Shown: piece after piece, positions 1 to 64,000 of the stretch | Position numbering within the stretch: position 1 is the first letter of the stretch | How the letters are laid out: every line of letters starts with the position of its first letter | Assembly (NCBI GenBank): GCA_020846195.1 | Contig: JADLEJ010000046.1 | Location: forward strand, 6,115-70,114 | Origin: Nitrospira sp. | GTDB taxonomy: Bacteria > Nitrospirota > Nitrospiria > Nitrospirales > Nitrospiraceae | Length of the DNA stretch: 64,000 nucleotides | Direction: 5' to 3' | Program-made: the position numbers and the translations under genes | The notes under the pieces: model-generated | Databases searched by the model: none | What the model saw: only the letters and a program-made list of their open reading frames with translations | What the model was told of the DNA's origin: nothing

Positions 1-1898
1 CCGTGTTTATCGAGCGAGTCAGCCTTTATATAGAAATGCTCAAAGTAGCGAGTGAATAATTCTCTCGCCAGGGGGTCACTCGACTTTCCACTCAGGAGAC
101 TGACGGTGGTTTGCTCAGCACGACGGAGTGTACCGGGAGGAGAAGGCTTGGGAGGCACGAAGACGACGACTTTGCCACGCTGCGCGCGACCTTCGCGATT
201 ACAGCGCCCGGCGGCCTGGGCGAGTGAGTCCAACCCGGACAAGGCGCGGTAGACAACGGGGAAGTCTATGTCCACCCCGGCCTCGATCAGCTGAGTGCTG
301 ATGACACGCGTCGGGACGTTCTTCTTTAGTCGTTCCCGTATCGTTTCAATGACAAATGATCGATGCTCCCCGCACATCGCAGCCGACAAATGAATCGTTC
401 CCTCCGGCATGAGCCGGTGTAATTCGCGGCAGTTAGGCCTGGTATTGACGATGGCCAGGACTGAATCGTGCGTCGTTAGTTCAGCAGCGATTTCTTCCCA
501 TTCCCGCCGAGCATGAAAGTCTTTCGGCATGTCCACTGTCACTCGCTCCAAGTTTCGGTACAGTGCATCCGGGTCGGCCATGATTTCATGCACATCATTC
601 AGACCTCGGAACGTCCAGCCAAACCCTTCACGCGAATTCAAGGCAGGCTGAGTCGCAGTAGAGAGAACGAATGTGACGCCATAGTGCTGGGTTAAGAGAT
701 TCATGGTGTCTAAGATTGGCTGTAGAAACTCCTGGTTAAGTAGCTGTGCCTCATCCAAAACCACGACACTGTTTACAATATTGTGAAGCTTGCGACAGCT
801 GGAAGTCCGGGCCGCGAATAGCGACTCAAAAAATTGCACATTGGTCGTGACGATTATCGGCGCATCCCAATTTTCCGTTGCCAAGCGGCTCTTGGCGGTT
901 TCCTTCTCCGGATCGAGATTACTGTGATGCTCAACGACGTTTTCACCAAAAATGCCTCTGAAAATTCCTACCGTCTGCTCGATGATGCTGGTATACGGAA
1001 TGACATAAATGACCCGGCGTTTGCTGTGCTGGACTGCATGCATGAGAGCGAAGGTCAAGCTAGATAGAGTCTTGCCGCCGCCGGTTGGAACGGTAAGCGA
1101 GAAAATGCCAGGTAGGTCTGATGCACGTTCGCGGCACTGACGAAGAACTTTGGCTCTCACGCGGTTTACATGCGTCAGCATAACGTCGGCCGTCAGCTTA
1201 GCCATGTGCTTGTCCAGCTGACCGAGAAGCATTCCCAGGTCAGAAAACTCTCCACGGCCCTTCGCTTTCTCGCCATCCATAAATCGTTCTGTGTCGAGAA
1301 AGTCACCATCAACCAGACAGGAAAACAGCATCCGCAGCCATAGTGCGAGGCCCTCCTCCCCTCCCAATGGTTTACTGACCGGAGCCATCGACGGATGACG
1401 TACGTCCGTGGGAATGGTCACACTAGAGATAACTCGCAAATGCTGCTTATCCTCTAGCCGTTGCGACAGAGACGAGAGGGCATATTCATCCGAGTACCAG
1501 TCGGGCAAACCGGCGTGATGTCCGGCAATGAGGTAGGCCAGAACTCTTCCCTTCCCGCCGAGCTTCTCAATAGCATGGAGCGCTCCAGCGGAGGAGTGGT
1601 TTACCCGACCTTGCCCACCTTCAATGTGTGCTTCAGGGGCAAATCCACTTTCGCGAGCAATGTCGGTGTGGAAGGCAGATGAATACTTCCCCAAGTCGTG
1701 CCACAGCCCTGCGAGATGGCCCCAACCAGAAGCTCTAAAAACCGATGCAAACTCGCTCGCGAGACTGGCCACTGCGCGCAGGTGCTCTTCAAGATCGTGA
1801 ATGACAAACGACCCATCGTCGTCTCTGCGCACATGGGCAAGAATATTCTTGGATTGTTGAGGAGACGCACTCATGCCGGACGAAGATTGATTACTCAT
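1..1898 (-). CDS. cas3: Cas3 HD-nuclease/SF2-helicase (type I CRISPR-Cas). N-terminal ~632 aa; the 3' end lies beyond the left window edge
   Basis: My own minus-strand translation from ATG 1898 (alternative ATG 1874) stays open to position 3. It is absent from the ORF track because no stop lies in the window. HD motifs: LWHDLGKYSSAFH and IAGHHAGL. Helicase motifs: I TVPTGGGKT, II VVLDEAQ, III STATQP, VI QAAGRCNREG. Confidence 0.85.
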   Translation of the reverse strand, partial: MSNQSSSGMSASPQQSKNILAHVRRDDDGSFVIHDLEEHLRAVASLASEFASVFRASGWGHLAGLWHDLGKYSSAFHTDIARESGFAPEAHIEGGQGRVNHSSAGALHAIEKLGGKGRVLAYLIAGHHAGLPDWYSDEYALSSLSQRLEDKQHLRVISSVTIPTDVRHPSMAPVSKPLGGEEGLALWLRMLFSCLVDGDFLDTERFMDGEKAKGRGEFSDLGMLLGQLDKHMAKLTADVMLTHVNRVRAKVLRQCRERASDLPGIFSLTVPTGGGKTLSSLTFALMHAVQHSKRRVIYVIPYTSIIEQTVGIFRGIFGENVVEHHSNLDPEKETAKSRLATENWDAPIIVTTNVQFFESLFAARTSSCRKLHNIVNSVVVLDEAQLLNQEFLQPILDTMNLLTQHYGVTFVLSTATQPALNSREGFGWTFRGLNDVHEIMADPDALYRNLERVTVDMPKDFHARREWEEIAAELTTHDSVLAIVNTRPNCRELHRLMPEGTIHLSAAMCGEHRSFVIETIRERLKKNVPTRVISTQLIEAGVDIDFPVVYRALSGLDSLAQAAGRCNREGRAQRGKVVVFVPPKPSPPGTLRRAEQTTVSLLSGKSSDPLARELFTRYFEHFYIKADSLDKH

Positions 1899-2473
1899 GA
1901 ACACCCTTCAATCGGGCTAATCGCGGCAGCGGACTGAGATACACGATGGCATCTCTCATCGGACAATACCCTCTTTCCTCTACAGAAAACATCCCAACTT
2001 TTGGGGAACAGCCATTTGGCCTCAGGAAAATCCTGAGGCTCTACCTGGTAGAACTACGAGTCGTTGGATGTGCTGTGCGTTGGGTACTGAGTTGCGATGA
2101 TTCCCCTACCGCCTCTTCAGGCGGAAGCGAAAATAGAAGAAGGGAGCCGAGAAACAGGAATGGACTATTCACCTCTCGCACCGAAACAAGTGATCTCGAT
2201 GCGACAAAACTGTCCAGCCATCTATACACGTCACTGATCGTTCGCTCCGATGCTGTGTGGCTTCGTTCAATCATACAAACCCACACATCTAACCCTGGAA
2301 AAACTCCATGGCCTCATGGAATTTCTCCCTAACCTTCACTCCAGCACCAATATTTCATCATTCACCATTTGCATGACGCTCTATCGCCTAACACACTGTT
2401 TATATGCACTTGTATCCGCCCCATCAAATCCACTCAGATCTCGGCACAATCCCTGCTGATACCTCTCTCTATA

Positions 2474-3022
2474 ATGGTGGCGCATCATTCCATTCTCTTG
2501 ATCGACGACAGCCCCGGCGAGCGAGAATTGTTTCGCCTAGCACTAGCTCAAACCGGCCTCGACGTCGCCCTTTTTACTGAACAAGACGCAGAGTCGGCAC
2601 TTCACTTTATTGAAAATCGAATGCACTACTCCGCATACTCTCCCTGCGAGGCGGCTGGGGTGATCTCTACTGCGCGCGTCGAACGAGGGCCTTCTGAGGT
2701 TGCGCGTTCCGCGAGCACAGAGATCATGCCAGCTGCCTCGCTCCTCCCCTCCCTTATTCTTCTCGATTGGCGTCTTGGCAAGCAGCGAGGCGATGCATTT
2801 CTGAAGCGGCTGCGGGCCAATGCCCGTTTCGCGGCGATCCCTGTCGTCGTCTTCACCACTTCCGACGATGCGTCCGACCTCTCGCTCGCCTATGCCAGCG
2901 GCGCGAACGGCTATGTCGTCAAACCCGGCACACTCGCTGAACTCGTTCAATGTGCGGCCGATATCTGCCGATACTGGCTTAATAGGAACCGCGCGCCTCA
3001 TACGATCGGAACGCCATGCTGA
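2474..3022 (+). CDS. single-domain response regulator (CheY/Rcp1-like receiver) with an internal insertion
   Basis: ORF 2369..3022 trimmed to ATG 2474 (MVAHHSILLIDDSPGE). Receiver landmarks: IDDS, acceptor Asp in LILLDW, VVFTTS, YVVKP. No output domain. Confidence 0.8.
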   Translation: MVAHHSILLIDDSPGERELFRLALAQTGLDVALFTEQDAESALHFIENRMHYSAYSPCEAAGVISTARVERGPSEVARSASTEIMPAASLLPSLILLDWRLGKQRGDAFLKRLRANARFAAIPVVVFTTSDDASDLSLAYASGANGYVVKPGTLAELVQCAADICRYWLNRNRAPHTIGTPC

Positions 3023-6000
3023 CTCGCGCCGCACTGAAAAATCCCTACGCCGTCTTTGCCGTCTGCATGATCGCGCTCGTGCTGGGCGGGGTGTCGTACC
3101 AGAAGATGCGCGTGGACATCTTTCCCGAAATCAAGATTCCCTCGATCCTCGTCACCACCTTCTATCGCGGCATGAGCCCCAGCGAGATGGAAGGCGCGAT
3201 CACGCTCAAAATGGAGCAGCGCTTCGTCGAGGCGAGCTACGTCGAGCACATCGAATCGCAATCCCTCGCCGGGATGAGTTACATCAAAGTCTTCTTTCAA
3301 CCGGAATACAGCATCGACTCGGCGCAATCGGAACTCACGAGCCTGGCCTACAGCATCATCCGGCTGCTTCCCCCCGGCGTCTATCCGCCCTCGGTGTTTA
3401 AGTTCGGGGTGTCGAGCCTCCCGGTCGGCCTGCTCTCCATCAGCAGCGACACACTTGGCCCGAAAGAAATCCGCGACCTGGCCTACTTCACCGTGCGCCA
3501 GCAGATCGCCACGATCCCCGGCATTTCGTTCGGCCCGCCGCTGGGCGGCAAGGTCCGGCAGATTACCGTCTTCCTGGATCAATCGCGCATGCTGGCGCGC
3601 GGCATCTCTCCATCGGAGGTCGTCAAAGCGATCAATGCGCAGAGCGCGATCATCCCGGCCGGCGACATCAAGATCGGCGATCTCGACTACTACGTCTATT
3701 CCAACAGCCTCATCGACGCGGTGGATAAAATTAACGACATCCCCATCAAGGTCGTGAACGGCACACCGATCCTCGTGCGCGACATCGGCACGGCGGCGGA
3801 CAGCGCGGCGATCCAAACCTCCATCGTGCGGGTGAACGGCCGCGAGGCAACCTATATCCCCATCACCAGGCAGGAAGGCGCCAACACGCTCGAAGTGACA
3901 GACGGCATCCGCGCGAAGCTGCCGACACTGACGGAAATTCCCGCCGGGACAACGGTGAAGTTTCTCTACGATCAATCGCTCTACATCCGGCAGGCCATTG
4001 CCAACTTGCAGAAAGAAGGGCTGCTCGGCGCCGGCCTGGCCGGCCTGATGATCTTTTTGTTCCTCCGCAGCGTCAAGGCCGCGCTCGTCGTCGCGCTCGC
4101 GATTCCCCTCTCGCTCACCGCCGCGCTGGTCGCGCTCTATCTGACCGGCCAGTCGGTCAACATCATGACGCTCGGCGGACTGGCGCTGGTCATCGGCACG
4201 CTGCTGGACAATAACATCGTCGTGCAAGAGAACCTGCACCGCCACCTGGAAATGGGCAAGACCGGCCGCGCGGCGGCGGAAGACAGCGCGATCGAACTGA
4301 CGCTGCCCATTCTCGTCGCCACGATCTGCATCCTGATCGTCTACCTGCCGATCATGTTCTTCTCCGGCATCATCAAATATCTCTTCGTCCCGCTGGCCAT
4401 GACCGTCGCCTTCGCCATGCTGGCGGACTATGCCGTGTCGATGACCGTCACGCCGGTGATTCTCTCGCGCCTCTACCATCGGGGGCACGGGAACGGCTCG
4501 CAGGAGGAGGCCGACCGGAAAGACTGGTTCCGCTTCGTGCTGGCGGTCTACGAACCGCTGCTCCGCGCGGGCGTGCGCTTCAAAGCCGTGGTGATGATCC
4601 TCGCGCTGCTGGCGCTCGTCGGCACCGGCGCGCTGCTCATTCCGCGCCTCCACAGCGAGTTCTTTCCCAAAGTCGATGCCGGCAACTTCACCATGCTCGT
4701 CAGCGCGCCGGAGGGCTCGCGCATTGAACGAACGACGGCCATCGTCGCCGAGATCGAACAGCTGGTGCAGGAGACGATCCCCAAGCAGGACTTGGAAGAA
4801 ATCATCTCCAACACCGGCCTCTACTTCGGCGACGCCGCGCGCTTCGCGCCCAACACCGGCAACCACACCGCCTTTGTGCTGGTGAATCTCCTGAGCGGCC
4901 ATGAGGGCAAAACGGAAGATTACGTCAATACGATACGGGAAAAGCTGCGCGCCGCCTTGCCCGGCGTGGAGGTGTCGTTCCAAACTGGCGGCATCATCAG
5001 CGATGTGCTGAACTTCGGCCTGCGGGCGCCGATCGACATCCAGGTGAAAGGCCCGTCGCTCGATGTCATCCGCCCGGTCGCGGAAGCCATTCAGCAAAAA
5101 GTCGCCCAGGTGTCGAACACGGTGGATGTGCGCATCAAGCAGGGGAAGAGCTATCCGGAACTGCACATCGACGTGGACCGGACTAAAGCCGCCTACTATG
5201 GCATCACGCAAGACCGTGTGGTCGTGGACGTAATCACCGGGATCAGTTCGAATATCGCGCTGAGCCCCAACTACTGGCTCGATCCCAAAACCGCCAACGG
5301 CTACTACCTGCTCGCGCAATATCCTGAGCAGTCGCTCACGAAAACGGAAGATATCTTGAACATTCCGATCATCGGGGCGCGCACCCCGCTGAATCCCACC
5401 TCCTCCCTCACCACCGCCGGCAGCGGCGGATCGGTCGTCGCACTGCAAAATACGCCCTTCGCCGGGCGCAACCTGGATCTCTCGAACGGTTTCTATGCCA
5501 CGGACGAGCGGCGCGGCCCGCCCGTGCTGCTCCGCGATGTGGCGTCGCTGAATATCAAAACCGGGCCGGACTCCGTCGATCATTACGACCTCTCGCGCTT
5601 AATCAATGTGCTCGTCACGCCGGTCGGCAACGACCTGGGCCGCGTCGCCCAGGACATCGAGCGCGCGATTGCGACCGTGACGCTGCCGAAAGACGTGACG
5701 ATCCAGCTCAAGGGCGAAGTGGCCAACATGCGCTCTGCCATCAGCAATTTCGCGCTCGCGCTGCCGCTGGCGGTGCTGCTGATCTACCTGGTGATGGTCG
5801 GCCTCTTCCGTTCGTTCATCGACCCGCTAATTATTCTCGTCGCGGTGCCGCTCGGCTGGATCGGCACGGTGCTCATGCTGCACCTCACCGATACGTCGGT
5901 GAACGTGGAATCGATGATCGGCACGCTGATGATGATGGGGATCGTCGTCTCGAACAGCATTCTTCTCGTGGACTTCGCCAACCGAATGGCCGACAACGGC

Positions 6001-6279
6001 GCGTCGGCCGAACAGGCCGTGCTGGAAGCGGGCAGGCGCCGCATTCGGCCGATTCTCATGACGGCGCTGGCGACGATTCTCGGCCTGCTGCCCCTGGCTC
6101 TCGGCTTCGGCGAAGGCAACGAAACCATGGTGCCCCTGGCCCGCGCGGTGGTCGGAGGGCTCGCGGTCTCCACCATCATGACCCTGCTCGTCGTGCCCGT
6201 CATGCATGCGCTGGTGCTGGGACGGCGGACGCAGACCATTGAACCGCAGGCCGGACTCGATACAGCGGAGGAGAGGTAA
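3016..6279 (+). CDS. RND efflux permease (AcrB/CzcA superfamily)
   Basis: 1087 aa. The N-terminus MLTRAALKNPYAVFAVCMIALVLGGVSYQKMRVDIFPEI is typical of RND pumps, and there are two large loops with TM clusters. Its start overlaps the response-regulator stop (ATGCTGA). Confidence 0.9.
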   Translation: MLTRAALKNPYAVFAVCMIALVLGGVSYQKMRVDIFPEIKIPSILVTTFYRGMSPSEMEGAITLKMEQRFVEASYVEHIESQSLAGMSYIKVFFQPEYSIDSAQSELTSLAYSIIRLLPPGVYPPSVFKFGVSSLPVGLLSISSDTLGPKEIRDLAYFTVRQQIATIPGISFGPPLGGKVRQITVFLDQSRMLARGISPSEVVKAINAQSAIIPAGDIKIGDLDYYVYSNSLIDAVDKINDIPIKVVNGTPILVRDIGTAADSAAIQTSIVRVNGREATYIPITRQEGANTLEVTDGIRAKLPTLTEIPAGTTVKFLYDQSLYIRQAIANLQKEGLLGAGLAGLMIFLFLRSVKAALVVALAIPLSLTAALVALYLTGQSVNIMTLGGLALVIGTLLDNNIVVQENLHRHLEMGKTGRAAAEDSAIELTLPILVATICILIVYLPIMFFSGIIKYLFVPLAMTVAFAMLADYAVSMTVTPVILSRLYHRGHGNGSQEEADRKDWFRFVLAVYEPLLRAGVRFKAVVMILALLALVGTGALLIPRLHSEFFPKVDAGNFTMLVSAPEGSRIERTTAIVAEIEQLVQETIPKQDLEEIISNTGLYFGDAARFAPNTGNHTAFVLVNLLSGHEGKTEDYVNTIREKLRAALPGVEVSFQTGGIISDVLNFGLRAPIDIQVKGPSLDVIRPVAEAIQQKVAQVSNTVDVRIKQGKSYPELHIDVDRTKAAYYGITQDRVVVDVITGISSNIALSPNYWLDPKTANGYYLLAQYPEQSLTKTEDILNIPIIGARTPLNPTSSLTTAGSGGSVVALQNTPFAGRNLDLSNGFYATDERRGPPVLLRDVASLNIKTGPDSVDHYDLSRLINVLVTPVGNDLGRVAQDIERAIATVTLPKDVTIQLKGEVANMRSAISNFALALPLAVLLIYLVMVGLFRSFIDPLIILVAVPLGWIGTVLMLHLTDTSVNVESMIGTLMMMGIVVSNSILLVDFANRMADNGASAEQAVLEAGRRRIRPILMTALATILGLLPLALGFGEGNETMVPLARAVVGGLAVSTIMTLLVVPVMHALVLGRRTQTIEPQAGLDTAEER

Positions 6280-6282
6280 GAC

Positions 6283-7506
6283 ATGTTCAGATCGTTGACC
6301 GGTACGCTGCTCACTCTGCTCATCGCCGTCGCCGGCTGCCAGCAGGAATCTCCCTCACGTCCGGAACAACCGGCCGCCCAGGCGGCGAACGACAATGGGA
6401 AAACCGGCGAGGCCGGCGCCTCTATCGACATCGATCCAACCCACCCCGTCGATGTCCAGGTGACGAAACCAATCAGACAACGGCTGGTCTACACGATCAC
6501 GCTGCCCGCCAATATCTCGCCGCTCTATCAAACGACGCTCTACGCGAAAGTGTCCGGCTATCTGAAGTGGATCGGCCCGGACAAGGGCGACCGCGTGAAG
6601 AAGCATCAAGTCGTTGCGCTCATCGACGCCCCGGAAATCGAAGAGCAGTATCAGCAAGCTGCCGCCGATTACAAAATCAAGAAGATCACCTTCGAGCGGT
6701 TGGACAAAGTCCTGCGCGAATCGCCGGACGTGATCGCCAAGCAGGACGTCGATGTGGCCGAAGCGGCCTTCGACGGCGCCAAGAATCTCATGCAGCAGCG
6801 CGCCGCGATGCGCGAGTACACCAAGGTGCGCGCGCCCTATGACGGCGTCGTCACCGCCCGCTTTGCCGATCCCGGCGCGCTGATCCAGCTGGCGACCGCG
6901 TCCGCGACGAATGCCATTCCGCTCTTCACGGTCATGGATCTGGATACGGTGCGGGTCTATGCCAACGTGCCGCAGGACGAATCGGCTTGGATCGCGCCAG
7001 GCAAAACCAAGGCCGCCGTGCTCTTGAAGGAACAGCCGGACCGCTCCTTTACCGGCACGATTACCCGCTCCACACTTGCGCTCGACCCTTCCACGAGAAG
7101 CTTGCTGGTGGAACTCGATATGCCGAACCGCGACCATGCGCTCCGCCCCGGCACCTATGCGGAACTGGCGCTGGATTTGCGCGAGATTCCCGACGCCCTG
7201 GTCTTGCCCCCGCAAGCGGTGATCGGCGGGCAAAAAGGCAAATCCGTCTTCGTCATTTCGCAAGGCAAGGCCACGTCGGTCCCGGTGCAGACCGGCATCA
7301 CCAACGGCAAGTGGATAGAAATCACGAACGGGCTGGATGGCACGGAAGACGTGGCGGTGGTCGGGAAGCGGCGGCTGCTGGAAGGTTCGCCCGTGCAGGC
7401 CTCTCCGTTCAAATTGCCCGAAAGCAAACCCGCGCAACAGAAATTCGAACGGCGTTCAGCGGGCCAGCCGCCCCTGCCGGCGGCCGATGGAGGAGGAAAA
7501 CCATGA
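6283..7506 (+). CDS. RND efflux periplasmic adaptor (membrane-fusion protein, HlyD family) lipoprotein
   Basis: Lipobox LIAVAGC. Barrel-sandwich/hairpin-type sequence (VSGYLKWI ... VRAPYDGVVTAR). Lies 3 nt after the permease. Confidence 0.85.
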   Translation: MFRSLTGTLLTLLIAVAGCQQESPSRPEQPAAQAANDNGKTGEAGASIDIDPTHPVDVQVTKPIRQRLVYTITLPANISPLYQTTLYAKVSGYLKWIGPDKGDRVKKHQVVALIDAPEIEEQYQQAAADYKIKKITFERLDKVLRESPDVIAKQDVDVAEAAFDGAKNLMQQRAAMREYTKVRAPYDGVVTARFADPGALIQLATASATNAIPLFTVMDLDTVRVYANVPQDESAWIAPGKTKAAVLLKEQPDRSFTGTITRSTLALDPSTRSLLVELDMPNRDHALRPGTYAELALDLREIPDALVLPPQAVIGGQKGKSVFVISQGKATSVPVQTGITNGKWIEITNGLDGTEDVAVVGKRRLLEGSPVQASPFKLPESKPAQQKFERRSAGQPPLPAADGGGKP

Positions 7507-8858
7507 TTGCGAACCGACCGGCCGCATGGCTGTTCACGCTGCTGATAACTCCCGCGCTGGCAACCGCCCAACCAGCCGGGACCGGCGACGCCGCCGCGAA
7601 AGGCCGCTTCCTCGGCTTGCAACAGGCGATTGAAGCCGGCCTCCAGAACCATCCGATCGTGCAGGAAGCCAATGCCGGGCTCGCCGCATCCACCGCCAGG
7701 ACGGACCAGGCCAAGTCGCTCTACTACCCGCAAGTGTTTGCCAACGCCGACGGCAGCGCCGGGTCTGGGCGCATCAATCCCCGCTTCCTCGTCGGCGGCG
7801 GCCTGCTCCAGCCTAATTTGAGCGCCTATACCGCCGGCGTGCTGGCCAGCCAGCGCATCTACGATTTCGGCTTCACGAAGAATCTGGTGGAGTCGTCCCA
7901 GTACGGCGAGCGGGCGCAAGAACAAGACGTCAACGCCCGGCGCGCGCTCGTGATCGTGTCGATTCAACGCAGCTATTTGAACAGCCTCAAACGCCAGACG
8001 CTTGTCCGCATCGCGGAGGAAACGGTGCGGGAGCGCGGGATCATCACCGGCCAGATCGATACGCTCTATCGCCAGCAGCTCAAATCCAAACTGGATCTGG
8101 ATCTGGTCAAGGTGGAGCTGGTGAATGCGGAGTCGCTGCTGGTTCGGAGCCGCAACGATCTCAAAGCCAGCTTCGCCGACCTCAACCGCACGATGGGCAT
8201 CGCCGGACCGGAAGATTACACATTGGAAGACGTCGCCACGGATGTGAAAGCTCCGCGCGCGCTCGGCGATTTGATCGCCGACAGTTTGACCCACCCGGAA
8301 TTGAAGCGGGCCAAGGAACAGACGGCGTCAGCCGAGGCGAAGAAACGGGCAATGAAAAGCCAGTACCTGCCGACGGTCTCCGCCATCGCCAGCGGCGGCT
8401 ACTACGATACCTTCGATCCCAACCGCAATGTGGCGACCGGCGGCTGGTGGACGGCGGGCGGCATGGTCTCCATGCCGCTCTTTACCGGCGGATTGATCGA
8501 AAACCAAGTGAAGGAAGCCGCCGCGCAGCAGGCCGTCGCCCAAGCGCAAAGCGCCAATATCGAACAGGCACTCACCCAGCAAGTCACGAACGCCTATCTC
8601 GACACCGTGACGTTCGCGCAGCAAATCAAGCTGGCGGAAGAGCTGGTCAAAACGGCCCAGGAGGCGTTGAGCCTGGCCAAGCAGCGGTACAAGCTCGGCC
8701 TCGGCACCATTGTGGAAGTCACGCAATCCGAGGTGGGACTCACGACGGCGCAAACGAAACTAGCCGAAGCGCAATACGATTATAAAATCGCCGAGGTGAC
8801 GCTGGCCTACGCGGCTGGAGGAAGCCCCCAGCTGCAACTCGATCCGACTATCCGATGA
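7503..8858 (+). CDS. TolC-family outer-membrane efflux protein
   Basis: ORF 6987..8858 trimmed to ATG 7503 (MIANRPAAWLFTLLITPALATAQ signal peptide), giving an ATGA overlap with the adaptor stop. Two coiled-coil/beta repeats typical of OEP proteins. Confidence 0.8.
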   Translation: MIANRPAAWLFTLLITPALATAQPAGTGDAAAKGRFLGLQQAIEAGLQNHPIVQEANAGLAASTARTDQAKSLYYPQVFANADGSAGSGRINPRFLVGGGLLQPNLSAYTAGVLASQRIYDFGFTKNLVESSQYGERAQEQDVNARRALVIVSIQRSYLNSLKRQTLVRIAEETVRERGIITGQIDTLYRQQLKSKLDLDLVKVELVNAESLLVRSRNDLKASFADLNRTMGIAGPEDYTLEDVATDVKAPRALGDLIADSLTHPELKRAKEQTASAEAKKRAMKSQYLPTVSAIASGGYYDTFDPNRNVATGGWWTAGGMVSMPLFTGGLIENQVKEAAAQQAVAQAQSANIEQALTQQVTNAYLDTVTFAQQIKLAEELVKTAQEALSLAKQRYKLGLGTIVEVTQSEVGLTTAQTKLAEAQYDYKIAEVTLAYAAGGSPQLQLDPTIR

Positions 8859-8890
8859 CAGGATGTTGCTGAAAAGAACTGGCGGCCCGA

Positions 8891-9646
8891 TCAGTTCTCC
8901 GGCTGGCTGCCAGAGGTCGCCGACGACACTTCCGAAGGCGGCGGCAGCTTCTTGAGGTCGACAACCACTTCATCCGCCCCGTTAGCCAAGACGCTGTCGA
9001 TCCAGCTGTTCTCCGTGCGCCGCATGGCTTCATGCGGCTGAAAAAACAAATCGAATCCCTTGGCCGCCGTGGGCCGCATCGGATAGCGCCGGTCGTAGAT
9101 CATGCCATACGTCGGAATGCCGTAGACAATCTGCCAGTTCCCCAGAATCAAATGCAGCTCCGTGCCCTTCATATATAAACCGCCCGATGTCACGAGCCGC
9201 TTGGTCGAGGCTTGCGGTTCGCTGAGGTAAAACGTCACCCGCTCGTTAGCCCCGGCTTGCGCCAGCGCCTCCGCCAGCTGCACCGAGAGCAGCGCAATCT
9301 CTCGATCCTGGAAGGCCGCTTGGTATGGCGCCTCCCCCATCAGCCACCGCTGCAGCCAGATCCGATGCTCTTGAATCACCAGTCCTTGCAGCAACTGGCG
9401 AAGGATCTCTGGCTCCAACACCGCCGGATGGCTGTGATGGCTCGGCGGCCACTCCGGCAGATAGTTGGGTTCTTCCTCAAGCCGCACATAGTTGACGGGA
9501 TCTTCGTAAATCGTCCGCGACGGCACTTGTGGAATGGCGCAGCCCGCGAGAAGGAGCAAGACTGCGAGCTGAGCGCTGAGCGCGAAGCAGCGGACAAACC
9601 CCGCCCCTCGGCGGCGCATGCACGTACGTTTCCACTTAGCACTCAT
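8891..9646 (-). CDS. hypothetical lipoprotein
   Basis: Signal plus lipobox LLLAGC. No family recognised. The start could be the internal Met at 9619. Confidence 0.5.
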   Translation of the reverse strand: MSAKWKRTCMRRRGAGFVRCFALSAQLAVLLLLAGCAIPQVPSRTIYEDPVNYVRLEEEPNYLPEWPPSHHSHPAVLEPEILRQLLQGLVIQEHRIWLQRWLMGEAPYQAAFQDREIALLSVQLAEALAQAGANERVTFYLSEPQASTKRLVTSGGLYMKGTELHLILGNWQIVYGIPTYGMIYDRRYPMRPTAAKGFDLFFQPHEAMRRTENSWIDSVLANGADEVVVDLKKLPPPSEVSSATSGSQPEN

Positions 9647-9667
9647 CGCTCAGCACTCAGCATGTCA

Positions 9668-10177
9668 TTATTCCGCAATCGCAACCGTCATCTCGACCCG
9701 TTCAAAAGGATTGTCGTTCCCATCGCGCTTCATGCCGACGACGGCATCCACCACCTCCATCCCGCTCACAACTTCGCCGAACACCGTGTACTGCCAGTCC
9801 AGGAAGTTGGCATCGGCCACGCAGATGAAGAATTGCGAGCCGGCGCTGTCCGGATCGTTCGACCGGGCCATCGACACGATGCCGCGCTTGTGCGGCTTGC
9901 TGTTGAACTCCGCCTTCACTTTATGACCGGGGCCGCCCATGCCGTGCGTCGCCCGGTCCGGGCTCTTGCTGTTGGGGTCGCCGCCCTGGATCATGAACCC
10001 GGGAATGACGCGATGGAACGTCGTGCCGTTATAGAAGCCCTTCTTCGCCAGATCGACAAAATTCTTCACATGGCCCGGCGCCACATCGGGGAAAAAATTC
10101 AATACGATCTCGCCCAACGCCTGTCCCTTGCTCGCTACGCTGATCGTCGCCTTCGTCGTGCTGCCCGCGTCTGCCAT
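9668..10177 (-). CDS. ppiB: peptidyl-prolyl cis-trans isomerase, cyclophilin type
   Basis: FHRVIPGFMIQGGDP and SMARSNDPDSAGSQFFI motifs. No signal peptide. Confidence 0.9.
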   Translation of the reverse strand: MADAGSTTKATISVASKGQALGEIVLNFFPDVAPGHVKNFVDLAKKGFYNGTTFHRVIPGFMIQGGDPNSKSPDRATHGMGGPGHKVKAEFNSKPHKRGIVSMARSNDPDSAGSQFFICVADANFLDWQYTVFGEVVSGMEVVDAVVGMKRDGNDNPFERVEMTVAIAE

Positions 10178-10240
10178 ATCCTGATCCTTTCCGTTACCAC
10201 GTTAGTGAAAAACACCCGACCACCCAATATCTACCCGCGC

Positions 10241-10268
10241 GCCAGGCTGTTCAGAAAAACCGCCTGGC
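10241..10268. repeat. 28-bp hairpin resembling the collapsed termini of the 125-bp inverted-repeat element (family 1)
   Basis: In GCCAGGCTGTTCAGAAAAACCGCCTGGC, the stretch CAGGCTGTTCAGAAA is identical to the left terminus of the copy at 39353, and AACCGCCTG matches the right terminus of the copy at 11446. It ends 1 nt before the TAA stop (10270-10272) of the minus-strand gene. Confidence 0.5.
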
Positions 10269-10269
10269 C

Positions 10270-11403
10270 TTATCGAAAACGGAACGGAGGCGGCGCCAAC
10301 CCGATATCCAGCCCCTTGTTGGCAGCCACCCAGGTCTGTCCATCGTCGCTGCGGAACACCCCGGAGCTCGTCCCGGCGTACAGCGGCCCTGCCCCGCCTC
10401 CGATCATGACTTGGATCGCAAGATTCGTCAGCCCTTTATTCAACGGGGTCCACTGCCGCCCTTTATCAACCGTCTTGAAGATGCCGTTGCCCGTCGCCAC
10501 AATCAGCCCCTCGTCGGTCGTGACGATGCCCCGAATAGAATCGTTGGGCAGGGCGCGGCTGATCGCCTTCCAGCTGGACCCGCCGTCCAGGCTGCGAAAG
10601 ACGCCGCCGTCGAACGTGCCGGCATAGATCCCCTGCTCACGGTCGATGGCCAGGACTCGAATGAAATTCTCGACCATGCCCTCATGGTCCTTGAGGCCTT
10701 GTTGCATACGGGTCCATCCGGTAGCGTTTTGCTTGAACCGGAGAATGCCTTTGCCCGAGGTGCCCGCGAAGAGCGTGCCGTCAGCCAACCGCACCAGTGA
10801 ATGGACCAGCACATCGTCCAACCCGGTGGTGACAATGGTCCATTTATCGCCCGTGGCATTCAAATGGTAGGCTCCTCCAGACGTCCCGGCATACAACCCG
10901 CCGTCCGTCACCAGCAGCGCCTTGATCTCCAACCGCTTCAATCCTTCGTTGACCGGCTGCCAGGACTTGCCCTCGTCTTTGGAACGGAACACGCCGCCGC
11001 GGAACGTGCCCGCGTAAATGGCTCCGTCGCGCCCAGTCGCCATGGTGAGAATGAAGGGATCGCTGACGCCGGCGCCGACGCTGGCCCAGCTGCCGCCCCG
11101 GTCGCTGCTGCGGAAGATGCCGTTGCCGAACGAGCCGGCATAGATCGTATCTTTGCCGGATAATGTCAGCGCCTGCACGCTCGCGATAGTTTGCCCGAAA
11201 GGACCGTCCGGCCCGAACGCGTCGGTATTGGGCGCCTCTCCGTGCGGCGAGCCGCCCACCGGCGGAGTCTGCGCCGCCACCGGAAACAGGCCCAGCCAGC
11301 CGATCAACAACATTAATGCGGCATATCTCACCAAACGTGACTTACGGAGTCGGGGCTCACCCTCTGTTTTTATTTCCACATCCCGTCTCCCATCACTCAT
11401 CAT
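10270..11403 (-). CDS. BNR/Asp-box repeat beta-propeller protein (exported)
   Basis: Repeated SxDxGxxW boxes: SSDRGGSW, SKDEGKSW, SLDGGSSW, TVDKGRQW, SDDGQTW. N-terminal hydrophobic anchor. Confidence 0.6.
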   Translation of the reverse strand: MMSDGRRDVEIKTEGEPRLRKSRLVRYAALMLLIGWLGLFPVAAQTPPVGGSPHGEAPNTDAFGPDGPFGQTIASVQALTLSGKDTIYAGSFGNGIFRSSDRGGSWASVGAGVSDPFILTMATGRDGAIYAGTFRGGVFRSKDEGKSWQPVNEGLKRLEIKALLVTDGGLYAGTSGGAYHLNATGDKWTIVTTGLDDVLVHSLVRLADGTLFAGTSGKGILRFKQNATGWTRMQQGLKDHEGMVENFIRVLAIDREQGIYAGTFDGGVFRSLDGGSSWKAISRALPNDSIRGIVTTDEGLIVATGNGIFKTVDKGRQWTPLNKGLTNLAIQVMIGGGAGPLYAGTSSGVFRSDDGQTWVAANKGLDIGLAPPPFRFR

Positions 11404-11445
11404 GCGTCACGTCTTCACACTCGCAATGTGCCGAGCCCTGAGGCC

Positions 11446-11570
11446 GCAGGCGGTTCAGAAAGGCTGTCCAGCAAGGCCGCAGCGAGCGCCGAGGCGAGGC
11501 GTACGCAGGCGGTACGTTGAGCTTCGGCGCGAAGCGAGAACGCCGCTGGCGGACTTTCTCAACCGCCTGC
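11446..11570. repeat. 125-bp imperfect-palindrome element with terminal inverted repeats (family 1, copy 1)
   Basis: Left end GCAGGCGGTTCAGAAAG; reverse complement of the right end GCAGGCGGTTGAGAAAG. Aligns along its full length with 39353..39477. Its last base is the first base of the complement of the tatC TAG stop. Confidence 0.75.
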
Positions 11571-12394
11571 TAGCGCATCCGCGTGCCGGCGGTCCCGATC
11601 GGCAAATCCGGATCCAACGGAAGATCGACGCCTCCGGGGCCACCTTTCCCGCGCCCGAAGATCCGAGCGCCCCAAATACCAATCTCATACAACACCATCA
11701 TCGGCACCGCCATCAAGAGCATGGTAAAGAGCGTGGCGTCCGGCGTGACAATCGCCGACACGATCAGCGCCGCCATGATCGCGTGCTTGCGATACTGCGC
11801 CAACTGCTTGGACGTGACGACCCCGGCGACGGCCAGCAACGTGAGCGCCAGCGGCAATTCGAAGGCACAGCCGAAAATCAGCAGAAACTTCACATTGAAA
11901 TCGATATAGGTCCCCACGCTCAATTGCGGCGTGATGTCCCGATCCATGCCGAAGCTCACGAAAAAATCGATGACCAGCGGCAGAATGACCAGGTTGCAAA
12001 AGACCAATCCCAGCATGAACAGCCCGCCGGCCAGCAGGAACAGCGGAATCGCCCAGCGCTGCTCTTTCTGCAGCAACGCCGGCTCGATGAACTTCCAGAA
12101 CTGATAGAAGATCACCGGGAGGCTGAGAATCACCGCGGACAGAAACGAGACTTTGATGGACGCAAACAGCGCTTCGGTCGGTCCATAAAACACCAGCTGA
12201 TTGGGGAAAGGCCGGTTCAGCCAGGCGACCATATCGGCGGAAAACGAAAAGGTCACGAGCAGCGCGGCCAGCAGCGTGGCCCCGATCACGATCAATCGCC
12301 GCTTGACGATACTGATATGAGCGGCAAGCGGGTTGATAAACTGGGCCATGATGTGTGGGCGCCCGGCCGCCGGATCGACCGGCGGCCGGGGCAT
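11570..12394 (-). CDS. tatC: twin-arginine translocase subunit TatC
   Basis: Six-TM protein with the typical HISIVKRRL ... FYQFWKFIEPAL ... TPDATLFTM blocks. Confidence 0.9.
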   Translation of the reverse strand: MPRPPVDPAAGRPHIMAQFINPLAAHISIVKRRLIVIGATLLAALLVTFSFSADMVAWLNRPFPNQLVFYGPTEALFASIKVSFLSAVILSLPVIFYQFWKFIEPALLQKEQRWAIPLFLLAGGLFMLGLVFCNLVILPLVIDFFVSFGMDRDITPQLSVGTYIDFNVKFLLIFGCAFELPLALTLLAVAGVVTSKQLAQYRKHAIMAALIVSAIVTPDATLFTMLLMAVPMMVLYEIGIWGARIFGRGKGGPGGVDLPLDPDLPIGTAGTRMR

Positions 12395-12397
12395 TCC

Positions 12398-12640
12398 TTA
12401 ATGCTCGGCTTGAACGGTTCCTTGCTCGCGATAGTGGCGGATCAACTCCGCCATCTTGTCTTTCATGACTAGCTTTTCTTTTTGCAGATGCTTCTTCACA
12501 ACTTCTTCCTGGGGCGTCAGCACATGGCGCCGTTGCAATTCGTTCAACTCGCCGTCGAGCCGGTGATGGGTTTCCTCAAGCGATTTAAACTCACGGCTGG
12601 TCTGTCGAAGCTGGTCCGCGAATCCCTCGTCAGTCTGCAT
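12398..12640 (-). CDS. DUF465 (YdcH-like) small coiled-coil protein
   Basis: ORF 12398..12730 trimmed to the Met at 12640. Contains LEETHHRLDGELNELQRRHVLTPQEE, typical of DUF465. Confidence 0.6.
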   Translation of the reverse strand: MQTDEGFADQLRQTSREFKSLEETHHRLDGELNELQRRHVLTPQEEVVKKHLQKEKLVMKDKMAELIRHYREQGTVQAEH

Positions 12641-12659
12641 GCCGCACCTCCTGATCGGG

Positions 12660-13199
12660 TTAGTGAGCGGGAACTGAGCCTCCCTCGTTGACAGGCGCAA
12701 CCCTGCGCCCGGAGCCGGAAGAAACCACAATCGGTTCCATCTCCATGAGCACCGCGTCTTCGACCGGATTGGAATAGTACGCGGGCCGGACCGACACCTG
12801 CGTGAACCCGAAACGCCGGTACAGCGCGAGCGCAGCCTGGTTGGACGCCCGGACTTCCAGCACCGCCCGGGTGGCGGCCTGCGTCATTCCGGCGCGCAAG
12901 GCGGCATCCACCAAGGCCGCGCCAATTCCACGACGGCGCATCTGTTCCGCCACAGCAAGATTCATCAGGCGCACTTCTTCAAAGACGATCCAAAAGCACA
13001 GGGAGCCGACGATTGCCCCATCTGCGGGCGCATTCTTCGCCGCTTCGCGCGCCACCAGAAAGTGGGCAAACTGGTTGCCGGTCAGCTCCGCTTCCAACAT
13101 TTTGCGCGTCCAGGGGGCCGAGAAGCAAGCTTCTTCCAGGCGCAACAAATCCGGCAAATCGGTCAGCGCGGCGGGAACAATCTGAATCGCGTTCTCCAT
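12660..13199 (-). CDS. rimI: ribosomal-protein-alanine N-acetyltransferase (GNAT)
   Basis: GNAT motif A RRRGIGAALV. Located directly downstream of tsaB, the classic tsaB-rimI arrangement. Confidence 0.8.
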   Translation of the reverse strand: MENAIQIVPAALTDLPDLLRLEEACFSAPWTRKMLEAELTGNQFAHFLVAREAAKNAPADGAIVGSLCFWIVFEEVRLMNLAVAEQMRRRGIGAALVDAALRAGMTQAATRAVLEVRASNQAALALYRRFGFTQVSVRPAYYSNPVEDAVLMEMEPIVVSSGSGRRVAPVNEGGSVPAH

Positions 13200-13202
13200 G
13201 CG

Positions 13203-13994
13203 CTAGCGAGGCTCCTTGCCCGTCGCTCGTGGCTGGCGCGCCGCTCTGGCAGCGGTTTTACTCGCCACGCGCGCCTGTCGTCGGGCCACTGGCGAGACGC
13301 CGCCCGATTGCTCATAGCGGATTTCCGCTTCAGTTCGCTGCACATACAACGGCGCGACCTGTTCGCCGGCAATCTCGCCCCGGCGCAGCCGTTCGATGCC
13401 GGCCTGGCCGACGGCGACGGCCGAGGGGCGCACGACATCGCCAGGAGCGGAAAGGATCGTGACGTCCGGGCCAAGAGCGGCGCGAATCGCCGGCTCCATT
13501 GCCACCCATCCTTCACCGAACAGGATAGCCGCACCCGTCAGCGTCTGTGCCAATGCCTGCGGAGACCCGACATGTTCGGGAACGAGCCGCTCGATACGGC
13601 CATCGATCCCCCAACGAAATACGGCCCAATAGATTTCATCTTTGCGGCTGGGGAGGACAGGACAGATCGGTTCAGATGTTCCTCCGCACAACCAGGCCAT
13701 GGCTTCCAAGGTCGGGACCAAGACCAGCGGCAGATCGGTCGCGGCTCGCAATCCCAGCAGCGTCGCCGTTCCCACTCGCACGCCGGTAAATGAACCAGGG
13801 CCGATGGAACCCACCAGCCCATCCAACTGCTTGAGCGTCAGCCCGGCATCGGCCAAGAGCCGGCCGATGGCCGGCAGCAAGAACGCGCCATGCGCGCCGG
13901 TGGCCGCTCGATCTTCCCGCGCCAATACCCGGTCGCCGTCGAGAAGCGCGACACTCTGCCAGGAAGTCGCCGTTTCGACCGCTAGGACTTTCAT
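13203..13994 (-). CDS. tsaB: tRNA threonylcarbamoyladenosine biosynthesis protein TsaB
   Basis: MKVLAVETATSWQSVALL ... GPGSFTGVRVG, the YeaZ family signature. Confidence 0.85.
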   Translation of the reverse strand: MKVLAVETATSWQSVALLDGDRVLAREDRAATGAHGAFLLPAIGRLLADAGLTLKQLDGLVGSIGPGSFTGVRVGTATLLGLRAATDLPLVLVPTLEAMAWLCGGTSEPICPVLPSRKDEIYWAVFRWGIDGRIERLVPEHVGSPQALAQTLTGAAILFGEGWVAMEPAIRAALGPDVTILSAPGDVVRPSAVAVGQAGIERLRRGEIAGEQVAPLYVQRTEAEIRYEQSGGVSPVARRQARVASKTAARAARQPRATGKEPR

Positions 13995-14848
13995 GATGCC
14001 GGTTCCGACGGTGACGGCCGGCGTGAAACTCGTCCAAGCTCTTCGTTCTTCAATTCCTGATTGGGCACAATTTCATGGAAGGTGACCTGCACACTGCCCT
14101 GTCCTTGTCCGTCTTCCAACATGATCTTGAACGGGCGCAACAATCGAGAATCACTCCCGCCGTTTGCTGGAAACGACGGCTCGCCGACTGAGCGAAAATC
14201 CTCGTACTGGATGGACGCGTCCGTTTCTCCGGCGCTGTTCAACCGCTCCTCCTGCACCACCAACAATGTCCGGCGGTCAAACCACATCCGCCGAAGCAGG
14301 GACCGGTCGGTCGAGGCCGTGCCGGGGCGCGAGCCGAACACATCCAAACGATACCGCAATCCTTCTTCAACCAGTTTCGTCGTCTCATCTTTCCCGATGG
14401 CGCCAGTGCCCAACACACCGCCCATGGCCCATACGCTCAGCTCGAACGGCCTGGCCAGCTTGCCCATCTCGCTCATCTCCGCCTGGCGGCCGCTCAATAC
14501 CCGGCCCATCGTCGGCAAGCGCAGCGTATACAGATCGTCGGCCTGGACAAATTCAAACAGCTCGCCGCCGATCGGCGTGAATCCGCGCAACCGCATGGCG
14601 CCAGGACGGCGATAGTAGAGGGCGCCTTCGACGCGTGTGGAAATGGGAATCAAGCCGCCGCGCACTTTCGCGCTGAAAAGGCCCTTCATGGTGCGAATCG
14701 CCGCTTCGCGTTGACGCAGCAGCGCCGTCAATTCCTCCGCCGTCGCCTGTTTCAGCCCCACCGCCTCTTCCGGCGCCGGCGTCGTGGTGCAACCGGCAAC
14801 GAGGAAACAGAGCAACAGGATGAGAGCCACATGCCCTGTGACGCGCAT
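13991..14848 (-). CDS. LolB-like / DUF4292-like outer-membrane lipoprotein
   Basis: ORF 13991..14893 trimmed to the Met at 14848 (MRVTGHVALILLLCFLVAGC lipobox), which removes the overlap with radA. The fold assignment rests on size and pattern only. Confidence 0.5.
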   Translation of the reverse strand: MRVTGHVALILLLCFLVAGCTTTPAPEEAVGLKQATAEELTALLRQREAAIRTMKGLFSAKVRGGLIPISTRVEGALYYRRPGAMRLRGFTPIGGELFEFVQADDLYTLRLPTMGRVLSGRQAEMSEMGKLARPFELSVWAMGGVLGTGAIGKDETTKLVEEGLRYRLDVFGSRPGTASTDRSLLRRMWFDRRTLLVVQEERLNSAGETDASIQYEDFRSVGEPSFPANGGSDSRLLRPFKIMLEDGQGQGSVQVTFHEIVPNQELKNEELGRVSRRPSPSEPAS

Positions 14849-14855
14849 CACCGTA

Positions 14856-16220
14856 CTACGCAAACACGACATCGAGCGCCTCTCCCACTTCATTGATCCC
14901 GATCAGTTCGATCCCATCGATAGGATCGACTTTGGCCAGGTTCCGTTCCGGCAACAGACAGCGTTTGAATCCCATCTTGGCCGCTTCTCGTATCCGCAAC
15001 TCCGCCTGGTTGACGGCCCGCACCTCTCCGCCAAGGCCGACCTCTCCCAATCCCAGAAGACCGGGCTCAATCGCCACTTCACGAAGACTGGAAGTCACGG
15101 CGGCGACGATCCCAAGATCGATTGCCGGTTCATCGATATGCATGCCTCCGACGACATTCACATAGACATCCTGCCCGGAGAGATGCATCCCCAAGCGCTT
15201 CTCCATCACCGCCAACAGAAGGGACACCCGGCTCAGCTCCACTCCATTGGCCACACGTTTTGGCATGGCATAGCTGGTGGACGACACGAGCGCTTGCAGC
15301 TCGACCAGAATCGGCCTCGTGCCTTCCAGGCTCGACACCACGACCGAACCAGTACTGTGCTGCGGCCGCTCGGCCAGGAACAATTCAGAAGGATTGGCCA
15401 CTTCTTCGAGCCCGCCGTCTTTCATTTCGAACACACCAATCTCGTTGGTCGAGCCGAAGCGATTTTTGACCGCACGGAGAATCCGATAGCTATGGCCTTT
15501 GTCGCCTTCGAAATAGAGCACGGTATCGACAATATGCTCCAGCAACCGAGGCCCGGCGATAGCCCCTTCTTTCGTCACATGGCCGATGATGAAGACCGGC
15601 ATGCCCGCTCGCTTGGCAAACGACATGAGCTGTCCAGCGACTTCCTGTACCTGGCTGATACTGCCGGGCGCCGACGTGACCTGTTCGGTATAGACGGTTT
15701 GAATGGAATCGACGACGAGCGCGGCCGGTTGAATCTCCTGCACCGCTTTGAGAATTTGCTCCAGCGAGGTTTCCGCCAAGATCAAGAGATTCGGATGCTC
15801 AATCCCGAGCCGCTGCCCTCGCATCTTGATCTGCCGTGGCGATTCTTCGCCAGACACATACAACACCGGCGCGGCTTTCGACGCCAGCCGCGGCAAGGCC
15901 TGAAGGAGCAACGTGGTCTTGCCGATGCCAGGATCGCCGCCGATGAGAATGACTGCGCCAGGAATCACGCCGCCGCCCAAGACCCGGTCGAATTCGCCGA
16001 TCCGTGTGAGCCGGCGGTCTTCCCCCACAACTTCGATCTCGGCAATCGGCGTCGCCTTGGCCTGCGCCATCTTCTTCATGGCCACCGGACGCCCCTTGCC
16101 GGTCGGCGCCTGCCGCTCTTCTTTCATCGTATTCCAACCGCCGCAATCGGGACAGCGCCCGATCCACCGCGGGGATTGATGCCCGCAGGACTGGCAGGAA
16201 AAACTGGTCTTCGCGCGCAT
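14856..16220 (-). CDS. radA: DNA repair protein RadA/Sms
   Basis: N-terminal zinc ribbon CQSCGHQSPRWIGRCPDCGGWNT, Walker A GGDPGIGKTT, KNRFG motif, Lon-like C-terminus. Confidence 0.95.
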   Translation of the reverse strand: MRAKTSFSCQSCGHQSPRWIGRCPDCGGWNTMKEERQAPTGKGRPVAMKKMAQAKATPIAEIEVVGEDRRLTRIGEFDRVLGGGVIPGAVILIGGDPGIGKTTLLLQALPRLASKAAPVLYVSGEESPRQIKMRGQRLGIEHPNLLILAETSLEQILKAVQEIQPAALVVDSIQTVYTEQVTSAPGSISQVQEVAGQLMSFAKRAGMPVFIIGHVTKEGAIAGPRLLEHIVDTVLYFEGDKGHSYRILRAVKNRFGSTNEIGVFEMKDGGLEEVANPSELFLAERPQHSTGSVVVSSLEGTRPILVELQALVSSTSYAMPKRVANGVELSRVSLLLAVMEKRLGMHLSGQDVYVNVVGGMHIDEPAIDLGIVAAVTSSLREVAIEPGLLGLGEVGLGGEVRAVNQAELRIREAAKMGFKRCLLPERNLAKVDPIDGIELIGINEVGEALDVVFA

Positions 16221-16319
16221 TCAGAAACGCCTCAACAGAGTAGAAATCTGATGCGTATAGTAAAGGAGAGAAGCCGTGAATGGAAGGTACGAGGACCGCA
16301 CAAGTCTATGCACGCCGCC

Positions 16320-16640
16320 TTAACGCGGATTCGGCTTGTCTGTAGTACTTTTCAGCCGCACGCGCCAATCCCTGGGTTCCTGATGCAGGTGTGCGACCGC
16401 AATAATGATGATCTCGCCACTTGTCGGCTCATAGATCAGACCATAGGGAAATCGCTGCATCTGACAACGGCGAATCGAGCCATCCAGCGAGTGCCAGGCC
16501 ATCGGAAAATCGTTGATACGCCGGATGGTCTCCCAGGCCTCATCGCGAAACTCATCCCCTAACTGAATGCGTTGCGCGTTGTAGTACCGGACAGCCTCGA
16601 CTAGCTCCTGATGCGCGGGGAGCAGGAATCTAGCTCTCAA
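16320..16640 (-). CDS. RelE/ParE-family type II toxin
   Basis: 106 aa with the plasmid-stabilisation pattern (RFPYGLIYEP...IIIIAVAHLHQEP). 4-nt overlap with the upstream antitoxin. Confidence 0.7.
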   Translation of the reverse strand: MRARFLLPAHQELVEAVRYYNAQRIQLGDEFRDEAWETIRRINDFPMAWHSLDGSIRRCQMQRFPYGLIYEPTSGEIIIIAVAHLHQEPRDWRVRLKSTTDKPNPR

Positions 16641-16873
16641 ACTTTTTTACCAAGATCCGCGAAGACGCGCGCCGCATCAATCGCCTCAAGCTCGCCACGA
16701 TGGTACGCAGCTAAGCGATCTTCCGCTTCCTTGAGCCACATCGTATCAAGCGCGGGATTGGGCTGGTCGAGACTGGCAATCAGGCCTTCCACTAAGGCCG
16801 CACGGTCATTGGATGGAAGTTCAAGGGCTTGATGCAAAATGGCTTTTGCCGATTGAGACATACCCACCTCCAT
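16637..16873 (-). CDS. addiction-module antitoxin
   Basis: 78 aa. LPSNDRAALVEGLIASLD and ELEAIDA are typical of the putative addiction-module component that pairs with ParE/RelE toxins. Confidence 0.65.
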   Translation of the reverse strand: MEVGMSQSAKAILHQALELPSNDRAALVEGLIASLDQPNPALDTMWLKEAEDRLAAYHRGELEAIDAARVFADLGKKV

Positions 16874-17069
16874 AAAAGAGTCATCAGAAACTGTACCAGC
16901 GACGCTCTATGAAATCTACCGCTCAGCCACCATCTGCACGAGAGCCATGAAGGAGCTACAGTATATGGCCTTTACTGCATGGCCCACAGGGACATTGAAC
17001 AGTTACTCCCATTCCCATCCTTCTGATGCCACGCATTGCGCGAATAAGAATGTCCATCCTGCTCACTCA

Positions 17070-17945
17070 CTATAATTTCTTCCGGATTTCTTTCCACTCC
17101 TTCGCCACCTTGGCTTTGCGCGGCGCCTCTCCTTTGGCCGGCTCCGGCACCAGCACGGCATCTAAGCGCCGCTGGAGAAAGGCCTCGGCAAAGGATTTCG
17201 TCCGGCCGATGCCGGTCTTCACCGTCTTCCATCCATCCGCATGCAAAGCATCGATGGCGGCGCCGAACGGCTGCTCGCCAGCCGGCACAGCCAGGACATA
17301 CCCGGCGGGAAACTTGTGCAGCTTCAGCCACTGCCGCGAGGACTCGCTGGCCTGGAACCGGTCGCCGCCGAAAGAGGCCGCCGGCACGACATACATCACG
17401 CGATAGTAAAATTGCGTCAGTTTGTCGAGTTCGTCGGCCGCGTCGGGCATCGGCGTCCCTTCCGGCTCAGCCTTGCCCCGCGCACTCGCTGTGGGATTCT
17501 TCGCCGGTGGCGCGTCCATGAGCGCGGCCAGCTCCACCGTCAGGATCGGATTCCGCCGCTCCCAGATCGCGAGATGCCCCAAGCCTTCGGCCGGCGCCAC
17601 GCGGCTACTCTCGCCGACTCGCACCTGCATCGGAATGATGCCTTGCGCCTTCGGCATGAACGGCAACCGCGCCGTCCCATCTTCGCCGGTCACTGCGGTG
17701 GCGACCACTTTGCCATAGACAAGCAATTCGAGCGGTTCGCCTCCCAGTCCCGCAGAGAACGCCGGTCCCTGCGACATCAGCCGCGCTTCGACTATGACCG
17801 TCTGATTGGGCGATCCCAAGCTATCGTTGACCAGAAGGGTCGCCTGAGCGGGTCCCGCCGCATCGGCGGAACCTAGAGGACTGAACACGATGGCAAGGAG
17901 AAAGAACCTGGCGAGGCGAAACATCTGACGTAAGACTTTACGCAC
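17070..17945 (-). CDS. hypothetical exported protein
   Basis: Signal peptide (FFLLAIVFSPLGSADA). N-terminal Ig/carboxypeptidase-regulatory-like stretch. No family recognised. Confidence 0.45.
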   Translation of the reverse strand: MRKVLRQMFRLARFFLLAIVFSPLGSADAAGPAQATLLVNDSLGSPNQTVIVEARLMSQGPAFSAGLGGEPLELLVYGKVVATAVTGEDGTARLPFMPKAQGIIPMQVRVGESSRVAPAEGLGHLAIWERRNPILTVELAALMDAPPAKNPTASARGKAEPEGTPMPDAADELDKLTQFYYRVMYVVPAASFGGDRFQASESSRQWLKLHKFPAGYVLAVPAGEQPFGAAIDALHADGWKTVKTGIGRTKSFAEAFLQRRLDAVLVPEPAKGEAPRKAKVAKEWKEIRKKL

Positions 17946-17950
17946 GGGCG

Positions 17951-18418
17951 TTAGGCGCGCAAGGCGGCCAACACTTCGTCGACGTGGCCATCGACTTTGA
18001 CCTTCCGAAAGATCGCTTTCAGCTTGCCCTCGGCATCGATCACGAACGTACTCCGTTCAATGCCCATATACTTCCTGCCGTACATGCTCTTTTCTTTATA
18101 GACGTCGTATGCCGCCGCCACCGATTTCTCCAGATCGCTCAACAATGTAAACGGCAAGGCATATTTGGCGATAAATTTTTGGTGCGACGCCTGGCCATCG
18201 AAACTCACCCCGATCACGACCGCATCTGCCTTCTTGATCGAGGCCATCGCATCGCGAAACCCGCAGGATTCTTTGGTGCATCCCGACGTGTCGTCTTTCG
18301 GATAAAAATACAACACCACCTGCTTCTCTTTGAGGCTTTTCAACGTCACCGTCTTCCCATCCTGATCCGGCAATGAGAAATCCGGCGCTTTCATCCCGAC
18401 TGCAAGTTCCTTGGCCAT
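17951..18418 (-). CDS. bcp: thiol peroxidase Bcp (peroxiredoxin)
   Basis: ORF 17951..18775 trimmed to the Met at 18418 (MAKELAVGMKAPDFSL). Catalytic FYPKDDTSGCTKESC. Confidence 0.9.
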   Translation of the reverse strand: MAKELAVGMKAPDFSLPDQDGKTVTLKSLKEKQVVLYFYPKDDTSGCTKESCGFRDAMASIKKADAVVIGVSFDGQASHQKFIAKYALPFTLLSDLEKSVAAAYDVYKEKSMYGRKYMGIERSTFVIDAEGKLKAIFRKVKVDGHVDEVLAALRA

Positions 18419-18473
18419 CTCTCCCCTTCTCCCACTCGACGCTGTGTTGACCGCCGCTTGCGCCCCGCCGTAA

Positions 18474-18941
18474 CTATCGCCCACCCACACTACGCCGGTT
18501 AGGGTTCTGAGGGGCAGCGACTTTCTTCTCTTCCATTTCAGGATTTCCGAAGGGGGACAACACCGGGGAATCCCAGATAATCTTATCCCCGGGAGCCAGG
18601 TTCGCTGCGTCGACGAACTGTTTGCGCGCCGCTTCTGTCTCCCCCAGCTTATTGAGCGCCAAGGCATAGTTATAATGCGCGGGGCCCGACTGCGTGGCAA
18701 CATCCACCGTTTGGGAGAAATAGGTTCTCGCGGCTTCATACTCGCGCGCCTGATAGGCCTGGATCCCCTGCTCATTCAAAGCAATGGCTCTCGGAGGCAC
18801 ACCGGCCTCCAGCGCCAAGGGCGTCAGCGCGCGCGGCTTCGAATTCGATGAGCAAGCCCCCATCCCGACCAGCGCAACCACCACACAGATCGTCGTCAGA
18901 AGCTTCCTCGTGCTTCTCTGCATGCCGCTAGCCCTTTCCAT
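18474..18941 (-). CDS. TPR-repeat lipoprotein
   Basis: Lipobox LVGMGAC. TPR-like YNYALALNKLGETEAARKQF. The start is ambiguous (18941 or 18923). Confidence 0.6.
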   Translation of the reverse strand: MERASGMQRSTRKLLTTICVVVALVGMGACSSNSKPRALTPLALEAGVPPRAIALNEQGIQAYQAREYEAARTYFSQTVDVATQSGPAHYNYALALNKLGETEAARKQFVDAANLAPGDKIIWDSPVLSPFGNPEMEEKKVAAPQNPNRRSVGGR

Positions 18942-19203
18942 GCTTTCGCATTTCCTCTTCGAAGGTCTTCCGGTAGAGCACCTCCCATTCGGAACTCCCT
19001 TCGACGATGCCGCGAGAATAGGACGCCAGCTTCGCGCGCACTTTCCGATCCACCCCATCTTCCTGAGCCAGCTCGGCCGCGAGCACCCGCTTAATATCTT
19101 TCAACATGCGGGCATCGTCGCCCTTCTGGCTGACCAGCGGGCTCTTCTTCACCGCCTGAAGAATGATGTGGGACAGATGGCTGACTTTATCTTCGCTCAA
19201 CAT
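18928..19203 (-). CDS. DUF507-family protein
   Basis: 91 aa (LSEDKVSHLSHIIL...). Paralogous to the adjacent 93-aa ORF. Confidence 0.6.
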   Translation of the reverse strand: MLSEDKVSHLSHIILQAVKKSPLVSQKGDDARMLKDIKRVLAAELAQEDGVDRKVRAKLASYSRGIVEGSSEWEVLYRKTFEEEMRKHGKG

Positions 19204-19228
19204 CGCCGCAACCCATCGGAGTCAGACC

Positions 19229-19510
19229 TCACAAAATGAGGCCTCGTTCGCGCACCAATTTCGTTTTGATCATCGTAAACATCCGCTGGTAATCGACCTG
19301 CCCCTGCTCGATTTGCTTCTCATACGCCTTGAGCATCTGCCGGACCTCTGCATTCAGCGTATCTTCGATCGACAACTCCGCGGCAATGACCTGCTCCAAT
19401 GATTCGACGAACGCCTTGCGATCACCTGTCACCTCCACTTGGCCATCCTGCTGGAGATGCGCGACGACCGACTCAGCCATGTGATGAACCCGGTCCTTCG
19501 AGAGGCGCAT
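19229..19510 (-). CDS. DUF507-family protein
   Basis: 93 aa (LSKDRVHHMAESVV...). Forms a paralogous pair with 18928..19203. Confidence 0.6.
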   Translation of the reverse strand: MRLSKDRVHHMAESVVAHLQQDGQVEVTGDRKAFVESLEQVIAAELSIEDTLNAEVRQMLKAYEKQIEQGQVDYQRMFTMIKTKLVRERGLIL

Positions 19511-19513
19511 GGG

Positions 19514-19897
19514 CTAGACTCGCTCGACGCGGATGGTCGGCGCCTCCATGACCCGGCGCAATTGCGTCGCATCGCCCACAATTTTCCCGATCACATTGAC
19601 ACGATCCGCCGGCACCGGATCAGGCCCCATGCTCATCGGTGTCCGGCCGAAGAAAATCGCCAGCACCTGCCCGGCGCCCCAGTACGCGATATCGCCGACT
19701 TTGACTTGATTGGTCGCGGTTTCCCGATAGTCTTTGACCCCGGCCAGCTTGAAGTAAAACTCCTCGCCCCAGGTGTTGATCGGCGCATCGACCGGCAAAG
19801 CGGCATACACCTCCCCAGCGGTCTTCGACCCCTTTAGCTCGGCTTCGAGTTGCACCCCGCCCACCGTAATGCGAATGCGTTTTACTGGATCTGTCAT
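19514..19897 (-). CDS. cyclophilin-like-fold protein (Cyclophil_like family)
   Basis: ORF trimmed to the Met at 19897. IRITVGGVQLEAEL ... GDIAYWGAGQVLAIFFG matches the pattern of the small cyclophilin-like family. Confidence 0.55.
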   Translation of the reverse strand: MTDPVKRIRITVGGVQLEAELKGSKTAGEVYAALPVDAPINTWGEEFYFKLAGVKDYRETATNQVKVGDIAYWGAGQVLAIFFGRTPMSMGPDPVPADRVNVIGKIVGDATQLRRVMEAPTIRVERV

Positions 19898-20037
19898 AGC
19901 GTATGGATTGTATCGGTGTGGATCATCGCGTTGATTGCAGCCTGCAAATTCGACGTCGAACTCTAACCGGTCTCCCCGGATGAAATCAAGGCAACGGAGT
20001 AGCCCTGGCTTTTGCCCTCCTGCTAGAATACCGTCGC

Positions 20038-20844
20038 ATGTTACCCTCAACTTTTGTGATCCTCCAGGGGATCGGTCCCAAAACTGAACGGCGCCTTTGG
20101 CACGAGGGCCTGCTCACGTGGAACGATTTCCTGAGCCAGCCGGGGATTTCAGGAATCTCCGCCCCGCGCAAGCAGTGGTACGACCAGGAGCTCCTCCAGG
20201 CTCAATCGGCATTCGATTCAGGGCAACTCGGCTATTTCGCCGCGCGATTGCCCAGCCGCGATCATTGGCGTTTTTTCGAACTATGCGAACCCCAGGCGCT
20301 GTATCTGGACATCGAAACCACCGGCACTTCTCCGCATGACGGCGAGGTGACCGTCGTGGGACTGCACCGGCGTGGAGAAACGGTCTGCCTGGTCCGTGGA
20401 GAAACGCTGACGGTGGAACGGCTCCAGGCGGAATTGGATGCCTGCACGCTTCTCGTCACGTTTTTCGGAACGAGCTTTGATGTGCCGTACCTGCGCGCCA
20501 AATTCCCCGAACTCAGATTCTCCATGCCGCATTTCGACCTCTGCTTCGCCGCGCGGCGGCTGGGCCTGCGCGGCGGACTCAAACAGATCGAACGGGAACT
20601 GGGAATCGAACGGGATTCGGCGCTGCGCAATCTGGACGGCTGGGACGCCGTGCGGCTCTGGATGCAATGGCGCGCGGGCGATGCCGGCGCGCGGGATCTG
20701 CTCCTGGCCTACAACGCCGCCGATACGGCCAATCTGGCTCCGCTGGCGAAACATGTGTTTCAGGATAGTGCCTCGCGCTTTGGCCCAGCCTCGGCCGGCG
20801 CGTCCAGGCTGTTTCACCCAGACCGGCAGGAGCTTCACGCATGA
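20038..20844 (+). CDS. HhH + RNase H-like (YprB/PolB-exonuclease-like) nuclease
   Basis: N-terminal LQGIGPKTERRLWHEGLLTWNDF (helix-hairpin-helix). Acidic exonuclease motifs LYLDIETTG and YNAADTANL. Confidence 0.6.
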   Translation: MLPSTFVILQGIGPKTERRLWHEGLLTWNDFLSQPGISGISAPRKQWYDQELLQAQSAFDSGQLGYFAARLPSRDHWRFFELCEPQALYLDIETTGTSPHDGEVTVVGLHRRGETVCLVRGETLTVERLQAELDACTLLVTFFGTSFDVPYLRAKFPELRFSMPHFDLCFAARRLGLRGGLKQIERELGIERDSALRNLDGWDAVRLWMQWRAGDAGARDLLLAYNAADTANLAPLAKHVFQDSASRFGPASAGASRLFHPDRQELHA

Positions 20845-21590
20845 GCGCCTGGATTGGAATCGGACGAAGCGACATCGGCCTCGTCCGCGCCATGAATCAA
20901 GACGCCTTCGTCGCCATGAACCATCTGGGATTCTGGGCCGTGGCCGATGGCATGGGTGGACATGCCGGCGGAGAAGTGGCGGCTCAATCCGCCATCGCCA
21001 CCGCTGCCGCGCGAGCCGAGTCGTTCGCAGATTCGCTCCGCAACGGCTCCTGCGCGCCGCAGGATTTCCTGCGGGATATGATCGCCGAGGCGCACGAAGC
21101 CGTCCTTGAACGCGCGCGGCGGGAGCCCCGGCTGTCTCAGATGGGAACCACCCTGGTCACACTGCTGATCACCTCCGATGCCACGCCGACCGCTCACCTC
21201 GCCCATGTGGGCGACAGCCGCGGATACCTCTTTCGGAACGGCCAACTGACCCAGTCGACCCAAGATCATACGTTGATCGAAACCTATCTCGCTCGCGGAA
21301 TTGTCACTCCAGCAGAAGCCAAAACCCATCCTGAGCGACATGTATTGACGAAAGCGATCGGCATTGCCCACTCCGCCGAACATGATTATTCCGCCTGCCC
21401 GCTCCTACCGTCCGATGTCCTGCTGCTCTGCTCCGATGGGCTCACAAAGATGCTGGAGGATGCCGACCTCGCCGGCATCCTGGCACGCGCGCAAGGCGAT
21501 CCGATCCTGATCTGCGATCGCTTGATCGAAATGGCTCTCGCCCGCGGCGGCGACGATAATGTGACCGTCGTCGCAATCGCGCTCCCCTAG
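20841..21590 (+). CDS. PP2C-family Ser/Thr phosphatase
   Basis: RAMNQDAF ... VADGMGGHAGGEVA ... GGDDNVTVV. ATGA overlap with the upstream gene. Confidence 0.85.
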   Translation: MSAWIGIGRSDIGLVRAMNQDAFVAMNHLGFWAVADGMGGHAGGEVAAQSAIATAAARAESFADSLRNGSCAPQDFLRDMIAEAHEAVLERARREPRLSQMGTTLVTLLITSDATPTAHLAHVGDSRGYLFRNGQLTQSTQDHTLIETYLARGIVTPAEAKTHPERHVLTKAIGIAHSAEHDYSACPLLPSDVLLLCSDGLTKMLEDADLAGILARAQGDPILICDRLIEMALARGGDDNVTVVAIALP

Positions 21591-21712
21591 GCCATTCTCC
21601 TGATAAAACCCTCGTTGACAAGGCCTCTGAAGCCATGTAGCCTGGCGAGAAATTCAGCTATTAGAATCTTCCTCTTCCTTGCACCTACGCTGAATAGACT
21701 GAGGACTTTGCG

Positions 21713-22594
21713 ATGCCCGATCTGTCTCGGATCTCTTTTTTCGTCTTATCAGGATATCTGTTGCTCGCCCCGGTCTCCGGATTCGCCGATGACAATACAG
21801 GGCCTGAAGCCGCAATCCGCGCTCTAGTGGACGCCAACGCCGCACGAGACCTCGATGGCATGTCCCGGCTGATGGCGCACGATGACGACGCCACGGGCTA
21901 TACCATCGGCGGACGGAAGTACGTCGGATGGCCGGAGCTGGAGCGGGACATTCGCGACGAATTCGCTTTTGTGGAAAAACTGGAAATGCCCATCACCGAC
22001 CTCAAGGTCTGGACGAAAGGCGACCTAGCCTGGTTCACGATGGAACTAGATTACATCCGCTTCGTCAACGAAGGCGGTGAGCGCCACCACACCGTCATCC
22101 CCTTGAGAGAAAGCGGCGTGCTTGAAAAGCGGCAGGGCCAATGGCTGTTGATCTCTTGGCATGAATCGCTCCGTGCGGCGAACTGGCCCGCAGTAGCTCA
22201 CCAGCCGCCTGCAGCACCGGCGCTCCAGCTAGTCGCCGACCCTGGAGTCTTGCGTGCCCCCATCGCAGACCTGAGCGGCGAATGGGAAATTCTGGAAGTC
22301 GAGGACGACAAGCGCTATAAGGCCACGCTGGATAAATCCGGCAATGGCCCCTATACACAGCATGGCGGACGCTTTACGACCACGAAGGTCGCCGACCGGC
22401 TCTGGCAAGGCACCTGGCAGCAACCCGGCAACGACCGCGAGGGGGCGTTCGAACTCTTGCTGTCGGAGGATGGCATGCAGGCCAAGGGTGTCTGGTGGTA
22501 TTCCCGGGTCGGCACGCACAAAAATATTCCTCCGCGTGAACATGGCGGCACCTATCAATGGAAACGGCTCACACAGCCTATCCAAGTCCAATGA
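21713..22594 (+). CDS. exported two-domain protein, SnoaL/NTF2-like N-terminal half
   Basis: Signal peptide. The N-terminal half has the NTF2-like pattern (AIRALVDANAARDLDGMSRLMAHD ... WLLISWHES). The C-terminal ~120 aa is not recognised. Confidence 0.45.
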   Translation: MPDLSRISFFVLSGYLLLAPVSGFADDNTGPEAAIRALVDANAARDLDGMSRLMAHDDDATGYTIGGRKYVGWPELERDIRDEFAFVEKLEMPITDLKVWTKGDLAWFTMELDYIRFVNEGGERHHTVIPLRESGVLEKRQGQWLLISWHESLRAANWPAVAHQPPAAPALQLVADPGVLRAPIADLSGEWEILEVEDDKRYKATLDKSGNGPYTQHGGRFTTTKVADRLWQGTWQQPGNDREGAFELLLSEDGMQAKGVWWYSRVGTHKNIPPREHGGTYQWKRLTQPIQVQ

Positions 22595-22671
22595 TCCGAA
22601 TACTACCTACACTCTCCTTCTCAAACCAATGCCCTCGCACAAAGACACTTTTACCTTCTCTGGGAGATTTT

Positions 22672-23670
22672 ATGTATTGGATGCTCGTGCTTTCTCTCAC
22701 TGCACTGATAGGCACTCCGGCATTTGCCGACGGCGGACATGACCACCATGCCGTGCCCACATTGAAAAACCAGACCACGACGACGGTCACCATTAAAGAC
22801 AACACCGTCACTCTAACCTTCGGCCCCATCGATCTCCCGACCGACCATGACGGCGACTTAGCCGCCTCGATGCCGAAGCATAACTTTCAGCTGCCCGAAG
22901 ACATGTACATGGTGGGGTATAAATCGGCGGTCTTTACCAAAGAGGGCAAGGAACTTCCCAGAAATTACCTTCACCATATCTTGATGATGAACAACACCAA
23001 GCCCAGCGTCTCCTGCCCTGGAGAGCCGCTGTTCTTCGCGGGCGCCGGCCTGGAAATGACCGAGGCCCGGTTTCCGGAAGGCTATGGCGTCAAGCTGGCC
23101 AAGGGCGATCGCCTCATGTCGGTCGTCGCCTTCTACCACAAAGCGCCAACGACGAAAAATGTGATGGCGTCTTTCACCATGTACATGGCGCCGAAGTCCA
23201 AGCCAGTGAAGGAAATGGATGTCTATCAGGTCGGCGTCAACATTGTCTGCTACAGCAAGTTCGGCGCGCGCGGCGCCGATCAGACGGACGAAGGCATTGA
23301 AATCCGCCCCGGCGTTCAGGTGCATACGGCGCCGCTGAAATTCTCGATGGACGGCTGCGTGAAATTTGCCTATCCGCACGGCCACGATGAATTGCTGATG
23401 ATTGCACTTGAGGACAAGGCGAACAAACGCACGCTCCTCCGGACGGTCCCCGATGTGGACCTGGATGGAACCTTTCGAGAGTTTCAGCCGCATCAGGTCT
23501 ACAAGGACACCCGAGGATTTTCCGTCCTGCAATCGGGCGACTACGATATGGTGATGGTCCATCATCACCCGTTGCAGAAAGCCGAGTTCCAATATGGCAT
23601 GGGAAACTATCTGCTCTATATGACTCCTGGCGCGTGCCGCACCGCCGATATCGCACGGGCGAATCCGTAA
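22672..23670 (+). CDS. exported PHM/DBH-like copper monooxygenase homologue (putative)
   Basis: ORF 22558..23670 trimmed to the Met at 22672 (signal peptide ending AFA). Ligand-like pattern: HH (LHHILMM, aa 101-102), H (FYHKAP, 156), HxH (YPHGHD, 236/238), M (YGMGNYLLYM, 310). Confidence 0.5.
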   Translation: MYWMLVLSLTALIGTPAFADGGHDHHAVPTLKNQTTTTVTIKDNTVTLTFGPIDLPTDHDGDLAASMPKHNFQLPEDMYMVGYKSAVFTKEGKELPRNYLHHILMMNNTKPSVSCPGEPLFFAGAGLEMTEARFPEGYGVKLAKGDRLMSVVAFYHKAPTTKNVMASFTMYMAPKSKPVKEMDVYQVGVNIVCYSKFGARGADQTDEGIEIRPGVQVHTAPLKFSMDGCVKFAYPHGHDELLMIALEDKANKRTLLRTVPDVDLDGTFREFQPHQVYKDTRGFSVLQSGDYDMVMVHHHPLQKAEFQYGMGNYLLYMTPGACRTADIARANP

Positions 23671-23690
23671 ACGCGTCCTCCCCTCCTCGC

Positions 23691-23729
23691 GCCCGCCGGC
23701 CTCCTCTCACTGACGAGAAACCGGCGGGC
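23691..23729 (+). terminator. 9-bp GC stem hairpin downstream of the PHM-like gene
   Basis: GCCCGCCGG (23691-23699) pairs with CCGGCGGGC (23721-23729). The loop is long and there is no U-tract, so intrinsic-terminator status is uncertain. Confidence 0.3.
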
Positions 23730-24003
23730 ACAATCTCTTCGCATCCATACACTCGTCCAAAATTGTTCGTACGGAACAGTGCGCCCTCTTCCCCCTACGA
23801 AAGAATCTCGCACTTACGTCGATTGGGACTGTGAGTGAGATACCTCGATATGGTATTCAAGACGGTAAACCGGCTCGGGATGCCGATTTGACGCCTCTTC
23901 CGCCAAGAGGCCAAGACCGCCGTCATCGCACGCACAGGATGTTGTACGCGTACCCCTTTGGGATTGAGCCGACTCGGCGCTCCCAGTAACACGGAAGTAG
24001 TCC

Positions 24004-27000
24004 ATGCCGCAGAGTGAGCCGATTACCATCCTCGTCGTCAATGAGCAAGCCGACGAAATCAAGCTGGTGACGCTGAGCCTCCGCGGCTTCTTTCCCGATT
24101 GCCGAGTTGAGTCGGTGTATTCTTCCGAAGAAGCGCTTCGGTGGGTGAATCACGCTGAATGGGACCTGATCCTGGTCGATGAGCGGCTCGGGCTCCAGAG
24201 CCGCCCGTCGCTGGTTGCTACCCTCAGGGAACGTCTTCCGACTACCGCTATCGTGCTTCAGACCGACCGGAGCGATTCGACCGCCGCCGTGACGGCACTG
24301 CAAGCTGGCGCCGACTTTCTTCTTTTCAAAAAATCGCCCGCATTTCTGACCGAATTGGTGCTCTACACCAAAGGCGCCATCGAACAACGCCGTCTCCGCG
24401 CCATGTTCGCGCGCACGCACGACCGGCAGACGCATCTGCTGGAAACACTCACGGATGTGCTCTATGAAGTCGATGCCGAAGGGCGGTTTGTCTTTATTAG
24501 TCCAGGCATCACCGTCCTGCTGGGCTATCAGCCTGAAGAACTGACCGGCACTCCCTTTTCCAAGCTGATTCCTCCCGATCAACAAGCGCGCGCGCAATAT
24601 CGTATCAATGACCGCCGGACAGGCCCTCGGGCAGCACGCCGAGTCTTGCTAGAATTGCTCAAGAAGCCTCAGCCCACAGACTCCGACCAGACTCGTGCAC
24701 AGACGGAAGTCAGCGCCAAGGGACTCTACGACGCGCGCCGACGCTACACCGGCACTCTCGGGCTCATCCGAGACATAACCGGACACCTCGCGCAGGCCGA
24801 GACCATTCAGCGGCTTGAAACCAGACTGCTCGAATCGGACCGCCATCACGCGATTGCACAGCGCTTGATCAACCTGTCGCATGAGTTGCACAAGCCCCTC
24901 TCCGCCGTATTGACCCAGTCCCAGCGGCTGATGGAAACGATCCGCGACGCCCAGCTCGATACCCGCATTGACGCCCTCACGGCGCATGCACGGGAGGCTT
25001 CGGCCTGCGGGGACGCGCTGGCTCAGGCCGTCGTCGATGCCGGCCTCGCCGAAGACGCACTAAGTCAAGTCATCGCCGACGCCCTGGCGCCCATCGCGCA
25101 TCTCGGCATTGTGCAGCACCACAATACGACGGGCCTCTTGGAGGTTGGCAATGCACGAAATATCTGGGTGCGCATCATTCAGATTGTGGTCATCCAGGCG
25201 ATTCGCCAGATGGCTGCCCGCCATACAATTCACCGGCTGAACATCTTCGCGCAAGCCGTTACGGCCACCGGAGCCCCGATCGAACAAACGCCTGGCCTCT
25301 TTCCCAATCCGGCACCTCAAGAAGTCGAAATTCTGATTCAGGAAACCGAATCGGTGGCGGCCCTCACAGTCGATTCACTACCGGCCGCCCCGGATCTAAT
25401 CCAGGCCTATGAAGACATCGGCCAGCTGCAGGGCCGCATGGAGTGGCTCGCCCCGGCGAGGCAGCCGCTCTCAGTCCGCCTGTGGCTGCCGATTCCTGAA
25501 ATGCCTCAGCCCGCTGAAACACCGGCAGAAGCCCCGCCAAGTCCGCCTGAATCATCCGTGCCGGCAACGAGCGATACTCGTCTGGACATCGATCTGTCTC
25601 CCCCTTCTGACAAACCGCTCCCGGATCGGAGACTAGCCGCGCGCGCCGCAGTCCACCTTCCGGCGCGAGTGACCGTCGGCCCTTCGGTACGCGAGGGAAC
25701 CGTTCATACGTTGAGCCTGACCGGAGCCACCGTCTCCCTGGCGGGACCGCTCCCGAATCTATCGGAGCAATCGGCTTATTTGGTATTCAAGACCGTCGTA
25801 GGGATTCTGGAGCTTCACGCCACCGTCCACGAACGTGGCATGCAGACCGACCCTTCCGCTGACGCAAGAAACCGCCCGGTCCTCGCCTTCGAATTTTCTC
25901 CGCCCGGCGAAACCGAGCAAAAAGTTCTCGGCTCCTTTATCGAAGCTGCCCAAGAGCGGAGCTTGGAGATCAGCCTTGAGGCGTTACTGTCACAGCCGGA
26001 CGAGGCCGCGCGTCCAGATCAAACCGGTTCTGGCCACCGGGTAACCGACCACCGGGAAGGCATCAGAGTCAGAGTCGCGCTTCCGGTGCGGATTGAACAG
26101 TCTCCCGAGCAGAACCCTGCGGCTCGACAACTTGGACTGGCGGTGAATTTTTCACGCGGAGGGGCATGCCTGCAGGCTAAAACCCTTCCCGGCCAGGTGG
26201 GCGAAACGATCCTCTTGCATTTCCCTCAGGGCAACGGGCAGACGCATTCGCAGCCTCACGAACCGGCCGCGCCGGATGCCGTCCTCTCGGCGAAAATCGT
26301 GTGGGCCGCTCCGGATACCACCGTCCCCTCGGAGCTGCGTCCGGCCCGCACTGAACCGGGGCAACGCTTCGGCGTCCAGTTCAGCAACCTCCCGGCCTTC
26401 GCCGAACGCGAGGTGAATCGCGTCGTGGCCCAACATATCGGCTCATCCATCGATTTGGATGGCATCGCCGGCCGCGCAGCCATTGTCAGCGCCCGGCGAG
26501 AATGCCGGAACGCGCGCGGCCAAGTCATCGCAATCACCGACGATCACGCGCGCCACCAGATCTCCCCCAGTACGCCCATTGTGATTCTCTCGCCCGGCTT
26601 CGGCTGCACCCAGACCGACTACGTCGCGCTGTCGGAATTCCTGGCCCTCAATCGGCTCCGCGTCCTGCGCTACGATTACAGCAACCACATTGGCCAAAGC
26701 GATGGCGATGTTCTTCAGACCACACTGCGGAGCATGCAAGCCGATCTGCACACGGTCCTCGAGTTTGCGCAGACAACATGGCCCACGGCCTCGCTCGCCA
26801 TCCTGGCCGAAGATGTCGCGGCCCGAGTCGCGCTGAAAGTCGTCGCACAGCAACCTGCCGCGCATCTGCTTCTGCTGGCCAACCCGGTGCTCGATATTCA
26901 GACCGCCCTGTCGGCCGGGCATCATCACGACCTCCTGGCCGACTATCGGCACGGCCTCAGACGCGGCAGCGGGAATGTATGGGGCCTCAATATCAACCTC

Positions 27001-28158
27001 GATCAGTTCTTGAGCGATATTATCGCCGGCCACTACGACACGCTGGCCACGACGGTGGCCGATCTGTCCGCGCTGACCGTCCCGATGGTCATCCTCAACT
27101 CTCCGCCAACGGACCCCTCGATGCGGTATCCCTTTCCCAGTCCGGACGAATCGCTTCGAGCGTTGCCGGCAATGCCAACCACCGTCTCGATCCCCAGCAC
27201 GTTATCGGTGACAGGCCGCGCCTTCGACGCCCGCTTCGTCGCATCGTTCCACACCCTGTTTACAGAGATTGCTCGCGTGTGCACCTTGGGAGACTCCGCA
27301 CCGGCCATGCACACCCCGACCAGTCACGATATTTCCAAACAATATCTCCTGGAACGTGAGCGCATTCGTATTCGCCACCATGTCTCGCAGTCGACCCGTG
27401 ACGCCTTGTGGATCGCGCATCTCGCCCAGCTTCCGCAGCTGGGCACCCTGCATCACCATGTGCGGCTGCTTCAAGACCTGTATCAACAGGCCCTTCCGCT
27501 TGAGCCTGGCATGCGCATACTGGATATCGGATGCGGCGAAGGAGAGTTCGCGCAAACCCTCGCCGTCAATCGCATGTACCACCGGCTCCACGCGTCGCAT
27601 GTACCGCAACGCCCCCTGCACTATCTTGGAATCGACCGCTCTGAGGAAACGGTGTCGGCAGCGGAACAGGCCTTCACAGCGCTGCATCAAGAGTTGCAAT
27701 CGATGTTTCCCGTAGCCGCTGCTCCGGCACCCGCGGTAACGGCCGAATGGGGTACCCGCCTCCCGGTCGCGCATGCTTCTGCCGACCGGATCGTCAGCCA
27801 TCTCGCGCTATCCTTCACGGCCTCTCCGCTCACCTTTCTGCGACAGGCCATCACAACACTCGCGCAAGATGGGCATCTCATCGTGACATGCGTGCAGCCG
27901 CACACAGATCTTGCCGGACTTTATCGTGAACAGCTGCATCGCGCCGGACAGGATGAGCTGTCTCCGGCGGCTCAAATTTTCCTCCACTACCTGGGGCGGC
28001 TGCATGAAGCTATTCGCCATGGACTGCTGCACTCGTTTGACCGGGAACAACTGTCCGGTCTCTTGACTCATGCCGGAGCAATCCCTCTTCGAATCGTGCC
28101 TGTCCTCGATGGGCAACTCCTTCTCGCCACAGCCAGAAAGGGGAAATCCGCTGGCTGA
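24004..28158 (+). CDS. 1384-aa multidomain signalling protein: REC-PAS-HisKA-degenerate HATPase-PilZ-PilZ-LuxD-like alpha/beta fold-SAM methyltransferase
   Basis: REC: LILVDE, IVLQTD, LLFKK. PAS: DVLYEVDAEGRFVFISPG. H-box: LSHELHKPLSAV. PilZ motifs: RRLAAR/TLSLTG and HREGIR/NFSRGG. LuxD-like: ILSPGFG...RVLRYDYSNHIGQSDG...LAILAEDVAARVALKV. MTase motif I: ILDIGCGEGEF. Confidence 0.8.
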   Translation: MPQSEPITILVVNEQADEIKLVTLSLRGFFPDCRVESVYSSEEALRWVNHAEWDLILVDERLGLQSRPSLVATLRERLPTTAIVLQTDRSDSTAAVTALQAGADFLLFKKSPAFLTELVLYTKGAIEQRRLRAMFARTHDRQTHLLETLTDVLYEVDAEGRFVFISPGITVLLGYQPEELTGTPFSKLIPPDQQARAQYRINDRRTGPRAARRVLLELLKKPQPTDSDQTRAQTEVSAKGLYDARRRYTGTLGLIRDITGHLAQAETIQRLETRLLESDRHHAIAQRLINLSHELHKPLSAVLTQSQRLMETIRDAQLDTRIDALTAHAREASACGDALAQAVVDAGLAEDALSQVIADALAPIAHLGIVQHHNTTGLLEVGNARNIWVRIIQIVVIQAIRQMAARHTIHRLNIFAQAVTATGAPIEQTPGLFPNPAPQEVEILIQETESVAALTVDSLPAAPDLIQAYEDIGQLQGRMEWLAPARQPLSVRLWLPIPEMPQPAETPAEAPPSPPESSVPATSDTRLDIDLSPPSDKPLPDRRLAARAAVHLPARVTVGPSVREGTVHTLSLTGATVSLAGPLPNLSEQSAYLVFKTVVGILELHATVHERGMQTDPSADARNRPVLAFEFSPPGETEQKVLGSFIEAAQERSLEISLEALLSQPDEAARPDQTGSGHRVTDHREGIRVRVALPVRIEQSPEQNPAARQLGLAVNFSRGGACLQAKTLPGQVGETILLHFPQGNGQTHSQPHEPAAPDAVLSAKIVWAAPDTTVPSELRPARTEPGQRFGVQFSNLPAFAEREVNRVVAQHIGSSIDLDGIAGRAAIVSARRECRNARGQVIAITDDHARHQISPSTPIVILSPGFGCTQTDYVALSEFLALNRLRVLRYDYSNHIGQSDGDVLQTTLRSMQADLHTVLEFAQTTWPTASLAILAEDVAARVALKVVAQQPAAHLLLLANPVLDIQTALSAGHHHDLLADYRHGLRRGSGNVWGLNINLDQFLSDIIAGHYDTLATTVADLSALTVPMVILNSPPTDPSMRYPFPSPDESLRALPAMPTTVSIPSTLSVTGRAFDARFVASFHTLFTEIARVCTLGDSAPAMHTPTSHDISKQYLLERERIRIRHHVSQSTRDALWIAHLAQLPQLGTLHHHVRLLQDLYQQALPLEPGMRILDIGCGEGEFAQTLAVNRMYHRLHASHVPQRPLHYLGIDRSEETVSAAEQAFTALHQELQSMFPVAAAPAPAVTAEWGTRLPVAHASADRIVSHLALSFTASPLTFLRQAITTLAQDGHLIVTCVQPHTDLAGLYREQLHRAGQDELSPAAQIFLHYLGRLHEAIRHGLLHSFDREQLSGLLTHAGAIPLRIVPVLDGQLLLATARKGKSAG

Positions 28159-28270
28159 AACGGCCATCGGTGTGTATACTCGCCCCTGCTACGAAATATC
28201 CTCTTCGTCTCCGAATCCCCCAGCCACGCGCCTGGGAAAAGAGGAAGCACGACCACCTCGCTGGATAGAT

Positions 28271-29533
28271 ATGACTACCTCCCCCTCTCACCAGGCCGCC
28301 GACTCATCTATCGTGCTCACCCCTCTCCAGCGGCTGACCCGGTTTGCCCAAGATATGGGAACGCTCACCGACCGCGCCGTCATTGCCGAACGCATTCTCA
28401 TTGAACTCTGCGACGCCACAGACTCTCAACAGGGCGCGCTGTACCTGCTGGATCGCGAACATGACCAATATGACTGCGTGATGACCGTCGGCAGTCAGAA
28501 TACATCGACGGCCATCGCCTCTTTTGCTTCAACCCACACGCTTATTCAATCGCTCGTCCACGAGCATTCTATGCTCTTGGCCACGGAAAACCCGCCGATC
28601 AAGCCGGAATTAACCGATGTCTTACGGACAACCCACTCGTCGCAGGCTGTTGCGCTGCTCAATAAAGGCCGATTGATCGCCTTTGCGCTACTCGCCCCCG
28701 GCTTGGGCCGGCCGCTCGATCATGCGGACGGACGGGACTTCCTCCTCGCTCTGGCCCAAAGCGGGGCCAACGCCTTGGATTCCATCCTGATGAATGACGA
28801 TCTCCACCAGTCTCAAACGCTTATGCGCCGCACCGACCGGCTGCGCTCCTTGGAAACGATCGCCGGCGGGTTTGCCCACGAAATCAGGAACCCACTCACG
28901 TCGATCAAAACGTTTATCCAGCTGGCCCCGGAACGAAAGGACGACGCGGAGTTTATCTACGACTTTAGCCGCATTGTCCTGGACGATGTGCATCGGATCG
29001 AACGGCTGATTCAGGAAATCCTGGACTACGCTCGTTACATGGAACCGAAGCTGACGGATGAGGATCTCAATGAGATCGTTACCTCCTGCCTCTATTTCAT
29101 CGAAGTAAAGGCGGACAGCAAGCGGATCAAGATTGAAAAAGAGTTGGCGCCCGGGCTTCCTCGTGTCATGTTAGATCGTCAACAAATAAAGCAGGTGCTC
29201 TTGAACCTCCTGTTGAACGCGATCGATGCCATGGGAGATGGCGGCGGACAGCTGAAGGTGCGAACGCACCGGCTCGTAAAACCTGGGGCGGCCGCGTGGA
29301 CGCAGATTGAGATTGAAGATAACGGTCCGGGCATTTCCAAAGCGAACCTGGAGCATATTTTCGATCCGTTCTTCACCACAAAACACACCAGCGGCGAGCA
29401 TGCGGGAACGGGCTTGGGGTTGACGATTGTGCATCAGATTATTCAAGAGCATCGTGGCGAAATTCAGGTCGAGAGCACCGAGGGAGTGGGAACCACGTTT
29501 TCCGTGAATCTTCCGGCCCTCCCGATAGACTAG
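28271..29533 (+). CDS. cytoplasmic sensor histidine kinase (GAF-like sensor, HisKA, HATPase_c)
   Basis: ORF 28070..29533 trimmed to ATG 28271. H-box FAHEIRNPLTSI, N-box LLNLLLNAIDAM, G1 EDNGPGI, G2 GTGLGL. Confidence 0.85.
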   Translation: MTTSPSHQAADSSIVLTPLQRLTRFAQDMGTLTDRAVIAERILIELCDATDSQQGALYLLDREHDQYDCVMTVGSQNTSTAIASFASTHTLIQSLVHEHSMLLATENPPIKPELTDVLRTTHSSQAVALLNKGRLIAFALLAPGLGRPLDHADGRDFLLALAQSGANALDSILMNDDLHQSQTLMRRTDRLRSLETIAGGFAHEIRNPLTSIKTFIQLAPERKDDAEFIYDFSRIVLDDVHRIERLIQEILDYARYMEPKLTDEDLNEIVTSCLYFIEVKADSKRIKIEKELAPGLPRVMLDRQQIKQVLLNLLLNAIDAMGDGGGQLKVRTHRLVKPGAAAWTQIEIEDNGPGISKANLEHIFDPFFTTKHTSGEHAGTGLGLTIVHQIIQEHRGEIQVESTEGVGTTFSVNLPALPID

Positions 29534-29540
29534 GAGTACT

Positions 29541-30971
29541 GTGGAAAGTCCAGCTATGAAAAAACGCGTTCTCTTGATCGACGACGAAGCCCGTGTCCGG
29601 ACTTCACTGAAGATGGTGCTCGAGCCCAACTACGAAATCCTGCAAGCGGCGGATGCTCAAGAGGGGCTCGATACATTTAGAAAAGAAGGGCCCGATCTGG
29701 TCCTGCTCGATGTTATTCTCCCAGGAACGGATGGACTGGCCGTGCTGGAAACCCTGCGCTCAGAAAGCCGGATGACTCCGGTGATCATGCTCACAGGCAC
29801 GAAGTCGGTTAAGACGGCCGTCGACGCAATGAAACTGGGCGCCGCCGACTATTTATCCAAACCCTTCGACGTCGAAGAATTGCGCATTGTCGTAGACCGG
29901 GCGCTCAGCTCGCAGGCGCTCGAACGCGAAGTGAAACAACTCAGGGCGCAAGTCGTCCAGCGCTATGCCTTCCACAACCTCATTGGCAAGAGCCAGGGGA
30001 TGCAGGAAATCTACGCGAAGATCGAACAAGTCGCGGATAGCCGAACCACCGTGCTGATTACCGGCGAAAGCGGAACCGGAAAAGAGCTCGTTGCCAAAGC
30101 CCTCCATTACAACAGCGGCCGGCGCGAACGCCCCTTTATCGCGCTGAATTGCGCGGCCCTCCCGGAAACGCTGATTGAAAGCGAGCTCTTCGGTCACGAA
30201 AAAGGCTCCTTTACCGATGCCACGGCCAGGCGGGTCGGCCAGTTCGAACTCGCCAACACCGGCACCTTGTTCTTAGACGAAATCGGCGATCTCAGCGCCA
30301 TGACACAGGCCAAACTTCTCCGAGTCCTCCAGGAGCGGGAGTTTACGAGAATCGGTGGCGTTCAATCGATTAAGGTCGATGTCAGAATTGTTGCCGCCAC
30401 TAACAGAAATCTCGAAGACATGGTGCGCAAAGGACAATTCCGTGAAGATCTGTACTACCGCATCAATGTGATTTCGCTGTTTCTTCCTCCGCTCCGTGAA
30501 CGTGGCGAAGATATTCCCCTGCTAGCCAAGCATTTCCTAGCCAAGCGAATCGAGGAAGAGAAGCGCCCGCATATCGAGTTTGGGAAAGAAGCGCTGGAAG
30601 TACTGACTCGCTACCCCTGGCCGGGCAACGTCCGGGAAATGGAAAATATCATCGAGCAGGCCTTTATCTGGTCGCAGAATTGCGCTCAGATCACCCAAGA
30701 ACATCTGCCGACTATTCTGAAAAGCGACTCGCGATCATCCTCGCTCCGCGACGACACGCTTGCCGGCCGTATGTCCCTTGAAAAAGCCGTCATGGAATTC
30801 GAGCGAGAAATTATTCTCGACGCATTAAAGCGAACGAACTATGTCCAGACCCATGCGGCCAATCTCTTAGGAATCAGCCGGCGCATGCTGAAATACCGTA
30901 TGGATACCTTGGGAATTGGCCGACCGGACAATGGAAGCAGTCAAGAGCCAGAGCCGCCGGTGCAGGAATAA
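29541..30971 (+). CDS. sigma-54-dependent response regulator (NtrC/AtoC type: REC-AAA+-Fis HTH)
   Basis: VLLIDDE...LVLLDVILPG. Walker A GESGTGKE. GAFTGA-variant EKGSFTDA. C-terminal HTH AANLLGISRRMLKYRM. Confidence 0.9.
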   Translation: MESPAMKKRVLLIDDEARVRTSLKMVLEPNYEILQAADAQEGLDTFRKEGPDLVLLDVILPGTDGLAVLETLRSESRMTPVIMLTGTKSVKTAVDAMKLGAADYLSKPFDVEELRIVVDRALSSQALEREVKQLRAQVVQRYAFHNLIGKSQGMQEIYAKIEQVADSRTTVLITGESGTGKELVAKALHYNSGRRERPFIALNCAALPETLIESELFGHEKGSFTDATARRVGQFELANTGTLFLDEIGDLSAMTQAKLLRVLQEREFTRIGGVQSIKVDVRIVAATNRNLEDMVRKGQFREDLYYRINVISLFLPPLRERGEDIPLLAKHFLAKRIEEEKRPHIEFGKEALEVLTRYPWPGNVREMENIIEQAFIWSQNCAQITQEHLPTILKSDSRSSSLRDDTLAGRMSLEKAVMEFEREIILDALKRTNYVQTHAANLLGISRRMLKYRMDTLGIGRPDNGSSQEPEPPVQE

Positions 30972-31033
30972 CACACTCCATGTAGCAACCGCGTCATTTT
31001 CAGCACAATCGTTACGCCCTTCCATCCCACCTC

Positions 31034-31083
31034 CTACGTAGTCGAACGTTCAAGTAATCTACATATAGATTTTCTACGTAGTC
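31034..31083 (+). promoter_or_regulatory. two identical CTACGTAGTC decamers 40 bp apart (candidate activator-binding sites)
   Basis: CTACGTAGTC at 31034-31043 and 31074-31083. A third variant, TTACGTAGTT, is at 31147-31156. Each contains the TACGTA palindrome. The pair lies about 45-90 bp upstream of the -24/-12 element. Confidence 0.35.
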
Positions 31084-31123
31084 TCCCCACTGCGGATTGA
31101 TCGCCCCAAGTAAGTGCCTGAAA

Positions 31124-31139
31124 AGGAATAAGTATTGCT
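31124..31139 (+). promoter_or_regulatory. candidate sigma-54 (-24/-12) promoter
   Basis: AGGAATAAGTATTGCT: GG (31125-31126) then 10 nt then GC (31137-31138), with TTGCT at -12. Lies 26 nt upstream of ATG 31165, and a sigma-54 activator is encoded immediately upstream. Confidence 0.45.
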
Positions 31140-31164
31140 TGACAGGTTACGTAGTTGGGGGTAC

Positions 31165-32319
31165 ATGAGCATTATGAGCACAACACTTTCTCAAAATGGA
31201 TCCAAAGTAAAGCCAACGATTCTTGTTGTCGATGACGAGGCCGGTCCGCGTGACGCACTGAAAGTCATCTTGCGGCCCTTCTTCAACATCCGCTCAGCCG
31301 ATAACGCGCAGGCCGCCCTCGACGTCTTGAGCCATGAATCCGTCGATCTCATTACACTAGACCAGAAACTCCCCGATCGCCAAGGCATCGACCTCCTGCA
31401 AGATATTAAGCACGACCACGCCGACATCGAAGTGATTATCATCACCGGGTATGGAAGCCTGAAGTCCGCCATGGAAGGCATTCGACATGGGGCGGCCGGC
31501 TATTTGCTCAAGCCATTTAATGTGACAGAACTGATTTCTCTCATCAGCCAAACCCTTGAGAAGAAGCAGCGCTTGGATCTCCTCAGAAAGACCCTGACCG
31601 ACTCGCCTGCCTTATGGGCCGGCGATGAGGAGGGACGGCGTGCGTGGGAAACTCTGAAGACCAGCTATTTTGCGATTGGAACACGCGAGGAGCAGGACAG
31701 CTTGTCAGGATCGCCGGATCTTCTTCCACTGCTCTCAGACCTTATGGAAGCCAAAGACCGGCAATTGCTGAGTCATTGCAGCCGCGTCAGCTTCTACGCC
31801 ACGTTGCTCGCCAATCGCCTCAGTCTGACGCTCGCAGAGCAGAAGTCTTTGGCTATCGGAGCCTTCCTGCACGACATCGGAAAAGTCAGCCTCCCCAATT
31901 ATCATTTTTGGGATGAGCCGATCCTCCCGTCTGGAGAAAGCGCCCTTTCCAAAGAGCATTGCGAGACAGGCGCACGGATGATCCTCCCCCTGGGATATCC
32001 AGCCGAGGTCGGCCAGGTCATTTCCTCTCATCATGAACGGTGGGACGGATCGGGCTATCCTCATGGACTTCAGGGAGAAGGGATTCCCTTGCTAGCCAGG
32101 ATTGTCAGCATTGCCCAACTGTTCGATCACCTGACAGCGGAAGCCCCAGGACGGTCGCCGCTCTCTGTCGATCAAGCCATTCAGCAAATCGCCCTTCACG
32201 CCAACACCTATTTCGATCCTATGCTGGTAGATCAATTTGCCAGGGTTGCGACCGAATGCAAGGCCTCGCTTTCCGCAATGGCCATTGCGACGACGCCGAA
32301 CGGCGTCTCCAGCCTGTAG
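31165..32319 (+). CDS. response regulator with HD-GYP domain (c-di-GMP phosphodiesterase, RpfG-like)
   Basis: ORF 31135..32319 trimmed to ATG 31165 (GGGGG RBS). REC: ILVVDDE, LITLDQKLPD. HD-GYP: FLHDIGK and HHERWDGSGYP. Confidence 0.85.
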   Translation: MSIMSTTLSQNGSKVKPTILVVDDEAGPRDALKVILRPFFNIRSADNAQAALDVLSHESVDLITLDQKLPDRQGIDLLQDIKHDHADIEVIIITGYGSLKSAMEGIRHGAAGYLLKPFNVTELISLISQTLEKKQRLDLLRKTLTDSPALWAGDEEGRRAWETLKTSYFAIGTREEQDSLSGSPDLLPLLSDLMEAKDRQLLSHCSRVSFYATLLANRLSLTLAEQKSLAIGAFLHDIGKVSLPNYHFWDEPILPSGESALSKEHCETGARMILPLGYPAEVGQVISSHHERWDGSGYPHGLQGEGIPLLARIVSIAQLFDHLTAEAPGRSPLSVDQAIQQIALHANTYFDPMLVDQFARVATECKASLSAMAIATTPNGVSSL

Positions 32320-32340
32320 AGAACACGCTGGCCGGGTACG

Positions 32341-34020
32341 TCACTCCCCTGCATCGGCAATCAGTTCTGCCGCCGTTTCACGGACTTTCTTCGTCACCGT
32401 CAGCCCGCCTAACATTCTAGCGATTTCGTTCTCACGGCCCTGCCCCATCAGCGGACGCACCGCCGTCACAGTTCGATGCCCTTCCTGCGACTTCTCGACA
32501 CAAAGGTGATGCTGCCCCTGCGCGGCGACTTGAGGCAAATGGGTGATACAGAATACCTGATGATAGCGGCCTAACCCACGAAGGCGCTTGCCGATTGCGG
32601 CAGCAACCGCTCCTCCTACACCGGTATCGATCTCGTCGAAAATCAACACCGGAACTCGATCTCGTTCTGCCAGCACCGTTTTCAGCGCGAGCATCACTCT
32701 GGACAACTCCCCGCCTGAGGCAACTTTTGAGAGAGGCTTCGCGGGCTCCCCCGCGTTCGTCGAAAGACGAAACTCCACCTGATCGATCCCGTCGGGACCA
32801 AACTCCGATTCGGCGGCATCGGCGGTCACATGGATCTCAAAGACCGTCTGCCCCATTTTCAGCGCCTCAAGCTCCTGGCGCACGACTTTAACCATGCGCT
32901 TGGCCGCCTCACCGCGCTTCAGGAACAATTGCCGCGCCAACAGCACCAGACTGGCCTCCTGCTCATGAATGCCTTGATGCAGCTTAGCCAGCTGTCCATC
33001 GAAGTCTTGCAACTGCTCTAACTCATCTTTGATCTTCCGATGAGCATCCAGCACGCCTGCCAGCGACCCACCGAATTTCTTTTTTAGTTTCTGGATGACC
33101 GCCAGCCGATCCTCGATCAACCCCAGCCGCGCGGGGTCGGCTTCGACTCGCTCCGCGTAGTCGCGCAGCTGCCCTGCCATCTCCTTCAGCACTACTTTCG
33201 CCTCAACAGTCAGGCGGGTCAGCTCTCCAACCGTGGAATCAATCTGAAGCAGTTGGCCCACGGCACGCTCGGTCAATGCCAGCTGCGCCAGAATACCCTG
33301 CCCTTCCGCATTCACTCGCTCCAGCGCCTCAGCCGCCAATGCGCCGATCTGCTGCGAGGAACTGAGCCGGCGACGCTCATTGTGCAGCGCATCATCCTCT
33401 CCCTCGCACAACATCGCCTCATCCAATTCAGCGCATTGGAAGCGCAGCAACTCCTCCCGCTGCGCTCGATTCTGGGATTCACGAATCAATCGATCGCGCG
33501 CCTCGCAGGCCGCCTTCCAATCCTCATACCCTTGCCGATAGGCGGCACAGCGCTCCTGAAGATTGCCGAAGGCATCCACGACCGCGCGCTGTGTCGCCGA
33601 GGCTAAGAGCGATTGCTGATCGTGCTGCCCGTGAAGATCGACGAGCGTGCCACCGAGCTCTTCCAAGACATGCAGCGAGCTCATCATTCCGTTCAAATAG
33701 ACTCGATTACGCCCGGATCGGGCAATCACCCGCCGCACAATCAGCTCTGAATCTGCGGCGCCCAGAATTCCTTGATCGCGGAGACGGGCTTGGAGCGGAT
33801 GGCGATCGGGCAGGTGAAAGGCTGCCTCAAGCGAGGCTTCCTCTGTCCCAAAACGAATCTGGTCGGCGGACGCTCGTCCGCCGACCAGCAGGGCAATGGC
33901 ATCAATGAGAAGAGATTTTCCGGCTCCCGTTTCTCCGGTGAGAACGGTAAAGCCGGGCTCAAACCGCAGGCTGAGCTCTTCCAGAATGGCGAAATTGACG
34001 ATGCGCAGCTCGGTGAGCAT
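32341..34020 (-). CDS. recN: DNA repair protein RecN
   Basis: MLTELRIVNFAILEEL...LTGETGAGKS Walker A. Long coiled coil. C-terminal SGGELSRVMLAL and LIFDEIDTGVGG. Confidence 0.95.
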   Translation of the reverse strand: MLTELRIVNFAILEELSLRFEPGFTVLTGETGAGKSLLIDAIALLVGGRASADQIRFGTEEASLEAAFHLPDRHPLQARLRDQGILGAADSELIVRRVIARSGRNRVYLNGMMSSLHVLEELGGTLVDLHGQHDQQSLLASATQRAVVDAFGNLQERCAAYRQGYEDWKAACEARDRLIRESQNRAQREELLRFQCAELDEAMLCEGEDDALHNERRRLSSSQQIGALAAEALERVNAEGQGILAQLALTERAVGQLLQIDSTVGELTRLTVEAKVVLKEMAGQLRDYAERVEADPARLGLIEDRLAVIQKLKKKFGGSLAGVLDAHRKIKDELEQLQDFDGQLAKLHQGIHEQEASLVLLARQLFLKRGEAAKRMVKVVRQELEALKMGQTVFEIHVTADAAESEFGPDGIDQVEFRLSTNAGEPAKPLSKVASGGELSRVMLALKTVLAERDRVPVLIFDEIDTGVGGAVAAAIGKRLRGLGRYHQVFCITHLPQVAAQGQHHLCVEKSQEGHRTVTAVRPLMGQGRENEIARMLGGLTVTKKVRETAAELIADAGE

Positions 34021-34041
34021 GGCTGCGTGCGTGCGAACGCG

Positions 34042-34389
34042 CTACGCGGTTCCCGCGTGCTGGGCCAGCAAGGAATCGATCGTTTCTTTGAACTGCCGCT
34101 TCGGCCTCGCCCCCACCAGCTTTTCGACAACCTGGCCGTTTTTGAAAAACAGAATGGTCGGGATACTCATCACCTGATATCGCCCGGCAACTTCCGGGTT
34201 TTCATCGGTATTCAGCTTCAGCACTTTCAGCTTCCCGGCATATTCCTTCGAAAGCTCATCGACAATCGGCGCCACCATCTGGCAAGGCCCGCACCAGACC
34301 GCCCAAAAGTCGACCATGACGACCTCATTGGACTTCATGACCTCTGCGTCCCAAGTGGAATCTTCGACTTTTAATGTATCACCAGCCAC
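34042..34389 (-). CDS. trxA: thioredoxin
   Basis: WAVWCGPCQM active site. 115 aa. GTG start preceded by GAAGGAGG. Confidence 0.9.
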   Translation of the reverse strand: MAGDTLKVEDSTWDAEVMKSNEVVMVDFWAVWCGPCQMVAPIVDELSKEYAGKLKVLKLNTDENPEVAGRYQVMSIPTILFFKNGQVVEKLVGARPKRQFKETIDSLLAQHAGTA

Positions 34390-34439
34390 GTCAGGAACCT
34401 CCTTCAGCTAAGATACCGACGATAAAAATTGAGAAATGC

Positions 34440-34469
34440 ATCGTACCCCACACCTATTTAGGGTGTCAA
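34440..34469 (-). promoter_or_regulatory. sigma-70-like promoter for trxA
   Basis: On the minus strand: TTGACA (34469-34464), 18 nt, TACGAT (34445-34440). Confidence 0.35.
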
Positions 34470-34552
34470 ATGATGGCCTGGCCGCTTCCCCTCAAAGGAA
34501 ATTCCCAGTCGTCAGCAGCCGGAACGCCGACGACGCCACCGAGGCGGCCCCT

Positions 34553-37009
34553 TTATCGTCCAGGAATTCCACCTGTCGACGCGCCGGACTGCGACCGTCC
34601 GTACGGACCCGTCGGCGAAGCCCATGGCAAGCCGCGCTCGCCCCACAGCAACGGACTGAGTATCGACCGCATCACCTGCGTGCCGAAATTCTCAGTCCAG
34701 CCGATACCGGTCAAGTTCAGCATGAAGTTATACTGCGCCCGATCCGGGAACTGAAGATAGAACAGGCCCAGCGACCAGCATTTGCAGGGGTTTTGATACA
34801 AAGCGACCACATCGTACTCGGGGCTCTTCTTCGTCTTGAGGTCGTAATACCCTTTCGCGCCAATCGTCCATCCCCAGGGAGTCCTGAATCCACCGCCCGC
34901 CGTCGCAAACTGAATCTCCGGCGTCGGCGCATACACTTCATTGAAAGAAATGGGATTCCAGATATCGCCTCGCCGGGCACGATTGCCATCCCGAGAATAC
35001 CGCTGTCCGACCTCAAGATACCAATTGGTCGATTCTTGAATCCGGAGATCCGTGTTCCACTGGCTCAACTCCCCTCGATAGGGATCGAAAAACGCATCGA
35101 CCGTCAGATACTGATTGATCGCCGGGCGTTGCATCCCGGCGCTTCCAGCTCCCCGCCCGAACGCCTGATTCGCCATTTGCGCTTGCGTGAATTGCGGAGC
35201 CGTATTGCCGATGACAGCCCGCATCCACACATCGGAGAATTTTCTCCCTTGAATTGCAACAGTGGCAGGCTGCAACGGCTGCGTGAGAGATCCCAGCGAC
35301 GGCGTCGCGCCAGGCCCAAAGTCGCGGGCTCTCGTTTGGACCGCCCCGGCATGGTAGCTCTGGGCAACGGTTAGATCGAGCCAGTTGAAGGTATTCGTCC
35401 CATCATGCTCCAGCACGCGATTGCGCAGCGCATAGGTCAACAGATTCTTCTTCGGCAGATCGTCGATTTGATCGATCTGCGCAATCTGCGACTGGTCAGT
35501 TCCCGGCACATATTCATACATGACCGTCGGCTCAATGGTATGAAGAAAACTTCCCCCTCCATCCACCCCAAACCTGCGGCTCAACTTCGACGTGGCATCG
35601 ACGCCCGCCCAGAAAGTCTCTCGATGGAGCGACGCGTCGGATTGCGCGCCCCGCGTATAGTAGACCTCGCGGAACTTCGCTTGCGGCGTCAGGCCCACGA
35701 CATGCCCGAGATTGATGACCTCCGTAGAAATCCCCGGCACGACATTCACGCGATTGAGCGTAAACCCCTCTTCGCGATAAAAATTGACGTAGTCGCCTTC
35801 CATCCCAAACAGCAAGGGCGAGTTGAAGAGCGGGACATTCGGCAAGGTATAACCAGTTTCCGGCAACCGCTGAAACGTGTCCTTGCCTCCGAACTGCAAC
35901 GGCTGCATGTATTGCCCGAGGATGTACGCATTCCCGTACGGCAGCCGTTGATTCAACAATACGTTCGATTCATTGCTGGGCAAGGCTCGCTGGGTGCCGG
36001 AGTTGCTCAACTGCTGAAGGTAGTTGGGGTCGGTGACAAAGTTTAAGTTGCCCCGCAACAGCAGCGTGTCAGTAAACTGCTGGGTGTGCGTCCCGGCGAT
36101 CAACGCGCGCGCGCGTTGCACATCGGAGCTGGTCTGATCCACTCCCGTGACATTCGGCAGCGAGGTCTGCTGCAAATAACTCACGTACCACTGCCCCCTG
36201 GATTTCTGATCGATCACATACCGATATTCCAGATCGCTCCCGTACCCGAGCTTGCTGTAGTACGACGGAGCAATGGTCAAATCCTGACTTGGATTGATCG
36301 CCCAGTAGAAGCTGTCCTGAAAATGGGCTCCAAAGCGGCTATCGAAACCCACCTGGGGAACCAGAAATCCGCTCCGCCGGTTCGACAAGGGATAGGTGAT
36401 CGTAGGAAACGGTACGACCGGTACATCCGCGACGCATAGCCACGCTCCTTTTAAGGCCAGTGTGTCTCCGACGTTCAAATCCATATCCTTGAACTTGAAC
36501 CGCCAGGCCGGCACCTCCCCGTCCTGCGCGTCGCAATTGGTAAACTCGCCCTCTTTTACACGATAGTGATATTCGGAAAACCGCTGCAGCAGGCGCCCGC
36601 CCACGAGCGTGTTGGACTGCGGGACATAGAGCTGTCCGTGCGTAATCACGCCCGCCTCGGTATTCACATTGAAGTCCATCCGCTCCGTCGTCACATCGGC
36701 CTGCGGATCGGTTAAATGCACATGCCCCGATGCGCGCACCATACCGGAGAGAGCCTCGATCGTCACATGGTCGGCAGTCAGGCGCATGGCGCCTTGCTGG
36801 ATCACCACAGACCCGTCCGCCTCGTACACATCCTGGTCTTGACGATAATCGATTCGATTGGCGGTCACATCAAGGGGAGGAGATCCGGATACCGACGTGC
36901 CTGGAGCCTCCGACTTGGATTTGCCCCAGACCAAACAGGGAAGACACAGGAGCAGAACGGCCACAAACACACAAAGCCTGTCCGCTGTCCATGCCCGTCT
37001 ACGCACCAT
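34553..37009 (-). CDS. lptD: LPS-assembly protein LptD (OstA)
   Basis: OstA-like N-terminal domain (VTANRIDYRQDQDVYEADGSVVIQQGAMRLTADHV) plus a large beta-barrel. I prefer ATG 37009, 1 nt after the folC stop. The track start, GTG 37042, overlaps folC. Confidence 0.8.
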   Translation of the reverse strand: MVRRRAWTADRLCVFVAVLLLCLPCLVWGKSKSEAPGTSVSGSPPLDVTANRIDYRQDQDVYEADGSVVIQQGAMRLTADHVTIEALSGMVRASGHVHLTDPQADVTTERMDFNVNTEAGVITHGQLYVPQSNTLVGGRLLQRFSEYHYRVKEGEFTNCDAQDGEVPAWRFKFKDMDLNVGDTLALKGAWLCVADVPVVPFPTITYPLSNRRSGFLVPQVGFDSRFGAHFQDSFYWAINPSQDLTIAPSYYSKLGYGSDLEYRYVIDQKSRGQWYVSYLQQTSLPNVTGVDQTSSDVQRARALIAGTHTQQFTDTLLLRGNLNFVTDPNYLQQLSNSGTQRALPSNESNVLLNQRLPYGNAYILGQYMQPLQFGGKDTFQRLPETGYTLPNVPLFNSPLLFGMEGDYVNFYREEGFTLNRVNVVPGISTEVINLGHVVGLTPQAKFREVYYTRGAQSDASLHRETFWAGVDATSKLSRRFGVDGGGSFLHTIEPTVMYEYVPGTDQSQIAQIDQIDDLPKKNLLTYALRNRVLEHDGTNTFNWLDLTVAQSYHAGAVQTRARDFGPGATPSLGSLTQPLQPATVAIQGRKFSDVWMRAVIGNTAPQFTQAQMANQAFGRGAGSAGMQRPAINQYLTVDAFFDPYRGELSQWNTDLRIQESTNWYLEVGQRYSRDGNRARRGDIWNPISFNEVYAPTPEIQFATAGGGFRTPWGWTIGAKGYYDLKTKKSPEYDVVALYQNPCKCWSLGLFYLQFPDRAQYNFMLNLTGIGWTENFGTQVMRSILSPLLWGERGLPWASPTGPYGRSQSGASTGGIPGR

Positions 37010-37010
37010 G

Positions 37011-38306
37011 CTAACCCCTGAGCGGAGACAAGCCACAGCCACGGACCAACGCTTTGACCTCGCCCACCAGCATGAGCGATCCGGTCACACAGATGAGATC
37101 GCGCGCAGCCGCCCGCGCTTTTGCCAATACCAGCGCATCCGCCGAAGACGGGACGACATGATGCCGAGGGAACCGGGCTCCGACAGCCTCTCGCAGTTCC
37201 TGCGCCGGCATCGAACGCGCCATATCCGCCTGCGTCAGCACGACCTCGGAAACCAGCTGAAGCAGCGGTTCGACAAAACGCGCATGATCCTTATCGCGCA
37301 TCATGCCCAGAACGAGAGTCACCCGGGACTCCGGCCGCGTCGCGCGCCACTCCGTCAAATATTCGGCCAGCACCTGGGCCGCAGCTGGATTATGGGCTCC
37401 GTCAAGCAAGAGAACCGGCTCTCGCTCCACCACTTCCAACCGCCCTTCCCACGACACCGACTCCAACCCCCGGCGCACCGCCGACTCATCCACCGATAGC
37501 CCGCACTCTTCAGCCGCATCGAGCAACGCCACAGCACAAGCTGCGTTATCCAGCTGGTGCTGTCCGATAAGCGCACAGGTCAATCCGTCGAGCTGCCTTG
37601 CGCGCCCGCGATAGGAAAACTCGTTCGGTCCCGTACCGGCCGTATAAAAATCCTCGCCCAATCGTGTGAGCGAAGCCCCGCGATCCGCCGCTATTCTCCG
37701 AATCACGTCCCACGCCGGCCCGTCGATGCGCCCCACCGCAACCGGGACACCGGCCTTGATAATCCCGGCCTTCTCAAACGCAATCGCGGCCTCAGTCCCA
37801 CCGAGATGTTCCTGATGGTCCAGCGCAATCGTCGTAATCGCGCAAGCCGACGGGTCCACCACATTCGTCGCATCGAACCGTCCACCCAACCCGACTTCCA
37901 ACACCGCCACATCGACTCCGGATTCGGCAAAATGGAGAAACGCCATCGCCGTCGTCAGCTCAAAGAACGTCGGCGTCAGACCAGGCGGCACGGCCGCCTG
38001 AAGCCGCTCGGTCAGCTCCGACACCTGCGCTTCAGCGATCATGACCTGGTCGATCCGGATCCGTTCGCGGAAATCGACGAGATGCGGCGACGTGTACAAC
38101 CCCACGCGATATCCAGCCGCCTGCAGCATGGCCGCCGTCATGGCCGCCGTCGATCCTTTGCCGTTTGTGCCGCCGATGTGCAGACTTTTGAACCGCCGCT
38201 CGGGATGGCCCAGCCGGCTCAAGAGCATCTGCATGGTTTCGAGGCCCAGCTTGATGCCGTGCTTCTGAAGTCCGTAGAGATACTCGATGGCGGATGAATA
38301 CGTCAT
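37011..38306 (-). CDS. folC: bifunctional folylpolyglutamate synthase / dihydrofolate synthase
   Basis: Mur-ligase P-loop HIGGTNGKGST. Typical FolC N-terminus YSSAIEYLYGLQKHGIKLGL. Confidence 0.9.
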   Translation of the reverse strand: MTYSSAIEYLYGLQKHGIKLGLETMQMLLSRLGHPERRFKSLHIGGTNGKGSTAAMTAAMLQAAGYRVGLYTSPHLVDFRERIRIDQVMIAEAQVSELTERLQAAVPPGLTPTFFELTTAMAFLHFAESGVDVAVLEVGLGGRFDATNVVDPSACAITTIALDHQEHLGGTEAAIAFEKAGIIKAGVPVAVGRIDGPAWDVIRRIAADRGASLTRLGEDFYTAGTGPNEFSYRGRARQLDGLTCALIGQHQLDNAACAVALLDAAEECGLSVDESAVRRGLESVSWEGRLEVVEREPVLLLDGAHNPAAAQVLAEYLTEWRATRPESRVTLVLGMMRDKDHARFVEPLLQLVSEVVLTQADMARSMPAQELREAVGARFPRHHVVPSSADALVLAKARAAARDLICVTGSLMLVGEVKALVRGCGLSPLRG

Positions 38307-38333
38307 GAACTGGGCCAGGCAGGATGCACTGCA

Positions 38334-39170
38334 CTAGAAATGCGCGACGAGAGTACTGAGCGTTTCTTTCAATTGCTTGCGCTCGACGATCATATCGATC
38401 ATCCCATGTTCGAGGAGAAATTCCGCCCGTTGAAACTGATCGGGCAGTTGTTGCTTGATCGTCTGTTCGATCACGCGGGGGCCGGCAAACCCGATCAGGG
38501 CCTTCGGCTCGGCAATGATGACATCGCCCAGCATCGCAATGCTGGCCGTCACCCCTCCAAATGTTGGATCGGCCAGGATGGAAATAAACGGCACCTTGGC
38601 CTCACCCAGCTTCGCCACGGCGGTCGACGTTTTGGCCATCTGCATCAAGGAGAGAATGCCTTCCTGCATGCGGGCGCCGCCCGAGGCTGTCACTAAAACC
38701 ACGGGGAGCTTCTTCTCCAGCGCGCGATCGACCGCCCGGCAAAACTTTTCTCCGACGACCGATCCCATGCTTCCGCCCATAAAACTGAAGTCGAACACGC
38801 AGAAGACGACCGGCTGCCCCTCGACCAGCCCTTCGCCGATCATCAACGCATCCTTGCGCCCGGTTTTTTCCTGCTGCGCCTTCACCCGGTCTTTATAGGA
38901 CTTTGTATCCTGGAAATTCAGCGGGTCCTTCGCTTCCAGCTCCGGGTCCCACTCCTTGAACGTCCCGAGATCGACCAGCAGCGCAATGCGCTCCATGACA
39001 GAGATGGGAAAATGATAGTCGCACTTCGGACAGACCTTGTTGTTTCGATCGACTTCCTTGCGATAGACGATTTCCCGGCAGTGGTTGCACTTGAGCCACA
39101 TGCCCTCGGCCCCCTTGGACCGCGGCGGCACTTCGGAGACAGTCGTTTTCTGTTTTTTAAACCAAGCCAT
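38334..39170 (-). CDS. accD: acetyl-CoA carboxylase carboxyltransferase beta subunit
   Basis: Zinc ribbon [26 protein letters not shown]. Carboxyltransferase core [15 protein letters not shown]. Confidence 0.95.
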
Positions 39171-39352
39171 AGTCGCATCCCCTTGCTCAGACCATTACTT
39201 CCGAACATCCGCGCGAGGCGTGCATCGCGCGGGATTGCAGACTACCATAGCCATCGAAACGATTCACGTGCCATTCGTTGGGAGAGGCTTCAGAAGAAGC
39301 GAGAGCTAGCAGTCCATTGAGAAATAATGCACTCACAATCCCGGAACCGCAT

Positions 39353-39477
39353 GCAGGCTGTTCAGAAAGGCCGTCCAGCAAGGCCGCAGCAAGCGAAGAG
39401 GCGAATCGTACTCTCGCTGTACGGTGAGCCTCTGAGCGACGCGAGAACGCTGCTGGCGGACTTTATCAACAGCCTGC
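39353..39477. repeat. 125-bp imperfect-palindrome element (family 1, copy 2)
   Basis: Same length and termini as 11446..11570 (GCAGGCTGTTCAGAAAG ... CTTTATCAACAGCCTGC). Its last base is shared with the complement of the TAG stop of the minus-strand transporter gene. Confidence 0.75.
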
Positions 39478-40184
39478 TAGAGGCCATCTGGAGAGAGCAC
39501 CAATCGATACAACATCCACAATCCAAGCCCGACACTCCCCAGGCTCGCAATACCCTGCACCGCAAAAAACGCGCGCTGCCCGAGAGACCGCGAGTAGATG
39601 ACCGGCACGCTCAAGGTCAGCCCGATCATCAGCATGCCGCCGATTGAACCGAGACCGAACACCGCAATGTAGAGCAGCCCCTGGCCGACGCCGCTGGTAT
39701 TCGACACGATCACCAACATCAACGCCGCGGATCCGGCCACGCCGTGCGCCATTCCGATCAGAAGCGGACGGAGCGACTGCCTTGCCCAGTGCGGATGCGC
39801 GTGATCCTCACGCCGTTGATGACTGTGCAAATGCACATGCGGCTCACCATCATGGACATGGCGATGCAGATGCCAGCGCTCACGGAATAGCTTGAACGCC
39901 AGCGTGCCGCCGAGCACGACGAGCAGAAGGCCCACGCCGCTTTCAGCCAGCAACGCAAACGGTTCCGGAATATGAATCCCCGACACCAACACCACGGCGC
40001 CGACCAGCATCAACGTGAGAGTATGCCCTACTCCCCACCAGAGCCCCACCAGGCCAGAGGCCCGCACAGAGGGACGTTCAGCAAGAACGGTGGACACCGC
40101 GGCTAAATGATCGGCATCGAGCGCGTGGCGCAGGCCGAGTACAAATCCGACCGTGAGAAAGGTGAGGAGGTTCGATTCAAGCAT
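39477..40184 (-). CDS. NicO/RcnA-type nickel/cobalt transporter with His-rich loop
   Basis: ORF 39477..40370 trimmed to the Met at 40184. Signature LRHALDADH. Loop HLHRHVHDGEPHVHLHSHQRREDHAHPH. Confidence 0.75.
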   Translation of the reverse strand: MLESNLLTFLTVGFVLGLRHALDADHLAAVSTVLAERPSVRASGLVGLWWGVGHTLTLMLVGAVVLVSGIHIPEPFALLAESGVGLLLVVLGGTLAFKLFRERWHLHRHVHDGEPHVHLHSHQRREDHAHPHWARQSLRPLLIGMAHGVAGSAALMLVIVSNTSGVGQGLLYIAVFGLGSIGGMLMIGLTLSVPVIYSRSLGQRAFFAVQGIASLGSVGLGLWMLYRLVLSPDGL

Positions 40185-40234
40185 GAAACTCTTTACCGGC
40201 GAGGGATGCGGACATCGGTTGTGCAGGCTGACGA

Positions 40235-41299
40235 TCACCCGCCACGGGCATGCATTTCCAAATGCGGATCGCCACGGAGCTGATCGATCCCGATCAGCTT
40301 GCCATTGCGCAATCCAACCTGCTCCAGCGCCTTGCGCGATTCGGCGCCCCGGTCGCGCCGGCCTTGCCATCCCCCACTGATTAACTCGCGCATCCGGTCA
40401 GGGCTGGCGCCGGCTCGCATGGGCTGGCGAAGGTCGGTTCCTTTCGGCGCATACAGGCACAGATACCACATGCCGTCGGCAGTCACACGGCTCCGGTCGC
40501 AGGTCGCACAGAAGGGCTGCGTCGTCGAAGCGATGACGCCGAACGTCGTTCCATCCGGCAAGAGAAACCGTTGAGCCGGCGCCGTCCCGCGCCCAGGCAA
40601 CGGGACAATCGGACCATAGTGCTGCGTCAAGGCTTCCAAGATCGCCGCCTGCGACAACACCTTCGCCATGGCCCAATCGTTCGCGCCGCCGACATCCATG
40701 TATTCAATGAACCGCACTTCCGCCCGATAGTGCTTGGCAAACTCAATCAGCGCGACCAACTCATCGTCGTTGAATCCGCGAATCGCCACCGTGTCGAGCT
40801 TCAGCCCCGTGAACCCCGCTCGTCCAACCGATTCAATTCCTTCAATGACCCGCGCGAACTCATCCCGCCGCGTCAGTTGCCGGAAACGCTCAGGACGCAG
40901 CGTATCCAAGCTAACCGTGACACGATGCAGCCCGGCTTCATACAACTCCTGCGCATTATCTGCGAGCAGAATGCCGTTCGTGGTGAGTGCAATTTCAGTA
41001 ATCCGCCGGTCTTGCAGCAGCAGACGGACCAGACGGGACAAATCGCGGCGCAACAGGGGCTCGCCACCGGTCAGTCGAACCTTATCGACGCCCAAGTCGG
41101 CAAAATACCCGGTGAGCGTCGCCATCTCCTCGAAGCTCAAGACATCTTCGCGCGGCAGCCAGACATAGTCCTCTTCCGGCATGCAGTACTGGCAGCGCAG
41201 GTTGCAGCGATCCGTGACGGAAAGCCGCAGACTGCCCAGCGGGCGGCCATGCGTATCAAACACCTTGGAAGGAGAAAAGCTGTCAGGCAATTGGGACAT
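40235..41299 (-). CDS. moaA: GTP 3',8-cyclase MoaA (radical SAM)
   Basis: CNLRCQYCMPEE radical-SAM cluster. C-terminal CATCDRSRVTADG cluster. Confidence 0.95.
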   Translation of the reverse strand: MSQLPDSFSPSKVFDTHGRPLGSLRLSVTDRCNLRCQYCMPEEDYVWLPREDVLSFEEMATLTGYFADLGVDKVRLTGGEPLLRRDLSRLVRLLLQDRRITEIALTTNGILLADNAQELYEAGLHRVTVSLDTLRPERFRQLTRRDEFARVIEGIESVGRAGFTGLKLDTVAIRGFNDDELVALIEFAKHYRAEVRFIEYMDVGGANDWAMAKVLSQAAILEALTQHYGPIVPLPGRGTAPAQRFLLPDGTTFGVIASTTQPFCATCDRSRVTADGMWYLCLYAPKGTDLRQPMRAGASPDRMRELISGGWQGRRDRGAESRKALEQVGLRNGKLIGIDQLRGDPHLEMHARGG

Positions 41300-41331
41300 G
41301 CGTGTTACTCATCCCTGTTACGCACGAGAGA

Positions 41332-41772
41332 CTATGGATGCTCTTCCACCCACACTTCACCTTCGGGAGTATGTTCTAGCTTCCAAATGGGCGTGATCTG
41401 CTTCAGCTCATCGATCGCCCACTTACAGGCGCGGAATGCCTCGGCCCGATGCTCGGCCCCGGCAATAATCAACACAATGTTTTCGCCGATAGTAATTTCG
41501 CCGTAGCGATGGATAATCAACAGCTCAAGAATGTCGAAGTCTTTCAATCCCCGTTCACGGATCTCGCGCAGCTTCTTCTCCGCCATCCCCTCGTAATGTT
41601 CGAAGGTGATGCTGTCGACATCCCGCCCTTTGGAGCGATCCCGGGCGATCCCTAGAAAAGTCGCGATCCCTCCGATCCGCTTCGACCGGCTCTTGACCCG
41701 GTCTAGCTCCCGATCGATGGAGAAATTCTCGCGCTGCACCCGAACAAGCTGACTCTCGTCTATCGGTTCCAT
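41332..41772 (-). CDS. moaE: molybdopterin synthase catalytic subunit MoaE
   Basis: IIHRYGEITIGENIVLIIAGAEHRAEAFRACKWAIDELKQITPIWK, the MoaE pattern. Confidence 0.85.
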   Translation of the reverse strand: MEPIDESQLVRVQRENFSIDRELDRVKSRSKRIGGIATFLGIARDRSKGRDVDSITFEHYEGMAEKKLREIRERGLKDFDILELLIIHRYGEITIGENIVLIIAGAEHRAEAFRACKWAIDELKQITPIWKLEHTPEGEVWVEEHP

Positions 41773-41774
41773 AT

Positions 41775-42026
41775 CTAACCACCCGCAAAAGGAGGCAACA
41801 GAGCGATCTCGTCGCCGTCCCGAATTTCCGTTTCCTCGTGGGCAATCTCCTGATTGACCGACACCAGGACTTTCTTCTTATGGATGAGCTCCCCGATCTG
41901 CGGATACCCGCCATCAAGAAGCTCAACCAAATCTTTCACCCGCCGCCCATTCGGCAATGCCAGAGAGAGAGAGCCCTGATTCCCCGCCAGCATCTTCGTC
42001 ATGCCGAATAGCTTAATCGTGACCAT
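41775..42026 (-). CDS. moaD: MoaD/ThiS-family sulfur carrier
   Basis: 83 aa ending in GG (LLPPFAGG). Lies between moaC and moaE. Confidence 0.75.
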   Translation of the reverse strand: MVTIKLFGMTKMLAGNQGSLSLALPNGRRVKDLVELLDGGYPQIGELIHKKKVLVSVNQEIAHEETEIRDGDEIALLPPFAGG

Positions 42027-42032
42027 ACTATT

Positions 42033-42536
42033 TCAGCCAGGCCTCGTATAGGTTCCCGACTTGCCACCAGACTTCGAAAGCAAACATACATCGCTGAAGC
42101 TCATCCCGCGATCGATCGCCTTGCACATGTCATAGATAGTGAGCGCCGCCACAGAAGCTGCCGTCATCGCTTCCATCTCCACGCCGGTCTGTCCCGTGGT
42201 CTTAACCGTCGCGTAAATGTGGATGGCACAGAGGCCTGCTTGATTCGATTGAGATTCTTCTTTGAAGGAGATATCGACGCTAGTGATCAAGAGAGGATGG
42301 CACATGGGAATAAGGTCCGGGGTCTTCTTCGCCCCCATCACCCCGGCAACCTGGGCTACGGCCAAAACATCGCCCTTGGCGATCTTGCCGCGCTGAATCT
42401 TCTCCAGCGTGGCAGGCAGCATCCAAACGGTGGCCTGCGCAGTCCCGACCCGTTCGGTCGAGTCTTTCGCGCTGACATCGACCATCCGCGCCCGGCCCGA
42501 CTCGTTAAAGTGTGTGAACTCAGCCATTTCTCTCAA
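42033..42536 (-). CDS. moaC: cyclic pyranopterin monophosphate synthase MoaC
   Basis: [16 protein letters not shown] ... [29 protein letters not shown] ... [23 protein letters not shown]. Confidence 0.9.
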
Positions 42537-42570
42537 TGAATCAGCTGGTTATACATTGCGCCGCCAGGCG

Positions 42571-42600
42571 ATTATAGGTGCCGATGGAAATAGCAGTCAA
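42571..42600 (-). promoter_or_regulatory. sigma-70-like promoter of the moaCDEA operon
   Basis: On the minus strand: TTGACT (42600-42595), 18 nt, TATAAT (42576-42571). This leaves a leader of only about 30 nt before moaC. Confidence 0.45.
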
Positions 42601-42974
42601 TAGAGGAGATTACGAGCAACTGTCTGGAGATTCCCCTGCTCCGAATTGCTCACACACGAAGGAAATCGTCTCGCCTATTACCTCTGCCATAGTCTATCCC
42701 CATGTCCTAAACCGAGACGGACATGGAGGGAACAGCCCAGCTGACCGCCTCTGATTCCAATTGATCAGTCCGAGATATGCTGGAAATTGATCGTCGGATA
42801 GACTGTGGGATTCGCCGTATATTTCGGCAGACGAACCAAGATGAAATCTTGTATACATATTGGTCAAGCACACTAGCTTCCAGTTGAGAGCTTAGACCAC
42901 CGTGCTACGCTGCACGGGTAACCTGCGACAGACCTATATTAGCTAGGCATTACTCATTCCGACAGGAGGCTCAT

Positions 42975-43592
42975 ATGTTTCGTTCGTTTTTGAAAGCCAT
43001 AACTTTATTGGCTGTCGCAAGTATCACCGCTTCTTGCGCAGGTCCGTCCCAGGTACGCGAACCTCAGAATGTACCGCCCGGCAAGCTTTATGCTGGTCCA
43101 ATTATCAATATCACAGCGCCAAATTCAGAAGGATGGCAACTTTTGAAATCCGACTCATCTGGGTTGGCATTCGGACGCCGCGGAAATGCGCCTGACGAAA
43201 GCTTTACTGCACAGGTTGCGACATTTAATCCTCCTCAAACCGATTCGCCAGAGGAATTTGAATCTCTCATGGTCAAAGGTGCCCAATCGGATGCCAACAC
43301 TGAGCGATTCCAAACGAAATCCTTTACGCATAAATTCACTTCTGCTCGCGGCTACCCATGTGTCCAGATGAATAACATTTCCGAAGACACGAAGGCGCAG
43401 AGCGGGCCGAATAAAACAGAGCCCCTCATCATGCAAAACGAGCATCTGTATTGCAGGCATCCGGTTAGAAAAAATATTGGTTTTGTTGTCATTTATTCAC
43501 ACCGAGGCAAAGAGTTGCACCCTGATTTTCAAACCGAAGCGCACTCCTTCATAGAGGGCATTCAAGTCCCGAGTACACCGTCCTCAAAGTAA
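42975..43592 (+). CDS. hypothetical lipoprotein (island gene)
   Basis: Strong RBS AGGAGG. Lipobox ITASCAG. No family recognised. Confidence 0.5.
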   Translation: MFRSFLKAITLLAVASITASCAGPSQVREPQNVPPGKLYAGPIINITAPNSEGWQLLKSDSSGLAFGRRGNAPDESFTAQVATFNPPQTDSPEEFESLMVKGAQSDANTERFQTKSFTHKFTSARGYPCVQMNNISEDTKAQSGPNKTEPLIMQNEHLYCRHPVRKNIGFVVIYSHRGKELHPDFQTEAHSFIEGIQVPSTPSSK

Positions 43593-43745
43593 TGATCCGG
43601 AACCAGTGACATTGTGGGTTTCCAGAAACATGAATTGCTTGGAAGCCAACCGCAAATCGGAATATCCCCATTTCATGGCTTGTTCTACAGGCGCTCCCGC
43701 GCCGACTCGGTATCGAAGAGGTCTTGGGCAGCATAGGAGTGTGAA

Positions 43746-44324
43746 ATGCCTCCGCAATTGCCACCACAGGCTTTGCATGAGCGCTGGATCAAAAAACTCA
43801 AGACGAAGCCGTTCGTCGCAGTCATTCTTGCAATGACTGCGTTCATCATTGGTCTTGGGCAGGGGGCCGGTGCGATTAAGACGATTTTGGAGGTGCTCCA
43901 GCAGATCGTGCCAACAAGCAACACCGAGCGGCTCGACAAGGAGATCGCATTTCGTCTACGGAGTGTCCCTGACACTCTTAAGCGCTCCCGCGCTGCTAGC
44001 AATCCGGTCGCCAAAGCAAATCTATTGAATGGGGTATTCGAGTTAGCCGAACAAAACCGGGAATCATCACTCTTTCCTGAATTCAGCAAGAGGTCAGTAC
44101 TCTCGCTCTGCGACGATTTGGTTGCACAATCATCTTTGACCAGTCGCAACAGCACGCTAACTACTTATCATCTTCTTCAGGGGTGGGCGAAGGATGCACA
44201 AGAGAAATACCTTGTATTCAACATGTACAAGATGAGTCCACCTGAGCTAGAGAGAGCACAAAGCGCAGCTGAGAAACTCTATGAAGCGGTAATACAATCG
44301 CATCCTGCATGGCATGTTCCATAG
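43746..44324 (+). CDS. hypothetical membrane-anchored protein (island gene)
   Basis: One N-terminal TM helix (FVAVILAMTAFIIGLG). The rest is helical with no recognised family. Confidence 0.4.
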   Translation: MPPQLPPQALHERWIKKLKTKPFVAVILAMTAFIIGLGQGAGAIKTILEVLQQIVPTSNTERLDKEIAFRLRSVPDTLKRSRAASNPVAKANLLNGVFELAEQNRESSLFPEFSKRSVLSLCDDLVAQSSLTSRNSTLTTYHLLQGWAKDAQEKYLVFNMYKMSPPELERAQSAAEKLYEAVIQSHPAWHVP

Positions 44325-44413
44325 CAAGCTATACTGCCGCGTACCCCTTCGTTGCACCCGCCTGCTACAGCGAGCGGGTGCAGTCAAACGTTCGACGCCA
44401 TGAGGGGAATAAC

Positions 44414-44782
44414 ATGCCCAATCTCAACGTCACTGAAATCAAAGCTTTCGTTCCCTCCAAAGACTTCGAGCTGTCAAAGCAGTTCTATAAGGATCTTGGT
44501 TTCACCATGGCGTCTGAAGGTGGCGGCATTGCCTACTTTCACTTTGACCATGTGAGCTTCTTGCTACAAGACTTCTGCGCAGAGTCATTCGCAGAAAACT
44601 TCATGATGCATATCCTGGTCGAGGATGTTCAATCATGGTGGGATCACGTTCAAGAGAGTGGCATTCTGGCAAAATACGGCACGCGAGTCACTACCCTAGA
44701 ATATCAGCCGTGGAAAATGCGAGACTTCTGTCTTTACGATCCGTCTGGTGTGCTGTGGCGTATTGGTCAAAACATTGATTGA
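44414..44782 (+). CDS. VOC-family (glyoxalase/bleomycin-resistance fold) protein
   Basis: ORF 44309..44782 trimmed to ATG 44414. 122 aa with the beta-alpha-beta-beta-beta module pattern, ending DPSGVLWRIGQ. Confidence 0.65.
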   Translation: MPNLNVTEIKAFVPSKDFELSKQFYKDLGFTMASEGGGIAYFHFDHVSFLLQDFCAESFAENFMMHILVEDVQSWWDHVQESGILAKYGTRVTTLEYQPWKMRDFCLYDPSGVLWRIGQNID

Positions 44783-44834
44783 AAAACAGGAGATGGAGGT
44801 CAGCTCTTGACCTCGCACTTCATCAAGGATTGAT

Positions 44835-45254
44835 ATGACCGACAACGAGCAAGACAATCGCGTTGAGATCACCCCCTACCAAGCAGCGGGCGGGCTTGAA
44901 GGGCTCACGAAGTTGGTGGACGAATTTTACGCCCAGATGGATACGCTGCCTGAAGCCCAGACCATCCGGAACATGCACCCGAAGGATCTCAGCACATCGC
45001 GCAAGAAACTGACGTATTTTCTCAGCGGCTGGCTGAGTGGCCCGGCGTTGTTTCAGCAACACTATGGGCCGATCAACATTCCAGGCGTGCACAAACGGTT
45101 TCCAATCGGTTACGAGGAACGCGATGCCTGGCTGCTGTGTATGCAGCGAGCCCTGGCCGCCCAACCATACAGCGACGAATTGAAGAACTATCTCCTGACC
45201 AGCCTCAGCATCCCGGCAGAACGAATCCGGCAAGTGAACGCAGGAGAGTTCTGA
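44835..45254 (+). CDS. group II truncated haemoglobin (trHbO-like)
   Basis: 139 aa. GGLEGLTKLVDEFYAQM ... LTYFLSGWLSGPALFQQHYGP ... HKRFPIGYEERDAWLLCM, typical of 2-on-2 globins. Confidence 0.75.
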   Translation: MTDNEQDNRVEITPYQAAGGLEGLTKLVDEFYAQMDTLPEAQTIRNMHPKDLSTSRKKLTYFLSGWLSGPALFQQHYGPINIPGVHKRFPIGYEERDAWLLCMQRALAAQPYSDELKNYLLTSLSIPAERIRQVNAGEF

Positions 45255-45273
45255 CAACCGCATCCATCTCTTA

Positions 45274-45400
45274 CCCCTCCCTCTCGGGTGTGATTTGAGA
45301 GGTCTTCCCTGCGCGCATAAACCGAGCACTGCCACCAATCTCACTTATAAATACTTTCCCGGTGCGCGGGCAGCGCGCAAAAAAACTGTGTGCCACCCCT
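45274..45400 (+). repeat. family-2 palindromic repeat, divergent full copy (A)
   Basis: CT-rich flank CCCCTCCCTCTC, left arm GGGTGTG...CTGCGCGCAT, centre AACCGAGCACTGCCA (shared with copy D), right arm GGTGCGCGGGCAGCGCGCAAAAAAACTGTGTGCCACCCC (shared with copy C). Confidence 0.55.
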
Positions 45401-45425
45401 ATCCGATTCCTCCTTCCACCTCCCC

Positions 45426-45531
45426 AAGGGTGTGCCGCGGTTGGTTTTTACTGCGCGCATTGAGCGACCGCCGTTTCATCGCGGGGGCTCAGCGAGCAAG
45501 AAAACCAACCGGGGCATACCCGCCCCTCCTT
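45426..45531 (+). repeat. family-2 palindromic repeat, full copy (B, 106 bp)
   Basis: Aligns with 48825..48930 with 8 differences in 106 positions by my hand alignment. Arms GGTTGGTTTTT / AAAACCAACC and GGGTGTGCC / GGCATACCC pair. Confidence 0.75.
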
Positions 45532-45569
45532 ACTTGCAGCCATTCCTCGAATCGGGTAGGCTTCATTTC

Positions 45570-45791
45570 ATGGTGCTCGACCGGATCCATATCAACCCGC
45601 AAGTCTGTGGAGGCAAGGCGACGATTCGCGGTCTCCGTCTAACGGTGGACTTTGTTCTACGACTGCTGGGAGATGGATATACGGCCGCCGAGATCGTGAC
45701 AGATTATCCTGAATTGGTCCTTGAGGATGTCTATCAGGCAGCGAAATACGGCGCATGGCTGGCTGGTGAACAGACATCCGCGGCCTCATGA
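45570..45791 (+). CDS. DUF433-family putative antitoxin
   Basis: ORF 45390..45791 trimmed to ATG 45570. INPQVCGGKATIRGLRLTVDFVLRLLGDGYTAAEIVTDYPELVLEDV is the classic DUF433 pattern. Confidence 0.7.
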   Translation: MVLDRIHINPQVCGGKATIRGLRLTVDFVLRLLGDGYTAAEIVTDYPELVLEDVYQAAKYGAWLAGEQTSAAS

Positions 45792-46156
45792 GGCTGCTGG
45801 CCGATCTCCATATCGCCCCTCGTACCGTTCAATTCCTTCGCTCCCTCGGTCATGACGCTCTTCGCGTGACCGATCTTCTCCCCGCAACCGCCTCCGACGA
45901 ATCCATTATCGAGCGAGCCGCGCAGGATCAACGAATCATCCTGACTCAAGACCTCGACATGACGGCGATCATCGCCCTGTCCCGACGCCAATATCCATCA
46001 CTCGTCACCCTTCGTCTAAGCTCCGTACGAGTCGAGTTCGTCAACTCCATCCTCCAACGGACCCTCCCGGTGCTGGAGCACGATCTGCTGCAGGGCGCAC
46101 TCGTCACAATCGAAGACTCCCGCATTCGTCTCCGTCGTCTCCCACTAATCATTTAA
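45788..46156 (+). CDS. DUF5615-family (PIN-like) putative toxin
   Basis: MRLLADLHI...FLRSLGHDA...DESIIERAAQDQRIILTQDLD. 4-nt overlap with the DUF433 gene. Confidence 0.7.
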   Translation: MRLLADLHIAPRTVQFLRSLGHDALRVTDLLPATASDESIIERAAQDQRIILTQDLDMTAIIALSRRQYPSLVTLRLSSVRVEFVNSILQRTLPVLEHDLLQGALVTIEDSRIRLRRLPLII

Positions 46157-46200
46157 CCATTCAGAACACTTCCATCTGACACAAAGAAATAGCAGGCAAC

Positions 46201-46249
46201 TGGTGTGCGGGCAACGAGCAAGGAAACTGCGCTCCCTCTCCTCCTCCTC
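46201..46249 (+). repeat. family-2 repeat, right-arm-only fragment (C)
   Basis: TGGTGTGCGGGCAACGAGCAAGGAAACTGCGCTCCCTCTCCTCC parallels the right arm of copy A and the AGCGAGCAAGAAA...CCCCTCC of copies B and E. Confidence 0.5.
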
Positions 46250-46385
46250 TTTTTCCGATCCTATGTCCCTCCCTCGTAGCGATTCCGCGAGAGTCCTGTC
46301 ATGCGACGGTCCTCGCCAAATGCTAGATTCGCGTTGGTCGCGCGCGCTGAAGGCTGAACGTGATCGTATCGGCAGGCAAGGCAAG

Positions 46386-47720
46386 CTACGGAGCGGGCGA
46401 TATTTCGGCAATGTAGACATCCCGTCGCCCGCCGGGCTGCCCCCAATTGCTGGTGAACGCGACGAACCGGCCATCTCGGCTGATATTCGCCTTCGGCGAA
46501 TCGTTATACGATTGATAGACGCTGCGATGGTGCGCCACGCGGCGAATCCGCTGACTCCCATCTGTCGCCACTTGAAAGATTTCGTTGTCGAACGCCGCTT
46601 GGACGCCTCCCCCAACGCTAGAGTACCGGCTCACCAGCGCCCACGTTTCATTGTCCGCCAACATTGAGTAGTGGTGGTCCTGCGTCGTTCGTGTGGCATA
46701 ACCAGGGATCAAGCTGACCGTACTATGCGGCGTCTGCAATGACCGATAGACATAATCCTGATGAACGCCCCCCGTAAAGATCGTGCCCTGCCCCGAGTCA
46801 TGGTGGTAGAAACCATCGACGCCCCACACCAACAGCTCGCTCGCCCCAGTGGCCAGCGTTACGATCTGGACATTCCCGGTCGTCAATCCGATGGTCAGAA
46901 ATTGGCCCGACCTATCCAGTTGCACCTCATCGAGATTCGGCACCATCTGGCGATAGAGGATGGCGTTGGCACTGCGCCGCCACACCAGATACCCCACGTT
47001 CTGCGCCGATGCATTCGTCAGCGTAAACGCAAACACATCGTCATCGAGGCTCTTGGACATCTGAAAGATCGTGCCGCCAGCGACCATATCGTTGGTGAAG
47101 TCTTTCACGAGTTGGTACTGCTGGCTCGCGACATTGAACGCCCATAACCGATGGGTATCATTGTGGCCGTAGATGATGTCGGGATTGGTACCGCTCCAAA
47201 TCATGTCGGACCGCTCCATCAGCCAGCCGTTCGATGGGGGCGTCGCCAATACCACTTTGTTACTAGCCAACCGCTGATTTTTATCGAAGCTGAAAAAGAC
47301 GCTCCTTGTCGCGTTATACAGCCCCACAACATGAATGCGCGTCGCATCCGAATTGAAAGCCGGCCAGTACGAATACTGCACCTCGGTACTCGTGTTGCCG
47401 TCCGCACCGTCGGTCAACCGGAGGATCACTGAGTGAAACGTTGGATCCACCGCCTCACGACCAGCCTGCGGCAACGAAGGCAGAGCCGGCTCCGGATAGA
47501 TGCCGAAGTCCGTTCTCAACGCTCCAATCGAGGCCCCGGTTCCAACCACCGGCCCCGTCGAAGCCGCACCGACCGAACTTCCTCCCCCACTCTCTCCGCA
47601 ACCATGACTGCCCGCGCACAGTAGGAGAACCAATCCTAGAACCGCCCATCGATGGTGACCTCGACAAACCTCCATCACGGACTCCTTCCAGATGTTTCGC
47701 GTGCCCTGGCGCGAACGCAA
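46386..47720 (-). CDS. lipoprotein with TolB/PD40-like beta-propeller features (island gene)
   Basis: Lipobox LLCAGSHGC (the Met at 47675 is an alternative start). C-terminal PD40-like SRDGRFVAFTSNW...RRDVYI. It is the only minus-strand gene in the island. Confidence 0.5.
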   Translation of the reverse strand: MRSRQGTRNIWKESVMEVCRGHHRWAVLGLVLLLCAGSHGCGESGGGSSVGAASTGPVVGTGASIGALRTDFGIYPEPALPSLPQAGREAVDPTFHSVILRLTDGADGNTSTEVQYSYWPAFNSDATRIHVVGLYNATRSVFFSFDKNQRLASNKVVLATPPSNGWLMERSDMIWSGTNPDIIYGHNDTHRLWAFNVASQQYQLVKDFTNDMVAGGTIFQMSKSLDDDVFAFTLTNASAQNVGYLVWRRSANAILYRQMVPNLDEVQLDRSGQFLTIGLTTGNVQIVTLATGASELLVWGVDGFYHHDSGQGTIFTGGVHQDYVYRSLQTPHSTVSLIPGYATRTTQDHHYSMLADNETWALVSRYSSVGGGVQAAFDNEIFQVATDGSQRIRRVAHHRSVYQSYNDSPKANISRDGRFVAFTSNWGQPGGRRDVYIAEISPAP

Positions 47721-47925
47721 GGATGGTGCCTTCTCCTAAAATATATCGACGGGAAGCGATCACCCAAGATTACAGACAGCGATGCAGACTCAACCCGGTC
47801 AGAGCGGCTCTCGCGCGAACAGACAACCTAGTGAACGGACAAAGATTGAACAGGATTGTTCGCATTCGTTCCTTCCTTACATCAGAATAGATACCTACGC
47901 TATTGCTTATATATCCTACTCATAC

Positions 47926-48000
47926 TCCTCTTCCCTCTCCTCACGAGTATGCCCAGGCAAGCTTTCACTGCGCGCATGAACCGAGCACCGCCATTGATTT
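47926..48000 (+). repeat. family-2 repeat, left-arm-plus-centre fragment (D)
   Basis: A CT-rich flank, then GCTTTCACTGCGCGCAT (17 nt identical to copy E), followed by GAACCGAGCACCGCCA as in copy A. Confidence 0.55.
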
Positions 48001-48221
48001 CTCTACCAGGCCAGATTCGCTGTCTGTATCAACCGACTGGCGCGAAAGGCTATTGAACAACCGCTAGATCTTTCAGTATAGTTGCTTTCCTTAGAACTAC
48101 TTAGTCAACCATGCTCTTCAGTGCTGGCACCGGGTGGCCAGGGCCTCTTCTTTGAGAGCCACGGTGCTGCTAGAGAGCAACCAGCCACTTCACGCTCGAC
48201 TTCGATCTCTGGAGCTACGAG

Positions 48222-48719
48222 ATGTCCAACACGATCATCGCTAGGCGCTTCTTCATACTTTCGGTTCTATTATTCTGCATCGTGCCCAACCTGGCAGTGG
48301 CCCAGAGTCGCGCAGGTGCCGGGAAAGCCGACCCCTGCGCGTTGCTCACACGGGAGTTGGTCGAGAAGGTCAACGCCGTCACCAAGCAAGCCATTGATGT
48401 GACCGGACCAAAGGAACTGCCGCTCGGCACGAGCGGGACAGCCTGCGAGTGGGGGGATGTAGTGCTACAGATCGATCCGTGGCCGCCCGCCCGCCTCGAG
48501 GAAATGCGGAAGAAGGATGGCAAGAGCTGGGAGGCGATCCCGGGAGTCGGAGACGCGGCCTATCTGCACAACATCAAGGATATGATGGCAGAGCTCTTCG
48601 TGCGGACGGGCTCACGCACCTTCGCGGTGCTGCTCACGATCCCGGTGGGAAGCACGACTGCGGCATTCAAGCCAACTCTCGTTGCAGTGGCCAACGCTAT
48701 CGTGCCGAAGCTGCGCTAG
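48222..48719 (+). CDS. hypothetical secreted protein (island gene)
   Basis: Signal peptide FFILSVLLFCIVPNLAVAQS. No family recognised. Confidence 0.45.
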   Translation: MSNTIIARRFFILSVLLFCIVPNLAVAQSRAGAGKADPCALLTRELVEKVNAVTKQAIDVTGPKELPLGTSGTACEWGDVVLQIDPWPPARLEEMRKKDGKSWEAIPGVGDAAYLHNIKDMMAELFVRTGSRTFAVLLTIPVGSTTAAFKPTLVAVANAIVPKLR

Positions 48720-48824
48720 AACGACAATATCCCTCGCTGGGCAGGTTAATCAGGCATCGGCGGATGCATTCGGCACAACGCGGTCATGATGCGATCCTCC
48801 GACTTCTCCGAATCCCCCCTCTCT

Positions 48825-48930
48825 AAGGGTGTGCCCTGGCTGGCTTTCACTGCGCGCATTGAGCGACCGCCGTTTCATCGCGGGGGCTCAGCGAGCAAGA
48901 AAGCCAACCGGGGCGCACCCGCCCCTCCTT
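48825..48930 (+). repeat. family-2 palindromic repeat, full copy (E, 106 bp)
   Basis: Near-identical to copy B. Marks the right edge of the AT-richer island, 35 bp before folB. Confidence 0.75.
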
Positions 48931-48958
48931 GACTCTTTGAAATCCGATCCTCGACAAT
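48929..48958 (+). promoter_or_regulatory. possible promoter for folB, partly built from the repeat terminus
   Basis: TTGACT (48929-48934), 18 nt, GACAAT (48953-48958). The ATG at 48965 is 7 nt after the -10, so the transcript may be leaderless. Confidence 0.3.
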
Positions 48959-48964
48959 GCCCGC

Positions 48965-49906
48965 ATGTCAGCACACATCATCATTGAACGACTCGAGTTC
49001 CGCGGGCGCTGCGGTGTCACGGCAGAAGAACGGGCGAAGCCCCAGCCGCTGGCGGTGGATCTGGAATTGGCTGCGTCCCTCGATCCGGCCGGCCACTCGG
49101 ACAATCTCGCCGATACCATCGACTATGCAAAGATCGCCCAACGCCTCGTTGAGATCGGCACGACACAGGAAGCCTGTTTACTTGAAACCATGGCGGAGCG
49201 ATTTCTCGCCATGCTGTTTGCGGATTTCCCCATTGCGCACGCAAACCTCTGGCTGCGCAAGCTTCATGCGCCTATCAGTCACGTCACCCGCTCTGTCGGC
49301 ATCAGGATCGAGCGAACCAGACTCGCCCAGCAGTTGAGTCAAGTCGAGCCGAAGCCAGCTCCATTCCTCGTCGAGCAACTGCACCGGCTCCCCAAAGGCC
49401 TGGTCCTGGATGTGGCAACGAGAGGAGGACGGCACGCCTTACACCTCGCGGCGCATGGATATCAGGTCGATGCGGTTGACCGCGACAGCGCCGCGCTCGC
49501 GCAACTTGCGGCCTCCGCCACAGAACGGGCGCTCCCCTCGATCACAACAAAAGCCATCGATTTGGAACAGCCTATGCCGTTCGATCCAGGCTTCGGACAT
49601 GAGCGCTATGACGTGATCCTGGTCTTCTTCTACCTGCATCGCCCTCTCTTCCCGTTCCTCATTGAGGCGCTCAAGCCGGGCGGCGTGCTGATCTATGAGA
49701 CCTTCACCATCGACAACTACACCCATCACAAACACCCGCGCCGCTGGGAGTTCTGCCTGGCCCATAATGAATTGCTGCGCATGACCTCGACGCTCCAGAC
49801 GTTGCACTACGATGAGGGGGCTCACGACGGCGTGGAGGGCCCTCGCTCGACCTATACCGCGCAGCTAGTCGCCCAAAAACCTCTGCGGCCGGTTCATCTC
49901 GCATGA
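48965..49906 (+). CDS. folB: dihydroneopterin aldolase (FolB) fused to a TehB-like SAM-dependent methyltransferase
   Basis: N-terminal: IIIERLEFRGRCGVTAEERAKPQPLAVDLEL...DTIDYAKI...LLETMAERF. C-terminal: VLDVATRGGRHALHLAAHGYQVDAVDRD...LKPGGVLIYETF. Confidence 0.75.
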   Translation: MSAHIIIERLEFRGRCGVTAEERAKPQPLAVDLELAASLDPAGHSDNLADTIDYAKIAQRLVEIGTTQEACLLETMAERFLAMLFADFPIAHANLWLRKLHAPISHVTRSVGIRIERTRLAQQLSQVEPKPAPFLVEQLHRLPKGLVLDVATRGGRHALHLAAHGYQVDAVDRDSAALAQLAASATERALPSITTKAIDLEQPMPFDPGFGHERYDVILVFFYLHRPLFPFLIEALKPGGVLIYETFTIDNYTHHKHPRRWEFCLAHNELLRMTSTLQTLHYDEGAHDGVEGPRSTYTAQLVAQKPLRPVHLA

Positions 49907-50751
49907 GCCGCATCGACCTCCATCTGCATACCACTCATTCAGACGGCAGCCAGACGCCGGCGGCGGTCGTGCAACTCGCCCATGAGGCAGGCGTCTCCGC
50001 CCTGGCGATTACCGATCACGACATCACCACCGGCCTTCCGGAAGCCATCGCAGCGGGGCATGCGCTCGGTATTGAAATCATTCCCGGCATCGAAATCAGC
50101 TCGCGCCACGGAACCTCGGAACTGCATGTCCTCGGTTACTTTCTCAAATGGGAGGACGCCCAACTCAACACGCGCCTGATGACCTTGCGGGAAAGCCGGC
50201 ACCGCCGCAATCCCAAGATCGTCGAGCTGCTGCAAGCCGCGGGCATCGACATCACCTACGATGAGGTGCGGGCCGTCGCGGGGAGCGATTCGGTGGGCCG
50301 TCCGCATATCGCCCGTGTCCTTATGGACAAGAAGGTCGTGGCGACGGCCAAAGAAGCCTTCGACCGGTTCCTCGCCGAAGGCAAAGCCGCCTATGTGCCA
50401 CGCGATCTCCCTACCCCTGTCGACGCGATCCGCTGGATTAAGGATGCGGGAGGGCTGGCCGTCCTCGCGCACCCCACCTGGGTCAAGACGACGGAAGGCA
50501 CGCTGACAGACTTAGCCCGCCAGCTGAAAACGCAAGGTTTGGATGGAGTCGAAGTCCATTACAGCACCCACACCCCACGACAGACCCGCACCTATTTAAG
50601 TCTCGCCAAACAATTGGGCCTCTTAGTCACGGGCGGCAGCGATTTCCACGGGATGACCAAACCCGATATCGACGTTGGGATCGGAAAGGGCTCGCTGCAT
50701 GTCCCCGATCATCTGTTGCCGAAACTCAAAGACGCCGTGGCCAAGCTCTAA
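49903..50751 (+). CDS. PHP-domain phosphoesterase (TrpH/YciV-like)
   Basis: IDLHLHTTHSDGS ... LAITDHD ... HP..., the PHP metal-ligand pattern. ATGA overlap with the folB fusion. Confidence 0.8.
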   Translation: MSRIDLHLHTTHSDGSQTPAAVVQLAHEAGVSALAITDHDITTGLPEAIAAGHALGIEIIPGIEISSRHGTSELHVLGYFLKWEDAQLNTRLMTLRESRHRRNPKIVELLQAAGIDITYDEVRAVAGSDSVGRPHIARVLMDKKVVATAKEAFDRFLAEGKAAYVPRDLPTPVDAIRWIKDAGGLAVLAHPTWVKTTEGTLTDLARQLKTQGLDGVEVHYSTHTPRQTRTYLSLAKQLGLLVTGGSDFHGMTKPDIDVGIGKGSLHVPDHLLPKLKDAVAKL

Positions 50752-50849
50752 CCCCTGCCTCAACCGACCCCGATTACCCGATTCCCGCTATTCATTGACT
50801 CTCCTGGCCTATCCGCTAGACTTGGGGCAACTGCTCACTGAATCGATCC

Positions 50850-52250
50850 ATGACACACGCATCTAGCTGGCTTATTCGGTTCGCGCTCGTCTCATTCGTG
50901 GCCCTCTTCGCAGGACCGCTCCTGAGCAAGCTGCCGTTTGCCGAACATTTCCCCCTAACCATCCTTGAATTGACGGGAGCCCAAACGATTCGTCTGGTCG
51001 TGGAAGGCACCGGCCTTCTCACGCTCTGGCTTCTCGCCGTTCACGCCTTTCGCCACATGCCGGACAATGGGAAAGGGTTCACCTTTCTCAGCCGGATTAT
51101 TCTCCCATTGACCACCATCCTTGTCCTCATTGTCGGGGACAAAACCATGCACGTAGCCGGGCAGACGCTGATCGAAGACATCGGACTCCAGCCCTACAGC
51201 CTCGCCTACGCCGCCGCCTTGATTGTGGCCGGACTCTGGTTGACCGCAGCCTGGCTGCTGAACATCGACGCGCTCCACCACTACTTCACCGCTCCTACAC
51301 CGGCTCGACATCGAACACGCGCGCCTCAGCAAACTGGCGAGAGTCATGCCGCTCACGACAGCTCTGATTCATCCAATTCCTCCGGCGCGGCCTCCGCGGA
51401 TGCGCTCGACTCGGAATCCCCACCGGCCATGCTGGGACGATACAAAATCCTAAAAGAACTCGGACGCGGAGCCATGGGAGTGGTGTATCTCGGCAAGGAC
51501 CCCACGATTCAGCGATTCGTCGCCATTAAAACCATGCGCCTGGATGAGATCGACGACGCCGAAAAGCTCCAGGAAGTGAAAGCCAGGTTTTTCCGTGAAG
51601 CGGAATCGACCGGCCGCCTCACCCACCCCAATATCGTGACCATTTACGATGCAGGCGAAGAACAGGATCTCGGCTACATCGCCATGGAAGTCTTGGAAGG
51701 CACCACACTCAAGCACTGGTCGCGCAAACCGAATCTGCTCCCTCTCGACAAGCTAATTCCCATCGTTGCCACCGCCGCCGAGGCCCTGGACTATGCCCAT
51801 CGACAAGGCGTCGTGCATCGGGATATTAAGCCGGCCAATATCATGATCACCGCTGGCGCGACCGTGAAAGTCATGGATTTCGGCATCGCGAAAATGGCCT
51901 CGTCGTCGAAGACGCAAACCGATATCGTGCTCGGCACTCCCACCTACATGTCGCCGGAGCAGATTGCCGGGAAAAAGGTCGATGGGCGATCCGATATTTT
52001 TTCGCTGGGAGTCGTCCTCTTTGAAATGCTGAGCGGCCGCCCTCCCTTCACGGCGGATAACTTATCCGCGTTGCTCTTTGCGATTGCCCATAATCCCCAT
52101 CCCTCCATCAAGGTCATCCGCCCGGATATTCCACCGGCCCTGCAACAGGTGCTCAACCAGGCGCTCGAAAAAGATCCGGCCTTGCGGTTCCGTCGGGCAG
52201 CCGAGTTTGCCCAGGAACTGCGCGCGTGCCTGCAAGGCCAGGCCGTCTAG
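50850..52250 (+). CDS. Ser/Thr protein kinase with N-terminal polytopic membrane domain
   Basis: About 4 TM helices in aa 1-140. Kinase: GRGAMGVVY, VAIK, HRDIKPANIM, DFGIA, GTPTYMSPE. Confidence 0.85.
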   Translation: MTHASSWLIRFALVSFVALFAGPLLSKLPFAEHFPLTILELTGAQTIRLVVEGTGLLTLWLLAVHAFRHMPDNGKGFTFLSRIILPLTTILVLIVGDKTMHVAGQTLIEDIGLQPYSLAYAAALIVAGLWLTAAWLLNIDALHHYFTAPTPARHRTRAPQQTGESHAAHDSSDSSNSSGAASADALDSESPPAMLGRYKILKELGRGAMGVVYLGKDPTIQRFVAIKTMRLDEIDDAEKLQEVKARFFREAESTGRLTHPNIVTIYDAGEEQDLGYIAMEVLEGTTLKHWSRKPNLLPLDKLIPIVATAAEALDYAHRQGVVHRDIKPANIMITAGATVKVMDFGIAKMASSSKTQTDIVLGTPTYMSPEQIAGKKVDGRSDIFSLGVVLFEMLSGRPPFTADNLSALLFAIAHNPHPSIKVIRPDIPPALQQVLNQALEKDPALRFRRAAEFAQELRACLQGQAV

Positions 52251-52262
52251 ATCGAGGCGCCT

Positions 52263-53048
52263 ATGCCGCTGACCATCGCCTATAGCGCATGCTCCGATGT
52301 CGGACTCAGGCGCACACGCAACGAAGACCGGTACTGCACAGACACGACCCTGGGGCTCTTCATCGTCTGCGACGGCATGGGCGGCAGCAAGGCCGGCGAA
52401 ATCGCCAGCGGCCTCGCAATTGAAACCATCCACCGCCATATCAATGAAGCATCGCTAGATCCCACGCTGCCGTTGATCGGCCAGTCCGACCCACTCGTTT
52501 CACGCTCAGGGAACCGTCTCCTCAGCGCGGTACGCGAGGCCAATCGCATCATTCATCGTGAAGGGAATAGGAATCGGGACTGGGTTGGAATGGGAACCAC
52601 CGTCGTCGCGGTGCTGCTTGCAGACCGGCTGATGTCGTTCGCCCATGTCGGCGACAGCCGCCTCTATCTGGTCCGTGCCCACGCTATCCACCCCCTGACG
52701 GCCGATCACTCCTGGGTGGCCGAACAAGTACGCGCTGGCCTCATGACAGAGGCCGAGGCCGAGCGATCGCCACAGCGCAACATCGTGACGCGTGCCTTGG
52801 GAATTGCGCCGGACGTCAAGGTCGACATCGACGAGGCAGAGTTGCAGATCGGCGACCGGCTCTTGCTCTGCTCGGATGGCCTGACAAAATACGTCGGCCC
52901 CGCGAGACTTCTCGATGCCCTCACGCAAACCGATGATATGAACGGCGCAGCGCGGCAACTGGTCGCCCTCGCCAACAATGCCGGTGGAGACGACAATACG
53001 ACCGTCATCGCCATGGCTGTCCATGAGACCATGGAACAGCCCATCTAA
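52263..53048 (+). CDS. PP2C-family Ser/Thr phosphatase
   Basis: RTRNEDRY ... VCDGMGGSKAGEIAS ... GGDDNTTVI. Lies 12 nt after the kinase. Confidence 0.85.
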   Translation: MPLTIAYSACSDVGLRRTRNEDRYCTDTTLGLFIVCDGMGGSKAGEIASGLAIETIHRHINEASLDPTLPLIGQSDPLVSRSGNRLLSAVREANRIIHREGNRNRDWVGMGTTVVAVLLADRLMSFAHVGDSRLYLVRAHAIHPLTADHSWVAEQVRAGLMTEAEAERSPQRNIVTRALGIAPDVKVDIDEAELQIGDRLLLCSDGLTKYVGPARLLDALTQTDDMNGAARQLVALANNAGGDDNTTVIAMAVHETMEQPI

Positions 53049-53142
53049 AATCGGGTCCGTCAATGAGACGCGGGAACGCACGACCTCGGTTCGAGCCGTC
53101 TGAAATCTGGGACGATGTCGTTGAGCGATGGCGGCGAACCGG

Positions 53143-53766
53143 CTAGTTCCTGAGAGTGAGCGCGCCCTTGGGCAAGGTCGCGTAGCACTTATCCGACACA
53201 TCCTGAGCGTGGTCCTGCAAGCACTGCAACATCTGCCCCTCTCCTGAAGGCACCGCGCGGCAGAAGCGCTTCACATCGTCCGCACAAGCCAGCGCATGGC
53301 CGGACTGCTCCTTCCACCGCACAAGTTGCTGGCGAACCATCGACTGACAGAAGGGCGGAAGATGCTTGGCCCGTTGTTCCATGCAGCGCCGGCGATTCTC
53401 GCCTTGCAGACTATCCGGACAGGCCTGTTGCAATTCGGCTTCGCATTTCATCTCGGCAATTTGTTTCGAGCGAGGGTCTGACGCGGCCTCCAGTCCTCCC
53501 CCGCCCTGCTCAGATTGCGGCAGCTCCGCCCCGTTGACCACAACTCGATGCGAGCCTGGGGCATCTGGCGGCGGCACCCCTGGAATACTTAGGTCCAGCG
53601 CAGGCGGCGGGAGAGCTGACGTCACGGATCGAGGCGAGACACCGGAGGCATGGAGTTGATCGTTGGCAGGCAGATTGGCCCAGACCAATCCCCACACGAG
53701 CCCCAGCCCGGCAATGGTCACAAGGATAGCGGTAAGACGGCGCGATGGAGACGATGGCTTCGGCAT
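53143..53766 (-). CDS. membrane-anchored cysteine-rich-repeat protein
   Basis: N-terminal TM helix. Two C-x-C-x-C-x-C units, e.g. CADDVKRFCRAVPSGEGQMLQCLQDHAQDVSDKC. Confidence 0.5.
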   Translation of the reverse strand: MPKPSSPSRRLTAILVTIAGLGLVWGLVWANLPANDQLHASGVSPRSVTSALPPPALDLSIPGVPPPDAPGSHRVVVNGAELPQSEQGGGGLEAASDPRSKQIAEMKCEAELQQACPDSLQGENRRRCMEQRAKHLPPFCQSMVRQQLVRWKEQSGHALACADDVKRFCRAVPSGEGQMLQCLQDHAQDVSDKCYATLPKGALTLRN

Positions 53767-53854
53767 GATGCAGGCCTAGGATAGGACAACATCCGAAGAA
53801 AAGCACCGAAAGGTTGGATTTTTAACAATGCGCAGGGAAGCACGCGAGCAGAAA

Positions 53855-54868
53855 CTAATTCTCCGACGCCTCGACGATGTGATTCTCAAACCTTGTGCAG
53901 CCTTCCGCCAGAAGGCGGTTCGTCAGCATTTCGCCGGGCCATTCGATCGGCAAATCGGCCGTGAACACCCACACATCGGGAGACGTCCAGACCGGGCCAT
54001 GCTCCTCCGGCAGTTCCGGATCGAACAGATCGGTCCACACAGGCATGTAAACGCCATTGCCGCATTGCGTATGCAGATGCACAACCGTCCTCGACCGGAC
54101 CAAGGGATCGAGATCCCGCCACACCGCCGCCGTCTCATCGGCCAGGTGATGAATGCGCACCGCATTTTGCGCATCGAACATCGCATAGGCGGCGTAGACC
54201 GGCACCTCGATGGTGTCCGGCGCCAGCGCCAGTTCAGGACATTGCTCAACCAGCCCTTCAAGGATCGCCCGCCGATGCCGATCCTCCCAGGAATCGGGCA
54301 GCCCGGGGTCGGACGCTCCGATAATTTCGAAGAGCAAGAAGGCGGTATTTTCCACCGGCGGATACAACCGCGCGGCAACCGCTTGTGTCCGCTCCGAGTC
54401 GGCCACCGAGGTCAAATGGTCATGCAGCATTTGCAGATTGAGTGGCTCCAGCGTCGCATCGGTCAGCAGCCTCGATTCCACCCGCACCACTGTGCCGGCC
54501 GACAACCGCAGATGCCGGTGGAGCAAATCCGCCGTGGCAATGGGATCGATCTTCAGCTTGAGCGGAGCCGTGAGGTTGGCTTGCAGTGGAAGCTCTAACG
54601 CCGCCATCGTAGCGTAGACCGGCTTTTCTTCCGTCGATTCATCCAGAGCCAAGGTGCAGCTGGCTTCCGCCAGCAGATCGAATAACCACTCGGCCATTTC
54701 TTCATCGAGCGCCGCGAGAACCGTCAGCAGGTCGGACTCGCGCCCCTGCTCCAAGAAGGCCTGCAAGGTATCGATCGCCGCATCCGTGTCGCCATGATCG
54801 TGGCGGCGCGCATTGATCAAATGAATGAGATCGCGGGTGAGCGGATCGGGACGGGACCAAGCTAACAT
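53855..54868 (-). CDS. hypothetical acidic cytoplasmic protein
   Basis: 337-aa ORF with coding-like composition. No motif recognised. Confidence 0.4.
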   Translation of the reverse strand: MLAWSRPDPLTRDLIHLINARRHDHGDTDAAIDTLQAFLEQGRESDLLTVLAALDEEMAEWLFDLLAEASCTLALDESTEEKPVYATMAALELPLQANLTAPLKLKIDPIATADLLHRHLRLSAGTVVRVESRLLTDATLEPLNLQMLHDHLTSVADSERTQAVAARLYPPVENTAFLLFEIIGASDPGLPDSWEDRHRRAILEGLVEQCPELALAPDTIEVPVYAAYAMFDAQNAVRIHHLADETAAVWRDLDPLVRSRTVVHLHTQCGNGVYMPVWTDLFDPELPEEHGPVWTSPDVWVFTADLPIEWPGEMLTNRLLAEGCTRFENHIVEASEN

Positions 54869-55013
54869 CGGGCACTCCTCACATAACCGAACAACAGCTC
54901 TTGCTCACCGAGCTTGCACGAGCTCCATGTTGCCAAAGAATCGATGCAGGAGCAAGAGCGAAGACAGTTCCCACGCCATCGCATCCAGCCTCCCGACAGA
55001 GACTCCACCTCCA

Positions 55014-55427
55014 TCATTCTCCGATCACTTTCACCAGCACACGCTTTCTTCGCCGGCCATCGAATTCACCGTAGAAGATCTGCTCCCAGGGGCCGAAGTC
55101 GAGCCGCCCCTCTGTCACCGCCACCACGACCTCGCGCCCCATCAGTTGCCGCTTTACATGGGCATCGCCGTTGTCCTCACCAGTTTCATTGTGCCGGTAC
55201 CGCGCGTCGTGCGGCGCAAGCCGTTCGAGCACCTCGTCATAGTCGCGCAGCAGTCCCGGTTCGTCGTCATTGATATAGACGCTGGCGGTGATATGCATCG
55301 CGTTGACCAGCACCAGCCCTTCCTTCACACCGCTCGCCTTGAGGACAGCTTCGACCTGCGATGTGATGTTGAGATAGGCCCGGCGCGTCTTGGTCTCAAA
55401 CCACAATTCTTCTCGATACGACTTCAT
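55014..55427 (-). CDS. YjbQ/UPF0047-family (secondary thiamine-phosphate synthase-like) protein
   Basis: [26 protein letters not shown]...[42 protein letters not shown]. Confidence 0.85.
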
Positions 55428-55634
55428 CTGCCATCCTATTCGTGTGTGTCTCGACGGGCATTCTGCCGAACGGTTCGATGAAGATTCAAGAGGCAGACAA
55501 GAATCCGCGAGCCGATCCGGCAGCTCAATTCCCCTGTAGAATTCCCCTCACAAAATTGACTCTATCGGACCTTGGTGATAAGTACTTTCACAGAATATGA
55601 TCGCGTGCCGATGATCGCTACAGGGAGGTGCCCG

Positions 55635-56351
55635 ATGGTCGCAGTTGCTGGGGGTCCGTCGTTCGCAGGCAATGTGCTTTCCAATCTGTTTTTTGCCCGC
55701 CAACCGGAGCCAGATTTAGAGTTCACCGAAGAAGAATTAGAACAAACGACGAACACCCGTTCGTCTTCTCCCATGAAGTCGCCCAAGAAATCTGGCGGCC
55801 GTCCCCTCCTCTGGGTGCTGCTCTTGGCCCTCATCGGCGGTGGCGCCTATGTGGCCATGGAACCGGAAATGGCGATGGACTGGGTGAATCAGCTGCTAGG
55901 CGAGACGCCCGCGCCACAGATGGCCACGAGGCCGGCGCCGATGGCACCGCCAGCGCCCGCATCGCCCGATGCGCCGGCTTCAGCGCCTGCTGATCCTCAG
56001 GCCAGCGCGCCGATGCCCGCGGCTCCAGCAGCGCCAATACCCGGAACACCGGCTCCTGCGGCCATGCCGAGCGACTCGGCCATGGCTCCCCCGCCGGCAT
56101 CCGCGTCGCTGTCTCCGCTGTTTGGAGAAAGCCAGCGCGTGACTGTTGCCGCCGATCCTGCGCTCGCCGGCGGCATGATCACCTTGTCTCAAGATTCTGC
56201 CGGCACGAGGCCGGGTCCGGCAGTTCGTCCAGGAACCGGACTGACCATTCTTGACGGCGATCTCCAACCAAACGGATGGGTCTACTCTGTCCGCAGCGAC
56301 GATGGCGTCAAGGGATGGGTTGCTGAGAAGCGTCTTCGCTTGAAGCCGTAA
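55635..56351 (+). CDS. membrane-anchored Pro/Ala-rich protein with C-terminal SH3-like domain
   Basis: ORF 55572..56351 trimmed to ATG 55635 (GGGAGG RBS). TM helix LLWVLLLALIGGGAYV. PA-rich linker. C-terminal GWVYSVRSDDGVKGWVAEKRL. Confidence 0.5.
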   Translation: MVAVAGGPSFAGNVLSNLFFARQPEPDLEFTEEELEQTTNTRSSSPMKSPKKSGGRPLLWVLLLALIGGGAYVAMEPEMAMDWVNQLLGETPAPQMATRPAPMAPPAPASPDAPASAPADPQASAPMPAAPAAPIPGTPAPAAMPSDSAMAPPPASASLSPLFGESQRVTVAADPALAGGMITLSQDSAGTRPGPAVRPGTGLTILDGDLQPNGWVYSVRSDDGVKGWVAEKRLRLKP

Positions 56352-56380
56352 TCTCCAAACTCACATTCTTCAGGTCATCT

Positions 56381-56416
56381 AGAGGGCGGCGATACAATCC
56401 TGTATCGCCGCCCTCT
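56381..56416 (+). terminator. 15-bp perfect-stem hairpin after the SH3 gene
   Basis: AGAGGGCGGCGATAC (56381-56395), loop AATCCT, GTATCGCCGCCCTCT (56402-56416). No U-tract. A TATAAT follows at 56421-56426. Confidence 0.4.
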
Positions 56417-56472
56417 GTGCTATAATGCGCGCCGCGTTTCTTCTACACATTCACCCGGGATCAACCTCCGAC

Positions 56473-57171
56473 ATGCAGACGCTGCGCGCCATTCTTTTCG
56501 ATTTCGATGGGGTCATCGCGAATACCGAACCGCTCCACTTTGCCGGACTCCGGCGCACGCTGGCCGACATCGATATCGCCCTGACGGAATCGGATTACTA
56601 TGCCGACTACTTGGGCTTCGACGATCGCGGCTGCTTTCTGGCGGCACTACAGGCCAATCGACGGCCGGTCACTCCCGCAATCCTCCACGACCTGATGACA
56701 AAAAAAGCGGCCGCCTATCTCGCGTCGGTCCGCGATCATCTCGTCATTTTCCCCGGCGTGCAGGAGTTCGTCCAACAAGCCGCCGCCCGCTATCCTTTGG
56801 CCATCGCTTCCGGCGCTCTCCGCCCTGAAATCGAACTCATCCTCGAACAAGCCGGCCTCCGAAAGGCGTTTCTCCACATCACCAGCGCGGAAAATGTCAG
56901 CCGCGGCAAGCCGGATCCGCAACCTTTTCAATACGCGCTCGCAGGGTTGGCGCATCTGCGCCCGAATCTCGGATTGGATGCCGCGTCGTGCCTGGTCATC
57001 GAAGATTCCCTGCCTGGCATTCGCTCGGCAAAATCCGCGGGCATGAAAGTGCTGGCCGTCGCCAATACCCATACGACGCAAGATCTGCATGAAGCCCATG
57101 CCATTACCCACAGCCTGGCCGACACCAGCCTGGACGATCTGCGCACCCGCCTATGGCCTCTCGCACAATGA
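56473..57171 (+). CDS. HAD-superfamily hydrolase (beta-phosphoglucomutase-like subfamily IA)
   Basis: ORF trimmed to ATG 56473. Motif I ILFDFDGVIANTE, motif II IASGA, motif IV VIEDSLPGIRSAKSAG. Confidence 0.8.
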   Translation: MQTLRAILFDFDGVIANTEPLHFAGLRRTLADIDIALTESDYYADYLGFDDRGCFLAALQANRRPVTPAILHDLMTKKAAAYLASVRDHLVIFPGVQEFVQQAAARYPLAIASGALRPEIELILEQAGLRKAFLHITSAENVSRGKPDPQPFQYALAGLAHLRPNLGLDAASCLVIEDSLPGIRSAKSAGMKVLAVANTHTTQDLHEAHAITHSLADTSLDDLRTRLWPLAQ

Positions 57172-57199
57172 AGACCAGACTCGTGAGGATCGGACTGTA

Positions 57200-58135
57200 A
57201 TGCGTATCTGCTCGCTGGTCCCCGGCGCCACAGAAGTCGTCGCCGCGCTCGGCCTCACAGACCAACTCGTGGCCGTCAGCCACGAGTGCGACTATCCGGA
57301 ATCCATCCGCCACGTCCCATCGGTCGTTGAGCCGGTGATCGATCAGCAGGCCCTCGCAAGCGACGCCATCGACCGCGCCGTCAAACAGCTCGTACAAGCT
57401 GGCCAGCGGCTCTATCGCCTCAACGAGCGCCGCCTTATCGAGGCTCGCCCGGATGTCATCTTGACTCAGGATCTGTGTCATGTCTGTGCCGTGACACCCG
57501 ATCAATTGGCACAGGCCATCATGGCACTCCCCTATGCCCCTCAGCTCGTGACGCTGAATCCGACGTCATTAGAAGACATGCTGCGCGACATCGCACGCAT
57601 CGCGCAGGCCGTCGGCGCCGCTGACCGCGGACGAACATTGTTCCAATCCTTGCGCGCCAGGCTCGACCAGGTGTCCGCGGACACCAGAATCGCCAGGCCG
57701 CGCGTCGTCTGCCTGGAATGGCTCGACCCGCTCTATCTCGCCGGCCATTGGGTGCCTGACATGGTGGCCCTCGCAGGGGGAACCGATATTCTTGGACGAA
57801 CCGGTCAGCCGTCGCGTGAGACCACATGGGACGAGGTGATGGAGGCCGACCCGGACATGCTGCTCCTCATGCCCTGCGGATATTCCGTTCAGCGAACCCT
57901 GGATGAACTGAGCCGCCTTCAACACACGAGTCCATCATGGTCCGCGCAGCTTGCCCGCTGGCCGGAAACCTATGTCCTCAATGCCAATGCCTACTTCAGC
58001 CGCCCTGGCCCCCGGCTCGTTGATGGGGTGGAGTTGCTCGCCGCAATCCTGCACCCGAGGCCATCACACCACTTGAACCCCGCACAAGCCGTCCACTTGA
58101 CGGCCATTGTGCCTTCCGTGGAGTCTCGCCCATGA
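57200..58135 (+). CDS. BtuF/TroA-like periplasmic-binding-protein-fold protein without signal peptide
   Basis: ORF trimmed to ATG 57200. MRICSLVPGATEVVAALGL...PDVILTQ...VVCLEWLDPLYLAGHWVPDMV, the Peripla_BP_2 pattern. Starts directly in the fold with no signal peptide. Confidence 0.65.
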   Translation: MRICSLVPGATEVVAALGLTDQLVAVSHECDYPESIRHVPSVVEPVIDQQALASDAIDRAVKQLVQAGQRLYRLNERRLIEARPDVILTQDLCHVCAVTPDQLAQAIMALPYAPQLVTLNPTSLEDMLRDIARIAQAVGAADRGRTLFQSLRARLDQVSADTRIARPRVVCLEWLDPLYLAGHWVPDMVALAGGTDILGRTGQPSRETTWDEVMEADPDMLLLMPCGYSVQRTLDELSRLQHTSPSWSAQLARWPETYVLNANAYFSRPGPRLVDGVELLAAILHPRPSHHLNPAQAVHLTAIVPSVESRP

Positions 58136-58992
58136 CCGTCGATGAAGCTCAGGCCCATTGCACCGCGCTGACCAAATCCAGCGGCAGCAATTTCTACTAC
58201 TCATTCCTGTTTCTCCCCAAAGCGCGCCGCAACGCCATGTATACGGTCTACGCGTTTTGCAAAGCCGTCGATAGCGCGGTGGATGAACCGCCCGCCGGCA
58301 GCCAGCCGCAGGAAGAGCTCGCCCGCTGGCGCACGGAATTGGAAGCAGCCTATCACGGCACCCCGACATGGCCGATCACCATCAGCCTGGCCCATCATGT
58401 GAAGACGCTCTCGATTCCCAAAGTCTACTTTGAGGAATTGATCAAAGGCGTGGAGATGGATCTGCACAATAATCGCTATGTCACCTTCGACGAGCTGTCC
58501 TCCTATTGTTACCGCGTCGCATCCGTTGTGGGGCTTATCTGTTTGCACGTGTTCGGCGCGACGTCCCCGAGAGCGCAGGACTATGCCGTCGCCCTCGGCA
58601 TGGCATTCCAGCTCACCAACATTCTGCGGGACGTGGGAGCCGACGCCGCGCTCAACCGCATCTACCTCCCGCTTGAGGATCTGAAAGCCTTCAAATACTC
58701 TGAAAAGGCGCTTCGACAGCAGACCTACTCGCCGGAGTTCAAGAAACTGATGCAGTATGAGGCCACGCGGGCCCGGCAGTACTACGACAAAGCCAACGCG
58801 GCATTGATGGCGCTCCCGCCTCATGAGCGCCGCGCGCTGACCGTTGCGGAAATCATGCGCGGGGTATATTCGAGGATTTTGACGAAGCTCGAAGATTCCG
58901 AGTACCAGGTCTTTGGCCCGCGCATCCGCCTGACCACCAACCATCGCCTGGCGATTGCCGCGGGAATCTGGCTTCGCTCCCGACTCTCGTGA
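58132..58992 (+). CDS. hpnD: squalene/phytoene-synthase-family enzyme, HpnD-like (presqualene diphosphate synthase)
   Basis: SGSNFYYSFLFLP..RRNAMYTVYAFCKAVDSAVDE (DxxxD) and NILRDVGADAALNRIYLP (second DxxxD). Discriminating HpnD from HpnC or CrtB needs an HMM. Confidence 0.7.
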   Translation: MTVDEAQAHCTALTKSSGSNFYYSFLFLPKARRNAMYTVYAFCKAVDSAVDEPPAGSQPQEELARWRTELEAAYHGTPTWPITISLAHHVKTLSIPKVYFEELIKGVEMDLHNNRYVTFDELSSYCYRVASVVGLICLHVFGATSPRAQDYAVALGMAFQLTNILRDVGADAALNRIYLPLEDLKAFKYSEKALRQQTYSPEFKKLMQYEATRARQYYDKANAALMALPPHERRALTVAEIMRGVYSRILTKLEDSEYQVFGPRIRLTTNHRLAIAAGIWLRSRLS

Positions 58993-60296
58993 CCGCCTCA
59001 TCCGCAGAGTCCGTCGTTGTCTTCGGCACCTCGCTCGCAAGCCTGGCCGCAGCCTCTGAACTGGCCCGCCAGGGATATCGGCTGACGCTCCTCGAACATC
59101 CAAGCTGGACAGACGATCTCTCAACCGCTGAACCTATCCTTGGCTGCCATCGAGAACTACTGGCCTTGCTCGAAACCTTCCCGGGATTGAAGCCTTCCAC
59201 ACCAAGCCCAGCCGCGCCCCTTGAATTTTCCTTGCCAGATGGACGCATCGTCTCCTACCGACCGACGACGCTTCCCGGATCGCTCCATTGGATCGCCGGA
59301 CTCGTTCGCTTTCGCGGCCTGTCCTGGAACGATCGCTGGCAGCTCCTCTCCTATCTCGAGCGAATCTGGGAACAGGAGCTCTCTGTCCCGACCGCCCTCG
59401 ACCAGCGAACCGCCGATGCCTGGCTGGCATCGATCGGCCAGAGCCAGTCCGCGCGCGACAATATCTGGGCTCCCCTGATCCGCTTTCTCACAGGCAACGC
59501 GCTGACCACGCTCTCAGCCGCAACCTGCGCTCGCGTTCTGGCGCCCCCCTTTCTCACCGATGCTCGCGCATCCTCTTGCACCAGGCTCAGCAGCGCGCAA
59601 CGCCAGCAGTTGCATGATCGGTTGAAAACCGCGCTATCGGCACTGGGCGCACAGGTCCTGACGCAAGCCGATCTTCCTCACCTTCAATTTGGCCAGCATC
59701 GTATTGACCATGTCCGCCTGTGCGATGGGTCTACGATCCACGCGACCTGGTACTTGTCCGGCATACCGCATCATGCGCTGCTCAAACTCCTCCCGGACCG
59801 GCTGCTCACCCGGTACGGATACTTTTCACAATTGAGCGACATGGCGGATCTCTCCGGCCTATCCGTTCAACTCACCGGACCGGCGCCTGCGGCCATGCCC
59901 CGCCTGGTGCTTTTGCCTGGACAGGGATTCCAATCTGTTTCAGTCCTGCCAGCAGCCGACTCTTCATCCGCCTTATATGAATTGTCGGCTGTTGGCGACC
60001 TCCCATTTCTCGAAAGAACCGAGACCGATCTTCTCACTCTCGCCCAACAGGAACTCCACCGCCTGTTTCCGATCCTCCGGACAATACCGCTGCACCCGAC
60101 CGCGTTCCATCGACAACCGCGAGCCACGCTCTCGCTCGCATCCGGGTCGACGATACTCCGCCCCATCCAGCAAAGCCCCGTGCAAAACTTGCTGATCGCC
60201 GGCTCATGGACCGACACTGGCTGGCCGGCGAATAGCGAGAGCGCCGTCGTCAGCGCACGCCGATGCGTCAGCGCCATGACCGGCTCGTTGTCTTGA
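58989..60296 (+). CDS. hpnE: HpnE-like amine-oxidase-fold protein (hydroxysqualene dehydroxylase-like)
   Basis: N-terminal beta-alpha-beta VVVFGTSLASLAAASELARQGYRLTLLE. C-terminal LLIAGSWTDTGWPANSESAVVSARRC. 4-nt overlap with hpnD. The dinucleotide motif is degenerate. Confidence 0.55.
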   Translation: MTASSAESVVVFGTSLASLAAASELARQGYRLTLLEHPSWTDDLSTAEPILGCHRELLALLETFPGLKPSTPSPAAPLEFSLPDGRIVSYRPTTLPGSLHWIAGLVRFRGLSWNDRWQLLSYLERIWEQELSVPTALDQRTADAWLASIGQSQSARDNIWAPLIRFLTGNALTTLSAATCARVLAPPFLTDARASSCTRLSSAQRQQLHDRLKTALSALGAQVLTQADLPHLQFGQHRIDHVRLCDGSTIHATWYLSGIPHHALLKLLPDRLLTRYGYFSQLSDMADLSGLSVQLTGPAPAAMPRLVLLPGQGFQSVSVLPAADSSSALYELSAVGDLPFLERTETDLLTLAQQELHRLFPILRTIPLHPTAFHRQPRATLSLASGSTILRPIQQSPVQNLLIAGSWTDTGWPANSESAVVSARRCVSAMTGSLS

Positions 60297-60328
60297 CCTC
60301 TTCACTTTCACCTGATACGTATCAATTC

Positions 60329-60643
60329 ATGAGCGCTCGCACGATGACTCTGCTTGCTGTCGGAATCATGCTGACCGGCCTATCCGGCTGCGCGACGAGT
60401 CCTTACGACCGCGGCGGTTATCCCACCGGATATAACCGGGCCGACGTGGACCGCGATTACATGGAGTGTGAATACAAAGCCCGGATTGCCAACGATCAAT
60501 ATTTCTATAACCAGCGATCTCCCTTTCCGTTTAGCCCAGGGGCCCAGAGCCCCGCCGACCATGCCCGCGCCCTGCACGGTCTCTCGACCATGAACGCCAT
60601 GCGCGATACCTGCTTAGCGGCCAAGGGCTATCGAGTGGAATAG
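60329..60643 (+). CDS. small hypothetical lipoprotein
   Basis: ORF trimmed to ATG 60329. Lipobox LTGLSGC. Confidence 0.5.
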   Translation: MSARTMTLLAVGIMLTGLSGCATSPYDRGGYPTGYNRADVDRDYMECEYKARIANDQYFYNQRSPFPFSPGAQSPADHARALHGLSTMNAMRDTCLAAKGYRVE

Positions 60644-60744
60644 CGGGTCGGCAACCCTTGCCATCCAACCGGCCATCTGAGCCCGGCACATTGACAACCC
60701 ACCGCGCGCCTTCCTAAGATGTCGCACCAATTGGTTCGACCATC

Positions 60745-61395
60745 ATGACCACCACCCCGCTTCAAGATCTTGCCAAGTCTCTGCATAACTGCCAACGCTG
60801 CAAGCTCGCTAAGCTGGGGCGCAGCCAAGTCGTCTTTGGCGTAGGAAACCCGCATGCCAGCATCATGTTCGTCGGCGAAGCGCCGGGGGCGAATGAAGAT
60901 CTGAAGGGTGAGCCGTTTGTCGGCGCAGCAGGCAAGATTTTGAACGACCTGCTGCAATCGGCCAATCTCTCGCGCGAGGATATCTACATCGCCAACGTCA
61001 TTAAATGCCGGCCGCCTGAAAACCGCGATCCGGAGCCGGATGAAGTGGAAACCTGCAAGCCGTTTCTCCTGCAACAGATTCAGCTGATTCGCCCGAAGCT
61101 GGTCTGCACGCTGGGAAACTGGGCAACGCAAACGCTACTGGAGAGAAAAGTCGGCATTACGAAGGTCAAAGCACAAGCCTTCTACATGAAAGACTTTGTG
61201 CTCTTCCCATTACTCCACCCAGCGGCGGCGTTGCACCAAGGGGGCCTGCTCGACACGTTGAAAGCGGATTTCAAGAAGTTGAAGGAATTTCTCGACAAGA
61301 ACACGAAACCAGCCGAACCGGCGCCAGCTGGTTCATCAGCCGCGCCGGCGCTGCACATCGACCCGCCACACCCGACTCAGATGGACCTGTTTTAG
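60745..61395 (+). CDS. uracil-DNA glycosylase, family 4
   Basis: CQRCKL (Fe-S Cys), GEAPGANEDLKGEPFVGAAGKIL, HPAAAL. Confidence 0.85.
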   Translation: MTTTPLQDLAKSLHNCQRCKLAKLGRSQVVFGVGNPHASIMFVGEAPGANEDLKGEPFVGAAGKILNDLLQSANLSREDIYIANVIKCRPPENRDPEPDEVETCKPFLLQQIQLIRPKLVCTLGNWATQTLLERKVGITKVKAQAFYMKDFVLFPLLHPAAALHQGGLLDTLKADFKKLKEFLDKNTKPAEPAPAGSSAAPALHIDPPHPTQMDLF

Positions 61396-61438
61396 AACCG
61401 TCTCGCTCGATGCCAGGCACATCGACGGGACCGAAAGC

Positions 61439-61909
61439 CTATTTTGCCTTTGAGGACGGCTCTTCGGCCGCGGCGGCAGCCTCGGTTTCGCCAGACTGGC
61501 CTTCTTCGTCGCCTTCGGCAGGCTGCTCTTCTTCTGGCACATCGAACCACTGCACCAGCATCTCATCCCACCATCCCTCGGTGACGTCGTCGCCGGGATC
61601 GGTGCCAAGAAACGCGACGTCTTCTTTCTTCACGTCGGGACCGACGAGATGTGGCTGAAACTTCGCGCGATCGATCACTTCTTTTGTCGCATAGCCACCG
61701 ATAATCCACGAGTCCGGATCGGCGCGGCGCGACTTGTACGCCTTCAGCCCGATCTTCAAATACATGAACAGCTGTTGCTGCACCGGGTCGGCGACGCCTG
61801 ACTGCGGCAGACTCAGCGTCTTCTCGATCTTTTTTCGCCAATGCCGGTCGTCATACCGCGACGTAATCAGCTGCAGCATTCTCTTTCCCAATTCAACATC
61901 GAGCGCCAT
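61439..61909 (-). CDS. hypothetical protein with acidic C-terminal tail
   Basis: 156-aa ORF with no recognised family. Convergent with the glycosylase gene. Confidence 0.4.
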   Translation of the reverse strand: MALDVELGKRMLQLITSRYDDRHWRKKIEKTLSLPQSGVADPVQQQLFMYLKIGLKAYKSRRADPDSWIIGGYATKEVIDRAKFQPHLVGPDVKKEDVAFLGTDPGDDVTEGWWDEMLVQWFDVPEEEQPAEGDEEGQSGETEAAAAAEEPSSKAK

Positions 61910-61961
61910 CGGTTATCCCCTCACACAAATCGTCGCAATCGTGTTCGTACGTGCTTCCTAT

Positions 61962-62531
61962 TTACCGGCCGTACAGAGCCGTGAATGACGTCTTCGCCAG
62001 CGCGTTTTGCTTCAGATAATAGCCCACCATCGCCCCTGAGGCCTCTGGCTTGAGCGGAAGCTGATCCACTTTCAAGGCATACAGGGTAAAGATGTAGCGA
62101 TGGGGCTTGTCGCCCTGCGGCGGACACGGGCCGCCGTACCCCGGCTGGCCAAAATCCGTCATGCTTTGAATACTCCCCTGCGGCGCAGAGGGACTGTCCG
62201 GCTTTCCAGACCCGGCAGCCAGCGCATTCACGGTAGGAGGCATGTTGAAGATCACCCAATGCCACCAGCCGCTGCCGGTCGGCGCGTCAGGGTCATAAAC
62301 GGTGAGGGCAAAACTCTTCGTGTCCTTGGGAGCATGCTCCCACTGCAGCGGCGGCGACACATTCTGGCCGGCGCAGCCAAACCCGTTGAACACATGATCG
62401 TTGCCGACCGTGCTGTGATCCTTGATCGTCGGACTCGTCAATGAAAACTCCGCGGCAATACTCGCCAGGGGAAGCGCTAGTATTGACAGAATCACCATGA
62501 GAGATCGCATCGGTCGCTTCTCCTTCAGCAT
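61962..62531 (-). CDS. YbhB/YbcL-family (PEBP / Raf-kinase-inhibitor-like) periplasmic protein
   Basis: Signal peptide. ALTVYDPDAPTGSGWWHWVIFN and GYGGPCPPQGDKPHRYIFTLYAL. Confidence 0.85.
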   Translation of the reverse strand: MLKEKRPMRSLMVILSILALPLASIAAEFSLTSPTIKDHSTVGNDHVFNGFGCAGQNVSPPLQWEHAPKDTKSFALTVYDPDAPTGSGWWHWVIFNMPPTVNALAAGSGKPDSPSAPQGSIQSMTDFGQPGYGGPCPPQGDKPHRYIFTLYALKVDQLPLKPEASGAMVGYYLKQNALAKTSFTALYGR

Positions 62532-62535
62532 CCTG

Positions 62536-63903
62536 TTAGTTTCCCGCCACCATCAACTCGCTTAACTTAAGACTTGGACTCGCGATCCGGCTGCGAAACA
62601 CCAGGTCGCTCCCCACCATCTCAATGTCGGTAAACATCTGCTTCAGATTGCCGGCAATCGTGATTTCCTCGACAGGGTACGCAAGCTCCCCGTTCTCAAT
62701 CCAGAATCCGCTGGCGCCACGGGAATAATCCCCGGTTACCATATTGATCCCGAATCCGATCAGCTCGGTCACATACAGCCCATCCTTGACCGATCCAACC
62801 ATCTCCTGCACGGTCTTCGTGCCGGGTGCCAGATAGAAATTCGTGGGGCCGACCGATGGACTCTCCCCCACGCTCCGCGAGGCATTGCCCGTCGACGGCA
62901 GCCCCAACTTCTTGCCCGAATAGGAGTCCAGCAGATAGCTCTTCAGCACCCCACGCTCGACGATGGTGTTTTTTCGCGTCGCCAAGCCCTCACCATCAAA
63001 GGGCCGCGACCCGAGTCCGCCATCCATACGGCCATCGTCATAGACGGTCAGGTGTTCCGATGCGATGCGGTTGCCGAGTTGGTCGAGTAAAAACGACGCC
63101 CGTTTGTAGAGCGCGTAGCCTGAAATGGCGCTGCACAGATTCCCAAGAAGGCTCGCAGCCATGTCCTGATCGAAAACCACCGGCACGCGTTTCGTGGAGA
63201 CCTTGCGCGCGCCGAGACGGCGCAAGGTGCGCCGCGCCGCTTCCTGGCCGATCGACTCGGGGGACGACATGCGGCTGAACTTGCGCTGCACTTCATACCA
63301 CGCATCCCGCTGCATTCCGCCGGTGGCGGTATCCGTGGCAATCGGAGAGACAGACATGGAAAAACTCGTGCTGCGGTACTCGCCGACAAACCCATGGCTG
63401 TTCGCAAGCACGACCCGGCCCGACGACGAATCGAAATCGCTCCCTTCAGAATTCGTCAAGCGAGGGTCTGCCGACAACGCCGCCGACTCCGCCCGCTTCG
63501 CCAGGTCGATCTGCTGATCGGTCCCAAGCTTGGTGCTGTCATACAGATCCAGGTCGGGCCAGCTGGCCGCCATCTGCGACGCCTCGGGCAGCCCCGACAC
63601 GTCATCGGGCACCACCGCCTTTGCCAGCGTACAGGTCTCATCGACCAGCCGGTGCAATGAATCGATCGAAAAATCGGAGGTCGAGGTTGTCGCCGACCGC
63701 TTCCCGACAAACACCCGCAAACCCAATCGCTTTTCACGAGCCTTGCTCAAGCGATCCACCGCGCCAACCCGCACTTGCACCGAGAAGGTTTCTCCGTCAG
63801 CCACCACGATGTCCGCTTCGGTCGCGCCGCACTGCTTCGCGCGAGCCAGAACATCGGACGCCAGCTGCGCATACCCGTTGGTCTGTTCAGGCAAATTGCT
63901 CAT
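62536..63903 (-). CDS. pmbA: TldD/PmbA-family metalloprotease PmbA
   Basis: 455 aa. ...GNASR...PTNFYLAPG...[11 protein letters not shown], the typical PmbA C-terminus. ATGA overlap with upstream tldD. Confidence 0.85.
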
Positions 63904-64000
63904 GATCGCTGGGTCCCGCCGACGGTGATTTCATCGATTTTCAAGGTCGGCAATCCCACCCCGACCGGCACGGACTGGCCGTCCTTGCCGCAGGTGCCGA
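63900..64000 (-). CDS. tldD: TldD-family protease, C-terminal 33 codons only (5' part beyond the right window edge)
   Basis: My own minus-strand translation gives ...[32 protein letters not shown], with the stop at 63900-63902. Not in the ORF track. Confidence 0.7.

Follow-up and report, generated by a model that had tools for sequence, protein, structure and literature searches.

A conserved Nitrospira protein joining tandem PilZ domains to a degenerate LuxD-like domain and a methyltransferase, a candidate c-di-GMP receptor

The window analysed here, a 64,000-nucleotide stretch of Nitrospira DNA, contains an open reading frame in which signalling domains, PilZ domains and two enzyme-type folds follow one another, raising the question of whether this is one genuine protein and, if so, whether it acts as an enzyme or as a regulator. 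The single uninterrupted frame of the preliminary description was retained: it starts with ATG, has no internal stop and shows no compositional break along its full length. An artefactual origin, whether by a join in the assembly, a frameshift fusing neighbouring genes or pseudogenisation, can practically be dismissed, considering that 119 independent full-length homologues (1363–1458 aa, down to 38% identity) share the architecture and cover 100% of the query, that it is present in 80 independent genome assemblies, and that every domain is highly conserved; no support for such an origin was found in the homologue, composition and conservation checks. Pfam profile searches of the protein, AlphaFold2 models of its N- and C-terminal halves computed separately, and Foldseek searches with these models confirmed every domain named previously:

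24004..28158, + strand: complete frame, 1384 aa plus stop (full-length homologues, Pfam), REC-PAS-DHp-CA(pseudo)-PilZ-PilZ-LuxD-like(pseudo)-methyltransferase
24022..24369, + strand: atypical receiver, aa 7-122, with D59, T87 and K109 present and the pocket N13-E14 (Pfam Response_reg, AlphaFold2 fold)
24430..24789, + strand: PAS domain, aa 143-262 (Pfam PAS, PAS_9, PAS_4; TIGR00229; AlphaFold2 fold)
24790..25038, + strand: DHp-like helical hairpin, aa 263-345, with SHELHKPL (H293) (sub-cut-off HisKA, model helices)
25057..25491, + strand: CA-like alpha/beta domain, a predicted pseudo-ATPase without N, G1 and G2 boxes, aa 352-496 (Foldseek)
25492..25617, + strand: Pro-rich disordered linker, aa 497-538 (pLDDT < 50; poorly conserved, variable in length)
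25618..25968, + strand: PilZ 1, aa 539-655, R542-R543-xxx-R547 and T569-x-S571-xx-G574 (orthologue motif counts, model)
26044..26439, + strand: PilZ 2, aa 681-812, R684-xxx-R688 and N715-x-S717-xx-G720 (Pfam, AlphaFold2 fold)
26473..27285, + strand: LuxD-like alpha/beta-hydrolase, aa 824-1094, with Asp937 at the nucleophile position and the acid and His absent (phmmer, Foldseek)
27322..28155, + strand: class I SAM-methyltransferase, aa 1107-1384 (Pfam Methyltransf_23, _31, _11; Rossmann fold by Foldseek)

Full-length orthologues were found in every Nitrospira checked (38–86% identity), and relatives in 174 species-representative genomes, the best 80 of the 174 all belonging to Nitrospira, Nitrospiraceae or Nitrospirota. 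The protein is not the one-off chimera first supposed, being a conserved orthologue and an elaboration of a widespread core. Databases give only generic names for it, NCBIfam has no equivalog and no paper was found, in line with the earlier statement that it has no characterised match, and this domain order is absent from the PilZ surveys consulted.

The N-terminal half was modelled (pLDDT 81.6) as REC, a linker helix, PAS, a DHp hairpin (259-345) and an alpha/beta domain (352-496), with PAS-DHp-CA kinases such as 4GCZ as the best Foldseek matches. In Pfam, Response_reg matched residues 9-111 (42 bits) and PAS residues 144-258. The receiver pocket lacks the DD pair, as had been noticed; across the 119 orthologues position 13 is N or S and position 14 is E in 69, D in 23, A in 15 and P in 10. 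D59 is kept in 111 of them and, with D59, T87 and K109 largely conserved, the receiver may be a working phospho-acceptor. The hairpin, formed by helices 259-316 and 320-345, matched HisKA with 13–17 bits, the Pfam match at 290-323 having 13, below the cut-off of 26.9. The H-box reported there is present in the query, but His at position 293 is kept in just 15 of 119 orthologues (K in 41, Q in 32, R in 14). The CA-like domain aligned to PAS-DHp-CA kinases over ~400 Foldseek columns; the Pfam search gave no HATPase_c match and the orthologue alignments no conserved Asn or Gly-rich motifs, agreeing with the ATPase-like region without N/G boxes described initially, as does the linker with its low model confidence. 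The domain is thus predicted to be unable to bind ATP via the usual motifs. Because H293 is unconserved and the ATP-binding motifs are absent, the proposed phosphorelay input could only mean the atypical receiver.

The two PilZ domains, by comparison with these degenerate modules, were corroborated by Pfam (two stretches, the best at 683-809), by beta-barrels in the model and by invariant motif residues. PilZ 1, a barrel followed by a C-terminal helix, has R542, R543, R547 and G574 in 119/119 orthologues, with N (58), D (25) or T (21) at position 569; PilZ 2 has R684, R688 and G720 in 119/119, N715 in 111 (D in 8) and S717 in 113. Judged from these motif states, only the c-di-GMP-binding residues of the PilZ pair appear strictly conserved in the window protein and the remainder appears degenerate, and the pair is predicted to bind c-di-GMP.

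The C-terminal half was modelled (pLDDT 82, pTM 0.77) as two beta-barrels each with a helix, an alpha/beta hydrolase and a Rossmann methyltransferase. The LuxD-like assignment was upheld by Pfam (Acyl_transf_2/LuxD, 848-1032, 57 bits, covering LuxD profile positions 21-202 of 294), by phmmer against 1THT (E=5e-14) and by Foldseek, where LuxD 1THT was the best match of the hydrolase (TM 0.76 normalised to LuxD). LuxD S114 aligned to D937, which is Asp in 118 of the 119 orthologues within a conserved nucleophile elbow, [AS][ES]D-x-[ASGT]-A-R. No conserved residue occurs at the positions of LuxD D211 and H241 in the Nitrospira alignments, and neither alignment nor model revealed a conserved His or acid after strands beta7 and beta8. 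With Ser114 replaced and the triad acid and His missing, the acyl-type enzyme first suggested is not supported for the window protein, and its LuxD-like domain is probably incompetent as a Ser hydrolase. This domain is also the most conserved segment of the Nitrospira protein, and its 36 invariant residues (119 orthologues) and invariant elbow Asp could mean different chemistry rather than none, with Asp937 as carboxylate nucleophile or general base. Asp nucleophiles exist in the alpha/beta hydrolase fold, in haloalkane dehalogenases and epoxide hydrolases, and the Asp lies exactly at the elbow among conserved neighbours; however, in such enzymes hydrolysis of the ester intermediate still depends on a His-acid pair, none being conserved here, and other long-form relatives have Gly or Asn at this position, which resembles decay and not a re-engineered site. 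We regard new chemistry as highly improbable.

The methyltransferase (Methyltransf_23, 1151-1358) carries a canonical motif I, ILDIGCGEG (1172-1180), and motif II acid, D1211. The domain and motif (ILDIGCGEGEF) of the preliminary description were therefore recovered, but the SAM motif set is complete in only 53 of 119 orthologues, and in 17 of 18 in the query's clade (at least 60% identity), so that the enzyme may still be active in the query lineage. From this one could tentatively picture a protein that only methylates, in which the dead hydrolase binds an acyl or carboxylate group, PilZ gates by c-di-GMP, and the product or a methylated protein (e.g. the partner kinase) feeds into the HK-NtrC pair. 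The canonical motifs, their completeness in the clade and the compact C-half model, which suggests that the four domains pack as a unit, would accommodate such a protein, and MapZ, a PilZ protein controlling the methyltransferase CheR1, offers a precedent; yet over half of the Nitrospira orthologues have lost the motif II acid or residues of the glycine loop while the gene remains full-length, and the gene surroundings in Nitrospira indicate no substrate, leaving this possible but rather doubtful.

These surroundings form a conserved cassette of four genes, in which the 1384-aa gene is followed by:

28271..29533, + strand: partner histidine kinase, GAF-like + HisKA + HATPase_c, soluble (Pfam; orthologue of 7TM-GAF kinases)
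29541..30971, + strand: NtrC-type sigma-54 activator, REC-AAA+-HTH_8 (Pfam; 84–100% identical across Nitrospira)
31135..32319, + strand: REC-HD-GYP c-di-GMP phosphodiesterase with intact HD-GYP motifs (Pfam HD_5, Response_reg; HD at aa 246, HHERWDGSGYP at 299-309)

The kinase, NtrC and HD-GYP genes follow in 77, 74 and 67 of 83 Nitrospira loci, respectively, the missing ones reflecting contig ends except in L037, which lacks HD-GYP. The partner kinase lacks any TM segment and shares 55% identity with the stretch 301-705 of a 7TM kinase of 724 aa, and HisKA_7TM is still found on a deep Nitrospira-like contig whose gene order is the same; the window kinase has apparently lost the 7TM sensor. Gene order is shared across Nitrospira over the entire region, RecN and AhpC included, so that synteny within the genus by itself says little about functional linkage; that the cassette recurs outside Nitrospira is the stronger evidence.

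In the wider family, the LuxD-like and methyltransferase pair is the constant core, either standing by itself or carrying a fused SRPBCC domain or one or two fused PilZ domains (Omnitrophota, Opitutales, WOR-1). The triad Ser, Asp and His are found in 80, 91 and 86 of 120 aligned cores, and S-D-H in 26/28 proteins whose N-extension before the core is <60 aa, 36/39 single-extension forms and 3 of ~30 forms with an N-extension >600 aa; metagenomic short-form loci have S-D/E-H in 81/82 and the SAM residues in 82/82. A 7TM histidine kinase lies directly downstream of the core gene in 66 of the 70 loci with room, and the +1 gene has a 7TM in 74/81 loci. The cassette of four genes is found again with both short and long forms; the NtrC position is filled likewise in non-Nitrospira cassettes, and HD-GYP is also found in cassettes L131, L139, L148, L149, L151, L161 and L164. 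Short forms have a lipid context, with SRPBCC fusions, FadL/TodX neighbours and an operon KAS-FabG-ACP-FabA/Z-core-KAS...7TM HK-REC. The acyl or lipid substrate postulated earlier is thus well supported for the wider family, with its intact triad and ACP/KAS/FadL/SRPBCC context, and the short-form core would most likely release and O-methylate an acyl product sensed by the kinase. That the window protein itself combines LuxD-like acyl transfer or thioester hydrolysis with methylation of an acyl or lipid substrate, switched by receiver phosphorylation and c-di-GMP, seems unlikely. Its short-form relatives, canonical motifs I and II, canonical PilZ pair and strong purifying selection on the LuxD-like domain would fit such an enzyme, but the altered nucleophile, the lost D211 and H241 counterparts and the truncated Pfam match do not, and with the SAM set incomplete in 66/119 orthologues, the function conserved across the group cannot be a catalytic one.

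Most of the enzyme-like parts lack catalytic residues, and therefore a c-di-GMP-reading regulator is likelier than a lipid-modifying enzyme; the gated enzyme of the preliminary description suits short-form relatives better. Combining the loss of the nucleophile and triad, of the DHp His and ATP motifs and of the kinase 7TM with the atypical receiver pocket, we propose that the window protein is a c-di-GMP receptor that acts on the neighbouring two-component system as a scaffold or pseudoenzyme, a proposal about evenly poised between right and wrong. The PilZ pair would read c-di-GMP, possibly under additional control by D59 phosphorylation and the PAS domain, and a ligand or partner may bind in the pocket of the dead hydrolase. 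The protein could thereby tune the adjacent soluble GAF-kinase, and through it NtrC-dependent transcription and HD-GYP activity; c-di-GMP degradation by HD-GYP would in turn act back on the PilZ domains and so close the loop. The core family and its cassette constitute a widespread signalling system without a described function in the literature found.

Among known proteins, Vibrio harveyi LuxD (myristoyl-ACP thioesterase/acyltransferase, 1THT) is the closest relative of aa 824-1094 in sequence and structure, sharing an RYD-x-x-x-H-x-G-x-S-x-G segment and the elbow ...S-A-R-V-A. It differs in having Ser114, D211 and H241, and the window domain scores far below the LuxD equivalog cut-off (420 bits), is fused to a methyltransferase and has no lux context. 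The coupling of PilZ to a methyltransferase recalls MapZ-CheR1 among the PilZ receptors (YcgR, Alg44, BcsA), but here the tandem PilZ domains are part of the same polypeptide, lying between a pseudo-kinase and the hydrolase-methyltransferase core, and the methyltransferase belongs to the generic class I rather than to the CheR type. NifL-NifA (9QQ6), among the Foldseek matches of the N-half model, and other pseudo-histidine kinases likewise have a PAS-DHp-GHKL-like module without autophosphorylation hallmarks, and the second gene downstream of the window gene codes for an NtrC-family activator; an interaction with it is speculative, and unlike NifL-NifA a bona fide kinase gene intervenes, and the module has a receiver ahead of it and PilZ and enzyme-like domains behind it. 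BioC/BioH (acyl-ACP methyl esters) and CheR/CheB (adaptation) pair the same activities, methyltransferase and esterase on one carboxyl; BioC was among the best NCBIfam methyltransferase matches of short forms (E=3e-10, all scores far below family cut-offs), and JGI names relatives automatically 'SAM-dependent methyltransferase/pimeloyl-ACP methyl ester carboxylesterase', although the core hydrolase is LuxD-like rather than BioH- or CheB-like and has no biotin or chemotaxis context. In Ralstonia phcBSRQ, the PhcB methyltransferase makes methyl 3-hydroxymyristate/palmitate, the PhcS kinase senses it, PhcR is a receiver plus kinase domain and PhcQ a receiver. The likeness is one of gene logic, with PhcB compared by description: a methyltransferase-containing gene, then a membrane histidine kinase and receiver proteins, with a soluble receiver and kinase-like module also belonging to it (PMC8578825). 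No LuxD-like domain is reported for PhcB, Phc output runs via PhcA and not NtrC and HD-GYP, and in Nitrospira there is neither a hydrolase triad in the protein nor a membrane sensor in its kinase. By this analogy, the thioesterase-like and methyltransferase core of the short forms, with its ACP/KAS/FadL neighbours, could produce a methyl ester of a fatty acid.

The open reading frame at 24004-28158 (+) starts with ATG and continues uninterrupted for 1384 codons. All nine segments named in the preliminary description, from a receiver through PAS, kinase-like and twin PilZ domains to a LuxD-like domain and a methyltransferase, proved to be real according to Pfam, AlphaFold-type structure prediction in two pieces and Foldseek, while NCBIfam returned sub-threshold LuxD and generic matches and nothing else.

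Pfam domains of the 1384-aa protein
aa 9-111: Response_reg (receiver; PF00072), 42 bits vs a cut-off of 30.2
aa 144-258: PAS
aa 290-323: HisKA, sub-threshold, 13-17 bits vs 26.9
two stretches: PilZ (PF07238), 51-58 bits vs a cut-off of 22.5
aa 848-1032: Acyl_transf_2 (LuxD)
aa ~1151-1358: class I methyltransferase (Methyltransf_23, _31 and _11), above cut-off

The structure was predicted as two halves from an alignment of 82 sequences. The N-terminal model (pLDDT 81.6) comprised the receiver, a long linker helix, the PAS domain, a DHp-type hairpin (259-345) and an alpha/beta domain (352-496), and was aligned by Foldseek over ~400 columns with complete PAS-DHp-CA kinases such as YF1 (4GCZ), as well as with NifL-NifA and LvrB. 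The C-terminal model (pLDDT 82, pTM 0.77) contained two beta-barrels each with a helix (the C-terminal helices of the PilZ barrels, 636-650 and 798-811), an alpha/beta hydrolase and a Rossmann domain. LuxD (1THT), the top match of the hydrolase by sequence, was also the best Foldseek match (TM 0.76 normalised to LuxD, 304 columns), and the Rossmann domain matched 3L8D, 6F5Z and 4OBW.

The protein had looked like a one-off chimera, a view that did not survive the database searches: it is a conserved orthologue across Nitrospira. The protein search returned 172 matches, and the best 120 of them cover 100% of the query with one partial exception, show 39-85% identity to it and are 1377-1458 aa long. 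These 120 come from Nitrospira or Nitrospiraceae and are annotated only as 'PilZ domain-containing', 'PAS domain S-box' or 'methyltransferase domain-containing', the closest named match being from Nitrospira lenta (84% identity). A genome scan with one genome per species found a relative in 174 genomes; the 80 best matches all fall in assemblies of Nitrospira, Nitrospiraceae or Nitrospirota, comammox bins included. Full-length conservation in the homologues, together with the even composition of the gene, whose GC content runs smoothly along the frame, rules out an assembly or frameshift artefact.

Residue conservation was counted in an alignment of 119 full-length Nitrospira orthologues, among which the two PilZ c-di-GMP motifs, as predicted binding sites, are invariant or nearly so. 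The RxxxR motifs of PilZ1 (R542-R543-xxx-R547) and PilZ2 (R684-xxx-R688) occur in 119/119. The [D/N]xSxxG motif of PilZ2 reads N715-x-S717-xx-G720 (N in 111 and D in 8; S in 113; G720 in 119/119), and that of PilZ1 reads T569-x-S571-xx-G574, with a non-canonical Thr at its first position in the query (N58/D25/T21 in the family) and G574 in 119/119. The LuxD-like domain is the most conserved segment of the protein, with 36 invariant positions, and falls far short of the LuxD NCBIfam equivalog (56.6 bits vs a cut-off of 420). In the phmmer alignment the LuxD nucleophile Ser114 lies opposite Asp937, which is Asp in 118/119, and the Ser114-Asp211-His241 triad is not found, since no His stands at the H241 position. 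The residues at the D211 and H241 positions are T and V by MAFFT and D and S by hmmalign, and neither position holds a conserved residue across the orthologue alignment; both positions rely on a LuxD sequence whose residues 16-207 match the 1THT alignment and whose triad numbering is self-consistent.

H293 of the H-box (SHELHKPL) is present in the query and is His in only 15/119 orthologues (K in 41, Q in 32, R in 14), and the HisKA score is sub-threshold. No HATPase_c match was obtained at E<=10 when the isolated CA-like region was scanned, and no N, G1 or G2 box (conserved Asn, DxGxG, GxGxG) was found in alignments of this domain, which is predicted to adopt a kinase-like fold despite the missing ATP-binding boxes. 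An active hybrid histidine kinase was rejected because of the absent ATP-binding motifs and the non-conserved H293. The receiver has kept its phospho-acceptor set (D59 in 111/119; T87 as T81/S35; K109 as K106/R11) and lacks the acidic Mg2+-binding DD pair, reading N13-E14 instead, with only N or S at position 13 of the family and E69/D23/A15/P10 at position 14. In the methyltransferase, motif I is canonical in the query (ILDIGCGEG, 1172-1180), and the acidic residue of motif II, which in such enzymes closes strand 2 and binds the SAM ribose, is D1211; the same position is G48/D40/E23 among the orthologues, so this acid is not a conserved feature. The full SAM motif set is present in 17/18 members of the query's own clade and in 53/119 orthologues overall. 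It is against this distribution that the main rival explanation, a methyltransferase-only enzyme using the dead hydrolase as a binding module, has to be weighed, and we consider it unlikely.

As judged from these alignments, selection in Nitrospira has strictly kept both predicted c-di-GMP-binding sites and a non-catalytic LuxD-like fold. Apparently lost are the hydrolase triad (Ser, acid and His), the His of the H-box and the ATP site, joined in many lineages by the SAM site. Given the retained PilZ sites, the decayed catalytic and kinase sites and a soluble partner kinase, we read the protein as a receptor for c-di-GMP that would modulate the adjacent GAF-kinase. Its scaffold would be a pseudo-kinase joined to a pseudo-hydrolase, and the methyltransferase may still work in this lineage; we hold this reading with roughly even confidence.

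The partner genes lie directly 3' of the big gene on the same strand, and the cassette in the window is as follows.

24004-28158 (+): the big gene, 1384 aa
28271-29533 (+): histidine kinase
29541-30971 (+): NtrC-type activator
31135-32319 (+): REC-HD-GYP protein

Across 83 Nitrospira loci, the downstream same-strand histidine kinase was found in 77, the NtrC-type activator in 74 and the REC-HD-GYP gene in 67; loci without the full set are contig ends, except for L037, from which HD-GYP is absent. The kinase frame as listed from 28070 overlaps the end of the big frame by 89 nt. Homologue lengths (405-449 aa for Nitrospira kinases) and the alignment to 7TM kinases indicate that the true start is probably the Met at 28271, leaving a gap of 112 nt. 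The activator is 84-100% identical across Nitrospira vs 38-86% for the big gene, a conservation far above that of its neighbours. It has the Walker A sequence GESGTGK and reads GSFTDA where GAFTGA is expected. No NCBIfam equivalog was assigned to it, the nearest being AtoC (522 bits vs a cut-off of 714), and known equivalogs could be rejected for the kinase and activator together, because AtoS/AtoC-like and PrsK/PrsR-like scores were all sub-threshold. A sigma-54 promoter scan (TGGCAC-N5-TTGC) gave fewer matches than chance, with none in 23671-24003 upstream of the big gene. The REC-HD-GYP protein has intact HD and HHExxDGxGYP motifs.

In the c-di-GMP receptor reading, the big protein would modulate the GAF-kinase and thereby two outputs, the NtrC-type activator and the REC-HD-GYP phosphodiesterase. 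Because HD-GYP proteins degrade c-di-GMP, the cassette could feed back onto the PilZ domains. The receiver, with conserved D59, T87 and K109 in an atypical pocket, may take phosphate from the partner kinase.

Four genes upstream of the big gene, encoding RNase_H_2-like, PP2C, SnoaL_3 and secreted 332-aa proteins, were considered as parts of the system and rejected because they are syntenic only in Nitrospira-like genomes; none of them was found in the metagenomic short-form cassette loci L084-L166. Three of them are described here in their own right.

20841-21590 (+): Stp1-type PP2C Ser/Thr phosphatase, 226 bits, just below the 230-bit equivalog cut-off
21713-22594 (+): 293-aa SnoaL_3 protein, after the PP2C gene and on the same strand as the big gene
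22672-23670 (+): 332-aa protein with signal peptide MYWMLVLSLTALIGTPAFA and His-rich stretches

The PP2C and SnoaL_3 genes are syntenic within Nitrospira only. The 332-aa protein has no Pfam or NCBIfam match and is 70-95% identical across Nitrospira, where the big gene always lies directly 3' of it.

An exhaustive search of 1.84 billion cluster representatives, with aa 535-1384 as the query, gave 493 relatives, 134 of them below 1e-30. A region of ~550 aa (aa 824-1384 of the query) is collinear end to end in 117 representatives, with 0 to ~860 residues ahead of it. What stays constant in this wider family is its core, the LuxD-like and methyltransferase pair, and Pfam architectures among the examples scanned include the core alone (~565 aa), PilZ-core, PilZ-PilZ-core, SRPBCC/Polyketide_cyc-core, PilZ-SRPBCC-core and the long REC-PAS-...-PilZ-PilZ-core. 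Only a few relatives come with a named host, in Omnitrophota, Opitutales (Opitutus, Lacunisphaera) or WOR-1, and the protein names are all generic. In alignment with LuxD, the triad positions carry Ser in 80/120, Asp in 91/120 and His in 86/120 sequences. The S-D-H triad was found in 26/28 proteins with an N-terminal extension of <60 aa, in 36/39 with 60-230 aa, in 12/17 with 230-330 aa and in only 3 of ~30 with >600 aa, a group that carries D, G or N as the nucleophile. In 82 independent metagenomic loci encoding short forms (the core alone or with small N-terminal additions), S-D/E-H was intact in 81 and the five SAM residues in all 82; relative to intact cassette cores, the big protein has lost Ser-Asp-His and kept the SAM residues. 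Since the triad and SAM residues are intact in short forms, the Nitrospira protein is a derived member with a degenerate hydrolase, and the family offers a clear natural series from active enzyme to pseudoenzyme in one orthologous framework.

The short forms also come with a kinase. In the first two contexts inspected, a HisKA_7TM kinase follows the core gene, its start overlapping the core stop in one and lying 16 nt downstream in the other, and in one of the two a HisKA_7TM-GAF-GGDEF cyclase is also encoded ahead of the core gene. In nearly all of 80 further loci, a ~720-aa kinase, for which several TM segments are predicted (usually 5-8), starts -25 to +54 nt from the core end. The kinase stands directly after the core gene in 66/70 loci with sufficient downstream sequence, and the +1 gene has a 7TM region in 74/81. 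The +2 and +3 genes encode single receivers, REC-AAA+ sigma-54 activators or (REC-)HD-GYP proteins, and the window's own order of four genes is repeated exactly in L131, L139, L148, L149, L151, L161 and L164, with both short and long cores. Two variants were observed among these loci. In L086 (4630-11740; JGI 3300031898), L116 and L117, an identical HisKA_7TM region type heads both a GAF-GGDEF cyclase and a GAF-kinase, in the order cyclase, PilZ-SRPBCC-core gene, kinase; the shared region suggests that one membrane sensor type drives two outputs around the core gene. In L123-L127, L141, L144 and L147, the +2 gene encodes a 618-643-aa protein with a sigma-54-type AAA+ domain plus HisKA (e.g. 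L124:8970-10826), followed by a normal REC-AAA+ activator, and FadL/TodX is divergent upstream of the core.

The window kinase shares 55% identity with residues 301-705 of the L161 partner kinase (724 aa, 7TM), and likewise 55% with the L148 partner. It contains no TM segment and begins at the GAF-like region. A deeper Nitrospira-like contig (L167) with identical flanking synteny has kept the HisKA_7TM kinase, which indicates that the kinase lost its 7TM sensor along the lineage leading to the genus Nitrospira. A strict joint loss of the hydrolase nucleophile and the 7TM region was not upheld, for the same contig has Gly at the nucleophile position yet keeps the 7TM.

LuxD is an acyl-ACP/CoA thioesterase-acyltransferase. 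Many short forms contain an SRPBCC lipid-binding domain, and roughly 19-24 loci have a divergent neighbouring gene for FadL/TodX, an outer-membrane channel for hydrophobic compounds. One clade has the operon KAS-FabG-ACP-FabA/Z-core-KAS-nitroreductase-FAD oxidoreductase-7TM kinase-REC, as represented by L087.

L087, 3178-13423 of metagenome contig Ga0364919_10019: this operon, with a FabG-type reductase, an FAD amine-oxidase-like oxidoreductase and a single receiver

The L087 operon looks like a unit that could by itself both make and sense an acyl-derived molecule. The simplest reading of the short forms is that the core would release a carrier-bound acyl product and O-methylate it, and that the adjacent 7TM kinase would sense the product. 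Alternatively, the intact hydrolase and methyltransferase could run an opposing methylation/demethylation cycle of the BioC/BioH or CheR/CheB type.

Extending the release-and-methylation reading, we tentatively propose, as a possibility on the doubtful side, that the core and the 7TM-GAF kinase form a widespread, undescribed make-and-sense signalling system that was converted in Nitrospira. A dedicated acyl-ACP pathway would supply the thioesterase-methyltransferase, which would emit a signal of the fatty-acid methyl ester type, comparable to the 3-OH-PAME/MAME of Ralstonia, to be sensed by the adjacent 7TM kinase and, in some loci, also by a 7TM-GGDEF cyclase. Synthesis could be controlled by c-di-GMP via PilZ, with HD-GYP closing the loop. 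In Nitrospira the circuit would then have been retained without the diffusible signal: the synthase would have lost its catalysis and become a c-di-GMP receptor, and the sensor kinase would have become soluble.

In soils, waters and wastewater plants, Nitrospira oxidise nitrite and perform complete ammonia oxidation, living in aggregates and biofilms, a lifestyle for which c-di-GMP is the main bacterial switch. As a putative c-di-GMP receptor that occurs in single copy throughout the genus and would be connected with a sigma-54 activator and a c-di-GMP phosphodiesterase, the big protein is a strong candidate regulator at the core of this lifestyle in key nitrifiers that resist genetic study. 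Beyond the genus, the cassette, found across several phyla with a LuxD-like thioesterase-methyltransferase, a 7TM kinase and often PilZ, GGDEF and HD-GYP, may encode a new lipid-derived signal together with its receptor.

The domains are all familiar and PilZ-gated effectors are already known. Neither this architecture nor the core plus 7TM kinase cassette was described in the literature searched, PilZ surveys included, and NCBIfam holds no specific model for the big protein, the kinase and activator or the short-form core; the sole match in the plasmid collection was the LuxD of a lux reporter. No PhcB model was among the NCBIfam matches of the big protein or the short forms. In the Ralstonia phcBSRQ system, the methyltransferase PhcB produces methyl 3-hydroxy fatty acids that are sensed by the kinase PhcS, and PhcR combines a receiver with a kinase-like part (PMC8578825). 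The short-form cassette resembles phcBSRQ in its make-then-sense logic, a likeness that lies at the level of gene logic.

Follow-up and report, generated by a model that had tools for sequence, protein, structure and literature searches.

The DNA window analyzed here (the whole stretch of 64,000 nt, to which all coordinates refer) comes from a Nitrospira and carries four adjacent genes, named G1 to G4. The reading that we favor, with moderate confidence, is that G2, G3 and G4 constitute a conserved signalling module with sigma-54 control of G4, and that G1 is a separately promoted neighbor, not obligatory to it. The original prediction had wired the four genes into a phosphorelay, sigma-54 and c-di-GMP feedback circuit. 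Its kinase-activator pair, followed by a conserved sigma-54 promoter before an HD-GYP gene, stands, and this layout recurs in Thermodesulfobacteriota. The feedback loop and the tie to G1 were not sustained, as nothing was found that closes the loop and G1 is tied to G2-G4 by adjacency alone, within an ~18-kb collinear region.

Gene layout and the G2, G3 and G4 proteins

Reading of the open reading frames and of the intervening sequence confirmed the four same-strand genes (Table 1), the gaps of 112 bp (G1-G2), 7 bp (G2-G3) and 193 bp (G3-G4), and the presence in the latter of a -24/-12-like site and decamer repeats. The G2 frame opens at 28070, and the downstream ATG was chosen as the start giving a product that matches the orthologues. 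Hydrophobicity analysis of the four proteins revealed no membrane-span-like stretch in any of them.

Table 1. Genes and sequence features of the locus, in window coordinates.
Feature	Coordinates	Strand	Description
Hairpin	23691-23729	+	G+C-rich, directly past the stop codon of the preceding 370-aa gene; read from sequence
Conserved elements upstream of G1	23755-23860	+	CGTCCAAAATTGTTCG, CCCCTACGAAAGAA and TG(T/G)G..TATGGTATTCAA; alignment of 74 loci
G1	24004-28158	+	1384-aa ORF; atypical REC 9-125; PAS 140-262; degenerate DHp and CA-like kinase core 263-510; PilZ1 539-665; PilZ2 681-812; LuxD-like alpha/beta-hydrolase fold 831-1040; class I methyltransferase fold ~1150-1384
Tandem PilZ of G1	25618-26439	+	PilZ1 RRxxxR (R542, R543, R547); PilZ2 RxxxR (R684, R688) and N715-x-S717-x-x-G720
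Element in G1-G2 gap	28172-28180	+	GTGTATACT; last eight bases unchanged in 95% or more of relatives (74 loci)
G2	28271-29533	+	420 aa from ATG at 28271; soluble; GAF ~31-175, HisKA, HATPase_c
G3	29541-30971	+	GTG start; REC 9-125; AAA+ 147-400 with GSFTDA loop at 222; HTH_8 419-460
Dyad-like element	30990-31007	+	CGCGTCATTTTCAGCACA, TGCGTS-N5-7-CAC; ~160 nt upstream of promoter; alignment and position tally
Palindromic repeats	31034-31083	+	CTACGTAGTC 31034-31043 (~-114); CTACATATAG 31059-31068 (~-90); CTACGTAGTC 31074-31083 (~-74)
Sigma-54-type promoter	31121-31141	+	AAAAGGAATAAGTATTGCTTG; GG 31125-31126, TTGCT 31135-31139
Third TACGTAGT copy	31148-31155	+	overlaps the expected transcription start
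G4	31165-32319	+	ATG start; REC 18-135; HD-GYP 189-355 with HDIGK and HHERWDGSGYP

G2 had been described as a cytoplasmic GAF histidine kinase. Its solubility and kinase domains agree with this (Pfam HisKA and HATPase_c; ZraS among the kinases matched in the PDB), and the GAF domain is weak in the window copy (E 0.046) but significant in 9 of 16 orthologues, with a best E of 1.7e-11. The best NCBIfam match is AtoS, scoring 237 against an equivalog cut-off of 646.

As far as its domains and motifs tell, G3 has every part of a sigma-54 activator (Pfam REC, Sigma54_activat with E 1.7e-74, AAA_lid_14 and HTH_8). Its best NCBIfam matches, AtoC, NtrC and PEP_resp_reg, all score under their cut-offs (522 against 714 for AtoC). 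Among 67 sequences (the window and 66 relatives), 60 have GSFTDA as the loop and the other 7 have GAFTDA. GSFTDA combines two substitutions, A2 to S (LevR) and G5 to D (Campylobacter FlgR), each found in functional activators (PMC3162934). Nitrospira has one rpoN (PMC8553950).

G4, a predicted phosphodiesterase, matches REC and, with E 7e-34, HD_5 in Pfam, and its catalytic motifs are intact in the translation. Its receiver is canonical and 39% identical, ungapped, to that of G3. Mean identity of relatives to the window copies is 0.89 for the DHp of G2 (0.37 for its GAF), 0.87 for the receiver of G3 and 0.83 for that of G4 (0.71 for its HD-GYP domain), these being the best-conserved parts of their respective proteins, with the G3 HTH at 0.98. 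We took the conservation of this presumed phosphotransfer interface as support for the favored reading. In the RpfC-RpfG system of Xanthomonas a REC-HD-GYP regulator is likewise encoded next to a kinase, and its phosphorylation activates degradation of c-di-GMP, which is read by PilZ and other effectors; unlike in G2-G4, the kinase is a membrane hybrid sensing DSF, and the system lacks both a sigma-54 activator and a transcriptional arm. Another parallel is the AtoS-AtoC-atoDAEB locus of Escherichia coli, in which kinase, NtrC-family activator, sigma-54 promoter and target follow one another on the same strand and AtoC recognizes a palindromic site upstream of the promoter (PMC3118216). It differs from G2-G4 in that the sensor of G2 is a soluble GAF, the target is a REC-HD-GYP gene instead of fatty-acid catabolism, and the G3 loop is GSFTDA.

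The 193-bp gap and the targets of G3

The promoter core GGAATAAGTATTGCT (31125-31139) has GG-N10-GC spacing. Of 67 Nitrospira species genomes, 62 carry an exact GG-N8-TTGC[A/T] upstream of G4; among these 62 the GG, AA and TTGCT are invariant, and the distance to the G4 start is about 25 nt (usually 23-28 nt, 18-61 overall). Since the bare GG-N8-TTGCT occurs in the window at chance frequency (9 observed, 8.9 expected), the promoter call rests on conservation and not on the motif match. Neither a sigma-70 match nor a terminator was found in the gap. Counting against our reading, the -24 element AGGAAT matches TGGCAC at only 3 of 6 positions.

Further upstream, conserved elements lie at fixed positions of about -160, -114, -90 and -74, with which the 98% conservation of the G3 HTH fits. 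The outermost, CGCGTCATTTTCAGCACA, is a candidate activator binding site and resembles CGTTCAATTTTGAAG at the equivalent position in Thermodesulfobacteriota. Of 64 relatives, 62 have the -90 element; TACGTA stands at -114 in 33 of them and at -74 in 20. All three copies of TACGTAGT in the window fall inside the gap (0.21 expected by chance in the window); at the position of the third, possibly an operator or a piece of the short leader, TACGTA is found in 29 of the 64. A site over the expected start fits a repressor better than an activator, and we counted this too against the favored reading. The same applies to the closest G4 homologues found outside the Nitrospira locus (L081, L083 and L084, 51-54% identical): the upstream region of L081 and L083 reads sigma-70-like instead of sigma-54, and no activator gene was found upstream within the DNA available there (for L084 the upstream DNA spans only ~1 kb).

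Across the genus, G3 shows 84-99% identity and is the most conserved gene of its neighborhood (median 87%, against 60-74% for the neighbors), a hint of duties beyond one gene. G2 might thus phosphorylate G3 and G4 in parallel, with the main targets of G3 elsewhere and G4 regulated mostly post-translationally, its sigma-54 promoter being a minor or shared input, possibly of another activator. A precedent similar in gene content, which we counted for our own reading as well, exists in Desulfovibrio vulgaris Hildenborough, where one operon encodes a kinase (DVU2931), a REC-HD-GYP protein (DVU2933) and a sigma-54 activator (DVU2934), with a c-di-GMP link proposed by the authors, and the mapped target of DVU2934 is the distant lpxC, not the HD-GYP gene (PMC3333781); its HD-GYP gene precedes the activator, unlike in G2-G4, and the DVU2934 loop is GAFTGA (PMC4641369). 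In line with such branching, N. moscoviensis, which has no G2 and no working G3, retains the promoter and G4, again a point against our reading. However, a promoter with upstream elements directly after the activator gene, in two phyla, is the classic local-target arrangement, as in atoSC-atoDAEB, and the window holds no TACGTAGT outside the gap and no further promoter-type copy beyond the chance-level cores. We therefore consider the branched system improbable.

G1, a giant PilZ protein with a probable promoter region of its own

More than 120 full-length clusters of G1 orthologues were found, and all those with a source name are from Nitrospira or Nitrospiraceae; judged from these sequences, G1 is a protein restricted to Nitrospira. 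No description of its domain combination, met only in Nitrospira, was found in the literature searched. Pfam matched REC (9-111), PAS (144-259), two PilZ domains, Acyl_transf_2/Hydrolase_4 (848-1032) and a methyltransferase (1151-1358).

Motif tallies over 119 orthologues showed the c-di-GMP motifs of the tandem PilZ domains to be intact, with RRxxxR in PilZ1 and RxxxR in PilZ2 present in all 119, and N/D, S and G of the second PilZ2 motif in 119, 113 and 119, respectively. The predicted tandem fold resembles MotI, PlzD, YcgR and MrkH (Foldseek), and the two-domain receptors YcgR, MotI/DgrA and PlzD (5vx6, 2rde, 5y6f) are like G1, which has RxxxR and [D/N]xSxxG. On motifs and model, the tandem PilZ probably binds c-di-GMP, making G1 a plausible reader of this signal. 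Like BcsA, which with Alg44 represents PilZ-enzyme fusions, G1 joins PilZ to enzyme-like domains; unlike all these proteins, its chain adds REC, PAS, a degenerate kinase core and LuxD-like and methyltransferase folds.

Within the degenerate kinase core, the HisKA domain proposed earlier scores weakly (Pfam E 0.0076) and only 15 of 119 orthologues retain its His; ATP-binding motifs are missing from the CA-like part. In the receiver, the first acidic residue is always N or S. What had been called an enzyme consists of two folds, a LuxD-like alpha/beta-hydrolase and a class I methyltransferase. LuxD (myristoyl-ACP thioesterase/acyltransferase, 1THT) is the best match of residues 831-1040 both in sequence (E 6.7e-14, sharing RYD..NH.G.S.G) and in predicted structure (Foldseek E 2e-15, target-normalised TM 0.76), with an NCBIfam score of 56.6 against a cut-off of 420. 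Unlike in LuxD, however, Ser114 aligns with Asp937 (118 of 119 orthologues), and the orthologue alignment revealed no conserved His or acid downstream of it, so that the enzymatic role proposed earlier for the C-terminus is not supported in this part.

The hairpin before G1, whose paired arms are also visible in the alignment of relatives, looks like a terminator insulating G1 from upstream transcription. The conserved elements that follow, separated from G1 by a leader of ~140 nt, are probably its own promoter/operator region. In 28 loci, one CAAAATTGTT per locus lies ~240 nt upstream of G1. Beyond G1, GTGTATACT may serve a separate G2-G3 transcript as -10 element or operator, and it persists in the Nitrospira-like contig L082, in which G1 is missing and G2-G4 with the promoter are kept.

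These data bear on a fully closed four-gene circuit, in which G1 would be devoted to reading the c-di-GMP level that G4 sets, and its receiver and kinase-like core would make contact or trade phosphate with G2, G3 or G4, closing a feedback loop. In favor, G1 lies next to G2-G4 in 65 of 67 genomes and has intact PilZ motifs, and its kinase-like core could dock receivers; moreover, the conserved CAAAATTGTT is likewise found beside the sigma-54 promoter of the Thermodesulfobacteriota loci, where the activator HTH is ~80% like that of G3. Against such a circuit stand the apparently separate upstream regions of G1 and G2-G3, the L082 deletion, the absence of G1 outside Nitrospira where a G2-G4-type module exists, the decay of its kinase and receiver residues, and an identity of only 26% between the G1 and G3 receivers. 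We judge it unlikely, to the same degree as the branched system.

Conservation of the module and proposed mechanism

The order G2-G3-G4 is kept in 65 of 67 genomes. The four-gene block is syntenic within Nitrospira, but this is uninformative by itself: every Nitrospira is collinear over ~18 kb, with the RNase H-like, PP2C, SnoaL-like, 370-aa, RecN, LptD and Mur ligase neighbors in the same conserved order, so that intragenus synteny does not single out these genes. Moreover, separate natural deletions of G1, of G2-G3 and of G3-G4 indicate that the block is not obligatory.

More informative loci were found in Thermodesulfobacteriota (L089-L091 and L161-L164), where a G2-G3-G4-type module recurs independently among flanking genes different from those of Nitrospira. 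Together, these contigs carry on one strand a 7TM-GAF kinase, an activator resembling G3 (54-61% identity, same NCBIfam profile), TGGCA-N6-TTGCT in the gap and a REC-HD_5 gene; the short contigs L089 and L090 do not extend over the whole kinase gene, and L161 has only fragments of the kinase and HD-GYP genes. This uncharacterised cluster differs from G2-G4 in the 7TM N-terminus of its kinase, its canonical promoter, an extra AAA+-HisKA fusion gene between kinase and activator, and the lack of G1. Its HD-GYP proteins share no more than 35-36% identity with G4, which leaves orthology uncertain, and we counted this too against our reading.

That the four genes adjoin merely through collinearity, their non-coding elements serving unrelated regulators, would agree with the conserved neighbors and the piecemeal deletions but is very unlikely given the 7-bp G2-G3 gap, the recurrence among entirely different flanking genes, and the presence, directly upstream, of a gene for an activator, which any sigma-54 promoter requires.

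In the favored module, the soluble kinase G2 would sense a cytoplasmic ligand and phosphorylate G3, which would bind the upstream elements of the 193-bp gap, open the sigma-54 promoter and drive G4. The G4 receiver would probably be phosphorylated by G2 as well. A signal to G2 would hence yield both more phosphodiesterase and its activation, and c-di-GMP would fall, with G1 as a possible, Nitrospira-specific reader of its level next to the module.

Gene layout and the proteins encoded by G2, G3 and G4

Reading of the ORFs in the window bore out the original prediction of four genes on the same strand with 112, 7 and 193 bp between them, here called G1 (giant PilZ-containing protein), G2 (GAF histidine kinase), G3 (NtrC-type sigma-54 activator) and G4 (REC-HD-GYP protein). 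No membrane-span-like stretches were detected in any of the four products. Most of the other ORFs scanned in the window have housekeeping functions; a Ser/Thr kinase and two PP2C phosphatases are also encoded among them, but neither a further c-di-GMP gene nor rpoN; the rpoN gene of a Nitrospira has been cloned (PMC8553950). The Ser/Thr kinase gene is followed by one of the PP2C genes, and together with the second PP2C gene, upstream of the locus, they constitute additional signalling capacity within the window.

Coordinates of G1 to G4 and of associated features in the window
Feature	Position	Strand	Description
Second PP2C gene	20841-21590		upstream of the locus
370-aa protein gene	22558-23670		directly upstream of G1
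CAAAATTGTT element	23758-23767		10-mer, about 240 nt upstream of G1
G1 leader	23861-24003		about 140 nt
G1	24004-28158	+	ORF, 1384 aa
GTGTATACT element	28172-28180		G1-G2 gap, about 13 nt past the G1 stop codon
G2	28271 (ATG)-29533	+	ORF, 420 aa
G3	29541-30971	+	ORF, 476 aa
Sigma-54-type site	31125-31139		GGAATAAGTATTGCT, G3-G4 gap
G4	31165 (ATG)-32319	+	ORF, 384 aa
Ser/Thr kinase and PP2C genes	50850-53048		in this order

The G2 protein is a histidine kinase with HisKA (PF00512) and HATPase_c (PF02518) domains, and its translation contains the boxes FAHEIRNPL, N, DNGPG and GTGLGL. The GAF domain originally assigned to it is sub-threshold in the window copy (E 0.046), although the match extends over the full model; the label holds because 9 of 16 orthologues pass Pfam, the best of them at 1.7e-11, and G2 relatives are labelled "GAF domain-containing" by their sources. 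Domain searches with G3 returned REC (PF00072, E 3.4e-28), Sigma54_activat (PF00158, E 1.7e-74, model positions 1-167 of 168), its lid and HTH_8 (PF02954, E 1.7e-12), and the receiver residues DD, D, T and K are all seen in the translation. The equivalent of the GAFTGA loop is GSFTDA (residue 222), which retains F and T and was found in 60 of 67 sequences, the other seven having GAFTDA. This loop may be compatible with sigma-54 activation, as each of the two substitutions that it combines is known from a functional activator, A2->S from LevR and G5->D from Campylobacter FlgR (Francke et al., PMC3162934). G4 carries REC and HD_5 domains (PF13487, E 7e-34), with a canonical receiver and intact HDIGK and HHERWDGSGYP motifs, and is thus a predicted HD-GYP c-di-GMP phosphodiesterase.

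Assignment of G2 and G3 to named systems was rejected. Scores against the NCBIfam AtoC (522 vs 714) and AtoS (237 vs 646) models fell under the equivalog cut-offs. In the TIGR02916/TIGR02915 test, G3 scored 442 against a cut-off of 502.6 for the PEP-CTERM regulator PrsR, and G2 scored 114 against a cut-off of 300 for PrsK, in addition to lacking a multi-span N-terminus.

Domain conservation bears on the partners of the kinase. The best-conserved parts of their proteins are the DHp domain of G2 (0.89) and the receivers of G3 (0.87) and G4 (0.83), with more freedom in the GAF domain of G2 (0.37) and the HD-GYP domain of G4 (0.71). Aligned without gaps, the receivers of G3 and G4 share 39% identity, compared with 26%, over part of the length, between those of G1 and G3. 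This pattern of constraint and these identities fit, as circumstantial evidence, a single kinase serving both G3 and G4. G3 itself is the most conserved protein of the neighbourhood, with identities of 84-99% (median 87%) and an HTH that is 98% conserved, compared with medians of 59-74% for its neighbours (G2 61%, G4 67%, RecN 60%, LptD 71%), which suggests that G3 is constrained by more than the control of one gene.

A predicted sigma-54-type promoter in the G3-G4 gap

The 193-bp G3-G4 gap had been predicted to hold a -24/-12-like site and repeated decamers, and both are present. The site has the GG-N10-GC spacing and lies in the stretch AAAAGGAATAAGTATTGCTTG. With respect to the extended consensus TGGCAC-N5-TTGCW, the -12 element TTGCT is a full match and the -24 element AGGAAT matches at 3 of 6 positions; the genus consensus for the latter is (A/T)GGAAY, and the Thermodesulfobacteriota counterparts read TGGCAAA. 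As GG-N8-TTGCT occurs across the window at chance frequency, the motif alone proves nothing, and conservation was used instead. For this, 66 G3-G4 gaps taken from 80 Nitrospira species genomes were aligned with that of the window (n=67). GG-N8-TTGC[A/T] was exact in 62 of them, among which GG, the next AA and TTGCT were invariant, and each of the remaining five carried one or two changes in the -12 element. The distance from the promoter end to the G4 start codon was usually 23-28 nt (18-61 overall). Scans of the gap for sigma-70 promoters and terminators found none. The main evidence that the predicted site is functional is this position-locked conservation of non-coding DNA across a genus whose RecN proteins are only 54-92% identical.

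The decamers correspond to conserved elements at fixed distances in the relatives. A dyad-like TGCGTS-N5-7-CAC lies near -160, at a fixed distance from the promoter; CTAYRTATDG at -90 was found in 62 of 64 relatives, and TACGTA at -114, -74 and about -1 in 33, 20 and 29 of 64, respectively. The sequence TACGTAGT does not occur elsewhere in the 64-kb window. Candidates for predicted G3 binding are the -160 dyad, CTACATATAG, TACGTA and CAAAATTGTT. When the -160 element was set against the motif published for AtoC sites, GCkATrCrrnnATTTrCwCA, the likeness was confined to the TTTGCACA end and was retained as no more than a lead. The A/T-rich -90 element has CAwATAGTT in common with the Thermodesulfobacteriota loci, where the element agrees with 12 of the 13 IHF consensus positions. 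It may be a DNA-bending site, and the -160 dyad may be an activator site.

The region upstream of G1 appears to contain a terminator-like hairpin and a conserved promoter region of its own, and the G1 leader shows a conserved CTGGG...CCCAG pairing right before the ribosome-binding site. Since a search of 23400-32600 against Rfam gave no match at E <= 1, this leader is not a known riboswitch. In the G1-G2 gap, the GTGTATACT element includes the palindrome GTATAC and the -10-like hexamer TATACT, and at least 95% of 74 aligned gaps share its last eight bases unchanged. The hairpin and promoter region of G1, together with GTGTATACT, suggest that the locus comprises three transcription units. The gene directly upstream of G1 encodes a 370-aa protein that is 67-89% identical across Nitrospira and has no Pfam or NCBIfam match; because this gene runs over the end of the SnoaL-like one, the pair probably share a transcript.

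Separability of the locus and recurrence outside Nitrospira

Conservation of the four-gene block across genomes, proposed earlier as a check of the circuit, was found in so far as 65 of the 67 genomes with sufficient DNA keep G1 followed by G2-G3-G4. However, the RNase H-like, PP2C, SnoaL-like, 370-aa, RecN, LptD and Mur ligase neighbours keep the same conserved order, so the neighbourhood as a whole is collinear and synteny within the genus was rejected as specific evidence for the four genes. Evidence was therefore sought outside the genus.

Within Nitrospira, the separability of the parts of the locus is evident from three natural variants. First, N. moscoviensis NSP M-1 (CP011801; L076 9929-15040) carries a 1703-aa ORF in which G1 continues in frame into G3, with the junction at about residue 177 (..LLIRPVFG/GTGKELVAKAL..). 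Missing from the fusion are G2, the receiver of G3 and some 30 residues at the start of the AAA+ domain; G4 and its promoter are retained. This type of deletion is absent from the lineage II loci L015, L018 and L065, which keep G2 and full G3, and none is visible in the related lineage II L012, a short contig ending inside G2. Second, in the RSF8 MAG (L035 16729-16773) the G3 match ends at residue 394 and overlaps the G4 match, which begins at residue 269; the ~1.25-kb deletion, which could be either real or an assembly error, takes out the HTH of G3, the promoter gap and G4 up to residue 268, receiver included. Third, a Nitrospira-like metagenome contig (L082, Ga0187893_10002609, 3758-4050) has lost G1 but for its last 16 coding nt (AAATCCGCTGGCTGAA), which remain with GTGTATACT between the 370-aa gene and G2, and its G2-G4 genes and sigma-54 promoter are intact.

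Of the G4 homologues found elsewhere than at the Nitrospira locus, the closest (L081, L083 and L084) share 51-54% identity with it. No activator gene was found upstream of them in the available flank (only about 1 kb for L084), nor a sigma-54 promoter upstream of those in L081 and L083, where the region reads as sigma-70-like. More distant G4 relatives led to three low-G+C contigs (L089-L091), assigned to Thermodesulfobacteriota, that carry in order an activator 54-61% identical to G3 and with the same NCBIfam profile, a perfect TGGCAAA(C/G)TT(C/T)TTGCT, and a REC-HD_5 gene. Long Thermodesulfobacteriota contigs carry a conserved cluster of FabF, a 7TM-GAF-HisKA-HATPase kinase, an AAA+-HisKA fusion protein, the activator, its sigma-54 promoter, the REC-HD-GYP gene and an unknown gene of 258 aa. 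It is flanked by genes that bear no relation to those around the Nitrospira locus, and its HD-GYP proteins share only 35-36% identity with G4. Among the comparative evidence, this independent recurrence of the layout speaks most strongly for a putative functional unit of kinase, activator, sigma-54 promoter and HD-GYP gene, with a core that does not include G1. It is qualified by the low identity of these HD-GYP proteins to G4 and by the closest G4 homologues, with no activator gene upstream in the available flank.

The fusion protein of these clusters has an unusual architecture: its gene, between those of the kinase and the activator (L161-L163 about 5376-6991; L091 3166-4713), encodes 515 aa with a sigma-54-activator-type AAA+ domain and a HisKA-like domain, and neither receiver nor HTH is present.

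The giant protein G1 and the proposed circuit

Pfam searches with G1 identified REC, PAS, two PilZ domains, a LuxD-type Acyl_transf_2/Hydrolase_4 region and a SAM methyltransferase. More than 120 clusters of full-length orthologues were found (39-85% identity), the source-named ones all from Nitrospira or Nitrospiraceae, and the nearest named match is that of N. lenta (84%). In the receiver, D59 is present in 111 of 119 orthologues, T/S in 116 and K/R in 117; the first residue of the acidic pocket is always N or S, and the second is E/D in 92. The HisKA* label given to G1 needed correction: its match is at E 0.0076, His293, the putative phospho-His of the window copy, is kept in 15 of 119 orthologues, and there is neither a Pfam match to HATPase_c nor any ATP-binding box. 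The predicted structure of residues 258-825 (pLDDT 70) consists of a long helical hairpin and an alpha/beta domain, with weak matches to kinase-core folds (E about 1e-3), followed by a two-domain PilZ unit. The G1 core is thus a degenerate kinase core that fails as a histidine kinase.

The PilZ unit matches MotI, PlzD, MrkH and YcgR (E 2e-7 to 1e-4). PilZ1 has RRxxxR in all 119 orthologues and a second motif [N/D/T]LSxxG (TLSLTG in the window copy), and in PilZ2 R684/R688, N/D715 and G720 are kept in 119 and S717 in 113 of 119. The pair is predicted to bind c-di-GMP, and probably does.

The C-terminal half, described originally as enzymatic, was modelled (pLDDT 76) as a LuxD-like alpha/beta hydrolase followed by a class I methyltransferase. 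The best fold match is LuxD (1THT, E 2e-15, target-normalised TM 0.76). Its catalytic Ser114 aligns with G1 Asp937, an Asp kept in 118 of 119 orthologues, after which no His is conserved. Equivalence to LuxD was rejected on this replacement and on an NCBIfam score of 56.6 bits (cut-off 420). The terminal domain qualifies as a class I SAM methyltransferase (Methyltransf_23, E 2.6e-12; Rossmann-like fold; GxGxG motif I, ILDIGCGEG in the window copy), with methyltransferases as its Foldseek matches; of the 119 orthologues, 109 retain one of the two tallied Gly and 112 the other. Because Asp replaces the LuxD Ser and no His is conserved, the C-terminus would be non-canonical or a pseudo-enzyme. 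With its unexplained enzyme-like half, G1 would be a new variant among PilZ-fused effectors.

One element may connect G1 to the rest of the locus. In 28 Nitrospira loci, a single copy of CAAAATTGTT is conserved about 240 nt ahead of G1, and the 10-mer was also found in four Thermodesulfobacteriota loci (L089 244-253, L090 2311-2320, L163 8410-8419, L164 2633-2642), where it lies just past the activator stop codon and upstream of the sigma-54 promoter; the activators of these loci have an HTH about 80% like that of G3. It may be a shared candidate activator site, which would tie in G1. On a wider reading, G3 possibly controls G1 transcription via CAAAATTGTT, G1 would be a new c-di-GMP-gated effector unique to Nitrospira, and all four genes would form one phosphorelay/c-di-GMP circuit. 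A tandem PilZ switch would then lie between a receiver-docking pseudo-kinase and a LuxD-like, Asp-nucleophile acyl-handling domain with its methyltransferase, the adjacent sigma-54-controlled HD-GYP protein would set G1 activity, and G1 would make or modify a fatty-acyl product, such as a fatty-acid methyl ester acting as a signal or a lipid of the envelope. We consider this wider reading improbable.

The wiring proposed at the outset is thus partly supported: comparative evidence sustains the arm from kinase to activator, sigma-54 promoter and HD-GYP gene, but not the G1 arm or the feedback, no element of a feedback loop having been found at the locus. Along this well-supported, sequence-predicted arm, a cytoplasmic ligand would be sensed by the GAF domain of G2, which would phosphorylate G3. 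G3 would then oligomerise on the upstream elements and remodel the sigma-54 holoenzyme at the promoter. G4 would be made, and probably also switched on by G2 through its own receiver, in a coherent feed-forward, and c-di-GMP would drop. Like the Nitrospira locus, an operon of D. vulgaris joins a kinase (DVU2931), a REC-HD-GYP protein (DVU2933) and a sigma-54 activator (DVU2934), the mapped target of the latter being lpxC (PMC3333781).

The G2-G4 module is a known two-component/sigma-54 design in a new variant, applied to c-di-GMP degradation. The locus was not described in the literature found on Nitrospira c-di-GMP, HD-GYP or sigma-54, and the literature searched holds no description of the control of the floc or biofilm lifestyle of these organisms. 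Nitrospira are the main nitrite oxidisers of soils, waters and wastewater plants, some of them complete ammonia oxidisers, and they grow there as flocs and biofilms. As the layout is also present in Thermodesulfobacteriota, our data suggest that sigma-54 control of c-di-GMP degradation may be widespread yet undescribed. With its cytoplasmic GAF sensor, sigma-54 switch, predicted c-di-GMP phosphodiesterase and adjacent conserved giant PilZ protein, the locus offers a genus-wide, experimentally tractable entry point to the control of the Nitrospira floc/biofilm lifestyle.
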